Positions 1-64,000 of a stretch of 64,000 bases of DNA are shown here, piece after piece. Source of the DNA: Piedraia hortae CBS 480.64 (Eukaryota); contig MU005960.1 in NCBI GenBank assembly GCA_010093745.1, forward strand, positions 310,636 through 374,635, given 5' to 3'. The translations under genes were made by a program, and so were the position numbers. How positions within the stretch are numbered: the first letter of the stretch is position 1; the number at the start of each line of letters is the position of its first letter. The notes beneath the pieces are model-generated. The model was given only the letters and a program-made list of their open reading frames with translations, had not been told where the DNA came from and did not search any database.

Positions 1-3000
1 TTGCTCGTCCCGATGCTCGCCCTTTTCCATTAGGTTTTGGAAATAGCGCTGCTTGGTCTTAAGCTGCTTTACCTGGCCGTTGGCCTTGGTTTCAGCGGCG
101 TGGAATTGCTCGAATGATTCGACGTCGAAGCGGTCGTCTAGCTTGTCTTTCCACGGGGAGACCCCGCTGGAGATTTGTTGCAACTGACGATAGAATTCCA
201 GCCGTTGATTTTGAGCGCCCCTGAAGAGGCTGAGCTCTCGTTGCAGTCCCGTCAGTACCTTGGAATACGAGGAGAAAATTTTCCGAAGGGTGTTGAACTG
301 CTCCATGTCCTGTGAGGAGCGAGCTTGGTTCATGGAGCTTTGTAGCGAGCCCCTAAATCCCGCTGGTCTGATGATACGCTTTTCTGCGCGCAGTAGGCTG
401 GATACACGCATGTATTCCACCGAAGATGCGTCGTCTCCTCGGGTCTCATTTTCGACAAGGTGAGCAGAGCTTCCTGTAACAAGGAGGTTAAGATCCGCGC
501 AAAGGGCCTTGAGCGCATCAAAGTAAGCGTACAACGCATCTTGCTCCAGCACGGAATTATCGTACTCCTCACCAGTTGCTACCTGATCATCGTTTTGATC
601 CATCAATGGCTTAGCAATGTAGCTAACCAGTTTCGACCGCCACTGTTGAATGAGAGCCCCATATTCTGCAAGACCCTGAAATATCCCCAGGTCATGTTGA
701 GTGACGTATTGGACATCATCGCCAAGTAGCTCATCTATGTCCGGAAAGCTCGTCTGCTTATTTTTACTCACAAGGTCGGTGACCTGAGACATAAGCCGGT
801 TGGCTCTGCTGCGTGAATCTTCCAAAATTTCCGCCCGGAGACCTCTAGCAAGGTCATAAGCTTCAGCCTCCGACTGTTCTAGACGGTTGAATTGATCAGA
901 ACCAGGTTTAACCACCGAATTGTTTATTTTATACTGGTAGGTTGCTGTTGCTGCATGGAACGCAGCAAGATGGCGGTCTAGCAAAGCAGTGCGGAGGTTG
1001 TTGGTCAACTCGGTAAGGACCTTTGAGACCTCCGAGGTTGACTTTTTTGCAGAATTTGTCTTGTTCGAGAATGCTGACATTCGATCCCTTGCATCCTGTA
1101 ATAACACCGCACTCTTCTTCAGCGCATTTGTGTAAAATTGGAGTGCGTGTGCAGCTCGAAGCTCATCCTGGCGATTGTTCCCAATTACATGGCCTTGCAT
1201 CAAGAGGGACTGGACAACGTCACGCTCATGATTCCTGATCGCCTTGACGTTTTCATCCATCATCATTTGTAGCACATCGGTCACTGTGAGCAGAGCTGTG
1301 TTGCTACGACCGAGGAGTTTGCCAGTGTGACCATTCATGAGAGGATGCAGGCAAGCCATTCTCAGGCGTCGAAGCCATGAGCGCATTTTCTGCACAGTTA
1401 CTGGATCGTTGGGATCCCAGTAGCCGTTATTGGGCGAGCCGTCCAGGTTCACCCCTACATCGATGCACATTTCTTCAAACATTGTGGTGTACGCCTGCTG
1501 CTCAACTGCCGAAAATGGCATGGTAACCACAATCCGTTTCTGCGGCGGCAATTCCAGCTCCCCACCGACAAGAGCTTTGTTATGCCGGATAGCAATTGTC
1601 CCAAAGAGGCGTTGGCAAAGGTGACGATGCTTGGTTACGAGAAGATTCCAAAGCTTGACACTCTGGCTGAATGGCTTGTAATCCAGAAATATAAGCAGCC
1701 CATGCAGATCCTGAATGCCAGTGTACATGGGTGTGCCGGACACTGCCCAGCTGTGCATTCGTGACAACTGACGAGCAACTCGCGCCGCCGAAGTGACGCC
1801 AGAACTGACCATTTGTGCTTCATCTAGGCAGATACGCCACCATTTCAACTTCACCAGACAACTGGTCCGGCGAGCATACTTTTTGGGGTGCCTTAAGTTG
1901 CGTTGAGGTGGTTCCTCAACATAGTTCAACTCACGACCGAGCGTATCGTAGCTGACTAGAACAATGTCGTACTCCTTCTCCAGCTTCTTAACCACCTCGG
2001 AGTCGTCGTAAAGACTACCAGAGTTCTTGGTTCGCCAGTTGGTATTCCTGAGTTCAAACACCTTCAATGAGGGCGCATGTTTGGCCAGTTCAGAGCGCCA
2101 TTGACCAATGATCCGTTCGGGAGTGATCACCAGTGTAGCTCCCGTATATAGCAGGTCACACTTTGGTAGCTGATGGGGGCTTGGCATTCGATGAAGTGTA
2201 ATGAGGGAAGCAATTTCGACAGTTTTGCCCAGACCCATTTCTTCAGCGAGAATTCCTCCTGAGATTCGGGATTCTGCGGGCCTTTCACGCTGAACAGATC
2301 CGGCGAGAAGGTTGACATAGCAACTTTGCCCATCTAGATCGTAAACCTTGCGATAAAAACCATAATCATTTCTACAATCGCTTGTAATTCGAGCAAGGCT
2401 GCCGTCACTGCTCAGCTTCACACCCTCTCGAGCGAGCATCCAGGTCACGGTCCGCTCTTGAAAAGGGAACAGAGCTGTATTGAGAACTGCGTTGCAGGTA
2501 CCACTGGCCTTTACATGTTTGTCGGGAACATGCATGCAATCGTACAGATCGGCAGGTGTGCATGGTTCATTGGAGTTCGAAGGATCGCACAATGGATCCG
2601 GGAAAGTGGCCGTTAGGATGTCGTAGTCGGGGTAGGAGGAAATGTGTGAGATAGGTGTTCTGGGAGGGAAAGCAGGCTTATCAAGTTGCCACGATAAAAC
2701 GGCCTCCAATCGCAGAGCTCTGTTAGTATCATGGCCGCCTATCTGTTTAAGGGTACAATGCGCGACTGTGGCATGATCTTCGACAGGCAGCTTGAAAGAA
2801 CAAGCCAAGACAAAGAGTCGTAGTATTTCAGAAACCTCCGAGGGTATATATGCACAATCAACGACCAGAACATTATCTGAGTCGTTGCAAGAGGCAATGC
2901 ATAATCGATCGTCATCTATTTCTTGAATCTCCACATTGACGGTCTCTGAATCCTCCGAATGAACGACATCGTTCAAGAAAAAAAGATCGATCGAAAGCCT

Positions 3001-3207
3001 ATAAAGGACGATCTTGTCTTTCCGAGCATCAACTCCATCATCGATCCTTCGGCGCTTGTTTGGATGAACTTGGTGGTCTGCAGCATGACTCAAAAAATAC
3101 AGAGCGGGGGTCGAGTATCCTGCTTCAACAACGATTGTTTTGGAGTCTCTGGACCTGACATGCGTCCCGCGGGCCTCTAGAGACCTTTCCACATTTGCCG
3201 GCGGCAT
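1..3207 (-). CDS. IRC20: SNF2-family helicase/E3 ligase, IRC20/SHPRH-like (runs off the left edge)
   Basis: Manual minus-strand translation of sampled segments, all in one frame with ATG 3207 (alternative 3228): LFPFQERTVTWMLARE, GGILAEEMGLGKT, WWRICLDEAQMV, WAVSGTP. Missing from the ORF track, probably because no stop lies inside the window. Confidence 0.85.
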   Translation of the reverse strand, partial: MPPANVERSLEARGTHVRSRDSKTIVVEAGYSTPALYFLSHAADHQVHPNKRRRIDDGVDARKDKIVLYRLSIDLFFLNDVVHSEDSETVNVEIQEIDDDRLCIASCNDSDNVLVVDCAYIPSEVSEILRLFVLACSFKLPVEDHATVAHCTLKQIGGHDTNRALRLEAVLSWQLDKPAFPPRTPISHISSYPDYDILTATFPDPLCDPSNSNEPCTPADLYDCMHVPDKHVKASGTCNAVLNTALFPFQERTVTWMLAREGVKLSSDGSLARITSDCRNDYGFYRKVYDLDGQSCYVNLLAGSVQRERPAESRISGGILAEEMGLGKTVEIASLITLHRMPSPHQLPKCDLLYTGATLVITPERIIGQWRSELAKHAPSLKVFELRNTNWRTKNSGSLYDDSEVVKKLEKEYDIVLVSYDTLGRELNYVEEPPQRNLRHPKKYARRTSCLVKLKWWRICLDEAQMVSSGVTSAARVARQLSRMHSWAVSGTPMYTGIQDLHGLLIFLDYKPFSQSVKLWNLLVTKHRHLCQRLFGTIAIRHNKALVGGELELPPQKRIVVTMPFSAVEQQAYTTMFEEMCIDVGVNLDGSPNNGYWDPNDPVTVQKMRSWLRRLRMACLHPLMNGHTGKLLGRSNTALLTVTDVLQMMMDENVKAIRNHERDVVQSLLMQGHVIGNNRQDELRAAHALQFYTNALKKSAVLLQDARDRMSAFSNKTNSAKKSTSEVSKVLTELTNNLRTALLDRHLAAFHAATATYQYKINNSVVKPGSDQFNRLEQSEAEAYDLARGLRAEILEDSRSRANRLMSQVTDLVSKNKQTSFPDIDELLGDDVQYVTQHDLGIFQGLAEYGALIQQWRSKLVSYIAKPLMDQNDDQVATGEEYDNSVLEQDALYAYFDALKALCADLNLLVTGSSAHLVENETRGDDASSVEYMRVSSLLRAEKRIIRPAGFRGSLQSSMNQARSSQDMEQFNTLRKIFSSYSKVLTGLQRELSLFRGAQNQRLEFYRQLQQISSGVSPWKDKLDDRFDVESFEQFHAAETKANGQVKQLKTKQRYFQNLMEKGEHRDEQ

Positions 3208-3338
3208 CTTGTGAAAGGTGCAGCTCATCTTTAAGTCACTGGATTCGATTGGTCGCAGGCCCGGCCCGAGCCGAGCTGACTAATTACCGGCCTGTCCCGC
3301 AACGATACCGCCAAAGCATTGCATTAGATTGGACCAAA

Positions 3339-4096
3339 ATGACAGTCGGAATGGCAACCGGTATGCTTGGAGAGGGTATGGTGGCGGCGCTGTAGCTCCC
3401 AAGTGGCTTGTGCTGATATAAACGATTCCAGATGGTATTCACGTCGACATGAACCACCTCAAGACGGGCGAAGTCAATCTGGGCACGTCGATCATGGCCA
3501 TTACATTCCAAGACGGCGTGATACTGGGAGCAGATTCGCGCACGACCACGGGCGCCTACATTGCCAACAGAGTCACCGACAAGCTCACTCGTGTGCACGA
3601 TACAATCTGGTGTTGCCGCTCGGGCTCGGCAGCCGACACTCAGGCAGTCGCAGACATCGTCCAGTATCACTTGGGCATGTACGGCATCACCAACAACGAG
3701 CCTCCCACCACGCAGACGGCAGCGGCGATATTCCAGGAGCTTTGCTATGGTAACAAGGATCAGCTCAGTGCAGGAATCATCATTGCGGGATGGGATGAGC
3801 GATACGGTGGCCAGGTGTATTCAATTCCGCTTGGCGGGTCATTGCACAAGCAGGCGTACGCCATTGGTGGATCAGGCTCTACTTATATCTACGGCTACTG
3901 CGATGCAAACTGGAGAGAGGGCATGACTGAGGAACAGGGGATTCAATTTGTCAAGGGTGCGCTTCAAGAGGCCATCAAGTGGGACGGAAGCTCGGGAGGA
4001 GTCATCAGAATGGTTGTGCTGACGAAAAAGGGTGCAATCCGGCACCTATATCTGCCCGACCGCAATTACCAAGGCCCGGGAACGGAGGCGCCGTAG
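3339..4096 (+). CDS. PRE3: 20S proteasome subunit beta-1
   Basis: [11 protein letters not shown] propeptide cleavage site and [21 protein letters not shown]. Exon 1 3339-3360, intron 3361-3431 (GTATGC..CAG) restores the frame. Confidence 0.95.
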
Positions 4097-4641
4097 TTCT
4101 GTCTAGCTTAACCTGAAGCTCTCCTCCCGGGGAAATGTACCATACGTAGCATGAGAGGAAATGGCCGGTTTAATGGGTAATCGTGCAACTCGTTACGCAT
4201 CCAACTTGGAGAGGAAGCAATAAACTTTTTACAGTACACAATACGAGCGGTTTAAAGTTCTAACTCTTTTGCTCCTAGTTGAACTTAATATTGATTTAGC
4301 GGTGAGGAGCTTGGCAAACCCGAGAATGGAACGAATGGTCCGAACGCTTGAGAATACAGTCCAAACTGGACGCAACGGATCGATCTAGCACAATAGTCAT
4401 GCCCGCCAACCAAAGATCCGCTGTATCCAGCGTCCGCTATATTCGAGTAGAATTGTAACAGATACTTACAAGCTCCGTTCAATTGTAATTCATATCTAGA
4501 CCCACCAAACAACCCCCTAAGCTAAGTGGAGAAGTGCCTAAATCTGCCCATCGGCCTCGGCTGCTGACTCCTTTGAGCGGAATCCATGTTGTCATGTCCA
4601 AACGTCAATGCCTCTTGCTCTAAGGCATCGATGTCTGCGCG

Positions 4642-5016
4642 TTAGAGTACAAGGGTACCGTGGATGTTCCTGCCTCGAACATCCTTGAGGACTTGCAAAA
4701 GCCAAGTGCGGCATGTAAATTCGTGGCTATCCAAGGTCATATCATATGTCGTGAGCAGCTTGTTAAGCTCCGTGTGGGTCTCTGTCGGTCCATTTCCGAT
4801 CCTGAAAAGTGCGACTAGCAAAAATGGCTTCATAACGCCAGATGTGCTGCCATGATCCGAAAGCCAAGCGCCTGGGCTTCCATGGATGTGAGACTTCATT
4901 CCTTGGCTTCCAGAGTGATGCACAGCGCCACAAGGAAATCATTTTTTAGTAGGTGGATCATCCCGCAGAAAGAGGAGCAACTAAATAGAGTTGTCCTCAA
5001 GTTGTCCCAAAGACAT
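4642..5016 (-). pseudogene. Degenerate small fungal hypothetical gene
   Basis: Protein-like 3' part (WLSDHGSTSGVMKPFLLVALFRIG..FTCRTWLLQVL). The part downstream of ATG 5016 has an early TAG and a frameshift. Confidence 0.35.
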
Positions 5017-5284
5017 GTTCAAGATGTATGGCGCTGTAATGGGCGGCAATGAAATTTTTCGGCAGTGGCAGGTAACAGTTTGTTTGATGTGCTCGCTTGA
5101 CTAAGGTGAGGGAGGAGGTAGTCAGGATGGAGCTTGATAGAAGCGGGTGCTGGTATCCGAGCACTTCAGTCATACTAGCGTCCGAGCCTATTTCGGGGTG
5201 TCAGCCGCGGGGCTACGAGGCTGATGTCAGTGTTTGCAATGTAAGTGTCTGGACAGGCTATGCCGCAACCTCGTATCCTCGTCC

Positions 5285-5716
5285 CTAATATCCGTAAAAG
5301 TCTCTGGTCAGCAGCCACACGGCGCGGTCAGCGACTGCTTCTTGCTTGAAGTCGTTTCCACCAATCCCTGCCACAAGATCTGACCACCAAGAATTCCAAC
5401 GTGCTCGCATAGCTGTAGTGTAGTCCAAATATTGCGGGTTCCATCCAGCACACTCCCCATCCAGAAAGCCAGTGATTCCTCCACCTTGAACCATGAAGTT
5501 GTGACAAGCGAAGTCACCATGACAAAAAACGATATGGTGTTTGAAGTCGTAAATATGTTTAGCACATGCCAGATTGGTCTTAAACTCCTCATCAGTCCTG
5601 AAAACGCCAAGCGTGGTGGGCTCCAGAAGAAAGTCCGTCAGCTCCTGTTGCGATTTCAAAAGGGCCCATCTTACGGCCTGAAATGCGGAAATACGGCAGG
5701 TCCGGATGTTCACCAC
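5285..5716 (-). pseudogene. Aminoglycoside phosphotransferase/choline kinase-like C-terminal fragment
   Basis: VFCHGDFACHNFMV (Brenner-type motif) and ITGFLDGECAGWNPQY. No clear N-lobe or ATG start. Confidence 0.6.
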
Positions 5717-6228
5717 AACATAGCACTCTTGGAACAGGGATACCTGCTTATCTGACCGCCTGCGTGGCCAGGTACTCTTCTAAGTGAGTTCCGTCAGACC
5801 ATTTCAAGACCAGCCCAAACGGCAGCGGAATGAGTTGGTTATCGTAAGGAATTCCCACCAATTTGCAATAGTACGTGTAAAAAAAATTATCTGAGCCAGT
5901 AATGACTAACTCCCCAAAATTTACACACTATCTGATATGGGGGGCGAGGATTGGGCGTCATGTTCTTTGCAGCAGGGTTGGGGTGGACCTTGTGAGGCCA
6001 GATAGAGTCTGGCAACAAGACACCTGGAATAAACCATCTGGCCATCCTGTGGAGCTTGAAAGGCGTGAATGAGGAAGAAATCGTGTTCAAGGAACTGAAT
6101 GCGGGGGATTACTCGTTTGGGATGATTTTTTTGTTTCTCGCCCCACTTTTCGGCGCGACCCGAGCCGATTGTCTGCCCCACTTCAATATTTCAGCTGCAT
6201 AAACGATACATTCATACAAGAATACGTA

Positions 6229-6705
6229 ATGGCATCTTCTCGCGGGGCAACCTCTACAATCGGCAAGAACAAGAATATAAGCAGCAGTAATGCACTCCTC
6301 GGTTTCGCTAGGGCTCTACTTCCCACGCCCGGGAGCTACATTCTAGGCATCGTAACCCGCACTCGCTCTCGACAGGCCCAAATCATGATAACAGCGCTCG
6401 GTTATTCGGGGGAAACCACTGTGTCTTCACCCTTTAGTGCACTGATACGTCAGCAAGATATCCGAGCTACCGAAAAGGACAAAGTCGTTGTTGCAAACTG
6501 TTTCCACGTGGGAGATGTGGTCAGGGCTAAAGTTATCAGCCTTGGGGATGAGAGGAATTACTATTGTAGCACAGAGGGTGATGAATGCGGTGTCGTTGTG
6601 GGACATGGGGATGAGGGTGAGACCCTAGTTCCGATAAGTTGGTGTGAGATGAGGAACGAGGCCACAGGTGAGAAATTCCCAAGAAAGGTTGCCAAACCTT
6701 TTTAA
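6229..6705 (+). CDS. CSL4: RNA exosome cap subunit Csl4 (5' end uncertain)
   Basis: LIRQQDIRATEKDKV..FHVGDVVRAKVISLGDERNYY..PISW..RKVAKPF, typical of Csl4 S1 and C-terminal regions. Confidence 0.88.
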   Translation: MASSRGATSTIGKNKNISSSNALLGFARALLPTPGSYILGIVTRTRSRQAQIMITALGYSGETTVSSPFSALIRQQDIRATEKDKVVVANCFHVGDVVRAKVISLGDERNYYCSTEGDECGVVVGHGDEGETLVPISWCEMRNEATGEKFPRKVAKPF

Positions 6706-7409
6706 TTGGGAAGGAGTTTGGACTATTATCAAGGTCTCCTCACGTGAATTAGCTTTCGGGGCGCGGCGCAGCATTCAGTCAAGGCAGGCTGGTGGCACCC
6801 GAAGTCTATGCAGTGAACGGGGGATGCACACATTGAACACATGGCTATGTATGTAGCTATCTGTGTGTATTCTAAACCAACTACGATGCACTCATGTTGA
6901 CAAATGGTTTCATCTCTCATGACACGTGTTCAAGACAGGTTGAGTATTTGAGCGACGCGGTCATGGATTGGGCTTGAGACATGGGGCAGTCACATCCAGT
7001 CAAGATATTGGGTGCCGTGAGCGGGGGCAGATGCCAAGCCGGTCAGATAGCTGCATTGATTGGCCGAGAGACCCAAAACCGGGATCAAGCGCGGCGAAAC
7101 GTTTTGCCGGCGCCGGCAAATTAAACGTCGCTGACTACCGTTTTAGCGTAAACCCCGATCACATCCATCCTCGCGATAATCCCACTCTGAGTGCTATCAG
7201 TTGACGCGCAAATCCGCCATTCTTCCCTAGCAGCCTCTGCCTCCGTTTACCCACCTGTGCCAAACAAACACGCGTCTGTTCCCGTGACGCCTGTGACGTG
7301 TTGACGTGTTGCTCCGGACACTCCCAGCAGTCTACAACGTGTCGCATTCCGTGTAACGTGTTATTGGCAGTGCCGGCAGCCACCGGAACGGTTTTAGTTG
7401 TGGAGTAAC

Positions 7410-8761
7410 ATGGGCGAAGTGATGGTGAACACCGGCGCTTTTTATGGGCAAACGTCGAGCCAGTATCCTCACCTGCAAACGGGTGCACTTATGACGCCAC
7501 GTCAAGCTCATGGCAGCCACTCGTTTTCACACTCGACGACGCCCCAATTAACGAGGCAAATGCAGCGGCAACCGGCGCAGCGAGGGCCAAACGAAGCTCC
7601 AACGATGCACATGTCACCGCAGCGAAGCACGACTTCCGGCTCATTGGCGAAAAATGGACGTGCAGAGTCAACGAATGGTACATCGCTTCACCACGGCAGG
7701 GCTGAGGCACCTCGCGCACGCCGGACAATCAAGATTCGCGACCTAGAACACATTCGGAGCCTGGCCCGGGAGGACTCGGCGTCTTTTCTGCGCACTCGGA
7801 GCCGCAGCCGGTCCAGATCACAGGAAGTAGACGGTGAAAGTGTCCATTATGAACTTAGTGAGATGCGAGTCGAGGACGTTATTGAAATGGTGGCTGGACT
7901 CTTGACCAAAATCACGACGACAAATGATCGACAGCATGAATACCTGCACCGGCGCTCAACAAAAACAGATGACGACGACGAAGACGAAGAAGACGAAGAT
8001 AAGAATAGCGAACAGAGCAGCATCATTGCGTTCCATGGAAAGAACGTACCCAGCATTACCATCTTGAGCTACTTGACGAGAATTAATAAGTATTGTCCAG
8101 CAACCTTTGATGTGTTTATGAGTTTGTTGGTATACTTTGATCGCATGACGGAACGCGTCAATGCCGGGCTGGTGAAGAGCCTACGGCAACAGTCATGCGA
8201 TCAAATGCACAATGGCAAGGCTAACGCCCAGCATCACGAACAAAACACGTCTGCCGTGGACCTGTCTACGCAATTCACCCCATCCTCTCATCGCGCGCAA
8301 ACTCCTACCCCACCTGCATCCGATTCTGTTGATGGAGCTGACACATCTAATGTCCCGGGAACTCCCCATAGCCGGCTGCAAGATCCGGGCCCTTCAACTC
8401 CGCCCGTGTCAGAGCCTCCTTGTGATCTGTCCCAGTTCTTTGTTGTAGACAGCTACAACATTCACCGGCTTGTCATAGCCGCCATGACCTGCGCAAGTAA
8501 ATACTTCTCAGACATATTCTACACAAACTCGCGTTACGCAAAGGTGAGTGAAGTCTAATATAACATGTTCCAAGTGCTGACATCTTCAAGGTCGGGGGCC
8601 TACCTCTCTCCGAGCTTAATCATCTAGAGCTTCAATTCCTACTGTTGAACGACTTTCGGCTAGCAATCCCGGTCGAAGAAATCGAGGCATATGGTACCAT
8701 GCTGGTTGAATTCTATGCTCGAGAAGTGCTCAGCCAAGAGTCGAACGGAGCATCTGGGTGA
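7410..8761 (+). CDS. Pho85 cyclin, Pho80/Pcl6-Pcl7 family
   Basis: AFHGKNVPSITILSYLTRINKYCP and NIHRLVIAAMTCASKYFSDIFYTNSRYAK. Intron 8544-8590, then VGGLPLSELNHLELQFLLLNDF to TGA 8761. Start uncertain. Confidence 0.9.
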
Positions 8762-9622
8762 TGGTTGAGCCGAGAGCAGTCATGGTCCGCGTTTCCCTAC
8801 AAGCTGCTCGCTCAGAAAAGCTTCACACATGTCGGAAGAAGGCAGATGTAGCCTGACCCGGAGCCGAACACTACACATGCACAGGCGTTATCATGCTTGC
8901 TCCTTTGCTTTCTGTCAAGACTGTACGTGGCTTTTTGTCGGCATTCGGATCGCGGTATACCCAGTTTGGCTTGTTGGCATCTGTCTCATCGTTTCAACTT
9001 TTGTTAATCAATGACTGTGCAGTCTTTTGTGGTTGCTTGTAACCCCTCAAAGAGGTTAGAGGATGCGTTGCATGGTGTTGGGATTCCAAATCGATGTGTT
9101 TCTGGGGTCCTTGTAGCCTCGATCTGCCCCATTCCCAGATCAAAATGCGCAGATTGTGGTCTTGCTTGCGCCACATTGCCATGCTGTAGTACAATATAGG
9201 TGCCGGCGGCACCATGCATGATAACTGTGCCCAGTCTCGTGACATTTGACACATACGTAGTGGGACATGACATTTCGTGGGAACGGGAAAATAGGTTTGG
9301 GATAGAGTGATATCAACAACACAGATTACGGTCGCGTGTTGCATGATTTGGATTTGTTCAACCATCCACGATCAGCCGTTGAACACGTGGCACTCACGTG
9401 ATGTGTTTTATAATGGACCCTGGCCCCACATGACGTGCGTATGCAACACCAATATGGCAGGCGCGACCTTCTCTACTTCGCGGCCACCTACCAACTTTTT
9501 TCCACCTCCGCAATACCCCCATTTCCTCCTTACGCTGGCACCTGCCACTCCAACTGTCTAACCTTCGCCTCGATTCACACCCCCCGCTCGTCCCACTCCC
9601 GCTTTGTCGCGGCGTAGCAGAC

Positions 9623-12447
9623 ATGGCGACCCACCAGGTCTCACTGTGAGCTCTTTGCGCAGCGCACCGCGGGAAGCTTGACTGATTGTCCACAGATTCC
9701 TGCCATACACCATAGCTTTTCATGAGTCTCCAACGCTCCAGCAGAGGCCGACTTTTGACCAACGGTCGAGCTCGACTGCTGACCTCCCCTCTCTAAAAGG
9801 TGTCAGCAGTCTGCTCTCTGCCTCGACTGAGGCGTCGACGCCCAGCGGTAAAGCTGCGGTTGACTTCTTCGCTAGCCAGAGCAGCTCGGATCTTGCGCGG
9901 ATCGCCCATGCTCGGCCGGGCGACCCCCGCTCTCTGGTCCGCAGCGATGCGCATCTTTCAGACTGGGGCAAGCAGGCAATATTCAACCAACCAAAGTCGC
10001 GCGCCGGCCCTTTGCCGTCGGGATCCATCCTGGACTTTGCCAAAGTTCAAGGAGACATTGAGCGAAAGCGTCAGGATGCCAAGATCCGATCAACACATCG
10101 CTCACCCCCGGGTCGGAAGTCGCGTGCCGGCAGCAACGATCGCGGATACGAGGGTAAAGTTTGGACTGTTGAGCCTGCTATCCATGGCAATGGCGGCTTA
10201 ACCAATGCCGTCCGCGCTGCTGGAGATGCTGGCGATATGGAGATCAGCTGGATCGGAACCGTCGGTTTCCCCACGGATGCCCTGTCGATGTCGCTCAAGG
10301 AAGAGATTCGTGACAAGCTCCTGACAGACCACGAGTCAGAAGTCGTCTATGTCAGTGACAAAGATCTGGATGGGCATTATACGCACTTTTGCAAGACCAT
10401 CTTGTGGCCCATCTTCCATTACCAAGTGCCCGACCATCCCAAGAGCAAGGCCTACGCCGACCACAGTTGGAAGTTTTATCGCAACGTCAACGAGGCGTTT
10501 GCCAATAAGGTCATTGCATCGTACAAGCGCGGGGACACCATCTGGGTGCACGACTACCATTTGCTCCTTGTGCCACAAATGGTGCGAGAGAAGCTGCCGC
10601 ATGCCAAGATTGGCTTTTTCCTGCACACGGCGTTTCCATCATCGGAGGTGTTCCGCTGCCTTGCCATGCGTAAGGAGCTCCTCGAGGGTGTGCTTGGCGC
10701 CAACTTGGTCGCGTTTCAGACGGAAGAGTACGCCAGTCATTTCCTGCAGACGTGCAGCCGGCTGTTGACGGTTGAGACGCTGCCCGAGGGCGTGCAGCTG
10801 GAAAATCACTTTGTAAACGTCACCAGCGAAGCGATTGGCATCTACCCATCGGCGGTTGCCGACTCCCGTGATGACCCAGAGGTCAAACAGTGGATCGAAG
10901 CAATTCAGGAGCGCTACAAAGACAAAAAGCTGATTGTGTCCCGAGACAAGCTTGACAACGTGCGTGGTGTGCGCCAGAAGCTGCTGGCTTATGAGCTGTT
11001 TCTGAACAAGCACCCCGAATGGCGCGAGAAAGTCGTCTTGATCCAGGTTGCCTCCGCTAGTAGTGAGCAGTCTGAGCTGATGACGACTGTGTCAGACATA
11101 TGCACACGCATTGACTCTGTGCATTCCACTCTGGCTCACCAGCCGTTGGTTTTCCTTAAGCAAGATATTGGATTCTCCCAGTACCTGGCGCTACTCAGTA
11201 TTGCCGATGTCCTCATGGTCACGGCGTTGCGAGATGGCATGAACCTCACCACGCACGAGTACATCTTTTGCCAGGATGGCCAGGCTACCAACGGCCTGAA
11301 GCGTCACGGGCCCGTCATCCTGAGCGAGTTTACGGGCAGTGCATCTGTGTTCGGGTCGGCACATCTCTCAATCAATCCCTGGGACTATCAGCAGCAGGCC
11401 AACATCATTAAGTATGCCTTGGAGATGGGAGAAAAGGAGAAAGACAGCCGGTGGAGCAAGCTTCACAACATTGTCATGACACACACGGGCGGACGGTGGG
11501 TCAAGGTGCTCAACGAAACGCTCGACCGCGTCTATCAGGAGCAGGCCGAGCGAGATTCTAGCTCGGTGCCGCGTCTTTCCGTGAACAGAATGGCGGATGC
11601 GTACGACGGATCCAACACACGTGTCTTTATTCTGGACTATGAGGGCACCCTGGCGCCGCTCCGTACCAGCATGGGCGTTCCTCTGACGTCGCCCCAGCGG
11701 GTGCTTGACGCCCTGTCGGAGCTCATGGCCGACTCACGAAACATCATCTACGTCATGTCAGCAAGGCGGCCTGAGGAGTTGGCAAGTATCTTCCGCGGAT
11801 TGCCTTCGCTTGGCTTGATTGCGGAGGATGGGTGTTTTGTGCGCGAATTTGGTGCTGCGTCGCGTGAATGGCAGCAGTTTATCGACGATGACAAAACCGC
11901 GAGCTGGAAGGAGGAAGTGCGCAGCATCCTAAAGTACTACAGTGACCGGCTCGAGGGCAGCTCGATTGAGGAGCGTCATGCTAGCTTCGTGTTTCGCTGG
12001 GACAAGGTCGAAGATCAAGACGTTGCAAGCCGCTTTGCAGGCGAGAGCGTGGATCAGATCAACAGCGCTTGCAAGTCGATGAACATCAATGCCGTACCCA
12101 TTCAACAGGCGATCTTGATTGAGCAGACTGAGTTTACCAAATGCACGGCGGCCGAGCACATCTTCAGGAACCTGCGCAGAGCTCATAACATGAGCAAGCC
12201 CGACTTCCTCCTCGTCGCTGGCGACGACCGAGAAGACGAGGTAGTGTTCAACTGGGCCAACAGTTTGGCCAAGGAAGGAACTGTTCGTAACGTTTACACA
12301 GTATCTGTGGGTAAGAGGAACACGGTGGCCCAAGCCTCACTCACGCAAGGATCTTCAGGCCTATTGAATGCCCTACTGAAATTGGCAAAGATCTCCAGTT
12401 CAAGCATTGGGCCAGATTATCTGAACAAGGGAGCTTCCTCCACCTAA
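9623..12447 (+). CDS. Trehalose-6-phosphate synthase complex regulatory subunit (Tsl1/Tps3-like)
   Basis: GT20 domain (IWVHDYHLLLVP, GFFLHTAFPSSEVFR) plus HAD-like domain (ILDYEGTL). Exon 1 9623-9645 and intron 9646-9695 give N-terminal MATHQVSLFLPYT. Confidence 0.9.
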
Positions 12448-12907
12448 CGACGTTGTCACCAGTTATGTAATTGCATGGCCTCACGGCTCTCGCGTGTACC
12501 ATTTACAGTAGCATGAATTGAAGTCATTTTGGCTTGATACGTTTCTGTCTGTTTCATGGTCAGGGAAGCAAAGTCTTGGAAGCAGGCTGGGTTGGGGGGA
12601 CTTGAAACGAGAAGCCGGCTGCAGATGGATGCGTCTGTTACGATGTTGGCGGTATGGCTATGTTCAAAAGTGGGAAGTTATCTGCTAGAGTAACATTTTG
12701 CTCTCGTAAACATACCCAAAATAGCTAGTCACTCTCCCAAACTGGCTGTTTATTACCCAGTGCTCGGACCGGATAACAACAAGGGCCATGAACGGTCCAT
12801 TCACAGGCGAAACGGGCAGGGCTTGGAACGTGGGATTAGCGGAAGAGATGCAGGCAGTGAGAAGGGCAACGTAGGGCAACGCGTAAACTGGCCAACGACG
12901 ACCATCG

Positions 12908-15434
12908 ATGCCCTGGACGCAGGCCGAGTGGGAAGTGCAAGAACAGCAGGCAAAGGTACAGTCGGCGGTCTGAAAAGCAGCGGTGCTGACGTTTCTAGCT
13001 TGCCAACTCTTACCAGGAGCTTCTCAACGAGTTCGCATCGGCCGAGCTTCACAGTGTCGGCAACTACACGCTCGGCCGGCTGGTCGGCAAGGGTAGCTTC
13101 GGCAAGGTGTACCTGGCCGCGCACAAGCTGACCAACGGCTCCCGCGTCGTGCTCAAGAGTGCGCGCAAAGATGACGGCAACCTCGCCCGCGAGATTCACC
13201 ACCACCGCCAGTTTCTGCACCCGCACATTGCTCGGCTGTACGAGGTGATTGTGACGGAGACGCTGGTCTGGCTGGTGCTCGAGTACTGCCCCGGTGACGA
13301 GCTGTACAACCATCTGCTACAACACGGCCGCATTGAGCCCGCGCGCGTACAGAAGATCTTTACGCAGCTGGTCGGCGCCGTCAGCTATGTGCACTCGAAG
13401 CGTTGCGTGCACCGTGACCTCAAGTTGGAGAACATCCTGCTGGACAAGCACGAAAACGTCAAGCTCGTAGACTTTGGCTTCACGCGCGAGTACCAGGGCT
13501 CGACCAATCACCTGCAGACCTGGTGCGGCACCATCTGCTATGCCGCCCCGGAGATGATCCGCGGCGAGAAGTATGCGGGCGAGAAGGTCGACGTCTGGAG
13601 TCTGGGCGTCATTCTGTATGCACTGCTGTGTGGTGAGTTACCGTTTGATGAAGATGATGATCAGGCCACAAAGGCCCGCATCCTGAAAGAGGAGCCAAAC
13701 TACCCCGACCATCTGCCTCCCCAAGCTCTCACCCTGATCAAGGAGCTCCTAAGCAAGCGGCCGTTGCTGCGGCCCAGTCTCGCCGACATCCTCAAGAACC
13801 CGTGGCTTGCTGAGCATGCGCCGCAGCAGCAGGAGATCCTGAAGCTGCTGCAGCCGCCGCCGTTCAGCACACAAATAGAGCAGGACACGCTGCAGCGCAT
13901 GAAAAGCGCCGGTGTGGACATTGACATGGTTGTCGACCATGTTCTGGCCCAGCGGTGCGATTCCCTGGCCGGCTGGTGGGCGCTGCTTATCGAAAAGGAG
14001 CGGAAGAAGGAGAAACGACGGGAACGCAAACGCAAGGAACGGGAGGCTGACGTCAAAAGCATTAGGCGGCTGAGTGCGGCCAGCAGTAGACTCCTGGCCC
14101 AGACTGCGCTGGACGGTATCCACGAGGAGATGACGTTGGGCCGCCCGTCCAGTCCTCGAGGACGGCGGATGACACGCACCCAGTCTGGTGCAAACGGCTC
14201 ACAGTCGCCGCGGAACATGCAGTTCAACGGCAATGCCGGACGGCGCAAAACGAGCGACTCACGCAGCCGACCGCCGCCGCCGCCCAAGGATTGCACCACC
14301 ACAAACCGGGCAGTGCGTGGCAGGTCACGCGGCAACAGTTTGCTGCGGTACTCGACCGTGAATCCCGATTTGCTGTCGCCAACATATGTCTCTGTGCCGC
14401 AACGTAAGCGTAAGACTTTCTACCAGCAGCCATTGAGAGAACACCTGGCGTGGGTGAAGCATTGGTTCAAGGACAGCACAAAGAGGGCCAGATCGCCACA
14501 TGAGAAATCTGACAGAACCAGTCCGCAGCGCAGTGCGCCAAACACTTCGGATGGACTTGTTTCCGACCCCTCGCGGCCGGTGTCGGGCCCAATGCCTCAA
14601 CATCGCAAGGCCATGGTTGGCCATCGACTTGAAATGACGCCGAGGTCGACTGTGACCGCCAGGCCCCGCCTGAACACCATGTCATCCGCCGGTAGCCAGG
14701 GCAGCGTTCGTGTCAAGCGTTCGAGTCTTAGTCCTGCCCTGACGCCTCACTCTTCCTATCGCGGTCCTCGTGGGCGCAAATCAACTTCTTCGTCCGTCAG
14801 CTCCGTCCGAAGCACATTCCAGGGCCACCACCATTCGCAGTCCAAAGCTAGCAGTACAAGCGGCGCATCGGTGGCCTCCCCCTCCGGAATGTCATCCGCA
14901 TCGGGTTCAAGAATACAGCGATCGCCCCATTCCACAATTAAAGTCCTCCCATCCACACCAACATCCGCAACTTTACCATCTGGCATCCGCATCAACCGTC
15001 GTCCTCTCCCTTCGGGAATTGGGACGCTGTCGGGCTTTACAGAGATGCATAGCGTTTCGGGCCCGTTGGTGGACCCCATGTCCCCTGGCCTACCTGTATT
15101 CGCAAGACGCAAGCGATCCGTCTTCAAAGGGCCCATGGGCGGCTCACCCGCCGGCTTTGGCCGTACGCCGATGGGAATGAGCAGACGCTCAATCTCGATC
15201 AGAAAACGTAGTGGCAATGCTGGCGAGACAGGAATGACGGGAATCACGGAAGACGATGAGGATGAGGACGAAGAGGAAGTAGAAGAGCCGGAGCAAGAGC
15301 AAGAGCCCTTTGGACCGGAACTTGTTCCTGCAAGTGCTTCTCCTCCCGCTTCCCCAGAATTTGTAGATTGTGAAGAGAGGCCAGCAGTGCCACTAACGGC
15401 CGAGGCGTTGGCAAAAATCGAGGCTCAGAATTGA
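12908..15434 (+). CDS. CAMK-like Ser/Thr protein kinase (Ppk16-like)
   Basis: GKGSFGKV, HRDLKLEN, DFG, APE motifs. Intron 12956-12998 (GTACAG..CTGAC..TAG). Long Ser/Arg-rich tail. First exon tentative. Confidence 0.88.
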
Positions 15435-16115
15435 AAGCACATTGGTGTTTGACGTATTCCTTTGGTGACCGTTTTGTAAATATGGAGTGGAGGTCACATC
15501 CTGTACGCTTTTAGAAGAGAGAGTGTAGTGGGAATGGTGGTAGTTTGTTGGTTCTATGGATTTTGCATCAACTAACGATTAGGCTGACGTATTTGCAGCC
15601 TTCACTGCCTTACAAAGTGGGTATACCGTTTCTGGTCTTCAAGCTGCTTGGGGTGCGTCCCCTTAAGCCCATTCAATGACCCAGCCTATATAGATATGAT
15701 CCCACTAAGAAAAGACTAAAGCACACCTAGGTGAACGATTACTGCGTGAACCATGTCGGTCCGAGCCGATGAGCTCATGTACCTCAGCTAGCTCTGTGCC
15801 ACCAAGCCTTCTCATCCGCATAACTTGACGAAAAGACCACATGGTGAAGATCTACGGATTTGAGGGTGCTCTCCTGGTAGTAACGAATCGCATGAGCAAT
15901 TTTACCATATCGCACCTGCAAAGTTGAACCAGATGGTTCACACAAGGCCTTCAACCTATCGGACACATTTTTGCTAACCTTGTGCTAATCCGCCTCTCTC
16001 CGGGCGTCCTCTATGTATGCATTATGATGAGCATGCCGCTATCCGTTCCTATCAAGAGAGAATAGAATACTGGCAAACGTTCAATAAGCAGTCTTGTTTT
16101 GGAGTTTGGAACATT

Positions 16116-16787
16116 TGTCAGAAGGATGTGGCACCCACCATGACCAGAACCTTAGATAGAAGTCGAAACTTCTCAGGGTCTTTACCTCTATAGAGGAAGT
16201 TTTCCCTGAGACGGGTCATTGTCTCGTTCATGCTTAAGGGCATAGTTCGCTGACGTTGTCTTTGTTGGATTCAAGCATCGCCGCTAGCGCGTATGCAGGG
16301 CACTTGCATAGCAAGTCAGCGATACCTCCTACACTACCAGCTGCACCCTAGGTTTTTCCCTCAAAGAGGTTTTCCCTCAGGGTCATGTCATATGTGACAT
16401 GGTGAATACGCCCCGCTAGTGTACGACATGACGTCACCGGCCCACCGGCACAGAATATTTATTCTGACGTCCCCTTACAGAAAAATAATAGTCATTCACA
16501 TTACCATGCTGCAACTGGTATTTGACTCACATACATCTACATCTTTCCTGTCCCTGATTCTGTCTATCGCTCCGTCCTCTTCGGGTCGCTGTGCACTCTC
16601 ACCCACGAGAGCCAAAATCTCTACAGTCTTGGCGAATGCGGTTAGACTGAGGTAGTGTGGAAAGGTTTCGAACCTCACCTCAACATAGGGATAGACATCT
16701 ACATTCACCTTACGGTCAAAGTGGAGTGCACACATTTGTCGTTTATCTACGTTCCGCTTTAGTCCTCTGAGGTTCACCGCTCTGACA
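16116..16787 (+). mobile_element. Solo LTR family C (about 305 bp) with a family A LTR nested inside
   Basis: TGTCAG..CTGACA termini. After removing the nested A copy it is colinear with the reverse complement of 31522-31826. No TSD. Confidence 0.8.
16263..16625 (+). mobile_element. Solo LTR family A
   Basis: TGTTGG..CTACA termini, perfect TSD GTCTT, four related copies in the window. Confidence 0.9.
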
Positions 16788-16992
16788 CGTGGTCACGTCG
16801 CAGGATGTCGTCAAGGCGAATGCGGTTCTGATCGTGCCGTGATATGGGGCAGTCTTGGCACAGATGTCTTCATCGGGTTCCATCTCATCCATGGTGATGG
16901 ACATCTACATTCATGGCATACGTACACGGTAGTCCGTTCCACTTTTCATCAATATCGGAGTGATGTGAGGGGAATCCTCTCCCCTTCCGATA
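16788..16992 (+). mobile_element. Truncated D-like LTR (3' part only)
   Basis: Matches 29586-29777 at both ends (cgtggt..ggcgaatgcgg; gatgtgag..ccttccgata). The 5' part is missing. Confidence 0.65.
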
Positions 16993-17483
16993 GTCATGAG
17001 CCTGGAGAGCTTCACCTCCAATGGAGGCGAAATAAGCTTCTATCAAAGCGGAATACCGGGGTCGAAATTCTTCATCCACTCACCCACCTGCATACAAGCT
17101 CCAAACTCACCGGATTCTTTCAAGCGCCCGACGCGCACTAAATTCCAGGTAAAAACATCTCATTATACAGAATGTTCATTTTGGACTCCAATTTTCACTC
17201 AGGGTAAGTGGCTGTGCACCGAATTTTGAGGGTAAACTAATCTTTCAGAGCTGCCTACGCTCCACAAGCACTCCACATTCCGCAATAATTCGTTGCGCTG
17301 TTAATCCGCCGGGGCCTGCATCCGTGCTGGCAATCGCGTTGGAGGGCTAAGCATTGTCACGGTCAAGTGTGACTTTATGTTTTGTTATGCGTGAACACTA
17401 CACTGTGACGGACAAGCGTCCCACTTGAGATATTCAAAGTGCGCACTCTACTGCTTCCCTTTTCCAACACTGCTTTCCTCAAC

Positions 17484-19648
17484 ATGGGCCACGGACCTAT
17501 TAAGGGGGGAATAATCTTTTATGAACAAGTCACAATGAATGGGTCCATTCCCAAAACAAGATGGGCGCACTCTTGTGAAAACAGAGTATTAGGGCCTGGA
17601 ATGGAGTTCCGGAGTCAGGCTTATATCGAACAGATGGCAAGGATTGAAATGAAGAGAAGGGCCGAAGAAGAGGAACTAGAACCGCTGAAAAAGAGGCTCC
17701 TGATAAACTGTCTGCTCTGTTGTGCAGGTCGCCACGGAGCGATCCGCAGGTGATAACCCACATCCCAGACCAGGGTTCGAGTACTCAGAAATTTTCTTGT
17801 GTAGCTCTTGATACGCGTATATACTGACACACCTGTGAGGTGCCGCTGCTTACTAGAACATGCTCTCACAATCTGGCCCGACGTTTGGCTGCGCTACCCC
17901 AAAGCGTTCGAAGACGCCGGTGCGGCCTGCACAGCATTCGAGGCATAATTTTGCAAAGAGCATGCAGAATTTCATCCAGACGCCGCATTTTTTGGCTGAG
18001 CAGTCTTTGCAGCAACTGTCCAAAACGCCCCAAGGCTCCGTGCTTCCCGACAGCCAGGCAAAACAGCGTAAACCCTCTTGCGAGAAGTTGGTTTCTCGAC
18101 TCTCCCAACGAGAGCCCGCTACCGCGCAACCTGGCAAGAAGCGACCTCTTAAGACGTGCGAAGGGCCAAAGGAGCTGGAGCGCCGTGTAAGATCGTGCAT
18201 GAAAGAGTCTGCCGACCAAAATGTGCAGGCTAAAGTACCAGCCCAGGGCCTAAATGAAAGATATCGTTGTGAAATGCCTGCTACGCCTCAACATAATGGG
18301 TTGTGTCCCTTCCATATGGCTCATCTTGCTTATTACCTTGAAAAGTTAATGGCACAGGTCGCCACCTCACCAGCACAGCAGCAAAAGGGGATATGTCCAT
18401 CCCAGCAGCATCCAAAGGCAACGGCACGAGTAGTAAGCTCCACGAAAGCTGAGCAGCAAATTGGGATGTGTCAGTTCCAGCCAGCTTGCATCTTCCAGCG
18501 AAAGCCACCCCTTAAAAGACAGCTACCTATGACCACGTCTGCCCAGCAACGCGAAGAAACCCGCACAACAAAATACAAACCACCACAAAATCCTTGCAAT
18601 GAGCTGCTGGGGCGTGTTATCTCACTCACACAGATACCTGCTGGGTGTCATTACGTGGCAACTTCTCAGCAGACTCCTCACCTGCACCAATACGGAGGAT
18701 TGCTTACCCAGGTCGCTCATATGAAACCAGGGTCGCAGACTCATACCTAGCATCAATACGGCGCAAACTATCAGCAGCTAGTCGGAACGCCGCAGACACC
18801 TCATGCCATGCCAGCCAGTTATCAAACCTGGGCAACACACAACCACGTATCTCAAGTCCTTCGACAGAACCAAACTCAGCCCCCCCCCTTCAAGCCGGGT
18901 ATCCCAAACCTCGTGCTGCACAGGATGCACAGGCGAACGATTCCTTGCGTCAGCAGAGACAATGCCGGTAACTCCTCAACATGCCCGAGTACAAATACCT
19001 TCTCAACCCAGGTATCCCATTCCTCGGCTGCTGGGCCAAACGCATATGGCTGCGCAACAGCAGCTTGGGAACGCTCCTCAGGCAGCGCAGTCGCAGTTCC
19101 ATGGCAGGGCTCACACGCCGCTGGTGCAGGCACAGATGCCCATCTCTCAGGTGACATATGCAATTCAGATTCGTTCACAACCTCAGATGCAGCAGCATAT
19201 TTAGGCGCTGGCCCTGCCTCAGAATGAGATTCGTATGCGCCAGACACAGGGACTGCCACAGAACGGAGTCCATTTGCACCAGGCACAGAGGCTACCTTCG
19301 AATGGCGCCCGCATGCCTCAAATGCAGCAAACCGAAGCGCAGGTCCCATTACAAAATGATTTTCACATGCACCGGATGCAGAAACAGCCCCAGAATGGCA
19401 CCCGCCTGCTGAGCGGAATGCCAGCAGGGATTTACTACCACCGAGTAACTCGTCAGATCCAAGCACCTCAGATCTATCCCGGAGGATATGTTCACGGAGT
19501 GGCCCCGACGAATAACTACCAAAGGGGAAAGTTTCACCCTTCCATACGCCAGAATGCTTACAAAGGAGTACCTTGCGTGAGAACGTGCAAGCGGATAAGT
19601 GAGCTTGATGGGGCCTGGGGGTGTTTTTTTTTCCCTTGTGTATTATGA
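17484..19648 (+). pseudogene. Orphan Q/P-rich family, copy 1 (LTR-disrupted, nonsense codons)
   Basis: FYEQVTMNGSIPKTRWAH..QAYIEQ..KKRLL. Removing LTR E and one TSD joins ORF 17439-17753 in frame to ORF 17860-18750. Further Q-rich segments follow TAG stops at 18748 and 19202. Confidence 0.75.
17718..17860 (+). mobile_element. Short solo LTR family E (143 bp)
   Basis: TGTT..AACA termini, perfect TSD TGCTC. Confidence 0.88.
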
Positions 19649-20217
19649 TTGCCTTTGCAATAGTCGTCTGAGCGTAGAGTAAGCTTGGCTCAAGCATAGA
19701 AGCCAGTAGAATGAAGCTTTAACACCATTATTTTGAATGGGCTCTACGTATGCGTTATGATGAACATGTTCATGCTGTCCGTTAATATCAGGAGGATGAA
19801 TTATACTGACGAAAGCTCCATAAACTCTCCTCTTTTGGACTGTTGGTGATTGCAAGCTCGGCTATGAGAGGAGGGAGTCGATTTTCCTCACTTGCACACC
19901 TCCAGACTCGCTTCAAATCCACCGGGATATTGCAAGGTCTTCTCACCTTCATCACATTTCCCGCTATCTCACCATTCATACTTTGGGATCCCATTGTTGC
20001 TCGATGTAATGCTCGTGCACCCCATGTTTAGCGTAGACTAATTTTTATTTTTTTTAGGTACGACTAGTTACGCTCAATAAGAATCTTGTTCTCGGAAGAG
20101 ATTGGTCATATTGTCAAGTCGCCTGAATTTGTATGCACATTGGTGTCCACGTTGGATAGTTAGAACATTGTTAAGATCAAGTGCCATTGCAATTGTGTCG
20201 TAACATGGTGTGTGAAC

Positions 20218-20361
20218 TGTTTGTGCAGGTCGCCTTGGAGTGATCTGCACGTGATGACCCACCCCCCTAACCAGGGTTCCCGCAACTAAGAATTTTCTCA
20301 GGTAGTCCTAGATACGCGTGTATACGGACACATCTGCGAGGTGCCGCTGCTTATTAGAACA
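20218..20361 (+). mobile_element. Short solo LTR family E (144 bp)
   Basis: TGTT..AACA termini, perfect TSD TGAAC. Splits the conserved upstream region of Q/P family copy 2. Confidence 0.88.
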
Positions 20362-20457
20362 TGAACAATACATTATGACGCAATCCAGACTTGATATAAT
20401 TAGGGCGCCCTCTGCCCTTCTTCCTTCTTCCTTCTCCAAAGACCACTTCATTAAGTT

Positions 20458-20998
20458 ATGGACAACACACCTATGAAACGGAAGATTGTTCATTATCAAC
20501 ATATAACCCCAGACGGGTTGATCCCCAAAACAATCTGGGCGCACGTGGTTGAAAACGTTGGGCCATGGAGTACACTGGACGAGGATTACTATCGAGGAAC
20601 GGGTTAAGGACTTCAAGGCCAAGGATGCCGCAAGGTGTCTCATGGGGTCACAGCAGGCCAATGGCTTGCGCCCACGTCTAACACCCCAGCCGTTGATGGC
20701 TCAGACGGTGCATCCGCACGCCCAACCGGCCGTGCCGGCAGCCACGGTCACGCTTGCCCAGCAGCAAAATGCGGCCCTTGCACACTCAACTGCCTGCATA
20801 ATGCAGTACGTAGCATCACAGGATCTGTTTGCCCAGCTGCGACGCGTCCATTTGAAGGAACCGCTAAAGAGCGGGATCCACCCACAACAAGTACAACTAC
20901 AGAGTAGCGCACTCCTGCAGCAGGGCATGACAGAGAATTACGATTATGCAGTCATTCACCATGGAGGATTGCGTCATCCTTCTATTCGCGAAAGTTGA
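20458..20998 (+). pseudogene. Orphan Q/P-rich family, copy 2 (frameshifted, internally deleted)
   Basis: MDNTPMKRK start and IPKTIWAH align with the other copies. HPHAQPAVPAATVTLAQQ..IMQY matches copy 3 QPYTQPATQVATITPAQQ..IMQY. Confidence 0.7.
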
Positions 20999-21237
20999 TT
21001 CGACTATATGTTTAGTGCAAAGAGAAATGTGAGAAAGGGCACAGGACTAGTCTGTTGAAGGGATCGGGGTGGATTTGGAAACTCCGTTGGGGTAGTTTTG
21101 TTCTTGTGATTGCTTTCGCAATGGTCGTTTGAGCGTTGAGACGAAAGAATGAGGTTTCTAGTACCTTTTTTCTGGACCCATCACATGCTCGCTTTTGTAG
21201 TAGTGGTCCTTGATGCGGTTGACCTAGTTCCTTCAAC

Positions 21238-21465
21238 TGTTACGGCGAGGCTGTGTGTGCGCGGGACGACCCGCGCCGCCTAAGCGCACAGGGAATTTGA
21301 TGCACCGACGCGCCCTGCTAGTTATTCATAGCTATGCTCGCTACCACGCGCGAATGGATGGCGCTTCTGGATTGATTTATAGTATCCTAGCATCCCAGTA
21401 GATAGCAGTTTGGATTGTCCTCGTTGTGGGGACTTATTGAACCTTTTCCTCTGAGCACCGTAACA
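21238..21465 (+). mobile_element. Solo LTR family B (228 bp)
   Basis: TGTTACGG..CCGTAACA inverted termini, TSD TCAAC/CCAAC with one transition, inverted near-identical copy at 62248-62475. Confidence 0.9.
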
Positions 21466-21504
21466 CCAACTGAGCCTAATAATCCGCGTAATCCAACAAC
21501 AAGG

Positions 21505-22129
21505 TCACCAGATGAAGATTTGCCGGTATGAAGATGTCCTCCTGATGGTGTTGGATAACATGAGCATTTCATTACATTGTATACGTGGAGTCGAAGCAGA
21601 TGGTTCAAACGAAGCGTTTTGACGCATTTCTTTCTGGCCAAAGCGCAAAAACCCCTTTCCGGATGACCTAAACGCACTCTGATGCCACAAATTGCTATTG
21701 CTATCACACTGGCAAATGTTCAGTCGATAGCCTTTTGAAATAGAGAGGTTTAGACGCTCAATTGCGGAAATCATTACTGATACACTTAAGTCCTGTCATA
21801 CTGGCGCACTGATTTCTTGTAGGTATGTTATCTTCCATTTGATTGCAACCTCGATGCGATGTTGTATTTGTAGGTCTTATTCTGTGTACGGTTGTCCTAA
21901 CGCACTGGGGCGTGAACCGGACTTCGTTCAGTAAAGCAGAACACACAATTTCAACGAAAATCAAGACTCCACACTCACACGGCTTTGTATTCGCTTCAAA
22001 ACCACCAGAAAGGCGCAAGCTCCAGGCGGGCACCAGATCCTCGTGAAAGAATTTCTTTGTGTAAGATGTATAGTTTGAAATTTCACCGTTGCTCGAGATA
22101 ATTGCTGTGCGTTCCATATTTAGCGTCAA
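21505..22129 (-). pseudogene. Cassette gene X, second copy
   Basis: Colinear with 15840-16115 plus 16993-17280. Broken into ORFs 21505-21774 and 21758-22129. Confidence 0.4.
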
Positions 22130-22375
22130 TTAAGTTCTCTCTAGCCTACCTACGCCCCACAATCACTTCGCTCACTACGAGGATTTATAGCGTTGTCCAG
22201 TCGATCGGCAACTGGCGCATGTTGATGTCTTTCGCGTATGGTTAAAACATTGTTACGGCCAAGTGTCACAGTGTATTTTGTTGTGTAAACAATGCACTAT
22301 GACGCCACCCACACCTGGTATAACTGGAGCGCTCTCTCTCATTCCCCTAATCTTAAAGACACCACACGCTACCTA

Positions 22376-23470
22376 ATGAACTACACACCTATGGAAAGGA
22401 GAGTAACTTTTTATCAGCAGGTCACAAATGATGGCAACATAACTAAAACTATATGGGCCCATTTTGACAGCGATGGAGAACTGGGTTATGGTGTGGAGGT
22501 CCCCAATCAAGCCTATATTGAACAAAAAACGAGGACCAATATCAACAAGAGGGCCAAAGACCTCGAGATCCAAGACATTGAAAAAAAGCTCCTGGGAGCA
22601 TTGGATGTTGCGTCACATCTCTGGTCGGCATTTGGCCACGCTGCCCCAGAGCCTCCGAAGACGCCAGTGCACTCTACCGAGCATTCAGGACAATTGCCTG
22701 AGCAGTATTCGCACGATATGTCCCCGGCACATCGATTGTCTGTACTGGCAGTTCAGCGCACGCACCCTCATCAACCCTCTCCGTTGCATTCAAGCATTCA
22801 GCCTCTGCAACAGCAGGTGGGTACTGCGCATATTGGTGTGAAGCGACCTCGGGAGGCGCATGAAGGGCCAAATGACTGCGAGCGCCGCGTTAAGCCTCGT
22901 ATGGAAGAGTGTACATATCAAAACGCACATGTACAGGCGCCAGCCCAGCGCCAGGCTGCTGCAACACCTCAGCTCAAGCGTGCCGACAACATCTTGAATC
23001 AAGTGGAAAGCCTCAGCAATCCAGGTGGCCCTCAACAATTGCAAGCAGCCACGCGTCCAACTGAGGTTCAAGCATGTCCCACACCACGTCCGCGGAGAGC
23101 GACGCAAACGCCAACGCCAATATTCAGTCAGCGACATGGTGGGATGTTCTCCTTCCAGATGACTCGGATGCCTCAGAGATTTAACCGTTCGACAGCGCAG
23201 ATAGGCACTTCCACGCCTTCACAGCACGGAAGTGGGATACACGCATCCCAGGCAGCGCGCACCGTTCAGCCATACACGCAACCGGCGACTCAGGTAGCAA
23301 CCATCACACCTGCTCAGCAGCGTGCGCAGCGAGCAGCCCGAATCATGCAGTACACACAACGTATCTCTGCTCAACCCGTCCTTCGACCGCATGATATCCT
23401 GGGTATGTCATTACCTCAAAACGTTGCCCGCCCGCCGCAAGCAATGGCGGTAACTCGGGCTGGGAATTAA
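22376..23470 (+). CDS. Orphan Q/P-rich family, copy 3 (open frame)
   Basis: N-terminal domain FYQQVTNDGNITKTIWAHF..EVPNQAYIEQK..IEKKLLGALDV plus Q/P/A-rich tail. Start chosen by alignment with paralogs (ORF opens at 22292). Confidence 0.7.
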   Translation: MNYTPMERRVTFYQQVTNDGNITKTIWAHFDSDGELGYGVEVPNQAYIEQKTRTNINKRAKDLEIQDIEKKLLGALDVASHLWSAFGHAAPEPPKTPVHSTEHSGQLPEQYSHDMSPAHRLSVLAVQRTHPHQPSPLHSSIQPLQQQVGTAHIGVKRPREAHEGPNDCERRVKPRMEECTYQNAHVQAPAQRQAAATPQLKRADNILNQVESLSNPGGPQQLQAATRPTEVQACPTPRPRRATQTPTPIFSQRHGGMFSFQMTRMPQRFNRSTAQIGTSTPSQHGSGIHASQAARTVQPYTQPATQVATITPAQQRAQRAARIMQYTQRISAQPVLRPHDILGMSLPQNVARPPQAMAVTRAGN

Positions 23471-24394
23471 TGTCATGGAGTGACACCCAAGGCCCAAGTA
23501 CCTCACGACTCTCGCGGAAGGAATGCCCAAGCAACTGTACCTGCACATAGCTACTGCCGCGAGGAGATGCCACACTCGTCTGCACACAACAATTAAGTCT
23601 GCGAGGAACTCGGCTTGAGAAGATGCAATCGATAGGGCGTTTGAATAGAATGACTCATAACATGTTTTGCATTTCAATATTGATTTGGATACGTGCTCTG
23701 TCAGTTCAGGAATCAAAGATGCCAGGAACCTCAGCCTAGTAGTCTTGTAATCGAGGACAACAGGTTTATACACAGGCAAGCCTGGCTCTTATCTCTGCTA
23801 CAATAGACACTTCCCACCAATAAGGATTCTACGTTTCATGGCTGCGATCTTGAAAATGAAAATTGGTATCGTTGTTAACCCTCCGCGGCTAGATGCAGCG
23901 GGTTCTTTATATATGGGGCGGCGTATTGTGCTAGACCGATCTACTACATCAGGTTCAGCTTTAGATAGGTATGCCGTGAATTCTATGAATCTATCCGGGA
24001 ACTCTGGGTTGGAAGCAGGGCAGGGTTGAATGTACAAAGAGCTAAAAATTGTTGACAGGGATATAAGGATCTCTCTGACCTTCAGCCGTCACAGTAGCAT
24101 TTGACTCAGACAGCTACTTCGTCAACGGCTTCCCAGTAGCGGCGTGGATCCCTTGGCCTAATTATCGGGAACAACCCAATGAATAAAATGACATGTTTAA
24201 CAAAAGAGGAAGGGATACAAACCTGAAAAGCACAACCTGTATGCACGGGCCACCATCGATGGCTGAGGACGGTGCCGGTTTGCCGAACTGTAACATGTAT
24301 TATATGCGCACGACGCATTTGAACACCCTTGTTTATCACCAAAAACACCCAAACCCAGCTCTTGCTTTTGCTCTCCCACATCCACACCGACAAA

Positions 24395-24836
24395 ATGTCA
24401 TCGACTATCTGCCTGCGCTATGTTCATTCGGCCTCCAGCTCGGCAATACCGTCGACCCTCTTGCTGCAGCATGGCCGCACCCAGGCGCGACTCTTCAGCA
24501 TTTCCGACCGCTACAAAAGTTCGTAAGAGCCTTGACGCCCGAGAATTGAGTCTAACCTTGCGCAGAGGAGCATGTTATCAGGTGCCGAAGATGACGGAAT
24601 CCATTTTCGAGGGCACGCTGAAGCAGATTTTGAAGCAGCCCGGCGACTACGTAGAGGCGAGCGAAGATGTTGCCGTAATTAAAGCGGACAGAATCGACAT
24701 CGGAGTCTTCGCCCCAATGGCTGGTACTATCAAAGAGCTTCTTGTCAGCGAGCAAGATACGGTCATTGTGAGTCAGGATATGATCTGTTTTGAAGTGGGC
24801 GTGCAGCAGAGAAAACTTGCTGACGAAGACAGATAG
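24395..24836 (+). pseudogene. KGD2-like presequence plus lipoyl domain only (Lys to Arg), ending inside a solo LTR
   Basis: Exon 1 is a Ser/Arg-rich presequence-like peptide. Intron 24523-24565 (GTAAGA..CTAAC..CAG) joins it in frame to VPKMTESIFEGTLKQ..GDYVE..IKADRIDIGVFAPMAGTIKE. Confidence 0.75.
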
Positions 24837-25196
24837 TATGTATGAGTGAGAACGATGGATGGAAAGTAGAGATGTGTTTTATGAGTGAATACAAGTATAT
24901 CTTCGAGGGAACATCAGAGAATATATTCTGGGCTGGAAGGCCCGTGCGTAGCCTCGTATGAAGAGTCATCAATTGTATGACCATAAGCAAGTGGTCATAC
25001 ATGCAGTAAGACTGTCAGCATGCAGTCTTACTCCATGACTCACCTCATAACAGTAGCAGGGCGCATTCACCATGTCGCATGCGACATGACCCTGAGGGAA
25101 ACCTCTGTGAGGACAAAACCTAGGGTGCAGCTGCTGGTGTAAGAGGTGTCGCGCAGTGGCATCGTACACTGATAGCAACGAGACTTCATGCCAACA
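24821..25196 (-). mobile_element. Solo LTR, divergent family A variant (inverted)
   Basis: TG..CCAACA termini, perfect TSD CTTGC. 25055-25140 is the reverse complement of the A core. Confidence 0.82.
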
Positions 25197-25729
25197 CTTG
25201 CCGTCAATAAGACTAGACTAGGCAGGAAACCGAGGTAGGCTTTGTTAATGAAATCCTCGTCGGTCTTCTTCTACAACCCAGGATGGGTGGCCTGTCAAAT
25301 GCAACTGGCGACTCTCAGAGCTTTTCTCGTAATGAGCCTTGGGATACTGAATAGGGTTTTGCCACTGTCACTCAAATTCATATAGAGAAAGCCTTCAAGG
25401 AAGCCCTTCGTCTAACAATTACCAACCGTTCAAACTCATATTTACCTGTCAGAAGAAATATCTGTTTGGCACTAAGATTGATAAGGCGTAAATGCGTACT
25501 AGTCCCCAAAAGAACCCGTGTGGCCGGTCCGTGCACGTGCGCATACACGCACTAATCAGCATTAGCCTCACTGCGTGCCAAGGACGCACTTCTATACCTT
25601 TCCAAAATTCATTCCTCGAACATAATTCCTTCAAACACGAGTTTCATTTACACAGACCCCACGCATAGGTACCCTACAGCTACGAATACCACAAGCGCGC
25701 ATGCCTCAAATATCACCGGTAAGGACAAG

Positions 25730-26755
25730 ATGCGCCAAACGCACTATGTGCAGGTCACCACAGACGGATCAGTCCCAGAAACCATTCTAGCCGTTTATGA
25801 CAATGGAGTGGAGGCCTTTGCGTGTGAGGAGCTTCCCAATCCTGCCTACACCGAAGTAAAGAGGAAGGAGAGTCAGGCCAAGGCAATTGCTAGGGCAGAA
25901 AAAAAACAAATTGAAATGAAGCTCCTGGATGCTTTGGACGTGCCTAGGGTAGAATGGCGTCAAAATGGAAGATTCACAAAGGAAGTGGTGCCTCCGTTGC
26001 AGCCGCAGCCACCCGTACTAAGGCATACTTGGCAGGTAGCCCAGCCTGGACCAATCTCACCTGGGCAGTGGCCGTATGTGGGCCCTCCCCCTCCCCAAGC
26101 TCCATCGAACCAGTTGCAGTCTATACACCCAGTATTACCACTTCCACAACCGACGTTCCATCCTGGCAACACCATGCCGCGCGCACAGCCTCACCCCGAC
26201 TTGCTCGAACGCAGTACGGCATTTCCTGTGCATCCACAGGCGCCACAGGGCCATCCAGTCCCGCCACCGGCGCAGGTCCCGCTGGCTCCCGGGGCGCAGG
26301 CACAGCCGGCTTCATGGTATGAGTACGCGTCGCAGCCTGTGTTCCCCCAACAGATTCATGGTATCGCGCGTTTGAACCGGCCCACCTTGCCTATACCGCC
26401 TCTGCCTCCGCTGTCACCACAATCACCGCAGCCACAGCCGGAGCCGCATCAGGCCCCGGGTTCGAGTCTGCAGGGACGCATAGGACGGCCTACGCATATT
26501 GACCTCCCGCCAAATCCATTTGCGAATATACAGAGTGGGCCAACTGTGCCACTGCCACCGAATCAGTTGGGCCAAACTGTGACGTCGACGCCGTCGCACA
26601 CGAATCTAAGTCCACAGCGTGCAGGAGGGCTGGTACCAGGTGGACAGACTGTTCCTGAGACGTCGCCGCGTCAACCTCAGACTGTGCATGAGCATACTCA
26701 GTTTCAGGCGAGCCAAAGTCCAAGTCGTCAGAGAGGGCAGGGAGAAGATGAATGA
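25730..26755 (+). CDS. Orphan Q/P-rich family, copy 4 (most divergent, open frame)
   Basis: HYVQVTTDGSVPETILAVY..ELPNPAYTEVK..IEMKLLDALDV plus Pro/Gln-rich tail; 341-aa ORF. Confidence 0.7.
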   Translation: MRQTHYVQVTTDGSVPETILAVYDNGVEAFACEELPNPAYTEVKRKESQAKAIARAEKKQIEMKLLDALDVPRVEWRQNGRFTKEVVPPLQPQPPVLRHTWQVAQPGPISPGQWPYVGPPPPQAPSNQLQSIHPVLPLPQPTFHPGNTMPRAQPHPDLLERSTAFPVHPQAPQGHPVPPPAQVPLAPGAQAQPASWYEYASQPVFPQQIHGIARLNRPTLPIPPLPPLSPQSPQPQPEPHQAPGSSLQGRIGRPTHIDLPPNPFANIQSGPTVPLPPNQLGQTVTSTPSHTNLSPQRAGGLVPGGQTVPETSPRQPQTVHEHTQFQASQSPSRQRGQGEDE

Positions 26756-27490
26756 CCCCACGTTCGGGATAGCTGCAGCAGGAAGTCACACACGCAGGGC
26801 GAGTTCCGTTTCCGCTAAAGTTCTTTTCATTGTCCGAGCCTGAAAACAAGGGATACGGTCGTACAATGAATAAAATGACTCCAGAATGGTCTATAGAGTA
26901 TCGTCATGAATGCAATTCTTCCATACGTGTTTTATAATGAATGTAGAAAAAAACTCTTGTCATGGATGCATGTTCATTAACGGGAAATGTGGCGAGTTCC
27001 GCTCTTCGTAATGTCTAAAAAATTTTACGATACTGCGAGCGTTTTCATGCTGTATACAATCTATTGAAAGCTACCGCGCCGATGCACCGCTGGGGGTAAT
27101 GGGCTGAGCACGATGTGTGATACTCGGTGACTGCATAGTTTTGTTCGCCTTTACTGAGATGATCGAATACATTTCAATGGCCACGTGCAGTCGACAGTCT
27201 TTGTCCACGGGAATTGTTTCCTAAGTCAATTGAGTAAAGTGCGTCGGCAATTTGTGCACTGACCATAGTAGTAATATATTATGGGACAAAAGTACATTGT
27301 TGTCATTTACAACACCTGAGACAGCAACACTATGTCGGTAAGGTACTCTCTGATTCGATATACAAGATGTCGGCCGGCACTCTTTCCTCTCCTCAAAAAC
27401 CATCGACAAAACCCCATTCAGTCACATCAACCATCACTGTAGACGTAACACCCTCTTACAACATACGAAGATGCCACGTCGTTCTACTCT

Positions 27491-28118
27491 GTGGCATCTA
27501 TTCCACAGATCAACTGAAATGCCTTGAAGACCATGTCGAAAGCTGACTGCGTGAACGCCATTAATAATGGCAAGGTCGATCTCACAGGCATCACACTTTG
27601 GAACTATTATATGATCCCTGATATCGAAGCCACGGAACCATGGACCATAGCTGCCTACTGTGTCGGCTCGCGCTGGAATTAGCTCACCGATGTCAGCGAG
27701 CAGCAAATGTACTGGGCGCGCCATACGACTAGCCTAATGACCGGCAGTCTGGCTCCGCAAGAGTCTGAGGTCCTGCATAACAATTTGGTGGGCAATTTCC
27801 ATGCCTATTCCAACAAGATCGGAAACGTCAGCAATGTGGAGCCCAAGCCAGTCATTTCTGCTCCTCCCTCTGAAGCATTGGGAATGAGGTTATCAACGGC
27901 AAAGAAAACAACTTGCCAAGAGCCCTTCCCCTCAACAAGAACATGTCGCATTATGATTTTTTCTACCTCGTCCAAAACACCTTCACTCTGGACTCAGATG
28001 ACGAGACTTCCAACCCACTGCAATTTATTGGCAACAGGTTCTGCAATGTCAGCGGTTACGTTTTAGTCGACTATCATATCAGAACATACTTTGGTCTCGC
28101 GGTCTCATGCATTGAATA
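27491..28118 (+). pseudogene. 5' half of a paralog of the HMG-box-like gene at 56200-57507
   Basis: Identical peptide EQQMYWARHTTSLMTGSLAP. Start mutated to GTG, in-frame TGA and TAG. Upstream homology extends to about 27072. Confidence 0.85.
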
Positions 28119-29521
28119 GACAATTTAAAGACAGACGGGAGCTCACGGCGGGCGAAACGGAACGAAAGATCCGGGCGGCCGTCCAAACTTTCGGAGGGAA
28201 TTTCTGCGGATACAAGATTTTTCACAGGTTATACTTCCTTAAAGGGTAGGAAACGTTGGAATCGAGTAGACAGAGGTGTAAATGTGTTTGCATCCTTTGA
28301 AAGTTTCCCTATCCCAGTAATGTGCGGTGACCGTGTAACCCTTTGACTGTAGACCTTTCACTGGGACTGAAGATCGCTGGCTGTAAATCTTACCGCATCG
28401 TAAGGGGGACTTCAATGCCCTAGAAGGTATGATGTGACGAGTCAAAGTGAGAAGGTCTTTCCGACATACTACTATATGTTGCTATGGAAAATTTGCAGTC
28501 TCTCTCAGTCTCCGCTCAATATGTCGTTGTATATGAAGAGCAGCGGAAAAAAATGCTGCAGTCTACCCTGCAACTGCTCAAAGGAACGAATAAGTGGATT
28601 TCTCGCCGCGATGAACAGACCAGTGTGAAAAAATCAGATCTGAAATCACTTCAACAGCTATCAAGCCGTAATAGAAAAGGGGGAGAGGGGGCTTCAATAG
28701 TGACCATCAGGGGCACGGTGTTATCTAGTGATTCTGACCCGCTGGAATTTAGCCTATCCGGCATAGTGATAGATAGCAATATGAACGTATTGGACCGCAG
28801 GCTTCCGAGCCAGTTACACTCTCCTATTGACCTAAACAGAATTATAGATAGAAACATCTGCGGATCATCTCATCTAGCGGCCAAGCGGATTGAAAGTTAG
28901 CAAGATTGTATCATGCGGCTTCCTCTGAAGAGTTATGGCGATCTAAAATAGTCGGGCGAATCATCCACGATTCAAGCACACGTCTCCCCCCTGGTCATCA
29001 ACACAGCTTAAAGGCAGGTTACCTGAAGCAAAATGCGTCTGAAACATGCAGGATGTCCCCCACGAAACGGCTGGCTGCACAGTTCGAAGGGCCATTCAGG
29101 GGAATCATTCCAAAACAACTTGCGGTCATTTCGAAAGCCAGATAAACTGCGGGATCATTGCTTGCCGTGTCTCATTTCTTGCTCGCAAATTGAGGGACAA
29201 AGACGCTTTGCCATAAAACCTGGCACAAACACACTCTGCGGTACAAACTCTACAAAGAAACAACGGTACAGACATGTGTACAAACAAGCTCAACGTCATC
29301 TTTAATTGTACAGCATCGCCACAACAGCTCTTCAATGGCACTCATAATAGTATGTAGCACAAAGCCTGGAACGTTGCACATCGGACATATGGTACTATTA
29401 AAATGCAGATACTCCCAGGTATGTCTTTCGCTGAAGGGAGGAGGAAAACCTTGTGCTAATTCATTGTCGTGAACAGGCATCGTGGTGAGTTACTCTATCA
29501 GTGAGAAATTGAACATCGTCC

Positions 29522-29777
29522 TGTCAGACGCCTGTCTTACTGGACTATCCAGGGTTTTTACCTCATGGAGGATGTTTCCCTGGAGCGTGGTTATGTCAAA
29601 GGACGTTGTCACGGCGAATGCGGTGCGGGCCGGGAAGAGAGTTTAGACCAGTCTTGCGGTGCAAGCCTTCTCTAGACCTCAGACGGATTCCATAGTGAGA
29701 TATCACACACACTGTTGACTGCGTGCCCATTCATCAATCTCGAAGCGATGTGAGCAGATCCCTCTCTCCTTCCGATA
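29522..29777 (+). mobile_element. Solo LTR family D (256 bp)
   Basis: TGTCAGA..TCCGATA termini (CA changed to TA), perfect TSD CGTCC, homolog at 39872-40121. Confidence 0.87.
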
Positions 29778-29984
29778 CGTCCTGCTTCGAGTATATTGAT
29801 CCTATATGGTATCTGGAGAGGTTGCAATAACTATCACGCCGACACCCTCTGGATGACACCTGGATTGCTTCTTTACTAGTTCACACATTGTCCGTAGCCG
29901 AGGAGCGCTGTGCCGAGAGTGCCACAATCCATTAGAGCATAGCCGGGAAAGAAAAGCATCTCACTGAAGTACGTGCATCTCGTT

Positions 29985-30640
29985 ATAAGCGTATCTCATC
30001 AAGACCTGTTCCAACTCATTTAATACACCATTGACTTAAGCGAACCGACTCACTTCTGCTTTATTGGCAGATAGTTTAGCGTAAACGGCAGATTGCAGTA
30101 TCATTACAATTCACACAGCAATGGCAGAACGACAAAATCACAATAAGATGCTCGTGGCTTCTGGCAGAGGACATACGAATGACCTGAAATGCCTTTACAT
30201 AGACAGCCCTCATCAGAGAGACGGAAAGTGTTACAGGGCGAGAACTGGATTCTAAGCTAGCTACCATGCGTCTGAAGATAACGCAGGCATCAAGCGTGAT
30301 CTTGAATGTATTGAGTGGACCGAAAAAGGTCCCAATAAGCAAGCGCTGCCTCGTGGCCTTGGTCAAATGTTTGTGGAGAACAGACAAACTTTGTTCATCC
30401 TTCACGCCGAGGCGTATATCAAGAATATTGAGGGACAGATCGATAACGAAGCTCCCGCGCCGGCCGAGGTATGGGAGTCACTCCCAGAGCATGACGCTTC
30501 ATACTGGAAGTTCTGCTCCGCCAAGCTCTGCTCGCCTCTGTCTCATAATCTATAAATTGGGATCAACCATTCAAAGACGGACAGGAGCATGCGAAGAGCG
30601 AGGCAAAATGATGTAAATACTCAAGTAGCAATCATGCTGT
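29985..30640 (+). pseudogene. 3' half of another paralog of the HMG-box-like gene
   Basis: MFVENRQTLFILHAEAYIKNI..EVWESLPEHDASYWKFCSAKL matches MFSEDGQTLFVFHAEAYINKV..ELWTALPMDDRSFWAFCTSKL. Boundaries approximate. Confidence 0.8.
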
Positions 30641-31521
30641 ATCTGAAGGAGAAATTCGATGAGTGTCCTGAGCGGACAAACTTCCACAGAGAAGTTCTGC
30701 AGGTTCAGGACTTCTCACAGGTTATATGCCTTGGAAGTGTCGAATATCTTCGAGCCAAAACCTGATACCCGTCTGACAGAGTTTGAATTTCGTGCAGCCT
30801 TTGAAGTTTAGTATGACTCGTAGAGTTTACTTTCTTGGAGGGCAGTACACCGTCAAGAGGAATACTTAATATTGATTTGGTAGAGTTTAAGTTTTCTTCA
30901 AGCTTTGAAACTATCCACGCCCCAATAGTATGTGCTGGCGGCCAGTGGAGCGAAGTTGTAAAGTGAGACCATGTACTCTTCGATTGTAATTTTTTGACTC
31001 GTTCGAATAACACCACCGCATGGCAGAGAGTGCAATTCAGGTTGTGTCGAATTGAGAATATGCGAATGTACTACCGTTGGTTGTAAGATAATTGTTCACA
31101 ATTTATCATTCAGAGACCGACATCGAACTAGGCGTAGCAAATCGGCCAAACATCCGGATGAATATAGACTTCCCTCAACTAGATACGAAAAACTTTGAAT
31201 TGAATGTCGTTCTTCTAATGTCTGTTCCTGTGGGTTAGGTTGGCGAGGATATAGGAGTAACCACGACAAGACGATAAATGGACAGCACAATACAGATGAC
31301 AATAATATGCGGATCAGCCAGCCTAGCAGAAAGCCAAACCTCGCGGTGCGTATCTTAGCTCATGCGATAAATGGAATTACCGGGATCAGGTTTCCCCATA
31401 ACAGGTCCGACTTTGTTGAAAGCCGGATATAATCCTATGTACCTTCTTCTATTCAAAACCATGATCAAGGGCGGCTAGGAACAAAGAGCAAAAATCGGTT
31501 GACCGGGCGGCTAAGAAAATT

Positions 31522-31826
31522 TGTCGGGGGGGTGAACCTCCGAGGACTAAAGGGGAGCGGATATTGATGACAAATGTTTTCACTCAATTTTGACTGAAAA
31601 AGTGAATGTAGATGTCTATGTCTATATCAGATGAGGTTCGAAGCCTTCCCCACGCAACCTCAGTCTAACCTTATTCGCCAGGACAACGTCAGCGAACCAT
31701 GCCCTTAAGCATGAACGAGACAACGACCCGTCCCAGGGGGAACTTCCTCTATAGAGGTAAAAACCCTGAGGAGTTTCGACTTCTATCTACAGTTCTGGTC
31801 ATGGTAGATGCCACCTTCTTCTGACA
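31522..31826 (-). mobile_element. Solo LTR family C (inverted)
   Basis: TGTCGG..CTGACA termini, reverse complement of 16116-16787 without the nested A copy. No clear TSD. Confidence 0.8.
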
Positions 31827-32158
31827 AGCATTTTGGTCACCTCGTCTGCGGAAGCAAGAAATGAATGGACTCCATGACACCACAGTGCCAGATCTTGCAG
31901 TTTTCCGCAGAGGCCTCGAGGGACCACTGACAGCTGCATAGGCAATCGAGGCGGTATTGAACGACGCAGGCCGTCATGGTGAACGAGAAGGCCTTAGTCT
32001 TTGGCCCCGACCTAGTAGATGCTGATGGTACCGTTGTTGGAGACGCCACCGGTTGCCCCCGAACTCCGGCCTGTAAGGGGAGCGGATCCCGCTTGCGGTG
32101 GCCTTGCATTGGCGCTGGGTGGAAGGGGGCCTCTGTGGTCTAGTCGAGCCCGGTTGGC

Positions 32159-32568
32159 TATTAGAGTCAAGCATCGCCGCCAGCGCGTATGCGGGACACT
32201 TGCAAAGCAAGTCAGCTGTACCCCCTATACTACCGGCTGCACCCTAGGTTTTTCCCTCACAGAGATTTTCCCTCAGGGTCATGTCAGATGTAACATGGCG
32301 GATGCGCCCCACTACTGTAAACTGGTGAGTCATAGATGACTCATATCATGACGTGACGTCACCGGCCCACCGGTACGGAATACTTATTCCGACATCCCCT
32401 TATAGAGATAGAGACATATACATAGTCATTCACATTGTCATATCGACACTGGTATTGATTCCTACCCACCTGCATCTTTTCTGTCCCTATCGTTGATCTC
32501 CGTCTATCGCTACGTCGTCCTAGTTCGGGCCGCTGCGCAATCCCATCCACGAAAGCCCAATCGCTACA
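32159..32568 (+). mobile_element. Solo LTR family A (410 bp)
   Basis: TATTAG (G-to-A version of TGTTGG)..CTACA termini, perfect TSD TTGGC. Confidence 0.9.
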
Positions 32569-33736
32569 TTGGCTGGGCCCGTTAGTCCAAAGGATGGAAA
32601 TGCCGAATGTTCTGGCCAATTGCTGCTCGTAGCTCCTTGGAGATAATTGATCTGCGCCTACAGTTGGCGAATCTGCAGTTAGGGAGTGAAATCCTCCGAT
32701 TTTTCTTAAGGAAGAGGTTCATGGCTCGTTTAGACCAAAGGGTTACTCATCACATTTTATACAGTTTGCCGACGAGGCAAACCTGGCTCCATATTCATGT
32801 GAATGTCGCGCAACGACCCATATCAAGACAATAGCGGAAATTGAATAGCGCAGGTACCGCCGAGCGAAAGAAGGGCCTTTTAAGATTCGTTTATCTTGTT
32901 CGTCCAATGAGAGAGGTATTAGGTTGAAAGGGCTAGGCTTTATGACCAGATTCAAAGTGATTAAGGGCGCATACAACCATCTTTTTTTTATTTTCCAATC
33001 AATTTATACTAGTCAATCATCGTTCGTTTCTCCCAAGAAACAGAGGTTGATCGAAGGCATTTTGTGTAAAACAAAAAGTAAGGAGCAACCGAAGAGGTAC
33101 AGGAACTGGCTTTTGGGGCAAGGCGACCAACCGTGATCTTGACAGAATCAGATGATTCCGCGACAAGATGAGAAAGGAAGAGAAGACAGAATGTGCCCGA
33201 TTTACGGGTTAGGTCCGGCCGACCAATCGCGGTCTGGACGGCGGAAACCCCACATGAGGTCATCTCCAGAGCGGGCCGCTGCAGGGACCCTCCCACCCCT
33301 TTCAATCTCCCTAAGCCCGTTGGTTGTCCCTTCTCTTCTCGAATCCCCTTTGCACCCTCGTACCGCAGGACGCCATGGACAACAATACCTACCTGACGCG
33401 ATTAGCTCTTGGGCGAGGGGCATTCCAACCTCCAGTGGGCAGCAGCTCTGATGCGTCGATTCAACACCCCGACTCCAACGACAAGTCTATGGATATGACG
33501 ATTCGGTATACTAAGTCAGACGGCGAGTCCATGCACAAAATGACCGAGGCACGCAATGTGGAAACGCGACGGGCCATCAATTCAGTCCTGGCTGTGGTTG
33601 GAGTGGTGGCACACAAGAACGAGTCCAGCACCGAGTCACTCCGACGCTATCGTGATGGGCAAACAGAATAAAGTCTGAGAAACAGCCTTAAAGGCACCTA
33701 AAACAATAAATAACGGCATGAAAACGCAGGCACCGT

Positions 33737-35491
33737 CTAGCAAAACATTTTATACACCTTTTTCCACGCCGGCCAGGTGGCTCGTTCCGCCTGCTCAGCT
33801 GCAATGAGCTCCGGTGTGTTAAACTCCCGCAGGCCGGTGTGCAAATCCATGGTGCGGCTGCGAACGATGGGAGTCTTTCGCCAGACCTTGTAGAAGAGGT
33901 AAAAGATGATGACCACAGGGGCAGCCAGGTATGCGGAGAAGAACGACTTGACTTGTTCACCGGAGGACATTGACCCGTAACCAACGGGCCAGATGGCTGT
34001 CCAGAACTGGGCAACCAACACCAAGCAGTTGAATCCAAAACCGATCCAAGACCCGATGACACCAGGCTGACTGCGGAACGCCAGCTCGTCCAGAGTATGG
34101 CCCTGCCGAATCCAACCGCGCCTGAAGCGGATATGGGCAAAGCAAATGCTACCCCAGGTGAAGATGGAGGACAGACCGGACAGAGCAAGCATCCAGTTGA
34201 ACGCATCATCCTTCTTCTTGGAGCCTGCAAAAAAAGCGAGAAAACCGAGGGCAGAGGCGACAGCAATGGAGACAATGGGACGGCCTTTGCGGTCGATGTA
34301 TCCAAGGATCTTTGGCGCTTGACCCTGGTCAGCGAGTGCGGCCAGAGTACGGGAGCTGCCGTAGATGGACGAGTTGCCAACGGAGAGTACCGCAATCATG
34401 ATGACGACGTTGAATACCGAAGGAAGGCCCTTGATTCCGGCATTTTCAATGGCAATGACAAAGGGAGACGCCTTGGCATCGGCAGACGAGGTGCCGTTAA
34501 GCAGCTGCTTGTTGGTGTAAGGTACCAGCATGCCAACAATAATGAGGGAGACAATGTAGAAGAGGGTAATTCGCCAGAAGACCTGCTTCACCGCCGTGGG
34601 AAGCGATCGTCGCGGATCGGCAGTCTCAGCTGCAGCAAGACCAACCAACTCCGTGCCGGCGAAGGCAAACGCGGCCGTGACGAAGACTGAGCAAAGGCCC
34701 TTGAATCCATTGTGGAAAGCGCCAGGGTTGTACCAGTATTTGGCGCCAATGTAGCCACCCCTGGGGCCGCCGCCGCAGTTGAGAACGATGCCAAGGATGA
34801 TGAAGCCAATCACGGCAAGAACCTTGACGATGGAGAAAAAAAACTCGGCCTCACCGTAGCCTTTGACGCCGAAGAGATTGATTGCGATGATGACAACCAG
34901 GAATATCGCCACAAAGACATCATTGCTAACGGTGGGGTGCCAGAATTCAATGGTGATTGTGGCAGCCACAATCTCAAGCGGGAGCACGACTAACCACTGC
35001 ATGGCATAGTTCCAGCCCATGGCAAAGCCCCAAGCTGGGTCGATGAAGCGCGTCGAGTAGGCGGAGAAAGAACCGGCGACGGGGAAGACAACAGCCATCT
35101 CACCCAGAGCGTGGACAGTGCAGTAAAGCATGATTCCGATGAGCATGAAAGCGAGGATTAGAGACGCCGGACCTCCTTTGGCCAAGGCGCTGCCGCTGCC
35201 GACAAACAGACCTGTACCGATGGAGCCGCCAATGGCAATCATCTGCAGGTGACGGCCCTTGAGGCTGCGTTGCAAGGGCGAGCTGGCCGTAGCCTCTGCT
35301 GCCGCCTCGACATCGTAAGACTTGCCATCAGCAGTAGGGAGGGTTTGCGGCACCGCGTGCGCATTCGGGTCTCGCTTGAAGCTGCTGAGGAAGCGAGCCG
35401 GAAACGATTCGCGCGTCTCTCTCGTGTGGCCCAACTCGATTGCGGAGGGTTCGGGTGAGTAACCTTGGTCGGCCTTAACAGTCTTCTCCAT
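33737..35491 (-). CDS. GAP1: General amino-acid permease (YAT/APC family, Gap1-like)
   Basis: LKGRHLQMIAIGGSIGTGLFVGSG, AAFAFAGTELVGLAAAE, multiple TM segments, C-terminal FC. Start taken at MEKTVK with a TATA-like TTTATAA about 75 nt upstream. Confidence 0.88.
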   Translation of the reverse strand: MEKTVKADQGYSPEPSAIELGHTRETRESFPARFLSSFKRDPNAHAVPQTLPTADGKSYDVEAAAEATASSPLQRSLKGRHLQMIAIGGSIGTGLFVGSGSALAKGGPASLILAFMLIGIMLYCTVHALGEMAVVFPVAGSFSAYSTRFIDPAWGFAMGWNYAMQWLVVLPLEIVAATITIEFWHPTVSNDVFVAIFLVVIIAINLFGVKGYGEAEFFFSIVKVLAVIGFIILGIVLNCGGGPRGGYIGAKYWYNPGAFHNGFKGLCSVFVTAAFAFAGTELVGLAAAETADPRRSLPTAVKQVFWRITLFYIVSLIIVGMLVPYTNKQLLNGTSSADAKASPFVIAIENAGIKGLPSVFNVVIMIAVLSVGNSSIYGSSRTLAALADQGQAPKILGYIDRKGRPIVSIAVASALGFLAFFAGSKKKDDAFNWMLALSGLSSIFTWGSICFAHIRFRRGWIRQGHTLDELAFRSQPGVIGSWIGFGFNCLVLVAQFWTAIWPVGYGSMSSGEQVKSFFSAYLAAPVVIIFYLFYKVWRKTPIVRSRTMDLHTGLREFNTPELIAAEQAERATWPAWKKVYKMFC

Positions 35492-36714
35492 GTCGGAGTG
35501 GATGTGCGAATGGCCCTGGAACAAGGCAAAGGTCAAATAAAGACCCGCCGCAGTGTGCGGACACCTTATAAAGGCGTTCGGACCCAGGCCGGCGGCGGTG
35601 GCGCAGATTAGAGTTAGCGCTAAGCCTCGTGCGGGGAATGCTGTGTGGAACGCTCGCGTGATTGGTTCGACGCTTCGCACTTCGCCGGAAATGGCGAAGC
35701 TTTACTGCAGCGGAAACGCGACAGAACTGCGACGGGAATGGCGAGTCAGTCGGACAGCCTTGACAGCTTCTTCATCTCATGGTTATTTGACTGCAACCAA
35801 GCACGACGGCGGACAAAGCTTTGTGTCAAGGTCTATCTCGGAGCCGACATTCCAAAGACTAGATAGCTACATGGCTCATCCTACGGTCTTGTTACCTCAA
35901 GAGGTCATGTTGTGCGGGCGAACCAAACAATAGATATCCGTTGCCTTGCATCTATTGGCTCACAGCAGAAATGGCTTCTTATCTGGTCCCTTATTTGCCA
36001 TGCCTACCATTCAATAACTTGGCCCTGCTCGCCTCTGTCCCTTATCAGTCTCTCGACGGCCACGCGCTTCACTGATCTACTAATGTGTCGTGCCGTCTAT
36101 CTGCATAGTCACGTGTGAATTCGTAACCAACAGCCTTGCTGCTGATCTCGCTTGCGCTGTCCTAGTGTACGCTAGTGGCACATCCCTCGGCCCCACGCTA
36201 GCCAACGGGCTGTCGCCGGATGTGGAGAATGGTCCCTCGTCAGCTCCTCCCAATGCTGATCTTAGACTTAGGGCAGTGTTACCTACACGCGCTGTTCCCC
36301 AGTTACTAGTGCAGATCGTTCCTTTTGGCTTCCTGCGAGTGATCTTGATGAAGTGCCGTCCATACCACAGCTCGTTGGAGGGCGCAGGATGGCTTGCATA
36401 ATAAATGAATAGGTCAGGTACGGTTTCTTATGGTGAATGCGGCATCTGGAAGCAACGGGATTATCCTATGCATTGTCTTCCTTGCCCTTCTGCTTCCTCG
36501 AACGCGGGCTATGCGGGACTTGTCATCTCAAACCTCCTTTGAAAGCTGTACACTGATCCTAATTGTATTTGCCATTGCTACTCGATTGAGAAGATACGCC
36601 GCGCCACATCTAGCATCACACAATCGCTCGCCAATGCTTCGAACGTGATCCAAGCAGGCCCCGATATTAAACACATTGTCAACGAGCTTTCCGTCCTTCA
36701 ACCGTGCCACGCAT

Positions 36715-37424
36715 ATGTCCAATATTTCTGTCACAATATGCGGCCAGGGTGGGTGCGGTAAATCATCCATCACGCTTCGGTTCGTGTGCAATCAGTGGGA
36801 CCAAGGATATGACCCGACAATTGAAGACCGATACACTGTAGTGCGCACCGTCGACGGCGTCACCTACACTTTGAATCTGACGGATACGGCTGGGCAAGAA
36901 GAATATCGTGAGCTCTGGCGCTTATCGAGAGTGCAGTCAGACGCCTTTCTGCTTGTTTACGACATAACCCAACCAGGCTCTCTAGAAGCGCTTGAGTTGT
37001 TCAACCAGACAGTGGAGGCCCAGTGCCAGGCAGCTATGGATCTTGGCCATGTCGTGCCCGTGTGTCTTGTCGTCGGCAACAAATCCGACCTCGAGTCTAC
37101 GCGTCGCGTGCCCATCCAGGATGGATTCGTTTGGGCTCATGCGCGGGGCTATGGCTTCGTTGAGGCGAGTGCCCGGACAAATTCCAACATCGAACAGATC
37201 TTCACATGTGAGTTGCTATGATATGTTTGCGCGTCATCGTCGCTGACAATTCAGCCTTGGTCCGCAATGTGCGAGACGCTCGACAGAGAGCGACGCTACC
37301 CGTGCGTGGCAGCCAATTTGCATGGGATGAAGATAGTCACGCCAAAATTGATGGCCACGCGATCAAGCGGCATCGCCGACTTTGGTGGCGGTGGAGACGC
37401 CTCTCCAGGCTAACTTATCGGTGA
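36715..37424 (+). CDS. Ras-family small GTPase (no CAAX box)
   Basis: GQGGCGKS, YDPTIED, DTAGQEEY, NKSD, EASAR. Intron 37208-37254. Basic, Trp-rich C-terminus. Confidence 0.85.
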
Positions 37425-38089
37425 AATGTCACCCAAGGCTTGTTCAGGAAAGCGACTGGTGCCGAACAAACGCTCGAGCTGATCGCTCGACGTTGCTACG
37501 TTACGTTACACGTTATATCAGCCTTCGAGATTCAAGTGACACATGTTGCCTCTTGTTGTCTTTGGGAACAATATCGATCTTGGGACTGCAAAGCGGCGCT
37601 CACCAAAGACTTAGCATCCGAGGGTACGCGGAAACTCTTATCATCTTCGATGATACCCGTCCCCGACTCTGACGCTTCCAAATAAACGGGGATAAGCGAG
37701 GGTGGATCTGTGATCTGTGGGGCATTTGCGGGGTGCGGGGTTGAATCTTTGCCGGGAAGCGTCCGGAATTGGAAACTCGGTTTGTGAAGCCTCACCACGC
37801 TACCACATCGTTTGTTGAATCATCATATTATCTCATGTCTCGGAATTCATGACCCAGGAGTTTAAAGTCGGCGTGACGCAAGCGTCACGCCGATCGGCCT
37901 TGTGGTTCAATTCCCATAGCGGTTAGGGTATTACATCGGCTGATTCGTTGTTGCACCCAGCTGAACCGTGTAGACCCTGCGGCGCAGCTTCATGCAAGAC
38001 CCTGTTTCTGTTCCGTGTCCATAGCACGGCGGGTGTCGATTGGTTGCACTACATCCGTTCATGCGATGGATTGATGCGGACGTTTGATG

Positions 38090-38457
38090 TGATGGAGTCA
38101 AGCATCGCCGCTAGTGCGTATGCGGAACACTTGCACAGCAAGTCAGCGATAACTACACTACCAGCTGCACCCTAGGTTTTCCCCTCACAGAGATTTTCCC
38201 TCAGGGTCGTGTCATATGTGACATGGCGAATGCGCCCTGCTAGTGTACGACGTGACGTCACCGGCCCACCGGTACAGAAAATTTATTCTGACGTCCACTT
38301 CCAGAGATAGATAGTCATTCACACTGTCATATCGACACTGGTATTGACTCATATCCATTTGCATCTGTCCTGTTCCAGTTGTCAATTTCTGTCTATCGCG
38401 TAGTTCTCTTAGTTCGGGACGCTTCGCACTTCCATCAACGAGAGCCTTATCGCTACA
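38090..38457 (+). mobile_element. LTR family A (no TSD)
   Basis: TGATGG..CTACA, full-length match to other A copies. Flanks TGATG and CTCTT differ. Confidence 0.88.
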
Positions 38458-39871
38458 CTCTTCTTTCCCGCCATGTTGATCGTGTAGGCCATTGAGCTTC
38501 CAAGGAAACCAACGCGCAGGATTCGCTAGAAAATGAGACAAACCACCGATACAATGGAGCTACTCACTTGCCTTGCTCGCCGAAAAATCAAGGACAAGGC
38601 GTTGGGTCTTCCCAACGAGGGTATGCCAACGAGGTATACAAAACCCTCGAAGATACGTGCCTATGTCAACGATGGTCGTCCACCAGATACGACAGCGCAA
38701 CTCGTCAAGAAATTGAGGACAGGAAGGCCACGAAGTAGCTAGAACGTCCAACCAAGACTGGGGTCAGATAGGTATTTACTGGCCAATGTTTGGGATCCCA
38801 TGGGAATCCCCGAGGAGCCAGAACAGCAACCTTTCCGCTTTCAACACTTGCCCCGTTGACACAACCTCTTCCTGATGCGGCTTCGCGGCCTCGACGAGCC
38901 CATGGAGGATCCAGACATCCGAGATGTGGATACCCTAATTTATCTTGGAGGTATAATAAGACCCGCTTCAAGTGATGCACTCAAAGCTGGGAATGCCAAG
39001 AAAGGGCCGCGTCGACATATGCGAACAGAGACAGAGGATATACGGTTTACTTGTCAATACAAGAAAGTAGCCTATCCGCTGGAGGGGATCTTTTGTAGCA
39101 GAATACACATCACGCTTTCTCCGCCATAATGAAACAGCTCTCCTGTTCTTCAAGTGATCTACGTAGGCTTTGTTTCTCTCACAGCAACCTTCAACTATAG
39201 TACCATACGTCAGCGTGCATATACTGTGCCCACCACTGGCCAGCAGCTTAGCGGTATATTGCCTGCCGCGACCAAAATCCCGTAGGCTTATTCTATATTT
39301 CGTCAATGAAATCTATCGGCTCCGCCTCTCTTCAGAAATGTAAACCTCACACACCATCCTGCAAAACTGCAGTCTTCCCTCTTTCCCCAAGGTCTTCATC
39401 CTCCACGTCATTTCCAAATCGCACCTACGTAATCACCAAACAACATTATAGTCCAAAACGCCGTAAATCTGGTCATATACATGCTTTCCCCTTGAGAAAA
39501 CCCGGCAAAACCTCCATCAGCAAAGTCTAAACCATAGTTTTCAATCTTGAGCTTAATGAGCCGCTCAATCGTCACTCCTAGAATTTTATGCTAGCTGGCC
39601 GCAAAGGATCCATGCGATTCTAGATCTTCCAGCTGCGCAGTTCTTACTTGATTCTGGATTGACCAGCTGCTCAAATTTTACTTGTTTCCAGATTAACCAG
39701 CTGCAAACTGTCACTTACTAGTCTTGAAAATAGTTCTGTAGCAACCGGCGTTTGCTATACTGCTATCTTGGCCGTCTTTCTTGAGAGGTGAGATTTCTTC
39801 TAGTTGAAGAAGTTCATGACGTAGCTAGGTATCAAAAAGAAACACGCAGCCCATGCATGCAGGTAATTAAC

Positions 39872-40121
39872 TGTCAGACGCTTGCCGAAGGTAGATAGGG
39901 CACCGGACTCTCCAGGGGTTTTACCTTGGAGGATGTTTCCCCTGCCGGTATCACGGCGAATGCGGTTCGGGCCGGGAAGAGAGTCTAGACCAATCTTGCG
40001 GTGCAAGCCTTCTCTAGACCTCAAACGGGTTCCATATTAAGGTATCACACACACACTGTTGACTGCGTCACCATTCACCAACCTCGAAGTGATGTGAGTA
40101 GATCCCTCTCTCGTTCTGGTA
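39872..40121 (+). mobile_element. Solo LTR family D (250 bp)
   Basis: TGTCAGA..TCTGGTA termini, perfect TSD TTAAC. Confidence 0.87.
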
Positions 40122-40150
40122 TTAACAGTCGATTGAAGGATTCCGCAGCT

Positions 40151-40507
40151 TGTATCGCACAACGCCTCAAAGTGTAAAGAACAGTAGACCCCGCCACTGC
40201 AGCCTCAACGAGGCCTCGGTTAATCCTAGGAACTTCCTGTTGGGGTAAGATTGCTTGGAAGCCTCGACTTCAATTATCGACCAATAGTCTATTCAAGGAA
40301 GCCGCAAGTTTCACTGCACAAAAGGCCGCCAGTGTATTGACCAGTAGGCCATGTGCTTAGGCGAGAAGTGAGCTTCGATCCGTCCCAGGAAAGACTCCTC
40401 CTGGAGGTGGGATTTCTTGAAAGCGTCGGCCTCTATGATTGATAATCTTAATACTTCCAGGAGGGAGTTTCTGGGAAGCCTCGACCTTTAAACGATCCTC
40501 CAATACA
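40151..40507 (-). repeat. Possible old LTR with three degenerate copies of the C-family hairpin motif
   Basis: TGTATCG..CAATACA ends. Units near 40225, 40383 and 40452 resemble aacttcctctatagaggtaaaaaccctgaggagtttcgacttc of LTR C. No convincing TSD. Confidence 0.4.
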
Positions 40508-41961
40508 TGCTCATCCGCTTTCTTGATAACGTTAGGTTGTTGGGGGAGATTTGATCAAGCGATCCACTTGCTGTGCCGGTTGCTGTGGAAAGATCCATTG
40601 GGATGAACGAGGCTCCTGGTTAGAATGAGAGATTCATGCGATGTTCTGGTAGGTTGAACATGTGTAGACAGGGAGAGATCTGCAAGGAGCTGAATACAAC
40701 CTCATTTTGCCATGTAGAGTCACTTCCTCTATGGCAATCGCCGTAACCAAAGCAGGTGTCATTCCCTTGGGGTATTCCCCTTTCAAAAAGTTTCGGTCTC
40801 GGGCTGTGTTCGGCTTCCCTGAACCTCGGCCTAGATTTTCTTTAGAGCTGCACTTTGTTGGATAGGGTTTCCAAAATTTATATTCGTAGATGACTCATCT
40901 AACAGCTAAGCTTTTGGCATCATCACCCCGTGTGCAATAGCATCGTCCCAGTAGTGACAGTCGATTCGGGGGTCTTATTGCTAGTTGCTATAGCAGCACC
41001 CCTGAGTAGAGGTCCCGAGAGGGTAGGGCTGCGATCAGCCGATTTTCATGTTCTTGAGTATGGTGAACGGGTGGAGAAAGAAGGCAAATTGGACTAATTT
41101 TTTTAGGTTTAGCGCAACAAGTTCAGGTTGCGGAGAGATGAAAATAAGCTGTGAAGCTGCTTGATGCAGGGCGCGACTACGTCTATTCCATGGCCTTTAA
41201 TTATATAAAGAAGAGGTCTCGTTGGACTGGTATGCCTCTCAGTGAGTTGCTGTTATCGCATGCGACATTACGATGTCATGGTCGCGACTCCATGGGTTTT
41301 ATTACGGATCTTTATGCTTCGGGTCAGTCGATTTTGGTAAGCTGGAGGAAGTTGAGTACTCCTACTTTCATGCAGGTGATAGACACCCTTCTCAGCGGCA
41401 ATACAGCTGGCACATGGTAGGAATACAGTTCAGCGGGGCTGGCAGGATGCGACTCCATCTTTGCTATGATGTCAGGCACAGCCGCAAAAAAATTTGCTTG
41501 GGCTGTTGTGTCTCTTGACGGGAAGACAGGAGCTGTTGTAATCGCATGCGGTGCTGTGACATCCTCAGAAGAGCTGCTCCGGCTACTGTGTCGCACCTTC
41601 CCGTTTCGTCAGACATTGCCGATCTCCCGGTGTCAGGAAGCCGAGGACACATAACGGCGCTAAAGCTGGCATGGGAACGATTGTTGAGGTATCAGTAGCT
41701 TCAGACCATTCCAGTGGCGGGTAGAAAGGACTTTCAGATGCAAAGAAACAATGGCCACTGCTCAAAGAGTTTGACCAATTTTTTACCCTTCGGCATTGCT
41801 TCCATGCCGTGACTACGCTGATGACTGTTATAGTGTAGTAAGCTTTGATAGCACGGAGAGATGCACGATTCGCTCTTGCTAGCTTGGCGGGACTTGGATT
41901 TATAGCTCTTGCGCGTGACACTTCCTCCTCCAAACTTCACTTTTCCAACAGCGAACATCCA

Positions 41962-42879
41962 ATGTCAAGTTTTTCCTCTTCTAACCCACCTTTCGGAGTA
42001 AATGAAGCGCATGCGTTGGTCACAGGCCAATTGCCACACTCTGTCTGTCCCCCACCGACGTCTGACTTGGTTGATGGCAATCGCTACGCTCCCGCCGTCA
42101 TGGAGGTGGCCCATGAGCGTGCTGTAGAGTACATGGTTAACCATTGGTATAGCAGCAACAGCGTGGTTCTAGCGGACGAGGACGACCTCAATCGGCCCCT
42201 GGAAATCGCCAAATTCTTTGCGCGGCTCATCTACCTTAGGGGTGTGCAGCGGCCGAGCCTCATCCTGGTAACTGAGCTCCAGCTACAGGTGTGGATGGAA
42301 GCTTTGAGCAATCAACTAACAGAACACGACTTCCTGGTCTATGATGGTGACCAGGACACTCGCCAGCGTATCCAAAACGAGATGCTGATAAGCCCAGTCT
42401 ACCCGCGTCGTTTGCTCTACAATGTCATTCTCATGACGCATGAAAGCGCAGTTGAGGATGCTGATTTCCTGACAATGTTTTCTTGGGAAATTTTGGCAAT
42501 TGACGAGGCCTACTTGGTGAAGTCGCCGGAATCGAAAATTTATCGTGCACTTGTCACTCTCCCCGTCAGATGCCGTATCTTCATCACAGACACGCCTTCG
42601 AAGTTTGGACCAAATGGACTTGCAGCGCTGTTGAGCTTTGCCTTACCATCGGAGTCGCAGGCAGTGATACATGGGCGAGGTAGCTACTTCTCTCGATTGA
42701 CGCCTGACGATACAGCGGAACAGATTAACGACAGAGTGGAAGAGCTTAACAAGAAATTGGAGCGAATCATGATCAAGCGTACCGTTGCAGAGATGGAAAG
42801 GGCACCGACACCCGCGTCGAGTTTCGGCTCGGTGCATGGGTCGTCGGAGCAAAGTGAGAGACGACATGCGACGCCATAG
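41962..42879 (+). CDS. Stand-alone degenerate Chd1/Hrp-type SNF2 ATPase lobe 1
   Basis: Colinear with the Chd1 N-lobe as recalled: VVLADEDDLNRP (vs ILADEMGLGKT), YDGDQDTRQRI, YNVILMTHE, WEILAIDEAYLVK (vs DEAHRLK), FITDTP (vs ITGTP). Open frame. Confidence 0.75.
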   Translation: MSSFSSSNPPFGVNEAHALVTGQLPHSVCPPPTSDLVDGNRYAPAVMEVAHERAVEYMVNHWYSSNSVVLADEDDLNRPLEIAKFFARLIYLRGVQRPSLILVTELQLQVWMEALSNQLTEHDFLVYDGDQDTRQRIQNEMLISPVYPRRLLYNVILMTHESAVEDADFLTMFSWEILAIDEAYLVKSPESKIYRALVTLPVRCRIFITDTPSKFGPNGLAALLSFALPSESQAVIHGRGSYFSRLTPDDTAEQINDRVEELNKKLERIMIKRTVAEMERAPTPASSFGSVHGSSEQSERRHATP

Positions 42880-43630
42880 AATGGCAAAGAAGACTACATG
42901 GAGGGACTGTGCAAATCTGCGAAATCTGGTTGCGAGAGCAGCTTATCAGAAACTGCAAAAATCAACGGTGTATTTTAGATTGTCGAAGACTGGATGCGGG
43001 TATGATTAGAACTGATTGTGATGCCATAGAAGCATATATAGGTCGATCGTGATGTTTTGAGATTGATTACTTCTTTCAACTCCCATTTCGCTTCTGTCCA
43101 TTCTTACACGAGCGCATACGCTGTTGCCATCACCTTTCAATTCGTCGCCGGAACAGACAGAGCGAACGATCTCCCTTTGCGTGCGAAACAGTCCAGCGAC
43201 CGTGTGAGGCTTCACGCTCCTGACAAGCTCCATATAACCAGGATCACACTGCTGAACACCAATAGAGCGTCGTGGAGTCTGGCGTTGCTCGCTTCAGAAT
43301 GACGGAAATCCCTTGCCAAACAGTAGAAGTAACGTACATAATCACATCTTAACATTGCAATGAAGAGAAATTCGGTCTGGCTGTGTACCTACCAAAGGCG
43401 GCGGCCATGCAGTGTGCTTTACTTAAAGGATCTGTGAGCGAGGGCAGAGAAAGGTTTGCTCTATGGGGCTAGTGTACTAATTGCCTTGCATTGTGATTGG
43501 GCGGCGTCAGTTGCCTAGCGCTGTCATCGGATTACTTGTACGAGAAAAGAACGGTCACGCCCCCTCCTCCCCATGAAAACCCCTTGTCATAGCGTTGCTG
43601 CTCTCCACATCAACTCGCACCATTCCATAA

Positions 43631-44542
43631 ATGACCATGCTGCATTGTGACAGATCTGACGCAGGAACAGTGTCCCAAACTCTTCAGTGCAAGGGCCAAA
43701 GTCTCAAGCCGCAGGACTCTCACCACCGCTTAGCCGGCAAGGAAAAGGAAAGTGCAAGCCTGAACATGAAGAAAGGCGAGGGGGTGCATAATGAACACAC
43801 TGAACAGGCAGAAGACGAAGATGAAGACGTGTCAGAGTCAGTTCAGGACTACAGCGATAAATCAGCTGATTAGGATTCGTCTACGGATAATGGCTCAGAG
43901 TCGGGGAACAGTGATGCTTCGTCTGACGGCCCGGTATCCACTCTAGTCCTTCCGCGCGATATCTGGTACTCGGAAAAGATAGAACGGAAATGGCAACAAA
44001 TTGTCCAGCAAACGATGGCCAGCACTGAGGCTGTCCTCCTCGACTTCCCTTTAATCAATGATTCGTCCCCGCCGATCGAAGATCTCGACCCATTCGACTT
44101 GAACGAATCCTCGCCCAAGATACAAGATGAAGAGTCCATGGCCGAAGACCTCATCAACCAGCATAAAGCAACGTGCGACTCTGATATATGTCGAAATGCC
44201 TATGAACTCATCACGTCCAGCTTCTTTGACCTCATACAAGACCTTGACGCGAGGGACATTGACAGCGGCAACGAAGAGCGAATCGCAGATATCAATGAAG
44301 CCTGCCTCAATAACTTGCTACGAAAGCTGAAGTTACTCGCTGGCTTCCAGCAGTATCTCCAGAAGCACTGTCCATCGGGTGCAACGTCTTCTTCCCCGGA
44401 TGCGGAAAGAGCATCAAAAGGGCTGAGATTGTTCAGAGTGTCTACCCTGTGGAGCCAGGAGACAAGTCCCAAACGCAGGGCAGTACGTGATCCTTCGGGA
44501 GAGATGCCAATGATGAAGCGGAGGGATACTCACCGTGAATAG
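43631..44542 (+). pseudogene. Acidic hypothetical protein with one in-frame TAG
   Basis: ORFs 43631-43873 and 44015-44542 share a frame and the sequence between reads on as D/S-rich protein past TAG 43871. Confidence 0.5.
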
Positions 44543-44773
44543 GAGCAGGGATATGACCTGTTGGATGAAAATAACAAAGATAGTTGGCACGATGTATGGA
44601 TAAATGGTACTGCTAGGGAAATGCGTAAAAGTACATGTTTTGGTTCACAATAAGAACCTACGTCTACACTACCCCTACACTCATCATACGCCCTAAGAAA
44701 TATTCGGTCACTTGAATCATAAAAGTTCCTCTCTACCGTCCGTACACCCATCTTAACGAGGAGCAGTATAGTA

Positions 44774-45322
44774 CTAACACTCCTTCTCCCTCAACCCACA
44801 ATCCCACACCTTCTCCACAGCACATTTAGCCCGCATCGCCCCGTTATCCACACTTCCCCCGCCGCTAGAGCTCGTAGATCGAGCGCTGGAATTTACTAAG
44901 ACCTTGCCTCCGCTGTATGTGCTGTTGCGCGAGCTGTTGGAGCTGTGGGAGCTCATAGAAATCTGCGCGGTACGGATGCTGCGTGAACTCTGTGTGCTGT
45001 GCCCGCTTTGCGTGCCGCGCAAGCTCTTAGGACTCTGAGAGCTCTGCGCTGTATGACTGCTGCGCTCGATACACCCGGCCTGTGTGCTCTGCGAGCTCTT
45101 CGAGCTATTGTTGCTACGCTCTTTCTTAGGCCCCTCCGTGCGACCGCTGCGCTCTCCATGCAGATGATGAAGCACCAACGAGTCGACTGTTTTGGCGCCT
45201 ATTCCGTTGACATCCACATCAGCAGAGGATTTCGAGGAATATGTGGGCCTGACTGTCGCTGTACAGTACTTCAAAGATGAATAAGTCGTTTTGCTGCCAC
45301 TGCTGGTATTAAAGGGAGGCAT
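44774..45322 (-). CDS. Ser-rich low-complexity hypothetical protein
   Basis: 182-aa ATG-started ORF with repeated SS.S.QS motifs, divergent from TERT. Confidence 0.45.
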   Translation of the reverse strand: MPPFNTSSGSKTTYSSLKYCTATVRPTYSSKSSADVDVNGIGAKTVDSLVLHHLHGERSGRTEGPKKERSNNSSKSSQSTQAGCIERSSHTAQSSQSPKSLRGTQSGHSTQSSRSIRTAQISMSSHSSNSSRNSTYSGGKVLVNSSARSTSSSGGGSVDNGAMRAKCAVEKVWDCGLREKEC

Positions 45323-45593
45323 GGCTTAAGACTCTCGAATGGTTTCTTAGGTGGAAGAGTAGTTGGGGTGGAACGCAGACCTGTTGGGCGTCGAGGACGT
45401 ATGGGAACAAGCAACCGCGTGAGTGCTTCTGATACTATGTCCCGTGGATGTCTGCGTCGCTTTATATGTGAATACTCTCAATATTTTTCACTCTGTGGGG
45501 AAAGAATTTGACACCTGCCTAATCTAGCGATGTGGAGCTCGGCACGGGCCGTCCCGACGTCTACAACCTCTCCCGTCTCCTCGCGAAATCGTC

Positions 45594-48500
45594 ATGACGA
45601 AGCGCCTACGCGCAGACGAGAACGAACGAGGCCAGAAACGCGTCAAGACCTCCAACCCGACTCCCACTCACCCGACATGGCCCCTCCTGCAAGCATATTA
45701 CCGTGACGTCTCCACCTTGCGACAATTCCTCTTATCCCCATCTGCCGGCCTCCCAGCCGACGTCCGCCAGACGATCAAGTACTGCGGCTCCTCCCTCGAT
45801 GATGACGCAACGCTAGTCCACCTCCTCGATAGTGCGATCGTTGGAGTCCCAAGCTCCCCTCAAATTGCGTTCTCGCAACGGGACCTCTCTGAGCACATCA
45901 AGCAACTTGCGTTACTGAAAGGCGAAGTCTTACAACGCGGCAGGTTCACACAGACGCAGATAGTGGATTTTGTGATCTGGCATCTCATCGGCAAGGACTC
46001 TTGGAATCGGAAGTATCATTTGCTGAGTCACGGGTTTTATAGTAGGATTGCGAGCGCAAAGGGTGCGGATGTGCAGGTTGTTCCCGGCGCACCGGGGGTT
46101 TTGGTCGCGCATCACAATCCGTATGTTGAGGCGTTGAGGGAACATCCTTGGACGGCGCTTTGTCGCCTTGTTGGGAGTAGGGCTGATGAGGTTTTGAGTC
46201 GGCTGTTGCTTCAGTGTGGGGTCTTTGTGCCGGTGGGAATGTCAGGGAATTTGAGCCAGATTAGTGGGATTGCGATGTATAAGTTGAAGAGGAAGAGTAA
46301 TGGGGAGGGGAGAGGTGAGCAGACGGGTGGTGTGAGAGTTCATCTTGTGAGTCACAGGATGGTTCTGAGACGGCCGGCGCTGGGGGCTAATGGGAATGTT
46401 GTTTTTGGGCTTGGGCCGAAGCATGTTCTTAATGTTTATCGAGATCTGGAGGACAGCGGTCAGACACGGCATGTTTTGAAGTTTGTCTTTCCAAGACAGT
46501 TTCGTTTGCAGAATGTGTTTGTTCAGGAACCGGATTCGGACAGGTGCCAGAATTACCAGTCTCGCGAGGATGAGGTTAAAAGTTTGCGGACGAAGAATCG
46601 GATACCGAAGCGGCTGGGTAATGGTGCCTTGGAGCTCGTATATCGCCTAAGGAAGAGACACGCGAGATGTTCCTACCATGCTCTTTTGCAGCACTACTGT
46701 CCACCGACTGTGAGTGGGACAACGGTCCCATCAGAGTCGATGACTCTCGCGACAGATACAACCCAAGTATCAGCTTTTTGTCATGCTGTGATTTCCAAAG
46801 TTTTCCCCGCCGAATTCTGGGGAGACGGAGCAGTTAGAGAGCACAACCAAAGAGCACTAATGGTAAGCGTCGATCGATTCATAAACCTGCCCAGGTTCAC
46901 GAGCATGAGTTTGAACACCGTCCTTGAGCCCATGCAGGTGCAAAGCGTATCGTGGCTGATTCCGCCGCAATGCTATGCCAAGCACATGAGCAGGACAGAC
47001 TTTACGAAAAGGCGTGAGCTCCTGGCTGAGCTGATATACTACTTGTTTGATTCTTTTCTGATCCCACTTATCGGCGGTTGTTTCCATGTCACCGAATCGA
47101 ACATGCAGCGTAACAAGCTCTTCTATTTTCGGCATGATGTTTGGAAAGCCATGACCGAGCCGGCTCTCGCAAGTTTAAGGAGCTCGATTTTCGAAGAGTG
47201 TAGTAAATCCGTCGCCCAGAGAATGTTGTCAGCAGATTCGCTTGGTGTAAGCCAGTTGCGGTTCCTGCCCAAGGAGAATGGAATGCGTCCTATAATGAAT
47301 CTCCAGCGGCGTGCGTCGAAGATTCAGAGTGGAAGTGGTAAGAGCATCAATGAGGCTCTGACTCCGGCTTTTAGTGTGTTGAATTATGAGAGGGAAAAAG
47401 CTCCTAAGTTACTGGGCTCGGCCTTGTTCTCGGTTGATGAGATACTCCCTCGTCTGCGCGCTTTCCGGGCCAGCCTGAAGCGGCAGAAGCTAGACGGTCG
47501 CCGCTTGTATTTTGGGAAGCTGGACGTGAAAGCATGCTTTGATACCATTCCTCAGCAGAAATTGCTGGCTGTGGTTCAGGAAGCCCTTCAGGGGGACAGT
47601 TACCAAGTCTCCGAATATGCGAGAGCAAAGCTCATTGGAAGCAGCTCAGGGACTAAGCCGTCGTGGAAGCATGTCACCAAGGCGAGCTCAAACAAGAGCG
47701 CATGCGCACTTGACGACAAGACGGCAGAGGAGATCCTGCGCGGCCGCAACAGAACCGTGTGCGTGGACCTTGGTATGCAGAACACCGAAAGCTGTGACAA
47801 CATCTTGAAACTGTTACAGGGCCATGTCCTGGGCAATATGGTCAAAGTTGGCAAGAGCTTCTATATCCAAAAACGAGGCATCCCGCAGGGCTCAAAGGTG
47901 TCATCTTTGCTATGCAACTACATTTACGGCGATTTAGAGCAAAAGGTCCTCGCTTTCTTGGGCGAGAACAGCCTGTTGCTTCGTATGGTGGACGATTTCC
48001 TGGTCATCAGCACGGAGAAAGATGTAGTCGAGCGTCTGATGAAGCTCATGCACAATGGCCTGCCGGAATACGGAGTGCAAGTCAAGGCGGAAAAGAGCAG
48101 GACGAATTTCCCTCTCGTCGCCGCTGGTCAAAGAATCACCTCGTTGCCACAAGCGACAGACTTTCCGTTTTGCGGCCATGCCATCAACACCATCTCACTC
48201 GATTTGACAAAGGACCATGAAAGACAAAAGGCCGAAACCAGCATTGCTTACTCCAAAGCACCCGGTCACAGTTTCCGCCGCAAAACGCTCAATGCACTGA
48301 AACTTCAGATGCACGCAATGCTGCTGACGACGGAGTACAACAAGGTGCAGACGGTCCTTTACAACGTCCACCGGGCTTTCAGTATCACGGCACAGAAGAG
48401 TAGAAGCTTGATTCGTGCTCTGCCAAGACAACCGAGGGATCAGTTGATTATAGGTCAGCTATTTCACATTCGCAATGGTGGCATTGAGCTAATCGTTGTC

Positions 48501-48838
48501 TACCCAGAAACTGTGGAGGAGCTGATAAACCTTGCATCCGCGCTCATACGGCGACGGAAACACATTGGAAGGCAAATGATACCCTTTGAATGTGAAGTGA
48601 GCCGGGCTCAAGTACGATGGTGTGTCAACCCCATCCCGTTTTCCATCTCGTAGCTAACCTCATCAGGCTTGCTTGTTCAGCATTCTACACCGCCTTTCAG
48701 CGACGAACGCAGCATCAAGTGCTGCTAGTTTGGCTGCGTTCCGAGCTGGACAATCCAGGCGTTCGGGCCCAACGCAGCATCTGTCAGCCTGCCATCTGCA
48801 GCAAGCAGAGTAGAGGGGTAAAGAAGAGGTCACGATAA
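45594..48838 (+). CDS. TERT: Telomerase reverse transcriptase
   Basis: T motif FHVTE..FYFRHDVW, motifs 1/2 LRFLPK/MRPIMNL, A KLDVKACFDTI, B' GIPQGSKVSSLLC, C LLRMVDDFL, E PFCG. Predicted introns 48454-48507 and 48620-48666; last exon WLACSAF..TAA 48838. Confidence 0.95.
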
Positions 48839-48847
48839 GAAGGCCAT

Positions 48848-49906
48848 TCAGGGTGGATTCTCATTGTTAGACGTTTTGGCCTTCTTCAAGGGTCGACTTG
48901 ACTGGTCGCCATCAGACAGATCCTTAGATTCCATAGGGTCTGGAAGCATGTGGTTGCACTTTTTGATCTTTGTTGCCAAATAAGATGTATACTCTGGGCC
49001 CTGGATGCCATTGCGGCCACCAGTCTGCCAGGCCAAGGGAATCATGGGCACACGTTCAGCCACATGCACTTCCCGATTCGGGCCCTCAACGGCGCGAATT
49101 TTATCTGGGTTGTTTGTAAGCAGTCGGATTCCTCGGTCACCGCCGAGACCCAGGTCCTGCAGAATTGCAGTGGCGAGGCCGTAAGAGCGTGCATCACCCG
49201 GATGACGGAGCATAAGATTGGCCTCGACCGTGTCGTGGCCTAGGTCCTGCAGATTGTAAGCCTTGAGCTTTTCTTGCAATCCAATGCCGCGGCCTTCTTG
49301 GCGCAGATAGACAATGACGCCACCGTTGATATCGGTCGGCGTTGCTGGCAGACACATGATTCGAGCCGCCTCGTCCAGCTGCTCCCCACAATCGCAGCGG
49401 ATCGACTGAACTGTCTCACCCGTATAGCACTCCGAGTGTATACGCACCAGCGGCGGGACGTTGGCCAGCTCGGGCGATTCCTTCGGCTCCGGGCCTGCGC
49501 TGCTGATTCGACCCGGGTAGAGCCTGGCATGGTAGGCGCCCCGAGTCAATCGGTCGCTCTCTGTCTCGCCCGGCCGCTCCTCGAACAAGCCTTTGCTCCA
49601 TATGTACGGCCCAAAAACGAGAGCCAGATGCTCCTTGTTGTCGACGTTGTTGCTGTAGAGGTGCAGCCACATGTCCTGCCGCCACTTGGTTGGGATGCGC
49701 GCGCGCACCTCACACCGCACCACCGGCAGAGGTGCGTCCAACGCTGAAGGCCTCGGCTCAGATGAGGTTGGAGACGGCACCGCTATGCTGGGCTGCAGCC
49801 CGTCGGCCGACGCTTTAGTGCCGCCGCGGGGAGTGCGCGGCGGCGTTCCCACCGGACTGACCAGCGGCGGCAAGGCATCCTCTTGAGGCTCAAAGAGGTC
49901 CGACAT
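48848..49906 (-). CDS. RIB1: GTP cyclohydrolase II
   Basis: [57 protein letters not shown]. Confidence 0.95.
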
Positions 49907-49982
49907 TTGACTGGGCAGAGGACGGGAGCCGCAAGACTCGAGTATCGCCGGCGGATGGGCTGTGATAGGGCCCTGGGCTGTG

Positions 49983-50015
49983 TAGGGTCAGGATCAGGGT
50001 CAGGGTTCTAGGGTT
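49983..50015 (+). repeat. Degenerate telomere-like hexamer tract in the RIB1/TBC divergent promoter
   Basis: tagggt caggat cagggt cagggt tctagggtt. Confidence 0.5.
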
Positions 50016-50189
50016 GGGCGAACTCTCTGCCAGGAGACAGCGACGGGAGCCAAGCGGCAAGCGGCCAAACATAGATGGCGCCTTCCGCAGAGCCCGTGAT
50101 TAATAGACTTCAGTTTGCGTCTTTATCCCGCGGAACACATGGCGAACTAGCAGTCGCCCAGTGCAGCGTCCGGGACGAGTAAGACCATC

Positions 50190-52310
50190 ATGGCCGGGGC
50201 GTCGACGAAGCTGTCCAGTGGTCCCCGGCCGGCGTCTCCTTTGACAGCAAAATCAAATGGAAACGAGCTGAAAAATGGAACCTCTAGCGGAAGACCGTTG
50301 GAGCGGGCGGAGACGGCGCCGGCGGCGGTGGAAGCAGCGGCGTCCCCTGAGAGCGTCGACTGTAACGTCAAGCCCGAGAACCGACCGACACTGCGCCGTC
50401 CCGTCAAGAGGCCGACGAGCCGGCCCGAGTCCCTACTGTTGTCCCCCAAGCCAAGCGGTCGCGATGAAGGGGTGGAGCGGCCCGGCAAGCGAGGAATGCG
50501 TCGCGGCCTCACCAGTCCGCCCACCGTCTTTGCCCAGCGGTTCTCTTCCCCCCCCTCAGCCCGCAGTCCGTCGGCATCGCCGCCCAATTCCTCAACGCCG
50601 CAGTTTCTTTCGCCCACAACCTCCCATCATCAGGGCTCGTTGTCGAATCCGCTGTCGCGCCGCTCGTCGTGGCAGCCCGGCCGGCGGTTGGTCAAGGACC
50701 TCGAGGCCGAGTACGACAATCACGAGGCCGACAACGAGCTGCCGGACGAGGCGATTCTGGAGAACATCCCCATGGCTGGCTTTCCCACTGCTCCCGCCGA
50801 GTTTCGCTTCCCTCGGTCGTTGTCTTCCAGCCCCCACCGACATCCGTCGCCGCCAATGTTGTCGCCAGTGCATAGCACATTGCACTCAGCCAAGGTGCCA
50901 CGCAATGCGAAGCGTCCGACGGGTCCGCCGCTTTCCGCCGGTCCTCGTTCACCGCGCCACTCAGGTCGCATCCGTCCGCCACGTAGTCTGTCGGCCAGCG
51001 GTCCGCGCGCTAGCCGCGAAATCGTCGATCATCGCCCGGCGTTTTGGAAAAAGGATCTCAACGAAGAATCTCGTCAGCTGTCAGCCGCTCTTGCCGAGTA
51101 TAGCGAACGTATCTCTTCGGAAAAGTGCGCATCAGGCTCTAACAGCGCGAATAGCAGTCCGCCGCGGGACAGCAGCAGCAAATCTCGGCCCGTTTCCCTA
51201 ATCATCGACCGCAACCAGATCCAAAAGGGCAATATTATGATTGATCCGCTGCCGATCAGCAAGGAGAAGGAGGCGGTTTTGTCCCGTACGCGGCCGTCTT
51301 GGCTGCCACCCAAGGACCAGAAGGAGGAGCGACGACACATGAAGCAATGGGAGCAGATGATGGCGCATGCGGCAGAGGCGGAGAGGAAAAAGGCTCAGCG
51401 CCTCAAGATCGAGGCCGAAAACAGGGAAATACAGCAAAACAACATTGCCCGCGTATGGAACGACCATGTGATACCTAGATGGGATGCTGCCGTGCGGGAG
51501 CCGCGAACGCGCGAGCTTTGGTGGCGGGGCGTGGCCAGCGGAGATCGTAGCCTGGTGTGGTCCAAGGCGGTGGGCAACGACTTGCGGCTTTCTCGCGCTT
51601 CCTTTACCGCTGCTTTGGGTCGTGCAGCCGAGCTGGAACAGCAAATGGCGTGTTTGCCGCACGATCAACGTGGCTCCAGCAAGGAAGCTGGTTGGTTTAC
51701 GGCCATCCAGCGGGATGTGCCCAATGTCTTTCCCGAGCTCCAACTCTTTCGCCCCGGGTCGCCCGCTGCTCGTGCCCTGACGGATGTCCTCACGGCGTAT
51801 GCCATGTATCGACCAGATGTTGGCTACGTCTTTGGCACGCATCTTATCGCGGGTCTTCTCTGCGTGCATATGCAGGCACCCGATGCGTTCGTGACACTTG
51901 CAAACCTGCTCAATCGGCCGGCTCCACTCGCATTTCTCGTACACGACCAGGTTACCATGACGCGCACCTACGAGATGGTATTGGCTGGGCTCAAAGACAA
52001 ATTGCCGAGTCTACACGCCCACCTGACCTCGTCAACAATAGGTCTCCAGCCTGATGAATTCCTTGATCCCATTTTCCGCTGCCTGTTTGCATACCACTTG
52101 CGGTCTGAACACGTCAGCCGCATATTCGATATCTATGTTTTTGAGGGCGATTTATTCTTGATGCGTGCAGCAGTGGCAGCCCTTGGCCACTTGGAAAGCA
52201 AGCTTTATGGCTCACGCGAGGAAATTCTCCAGGTTATTGGCTGGAGTAACGAAAGCAGATGGGATCTCGGCTCAGAAGATGACTTCATCACAGAGGTTAG
52301 GGGCCGATGA
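50190..52310 (+). CDS. TBC/Rab-GAP domain protein (TBC1D12/14-like)
   Basis: RPSWLPPKDQKEE, RELWWRGV, IQRDVPNVFPELQLF, AYAMYRPDVGYVFG, RIFDIYVFEG. Confidence 0.88.
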   Translation: MAGASTKLSSGPRPASPLTAKSNGNELKNGTSSGRPLERAETAPAAVEAAASPESVDCNVKPENRPTLRRPVKRPTSRPESLLLSPKPSGRDEGVERPGKRGMRRGLTSPPTVFAQRFSSPPSARSPSASPPNSSTPQFLSPTTSHHQGSLSNPLSRRSSWQPGRRLVKDLEAEYDNHEADNELPDEAILENIPMAGFPTAPAEFRFPRSLSSSPHRHPSPPMLSPVHSTLHSAKVPRNAKRPTGPPLSAGPRSPRHSGRIRPPRSLSASGPRASREIVDHRPAFWKKDLNEESRQLSAALAEYSERISSEKCASGSNSANSSPPRDSSSKSRPVSLIIDRNQIQKGNIMIDPLPISKEKEAVLSRTRPSWLPPKDQKEERRHMKQWEQMMAHAAEAERKKAQRLKIEAENREIQQNNIARVWNDHVIPRWDAAVREPRTRELWWRGVASGDRSLVWSKAVGNDLRLSRASFTAALGRAAELEQQMACLPHDQRGSSKEAGWFTAIQRDVPNVFPELQLFRPGSPAARALTDVLTAYAMYRPDVGYVFGTHLIAGLLCVHMQAPDAFVTLANLLNRPAPLAFLVHDQVTMTRTYEMVLAGLKDKLPSLHAHLTSSTIGLQPDEFLDPIFRCLFAYHLRSEHVSRIFDIYVFEGDLFLMRAAVAALGHLESKLYGSREEILQVIGWSNESRWDLGSEDDFITEVRGR

Positions 52311-53894
52311 GAACGCGTCATGTTAATTCCTATGCTTGTTGGTTATGGCGCTCCGATGGGTCGGTTCATTCGTCATGCCAAGGATTCTTAAGATTTGTAA
52401 TTCTTAAACGATGAGAGATTATATCTACTAACCTAGCAGGAGCGGAAGAGAGATGAGGCCACTGTCAGTTTAAAATCGGAAATGGTCGGAGTCTAAAAGA
52501 AACCGTTTCAACTTCTGTCATGCGAAGCTGTCATAAATTCTGTGCCGTTTTTTTTTGTCCCCCAAATCGTCTCGCAAGTGTAGTGTGCTTGATGGGAAAA
52601 ATCGATTGCTCAGAAAGGTAATGATGTGCCCAAATCTTCAAGAGAGGCAGCACTTGCGCTTCAAAGTAAAAACTCATCCAACCTGTTCCATCGTAGTCCA
52701 TGGTATTCGTATGAACTTTATATAATCCCATGCAATTCCAAAGATCTGCATCGTAGAATCGTAAAACCAATGTCGGGTCTTTAATATTCCTAACATCAAC
52801 ATGCAATGTGTGGCTACCTAGGAGATATACCACCAAGAATATCCCCTGAGAAAAGGTTGTTTTGTGGCCTGGTCTTGGCAAAGCAATATTACGCAATATC
52901 CGGGGTACAGCTATATACCACCTCGGCTATAAATATGGTTACGAGAGAGTCCTTTCAGGCATGTTTTGGATGTCTGAGCCTAATATTGCTCCTGAAAACT
53001 TTTTTCGGTGGGTTGCTCAGTAGGTTGCTAAACAGTCGGAAGACAGTGTGGGCTACATATGATAGCTTGTTAGTATTCGGACAGTTTGAGGTGAGAGCTA
53101 GGTTTTGTACTTCTTGCTGCTCGCTGGTGGAGAGAGCGGAGGGATGCAATGAGTCGTCAGTGAACTTTAATGTGGTATTGCAAATTTCCTAATATTGCTC
53201 TGTAGAAAGCTTTGATACCACACAGGTAGCTCGGTAAAGCCATGGAGCTGTGCTTGTATGTTCACATCTCGACCCCTGCCAAGACTTATAGACCACGGAA
53301 AAGACCTCCTCGTCCGGCTAAAGCTTTGCTCAACGGTGACAGTTATGTACTTTGCGGAACAAAATGTACAGTCGGCTGTCGCTATAGTTGTATGGTGGAG
53401 AAACACAAAAGGTATCATGTTTCATCAGTTTCAAGCAGTAATGGAACGTAAATACACTTGCCGGTGGCCGTGTGTGTCTTCAATGCCCCGATGCCAAACC
53501 TCAGACGGGTCGGTCCGAACGCATTGATGCCTGTAAAGCAATACCCGAAGTCGCCTTTAACTGCATTCGTGCGCAACAGCCCATTGTGCAAGACGATTGT
53601 ATTGATGAGAACGCGTCTCGGAGGCACATCTGACGCGTCACGTAACAGTGCTATATGTTGACTTAAGCGGGACCCACCGATGCCGCGGGTAAAGTTTTAC
53701 AACTCTTGGCGTTGGGCTTGGAATCGCACTTTTCTTTTCTCCCTTCTTGCAACGCAGTTAAGAGTCCTGCACTGAAATCCTTGCACCCTTTTCGACAAAA
53801 CACATTCAAAAAAATCCGACAGATTTCCAATTGTAAGCCAGTGGGCGTCTTGTCTCCACTCGCCTCAGGGCTGACCATCTTAGCTTTTTTCGCC

Positions 53895-54895
53895 ATGCAG
53901 ACCTTTTCTGTTGCCCGCGGTGCCAATGCACAAAACGGCAAGACCATGCATGGCTATAAGGCCCAATTTCATGCCGCTTCGATGGACAAAACAGCCAACT
54001 ATCCCGCCTATGCTCAGCACGCCGGCATGACGGCCAAATATTTCCAACTCCTTTCCCATCGTGTTGGCAATTATACTGGCATTGCTCCACAAGTCAGGCC
54101 GCCAATTGCTGCTGGCGCCGACGACTTCTCTCGGTTCCTCGACGTTTATGTCGCCCCTACCGACAACTTGTGGGCAGTAGCCTGCAACCCGGCCAGCTCT
54201 GCATTTGGAACCGGCAGTACCGAGATGCCGTCCTCAGGCAGCACCATCCCTTCACCTGCCACCATTCTCTCCACCATACCTGACCCCGCCCCTCCGGCCC
54301 TCAAAATCCAGTTAGCTCCCTCCCATCCCTTCCCCCCTTCTCTCTAACCCCCACCAGAAATATCGTCAGCACCGCCAATCTCGACTGCCACCTCGATCTT
54401 AGGCACGTCGCTCTCAACGCCATCAATACCGAGTACAGCCCCAAACGCTCCCCGGGGTTGACGATGCGTTTCCGCGTCCCCCGCGTAACGGGTGTATACT
54501 TCTCCACCGGCCGACTAATCATCTTCGGTGCAAAATCCCTTCGCGAGAACAAACTTGCTGCGCGCAAATTCGGCCGGGTAATCCAGAAGCTGGGCTACTA
54601 TCCGCGGCTGAAAGAGATGAGGATCCGGAACATCGTGGCGACGTTTAGGATGGGGAGGAAGATAGATTGTGTGGCGCTCGCGAAGAGTGAGCACTGGGAG
54701 AAGTGCTTCTATGAGCCGGAGAGGTTCCCGGCTCTGGAGTATGGATATGGGGAGGTGGATGAGAGGGGAAAGCCAGAGGTTACGGTGCGGGTGTTTGAGT
54801 CAGGGAGGGTAACGATAATGGGGGTAGGGTCGGAGGAGAAGTTGGTGGAGGTGTTTGAGAAGATGAAAATTTTGCTGGAGGGGTTTAGGCGTTGA
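53895..54895 (+). CDS. Divergent TATA-binding-protein paralog (TBP-related factor)
   Basis: Intron 54311-54357 (GTTAGC..CTAAC..CAG) joins ORF 53706-54347 to the frame of ORF 54458-54895. This gives both TBP repeats: IQNIVSTANLDCHLDL..EYSPKRS..YFSTGRLIIFGAKS..AARKFGRVIQKLG and IRNIVATF..YEPERFPAL..VFESGRVTIMG. Start codon tentative. Confidence 0.88.
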
Positions 54896-55715
54896 GGGTA
54901 GGGTGGATGAGGTGAAAGCGAATTGGCATCCTGCAGTGGGGTTGGGCGTTTGGGGAGGAAGTGATGAGTTCGTCAGCAAGGTATGGTGGGCTCGGTATGA
55001 TGAGGCGGTGTTCATGGGTACTTCATGTGGACTACGTGCTTGTGAGATTTATGACAAGGTCTCACAGATCTGTGATTCTGTACGCTTTCCAAATAGGTCT
55101 CACCGTCTACCTGTAGGTGGTTATGGTATGAAAGTAACTATGCACCTTCAGGTGGTTGTTCGTAAAGGTCACCCATGAACTTTCATCGTAGCTAGACCCA
55201 AATAGAACATCAAAGAACCGGCGTCACTGCCTTGAACATCTTTTTCTTCGCAGACGATTTTCGTCCAGACTTGTTGTTGCTGTCAGGGTACGCGTTGGAA
55301 CTATGTTGTCGCGCAAGGAGATGGCTCCAGTTGTGCTATCTAACTACAACAGAGAGCGCGGACCCTGTCGGCATTAGCTGTGACAGTTGCTTCTCTTAGC
55401 ATGGTAGAAATGGACGGTTGAATGTCCCCGACCCGATAAGAATTTTTGGAAGATATTCTTGCCAGAAGATATGGTGGATAATGCTAAGATGGATAATTAG
55501 GGGTAGGAAGACTACTTGCGAAAAAGTGAAAAATTAATTACCCAGCAACGTCTTGCTTTCTGTGTGTACATACTTAAATTGGAGTACTCCGTTGAAATGC
55601 GGTCTATCAAGAGGCGAAGGCGGACGAAATCTGACGGTAGGTCTCAAGGCGATTTCTGCTACCCAACAATTTCTTGTTTTCCAGCATTGGCAAAACTCTC
55701 GGTCACTGTACCTAG

Positions 55716-56073
55716 TGTTGGATTCAAGCATTGCCGCTAGCGCGTATGCGGGGCACTTGCATAGCAAGTCAGCGATAGCTATACTACCAGCTGAACCCTA
55801 GGTTTTTTCCTCACAGAGGTTTTCCCTCAGGGTCATGTCATATGTGACATGGTGAATGCGCCCTGCTAGTGTACGACGTGACGTCACCGGCCCACCGGTA
55901 CAGGATTTTCATTCTGACGTCCCCCCAAAGAGATAGGTAGTCATTTCACACTGTCATTTCGACTCTGGTATTTACTCATATACATCTACATCTGTCCTGT
56001 CCCTGATTCCGTCTATCGGTCCGTCCTCTTCGGGTCGCCGCGCACTCTCACCTACGGGAGCTAAATCTCTACA
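55716..56073 (+). mobile_element. LTR family A (no TSD)
   Basis: TGTTGG..CTACA, close to 16263-16625. Flanks CCTAG and GCTCC differ. Confidence 0.88.
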
Positions 56074-56199
56074 GCTCCCGCTAACGTCAATGGAGGCACC
56101 ACCCCCATGGTTGGGAACACGCCAATGATTAAGTAGCCAGCAGCACTCAAAGGAGGAAGATCGATCATTTTCACTTGCCGTTAACTAGTAGTAATAACG

Positions 56200-57507
56200 C
56201 TACATACTCAAAATCCCATTAACATTGCTTGTGTACTGTTGCATGATTGCCTTAATCCTGTGCTCGTTCTGAAGTGAACGGCGCGTACCGGGGCCAGTTA
56301 TTAGATGGTCGAGGCCGTTACCAAGGCCTCGAGCCAGAGCAGAAGTCAGCTTAGAGGTGCAAAACGCCCAGAAGGACCTATCATCCATCGGGAGCGCCGT
56401 CCACAGTTCATTCGACGATGGAACTGCATCATGAAACTGTTCCTGAACCTTGTTAATGTACGCCTCAGCGTGGAAGACGAACAAAGTCTGACCATCTTCC
56501 GAAAACATGCTCCCGAGGCCGCGAAGCAGCGCTTCTCTCCCGCGCCCCTCCATGGCCTGGTTGATGCGTGCGAGCTCACGCTTGATGACGTCTTGGGTTG
56601 CTGACACACGATGGCAGCCGACTTTAGAGTGAAGCTCGGTATCAGGCCGCTTCTGGTATTTGCTGTAGCGGCCACCGATGCGCAGATATTTAAGTCCGCT
56701 CATATTTCCTTGACCAAATGCCACGAGCATGCTATTTGTAGCTGTTCGCCAGTACCTTTTCTCAACAGATGGCACTTGTTGCCAGGGACAAAACGAAGAG
56801 GGTGCTGGATTGTTATGCGCATGGTAGTAGTATAACGACCTGCCGTCAACGGCAAAACGGCTACCAATGAGGCGCAGGAGCCGGGAGGCCTCATCTTCCG
56901 AATCCAGAGTGAGCGTGTATTCGACGAGCTCGGAGAGGTCTTGATGCGACATGTTCTTGTCGAGGATAAGGACTTTGATCGAGTTGTTCTCTTTGCCGTC
57001 GATATTCTCGTTCGAACGGTGCTTGGGGGGCGAGACACTCGTGTCGTCGACAGAGCCGGAACGGCGCCCAATGGCTTCGGCGGAAACATCCCATGTGCCG
57101 TTAAGCAAGGCTTTCTGGTGCGAGTCTTGTTTAGAGGCAGTAAACACAGGCTTGGAGTCCGTGCTGACGATGTCACCGATCTTGTCGGATTGGACATGGA
57201 AATTGCCCGCCAAATAGTTATGCAGGACCTCAGGCTCTAGCGGAGCCAGGCTGCCGGTCATTAGGCTAGTTGTATGGCGCGCCCAGTACATCTGCTGTTC
57301 GCCACCGTCGGCGAGTTTGTTCCAGCGCAAGCCGGCGCTGTAGACGGCTATGGACCATGGTTCCGTGGCTTCGATATGTGGAATCATATGAAACTTCCAA
57401 AGTGTGAGGCCCGTAGGATCGATTTTTCCCTTATTGATAGCGTCTGCGCGGTCGGCGGCAGTCATGGCCTTCCAGGCATTCAGCTTGAATTCTGGATGGA
57501 ATGCCAT
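56200..57507 (-). CDS. Hypothetical protein with degenerate HMG-box-like segments
   Basis: Intact ORF. GLTLWK..AGLRWNKLADGGEQQMYW and ELWTALPMDDRSFW resemble the HMG helix-3 W..L...E...Y/W pattern. Start taken at MAFHPEFK. Confidence 0.6.
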   Translation of the reverse strand: MAFHPEFKLNAWKAMTAADRADAINKGKIDPTGLTLWKFHMIPHIEATEPWSIAVYSAGLRWNKLADGGEQQMYWARHTTSLMTGSLAPLEPEVLHNYLAGNFHVQSDKIGDIVSTDSKPVFTASKQDSHQKALLNGTWDVSAEAIGRRSGSVDDTSVSPPKHRSNENIDGKENNSIKVLILDKNMSHQDLSELVEYTLTLDSEDEASRLLRLIGSRFAVDGRSLYYYHAHNNPAPSSFCPWQQVPSVEKRYWRTATNSMLVAFGQGNMSGLKYLRIGGRYSKYQKRPDTELHSKVGCHRVSATQDVIKRELARINQAMEGRGREALLRGLGSMFSEDGQTLFVFHAEAYINKVQEQFHDAVPSSNELWTALPMDDRSFWAFCTSKLTSALARGLGNGLDHLITGPGTRRSLQNEHRIKAIMQQYTSNVNGILSM

Positions 57508-58199
57508 GCCGCTTCGCGATGTGATGTTATGTGATGGCTCTAAGCGTTGGAAGAGGCAAATCGTCTGCAGTGATGGTTGACGTGTCTGAACGTGGTTGCG
57601 TCGATGGTATTTGGGGGCAGAAAAGAGTGCCGGCCAACATTTTATATATCGAGTCGAAGAATGCACCTCCGACGTGGTGTCGTAGCATTGCAGGCGTCGT
57701 AAATCACAACAATTTAGTGATGACCCATAATACTTTACTACCATGGTCAGTGCACAATCCACCGACGCACTTTACTCTGTTGACGCCGGAAACAATCACC
57801 GCGGACAAAGGCTGTTGACTGCACGTTACCATTAAAATGCATTCGAGCATGTAAGTGGAGGTGATCAAAGATTCTCAATCACCGAGTCCCGCACAACGTA
57901 CCCCACGCACCGGCTTCATCGGTGCGTCGACGCGGTACCTTTGGGGGTTAGTGTGAGGAAAATGGAGGGCGGTGTCGGTGTTCCAATCGAAAAGAAAAAT
58001 GGATCCAGAGCAGGCACATTAAAAAAGCAGGCTTACTTGAGCCAACTGGGTTTTTTGCAGGTGGGACAATTTACTCTGATCAATTATCCTTTTCGTGCAT
58101 TGAGTCAATTTCGTGTAGGTAAGATTTACACGCTAAAGTATGAAAGCTAACTCCATAGCGACGCAGGATGTTCGAGACTTTTTTGTTTATTACATTCTC

Positions 58200-58690
58200 C
58201 ATAACCTCTTCTCCCGCACACATACCCTAATCATGCGGCCTCGCCTGTCTACCCATCTCAATATTCCCTGGTCGTCGATGAAGATACGAGAACGAACCCT
58301 TCTTGTTCCCGTGGACTTTGACAAATTCAACACTCTATTACGTTTCTATCATGGCGAGATAACACAGTCTAATGTCAAGTCTAGCAGATGGACGCCGCAA
58401 CGCATACAGAATGGCTCAAAAGGCGGCGCACGAACCATCTGTAGCTCCTGGGCTTCAGAGGGGATAGGGTACGGGCCATCTTCAGTATCATATGTGTTGT
58501 GTCGGGGAATGATGCACGGACCATTTTGCAACTCTTGGTCCGTGCGACTATTTCTCCCTTAAAACTCCCACTGCCGCGCCAATTTGACTTCTTCTCCACA
58601 ACAACCTCAACCCTTAGCACAGTGTCCACGGCACAAGTTGCTTCCATAGCTTTTGTTGCCATGGCTTCTATCAGCACTTTGCTGCCATGA
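58200..58690. repeat. Old duplicated segment, partner at about 60680-61480
   Basis: tgtcggggaatgatgcacggaccattttgcaactcttggtcc..ttctccacaacaacctca (58499-58609) matches tgccggggatatgtgcacagaccgttttgcaacacatggtcc..tcctccacaagaacctca (61298-61407). Boundaries approximate. Confidence 0.55.
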
Positions 58691-61600
58691 TGCGCCTGGC
58701 AACAGTATGTGCTGTGCCTCGACCGGCACGCTTGACGACCGACTCGTCAAGGAGAGGCACGTGCTTAGTAGTGCACCGTTAGCTCTCGCATCATGTCTTT
58801 TCCATCTGAGCTTATATACACCCCAACGTCAAGGAGCTGTCGTGCGAGCTGAATGTCATCTTCGATTGGGGTCGGCTATCGCCCATATTCGCAGATATCA
58901 TCGACCCTCTTCCGCGGCTCTACAGACATGAGCGCTGCCATGGCAGCAGCGACGTTGACAACGGACTACGCAATGAATACAAACTCGATATAGGCTACCG
59001 GAGAGCCACGCGAACCCGTCGCAGCGTTATATATATTCTGCATTTTCATGATCTGAATCCCTCAAAGCCAGTATATCTATCGCTGGTTACATATATGGGG
59101 CACCGCCAAGACCACTCGGCCTCTATCTGACGAACACTGTTTCCTGAGTGTTCCCAACAAGGTTTTAGGCGTCGAAACACTGTCTCGCGAGTGTTCCGCC
59201 ACACACTGTCCAGTGCCTTCGCAAGTCAAAGCATCCTCTGATGGATTCAATCACCGCCCTCGCCTTTCAAACTGGGTGGTACAGTACCACAAGGTCGCCG
59301 TGGTCGTCCACCAGATCTTACACTGTGACGTTTTTGCCCTCGCCGAACTGGATATCGCTTGCCAGAACGAATACGGCAGCAACTACGAAGCCTGTGGATG
59401 CTACCGATGCTGCTGGCTGTAATGCAGCGTTGCAAAATGCGTCCCAACCACGTCAGGTACAGCACCTCCATCTTCAAGATGCATCGCGAGCTGTGTCTGC
59501 GATCGTGGGACGGTACCACCGAGGAAAGCATCAAGATGGACCAAGCTCTCGATGAGGTAGCCGAGCGCAGGGTTATCTGGGGCAAGGTTGACAACTACTA
59601 CGATGACGAGCTGACCGCCTTCTTTTGAACCTCAACGCAGCGGTGGGTGGAATAACAAGAAGAATGCATACCATCCGAGATCATGGTCCTTGCCGGCAAG
59701 AACAAAGAGCAAGGGGAACGCGCATGCCATCTTCCACTTTTCCGCCACGGGCGTATGGATCGACCCAAACGACGGATGTCTGGGTGGATCCGAGCGACAG
59801 GCGTTTAAGTGGACTCAAACGACCAGGACGCCGTGTTGGTTTGTCGAGCGCTCGATATCGTCGCTCTTACTTAGCCACCTTAGCGTCGGGTGACTGGGCG
59901 CATGCCATACCTCCTTCTGTAAGTGGCATTGCAGTCAGCTTTCCTGGTCTGATCGGCACGGCATTTCAAGATGCACGAACTGCAACTCAACCTCGAACTC
60001 AAGAGGAGGTGGACTTTGACAATTCTCCGTGCAGTGGCGATGATGGCCAGTGTTTGACGACGCTGAGCCGTTAAAAGTCATGGGCGAAGTGGTGGGTGCC
60101 GGGTCATACCAACATTGCCCAATACCGAGCCAGCCACATGGGCAACACGTCAGGGCATCGAAGATTCACAGTGCGCTACTCAGCCACGTCGCTCGCTCTA
60201 GCGAAGAACGCAACGCGAGGCAGCAGCTCGCTCTGCCTCTACCCGTGCGGGAGGTGTAAGCCGTCTATACTGCCAATTCAACCTCGGGCAGCGAGGCTAC
60301 AGCGGCCAGCTCGCACTGCCTTCTACTGTAGGGAGAGCGGCGGCCTTTCGGATCTATATTGCGTCCCGTGGGGATGCCACGGCGGCCAATACCACTTTTG
60401 TGCCGGATACGACTTAACATATAAATGCTACGGGGCGGTTGTTGGATTTTGGAGTGACGTTCCGAGTGGATTGGTGTGGTCTTGGCTGTTCAGAAGAAGA
60501 TATCTCCGTAGAGCTATACACAATATCATTAGCAATACATCCGTCTCATTTTTTATTGGCAGTGGCTTAGCTAACGCTCTCACTCCTCGCTTTACGACCC
60601 TCCAGTATGAAATGGTTTGTTTGAAGTCTACTGGTGATATAGCAAGTTCTATGTATACTAGGAATGACTAGGGAATGGCATCTTTTCTCCCTACTGACAC
60701 ACCTGTCTACATCAATACATCCCTACAAAATGACGCTCTTACAATCCACACACCAAAGTTTCTCTCTTAACTATCTCTACAGTCCCATCAACCACGGAAG
60801 CACCTTCCCTTTCCATTCCGCCCTATTTTTGGAGGATGCATATATCGGGCTTAGATGCATATTGCGCCTCCCTGTTTCACCTGATGAAGTTGTGTACCTT
60901 CGCTAGAACACGTGTTAGTTCAACTTTCTTGCAGCGCAACCTTCTGTACGCCAGTGCAATCATCTACATAGCAGCTTGGACGGCACGTATCCCATGCGGG
61001 CAAGCCAATCCCAATTGGTCCGTGCGTAGGTCCGTGCAAATTTTCACCGCTAGCGAGAAATGAATGCGGTGCTTGACAACAATGATGCCTTGATCACCGA
61101 GAGTCGCATTGCAGATACAGTCCCAGGCACAGCTATTCGGACTCGGCGCTGAAGTCAAAAATTGCCGTGGAGCAGGAGTCGAAATTGCCAGAAAGGAGAT
61201 TTCAATGAACATGAGCCGCACAAATCAATTTGCAACACTTGGACCGTGCACACTTCTTGTCAATGCTGCGCGAACCACGTACAATACGCGTCTTCCCTGC
61301 CGGGGATATGTGCACAGACCGTTTTGCAACACATGGTCCTTGTTGTCAATGTTTATTTAAGCCCAAATTTTCTGTGCTGATTTAACTTTTCCTCCACAAG
61401 AACCTCAGATTTCAGTATCACGGGTTTGGTACCATTAACTTTACCGATTCCAGTGCCGTTCAGCATCCCACTGATGCGATGTGCATGGCAACATTGCAAA
61501 GCATTACAGCTGTTGCCTTGATCGATATGTTCAAGGGAATGTCAGTTATCTGGACGACTGACTAGAACAGAGATACCACGGGTTATATGATATACCGCCA

Positions 61601-62247
61601 GCGCTCGATCTGACCATCGGTCATTTGTGTAAGGGTCGCAGCGTTCATGATGCATACAAGACCGTGCTCTCGAGACCTACATGGAAACACAGCAACATAT
61701 ATATACGCAGCCGTTCTTGTTCGCTTTTTCGCGCCTCACTTCAGTGGGTATATATATGCCTTAATTCTACTGGCCAACAGTGTTTTTTGAGTGTTCGCCA
61801 TATCATAATCGATGTCAGCGATGGTATTTGTCTGCCGATTCCACCAAGAGCGGCAAGAGATCCACAGTAAGCGCTCAGAGGACATGGTCGATACCCCTGA
61901 CAAAAGACGTCGTGAAAGCCTACACAGTCAAGACCTTGCAGAGCTTCGGCAACGAGCCGGACAATGGTCGCTCGGTTCGGTAACAATGAACGATATCGGA
62001 CCGATGCAACCCAGACGTCGAGAATCCCCGTAAAGGAGGTTGCACGCCGAGCCGTGGATAGTCTTGCAATGACCAGACGTCGTCTGCACTGGGCCTGGAT
62101 GAGTGTCGACCAATGCTGGAAATCCGCTCCAAGCGCGTAAGTGCGTCATCCTCTGCATCAATATCGGCAGCGGCATCGGCCTCAGCAGCAGCAGCCTCAA
62201 CCTCAGCTGCAGCTGCAGTACCAGCATCCTACCATGGGGTCCATGGT

Positions 62248-62475
62248 TGTTACGGTGCTCAGAGGAAAAGGTTCAATAAGTCCCAGCAACGAGGACAATC
62301 CAGACTGCTATCTATTGGGAAGCTAGGATGCTATAAACCAATCCAGAAGCGCCGTTCATTCGTGCGTGGTAGCGAGCGTAGCTATGAATAACTAGCAGGG
62401 CGCGTCGGTGTATCAAATTCCCTGTGCGCTTAGGCTGCGCGGGTCGTCCCGCGCACACACAGCCTCGCCGTAACA
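62248..62475 (-). mobile_element. Solo LTR family B (inverted)
   Basis: TGTTACGG..CCGTAACA termini, perfect TSD ATGGT. Confidence 0.92.
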
Positions 62476-63086
62476 ATGGTAAGAGTCAACTGCGACGAAG
62501 TGACGACTATGGTGGTCTGCTGGCGAGTCTCATCAGTGCCCTTATACCAAACCTGATAGCTTCAAGATGACGCACGACCCCTACAAAACAGGAAGAGTCT
62601 GAGGCTTCCAACCTTAACTTCCCGCCTCACACAACGACACAGGAACGGGAATCTGGGGGTGTTCTCATGGAAATGATTGGCTCTTCGTCCCAGGTGGACG
62701 ACATCACTTTTTGCAGTCCGGTTTGGATCAACAACTACGCCCTCATTCTTGGTTCCAAATTCACCTTTTTCAATTCCCATGATGACAACGTCGAGGGCAC
62801 AGGCAGTATATACCGGCGATGGATCAAGAATATATCGGATAGACTTGTGTACAGGGCTTATTTCGACTGTAAGGGGAGGAAATACATAGTGTAGCGACTA
62901 AAAGGTTTAGCTCTAACCAAATCGCCTCATTTTCTTCTTCCTCTCCCTCATTGAACGAGAGCTCTGTTCATCAGTGATATAACACGGCTTGACTCAAAAT
63001 AGAGATAATCCTCCCAAATCCAGCCTAGAGCATTATGCTCACCAGCTGTATCCTCTGTGCTTACAACAACCTTCAATCTTCCGGTC

Positions 63087-63229
63087 TGTTCTGATAAGCA
63101 GCGGCACCTCACAGGTGTGTCAGTATACACGCATATCTAGAGCTACACAAGAAAATTTCTGAGTACCCGAACCCTGGTCAGGCATGTGGGTCATCACCTG
63201 CGGATCGCTCCGTGGCGACATGCACGACA
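63087..63229 (-). mobile_element. Short solo LTR family E (inverted)
   Basis: TGTT..GACA termini, perfect TSD CGGTC. Confidence 0.88.
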
Positions 63230-64000
63230 CGGTCCATACCGCCAGAAAAATCATCTCGTGCGAAAAAGCGGAACGGCCCGCGCCCCGCACACCTCGAATT
63301 TTGGATTTCCCACTTCACACAAACACCACCTCTACATAATGGTGTTGAAATAGCACGCCTGATGCATTTCGGAAGGCCATGGGCAGACCTAATATGTACG
63401 CAGCCGTTCCGCCCTGGTGTTAAAACTCCAGCAAACAAACAAGCAAACAAACACTCGCCTCATACAAGCGAGGTTTGTGGTACCACTGATGGCGGATCCT
63501 CTGACTGATGAGGAGGGTGATTGTGCTTGTCCACCGGCCAGATCTTACGTGATGGACGACGGCGAGCTCGTTGGGCAGGTTCCACTCCGTCGCTCTGGTG
63601 TTTGCTGTCCTGCACCTCTCAGAGGGGTAGTGCGGTTGGTAACGCCATCAATGCAATAGGGACCTTTTTGCTTGGCTGCCTTCTTCGATGAGGAGGTGCC
63701 TATCAGGCAGAGTGGAAATGTCCACGCCGATTGCGGGCGCCAGCGATCTATCAGGCTAGGCTCCGGCACTGGGCACACACAGTCAAGGGAATGATCCTGT
63801 GATGGAAGGGAAGGCATCTATGGGTGGAAGCAGAATAGGCATCATGCATGAGAGAGAGTAGCTGTGTGGTTTTTGACGATCTTCTGGCACGTGGATGATA
63901 GAATTCTGATCACACTCCCTCCGCTCGAAGAGCAGCCTTATACGGGGATTTGTAAGGGAGAATATCCGTTTCCAATGGACATTGAGAGCCAGAAGGAATA

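Follow-up and report, generated by a model that had tools for sequence, protein, structure and literature searches.

The locus described here raises the question of whether a filamentous ascomycete can encode, besides or in place of its canonical TBP, a TBP-family protein whose DNA-reading surface has been rebuilt, and, if so, what such a protein could be doing. In textbooks, fungi stand for the arrangement in which a single, universal TBP serves all three polymerases. TBP-related factors have been described as animal innovations, with the factor TLF found in metazoans and "not in yeast" according to the available excerpt of PMC3142196. Were the present gene to encode a second TBP, core-promoter factors would have diversified in fungi too, and the gene would let one observe, in a case provided by nature, how the saddle can alter the side that reads DNA while its partner surfaces stay; were it the organism's only TBP, it would break conspicuously with the near-invariance of TBP. 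We present the gene as a well-documented lead rather than as a demonstrated system.

Structurally, the gene lies on the forward strand of the window (the whole 64-kb stretch of DNA that was analysed) and comprises two exons, with the following features:

53895..54310, forward strand: exon 1, an open frame from the first in-frame ATG, with 138 complete codons and the CA that begins the codon for Gln at the junction
54311..54357, forward strand: predicted spliceosomal intron of 47 nt, with a GTTAGC donor, a pyrimidine-rich body and a CAG acceptor
54344..54348, forward strand: CTAAC branch-site consensus within the intron, called from the sequence
54358..54895, forward strand: exon 2, comprising the third base of the Gln codon, the whole two-repeat TBP core (178 aa, P0001) and the TGA stop at 54893-54895
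54359..54625, forward strand: TBP repeat 1 (residues 1-89), from alignment to the family consensus
54449-54451, forward strand: codon of the F99S substitution, inside repeat 1
54626..54892, forward strand: TBP repeat 2 (residues 90-178), from alignment to the family consensus
54743..54772, forward strand: lengthened second stirrup loop, GYGEVDERGK, of 10 residues as against 4 in 131 of 145 aligned rows

Spliced at this intron, which is bounded by GT at 54311 and AG at 54356-54357, the frame runs free of stops through 317 codons from the ATG at 53895 to the terminal TGA. The junction codon (CA joined to A) encodes Gln, the spliced product reads ...PALKIQ followed by NIVSTANLDCHLDL, and the splice recreates the "QNIV" opening of strand S1 as it stands in the TBP family consensus. 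When all stop-free, frame-compatible GT..AG pairs of the region were enumerated (n = 12), 54311-54357 was the sole pair that has G at +5, places CTAAC 10 nt before the acceptor and leaves the S1 strand intact. Short introns of this ~47-nt type are usual in filamentous fungi. The first Met of the unspliced exon-2 frame is core residue 36, and a complete protein therefore requires the predicted splice. The exon 1 product (P0002, 138 aa) is a variable N-terminal region rich in Ala, Pro, Ser, Thr and Gly, in which no Pfam family was matched. One sequencing run, possibly of DNA, yielded a single 185-nt contig at 54625-54809, which lies inside exon 2, is identical to the window and contains no joint.

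A preliminary description of this DNA had proposed that a 47-nt intron joins two ORFs into a complete, stop-free, two-repeat TBP core. The sequence and a double match to Pfam PF00352 agree with this as regards the intron and the intact frame, but the two ORFs do not share in building the core, nearly all of which lies in exon 2, exon 1 giving the Gln and the 138-residue N-terminal region. The label "hidden" also calls for qualification, since the exon-2 ORF is open to homology searches and is already present in the protein collection as a 183-aa protein that carries PF00352 (P0003).

By profile and predicted fold, the gene product is a TBP-family protein. The exon 2 core matches the Pfam TBP family in two stretches (136.4 bits, E 2.9e-40, against a cut-off of 22.9), and among PDB sequences it has 35 TBP matches at E <= 0.01 (best E 4.8e-36), led by the Chaetomium thermophilum TBP (7z7n_D, 127.3 bits) and followed by the human (124.7 bits), Arabidopsis (120.5 bits) and yeast (120.3 bits) proteins. 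An AlphaFold2 model, for which the translations were taken exon by exon and the exon 2 core alone was folded from a 65-row alignment, has a mean pLDDT of 97.0 and a pTM of 0.82, and no residue of the 178 falls below a pLDDT of 90. In Foldseek comparisons, this model superposes on eukaryotic TBP chains with TM 0.88-0.91 and rmsd 1.4-2.6 A, and on archaeal TBP chains with TM 0.79-0.81.

The core is at the same time strongly divergent. TBP cores are ~80% identical from yeast to mammals (PMC3142196, available excerpt). We started from 203 hits and required a coverage of at least 160 query residues, which excluded 46; the self-hit and 12 identical cores were also dropped, and 144 sequences remained as comparators. 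Against their consensus the core is 43.3% identical, as compared with 71% for the median comparator, and its identity to any single one of the 144 is at most 43.9%. Identities to the TBPs found overall range from 39 to 44% (37-44% including structural matches), with 39% to the Pezizomycotina-type TBP P0081. Of the 54 columns in which one residue accounts for at least 85% of the 144 TBPs, the core retains the family residue in 38 and departs from it in 16, and the near-invariance typical of fungal canonical TBP cores is absent.

Evolutionarily, the core could not be tied to any particular group of TBPs. The TBP phylogeny that the preliminary description had suggested was built both with FastTree (145 rows) and with an IQ-TREE quick search (54 rows, of which 53 were hand-picked and one was the query). 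It gave the core the longest terminal branch in the tree, 2.24 substitutions per site (IQ-TREE), or 15-60 times the branches of fungal-type TBPs (0.037-0.15), but no supported sister in either tree, only long-branch joins. A clade of the core with eight fungal-type TBPs was not rejected by the AU test (p 0.489), which allows an origin of the gene by duplication of a fungal TBP gene.

What sets the protein apart is the distribution of these changes over the DNA-reading saddle. Yeast numbering was assigned by aligning core residues 1-178 to residues 69-239 of full-length yeast TBP (1rm1_A) with two gaps, giving the equivalences S31 = F99, F56 = T124, M154 = T215, F48 = F116, F123 = F190, F146 = F207, N1 = N69 and N91 = N159. 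The yeast residue names used for the saddle positions match the family majority at each column. The substitutions, with the number of comparators that carry the same residue, are as follows:

F99 to S: Ser in 0 of 144, Phe in 142 of 144
I103 to T: 4 of 144
L114 to V: 2 of 144
V122 to I: 6 of 144
T124 to F: 0 of 144
L189 to R: 2 of 144
I194 to E: 0 of 144
R196 to G: 1 of 144
K201 to E: 0 of 144
V203 to T: 16 of 144
L205 to R: 0 of 144
V213 to T: 2 of 144
T215 to M: 2 of 144
K218 to G: 0 of 144

At the four intercalating positions, F99 is replaced by Ser, and F116, F190 and F207 are still Phe. Among the minor-groove readers, N69, N159, V71 and V161 are kept, and the remainder are altered (T124F, T215M, V122I and V213T). 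Residues kept in repeat 1 are N69, V71, T73, K97, R98, R105, R107, F116, R137, K138, R141 and K145, and those kept in repeat 2 are N159, V161, E186, E188, F190 and F207. We take E186/E188 to be the TFIIB contact, stirrup 1 the TFIIA contact and the helix-H2 lysines a partner surface; docking of TFIIA, TFIIB and TAND is likewise presumed for the kept residues from the TBP literature on yeast and human proteins.

The second stirrup is the other altered element. Its loop carries an insertion of six residues in both HMMER and BLASTP alignments, and the model shows a longer beta-hairpin at this place (E126-133 and E139-145, pLDDT >=93). Long loops of 8-17 residues occur at the second stirrup in 10 other rows, and the site therefore tolerates insertions. 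The core as a whole is basic (net charge +12, pI 9.85), within the family range and close to the family median charge of +14. Read from the aligned residues, the DNA-facing surface is rebuilt, mostly in repeat 2.

These results uphold most of what the preliminary description had read from the translation. The strings PKRS, IIFG, TIMG and GEVDERG that it cited are all present; its assignments of Ser to F99, Phe to T124 and Met to T215 agree with both the 1rm1_A alignment and the family consensus; the other three Phe and both Asn are retained in the alignment to yeast TBP, as it stated; and the insertion that it saw in the second stirrup is the 10-residue loop listed above. Its general picture of a strongly divergent TBP with a remodelled saddle holds as well, and is extended by I194E, R196G, K201E, V203T, L205R, V213T, K218G and L189R.

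Published work on TBP indicates what such changes could mean. The Phe pair equivalent to F99/F116 kinks the TATA box between base pairs 7 and 8, and the two Phe pairs together make two kinks (PMC3142196, available excerpt). A yeast triple mutant, I194F/V203T/L205V (TBPm3), binds TGTA because the three residues face the second base pair (PMC1636458, available excerpt). All three positions are also changed in the core, with V203T identical, but TBPm3 is a laboratory mutant, and the core carries Glu at 194 and Arg at 205. Each of these charged residues is found in 0 of the 144 TBPs, and the TBPm3 outcome is therefore not transferable to the core.

Among known systems, canonical TBP (yeast SPT15, Chaetomium thermophilum 7z7n_D and the human core 1c9b_B) shares with the core the two PF00352 repeats and the saddle that they form. 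The likeness extends to both central Asn, V71/V161, three of the four intercalating Phe, the basic stirrup-1 and helix-H2 residues, the stirrup-2 Glu pair and the strongly basic core. Unlike the canonical protein, the core is 37-44% identical to it, has 11 of the saddle changes listed above (all but I103T, L114V and V122I) and six extra residues in stirrup 2, and differs in three defining features, namely the four Phe, the Thr pair and the near-invariant core.

The other obvious comparison is with metazoan TLF/TRF2/TBPL1, which like the core is fast-evolving and ~40% identical to the TBP core. TLF has been described as ~40% identical to TBP, as not binding TATA and as binding TFIIA and TFIIB (PMC3142196, to the extent of the excerpt). 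The TBPL1-like sequence P0052 also has no Phe at the F99 equivalent and shares the motifs CHLxLR and TM(R/K)x(R) with the core, although it is a single sequence, an artefactually duplicated model, and is absent from the trees. Unlike in TLF, three of the four Phe remain in the core. By similarity, the core does not appear to be a TRF2 orthologue, being 35% identical to P0052, below the 39-44% that it shows to ordinary TBPs. The TRF2 analogy drawn in the preliminary description stands as to degree of divergence and finds no support in similarity as to orthology. In its way of working, the protein would be most like metazoan TLF/TRF2, by analogy and not as a demonstrable member of that group.

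Additional TBP copies are also known as insect TRF1, vertebrate TBPL2/TRF3, plant TBP2 and the multi-TBP sets of archaea, and such copies are reported to serve subsets of promoters (bioRxiv 10.1101/2025.10.03.680374 and PMC3142196, available excerpts). Natural paralogs among our hits are much nearer to TBP, with rabbit TBPL2 (P0007) at 87% identity to the consensus as against 43% for the core. The excerpts available from PMC7221094, PMC3597702 and bioRxiv 10.1101/2025.10.03.680374 place TBP paralogs in animals, and bring up fungi solely in connection with rare domain architectures. In the literature that we covered, which is incomplete and to which the supplementary organism list of PMC7221094 may add, no fungal TBP paralog is described; within that coverage, the earlier remark that such a protein is unusual for an ascomycete fits.

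We posit, with a probability of roughly 55%, that the gene gives this Pezizomycotina fungus a functional TBP-related factor that is restricted to its lineage and has altered promoter specificity, probably acting beside a canonical TBP encoded outside the window. A further-reaching version, which we hold tentatively and would not yet favour, makes it the first such factor in a filamentous ascomycete, serving non-TATA promoters via its TFIIA/TFIIB surfaces as an independently evolved counterpart of TRF2.

In that further-reaching version, the upstream-reading half-saddle would have been naturally re-engineered at 194, 203 and 205, the positions that retarget TBP in the yeast mutant, in addition to the loss of one kinking Phe. 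Mechanistically, on the reading that we posit, DNA binding would probably be retained, given the net charge, both central Asn and three of the four Phe. The TATA box, though, would be neither read nor kinked as it is by TBP, since the kinking Phe at 99 is Ser and positions 194, 203 and 205 are Glu, Thr and Arg; taken together, the changes at 99, 124, 194, 203, 205, 213 and 215 suggest that the DNA target differs and that bending is altered. The kept Asn pair, three Phe, basic repeat 1, stirrup-1/helix-H2 residues and E186/E188 point to retained docking, and through these surfaces the protein could still engage TFIIA-type and TFIIB/Brf-type general factors. If TATA reading of the TBP kind is gone, initiation complexes would be nucleated or modulated at some promoters of non-TATA or variant type, a role that would parallel that of animal TRF2/TLF. 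Some of the repeat 2 substitutions could carry matters further: R196G, K201E, K218G and I194E remove positive or add negative charge on the side towards the DNA, and DNA binding could have been lost rather than redirected, while L189R and the six-residue stirrup insertion sit beside what we take to be the TFIIB contact and may abolish it.

Such losses bring into view a protein that has ceased to contact promoters productively and acts as a decoy, whose fold and TFIIA/helix-H2 surfaces are kept and which titrates TFIIA, TAF1, Mot1, NC2 or the like away from TBP. We consider this unlikely, though it draws on real features of the sequence. The partner-facing repeat 1 is the better conserved, with 50.6% identity to the family consensus as against 34.1% for repeat 2; the net charge, +12 in repeat 1, is 0 in repeat 2, where four fungal-type TBPs have +3 or +4; an acidic residue (I194E) has appeared on the concave face, with R196, K201 and K218 lost; and for TLF itself, repression through sequestration of TFIIA has been reported (PMC3142196, available excerpt). 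A pure decoy would, however, have no need of both central Asn, V71, V161 and three Phe, all of which are kept; the overall charge is still strongly basic, and L205R puts a further basic group on the face turned to the DNA.

A further alternative to a functional factor with altered promoter specificity is a functionless or decaying TBP duplicate that is drifting and still open by chance or through recent loss. The branch length, the longest terminal one in the data set, and the 16 changed columns among the 54 strongly conserved ones are what such a duplicate might show, and so is the outcome of the searches for orthologues. Word-indexed protein searches returned 47 hits at near lengths, none above 52% local identity save the window's own ORF, and 7 hits at longer lengths, all at 37-41% identity. 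A phmmer search of 1.84 billion representatives gave no orthologue among the best 150 of 3909 hits, the closest non-self matches within those 150 being 36-48% identical; equally fast-evolving orthologues could rank below them. In the ESM Atlas, the core P0001 and P0054 retrieved generic TBP clusters only, and a scan of metagenome contigs with the core matched 115 pattern stretches, with no relative among them.

A synteny search was also made, in which metagenome contigs were scanned with 34 RIB1 proteins (34 of 120 listed) and 80 loci were kept, six of them fungal-looking (L001-L005 and L008). In these 80 loci, tblastn with the core, P0081, the neighbouring RabGAP and TERT proteins, the 56200-57771 ORF and exon 1 found no match; the neighbourhood is not conserved at those RIB1 loci, which says nothing on gain or loss of the gene.

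Against a decaying duplicate, neutral drift this deep should leave stops or frameshifts, yet the coding frame of exon 2 has 0 stops in 178 codons, where the two off-frames have 8 and 11, and the donor, branch-site and acceptor signals are all intact. Under a codon log-odds model for which ten long ORFs of the window served as the training set, exon 1 scores +0.155 and exon 2 +0.288 bits per codon in frame, within the span of the training ORFs (0.077-0.316) and, for exon 2, at the level of housekeeping genes; the off-frames of exon 1 score -0.105 and -0.294, and off-frame and intergenic stretches in general -0.04 to -0.54. GC3 is 0.59 in exon 1 and 0.73 in exon 2. Glycines and prolines are retained, as are the hydrophobic residues of the core, and the AlphaFold2 model has a pLDDT of 97. 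Dinucleotide indices, compared with those of the neighbouring genes, give no RIP signature in the gene (TpA/ApT 0.64, (CpA+TpG)/(ApC+GpT) 1.31). The coding scores, the stop-free frame and the RIP indices argue against a long-dead copy, and we regard decay as improbable, about as much so as the decoy. RIP as the driver of divergence in a duplicate was considered separately and rejected, the indices matching those of the neighbouring genes.

The neighbourhood bears on the two remaining alternatives. The window is ordinary core chromosome; it carries genes for SNF2-family ATPases, a proteasome beta subunit, exosome CSL4 and a cyclin, and further ones for a trehalose-phosphate synthase/phosphatase, a protein kinase and an amino-acid permease. 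The genes on the upstream side of the TBP-like gene are:

45528-48653: TERT
48848-49987, reverse strand: GTP cyclohydrolase II (RIB1)
50151-52310: RabGAP-TBC protein, just upstream of the TBP-like gene

The best matches of RIB1 are 63-65% identical and spread across Lecanoromycetes, Dothideomycetes, Xylonomycetes and Geoglossomycetes. Values no higher than this indicate a Pezizomycotina fungus that has no close sequenced relative in the collection, and the absence of orthologue matches accordingly means less.

The gene might also be the organism's only TBP, a general factor evolving unusually fast in this lineage. The lack of any other TBP-like sequence in the 64-kb window and the distance of the organism from sequenced relatives, with its best RIB1 match at 63-65%, would fit this. 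We nonetheless think it very improbable. Housekeeping proteins of the window are normally conserved, as seen in RIB1, which keeps its 63-65% across classes, and in proteasome beta-1, which matches yeast Pre3 with 338.8 bits over 211 residues, where the TBP-like core matches yeast TBP with 120.3 bits over 178 residues; in such a lineage a sole TBP is unlikely to have drifted this far and to have lost an intercalating Phe. The core is, moreover, just 39% identical to the Pezizomycotina-type TBP, S31 replaces a Phe present in 142 of 144 TBPs, and fungal-type TBP branches measure 0.037-0.15. A functional second factor beside a canonical TBP remains the reading that we prefer.

Finally, the gene might be of foreign origin, a TBP-like sequence taken up by horizontal transfer from a virus or distant eukaryote and domesticated afterwards. 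Such an origin would suit the grouping of the core in the tree with long-branch unnamed TBP-like proteins rather than with fungal TBPs, a grouping that is without support, and would suit the finding of no fungal orthologue among the matches listed in the searches above, but it is as improbable as a sole TBP given the short fungal-type intron with its CTAAC branch site, codon usage and dinucleotide indices that resemble those of the neighbours, a setting among the core housekeeping genes TERT, RIB1, RabGAP and a proteasome subunit, the clade with eight fungal-type TBPs that the AU test leaves standing, and a best PDB match to the TBP of Chaetomium.

Short motifs, such as 'RFPGLTIRIR' and 'NIVATF..G.K', are common to the window's TBP-like protein and several further long-branch, unnamed TBP-like representatives from the database, P0130, P0075, P0113 and P0165, and in the trees these four are grouped with the window's protein only via unsupported long-branch joins. 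Among the top-scoring matches were P0050, P0051 and P0052; P0052 is TBPL1-like, and the other two are plant-like TBPs. The gene models of all three in the representative library carry a whole or partial TBP core as tandem repeats, which probably arose as artefacts of assembly or annotation and raise the match scores.

Genomically, the TBP-like gene is directly preceded by three genes:

45528-48653, + strand, telomerase reverse transcriptase (TERT; Telomerase_RBD, RVT_1 and TERT_C domains)
48848-49987, - strand, GTP cyclohydrolase II (RIB1)
50151-52310, + strand, RabGAP-TBC protein

This neighbourhood is not widely conserved: four fungal contigs from metagenomes include the 10 kb upstream of RIB1, and in these neither RabGAP nor TERT adjoins it.

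Six stop-free frames in the window (222-523 aa) had no Pfam match at E <= 1e-4, with the longest adjoining the TBP-like gene on its downstream side:

17857-18750, + strand, frame without Pfam family
18876-19718, - strand, frame without Pfam family
22289-23470, + strand, frame without Pfam family
25556-26755, + strand, frame without Pfam family
43874-44542, + strand, frame without Pfam family
56200-57771, - strand, frame without Pfam family, 523 aa

ATPases of the Mot1/BTAF1 type are TBP remodellers. The 64-kb window with the TBP-like gene also encodes two SNF2-family ATPase ORFs:

1-3279, - strand, SNF2-family ATPase ORF
41842-42879, + strand, SNF2-family ATPase ORF
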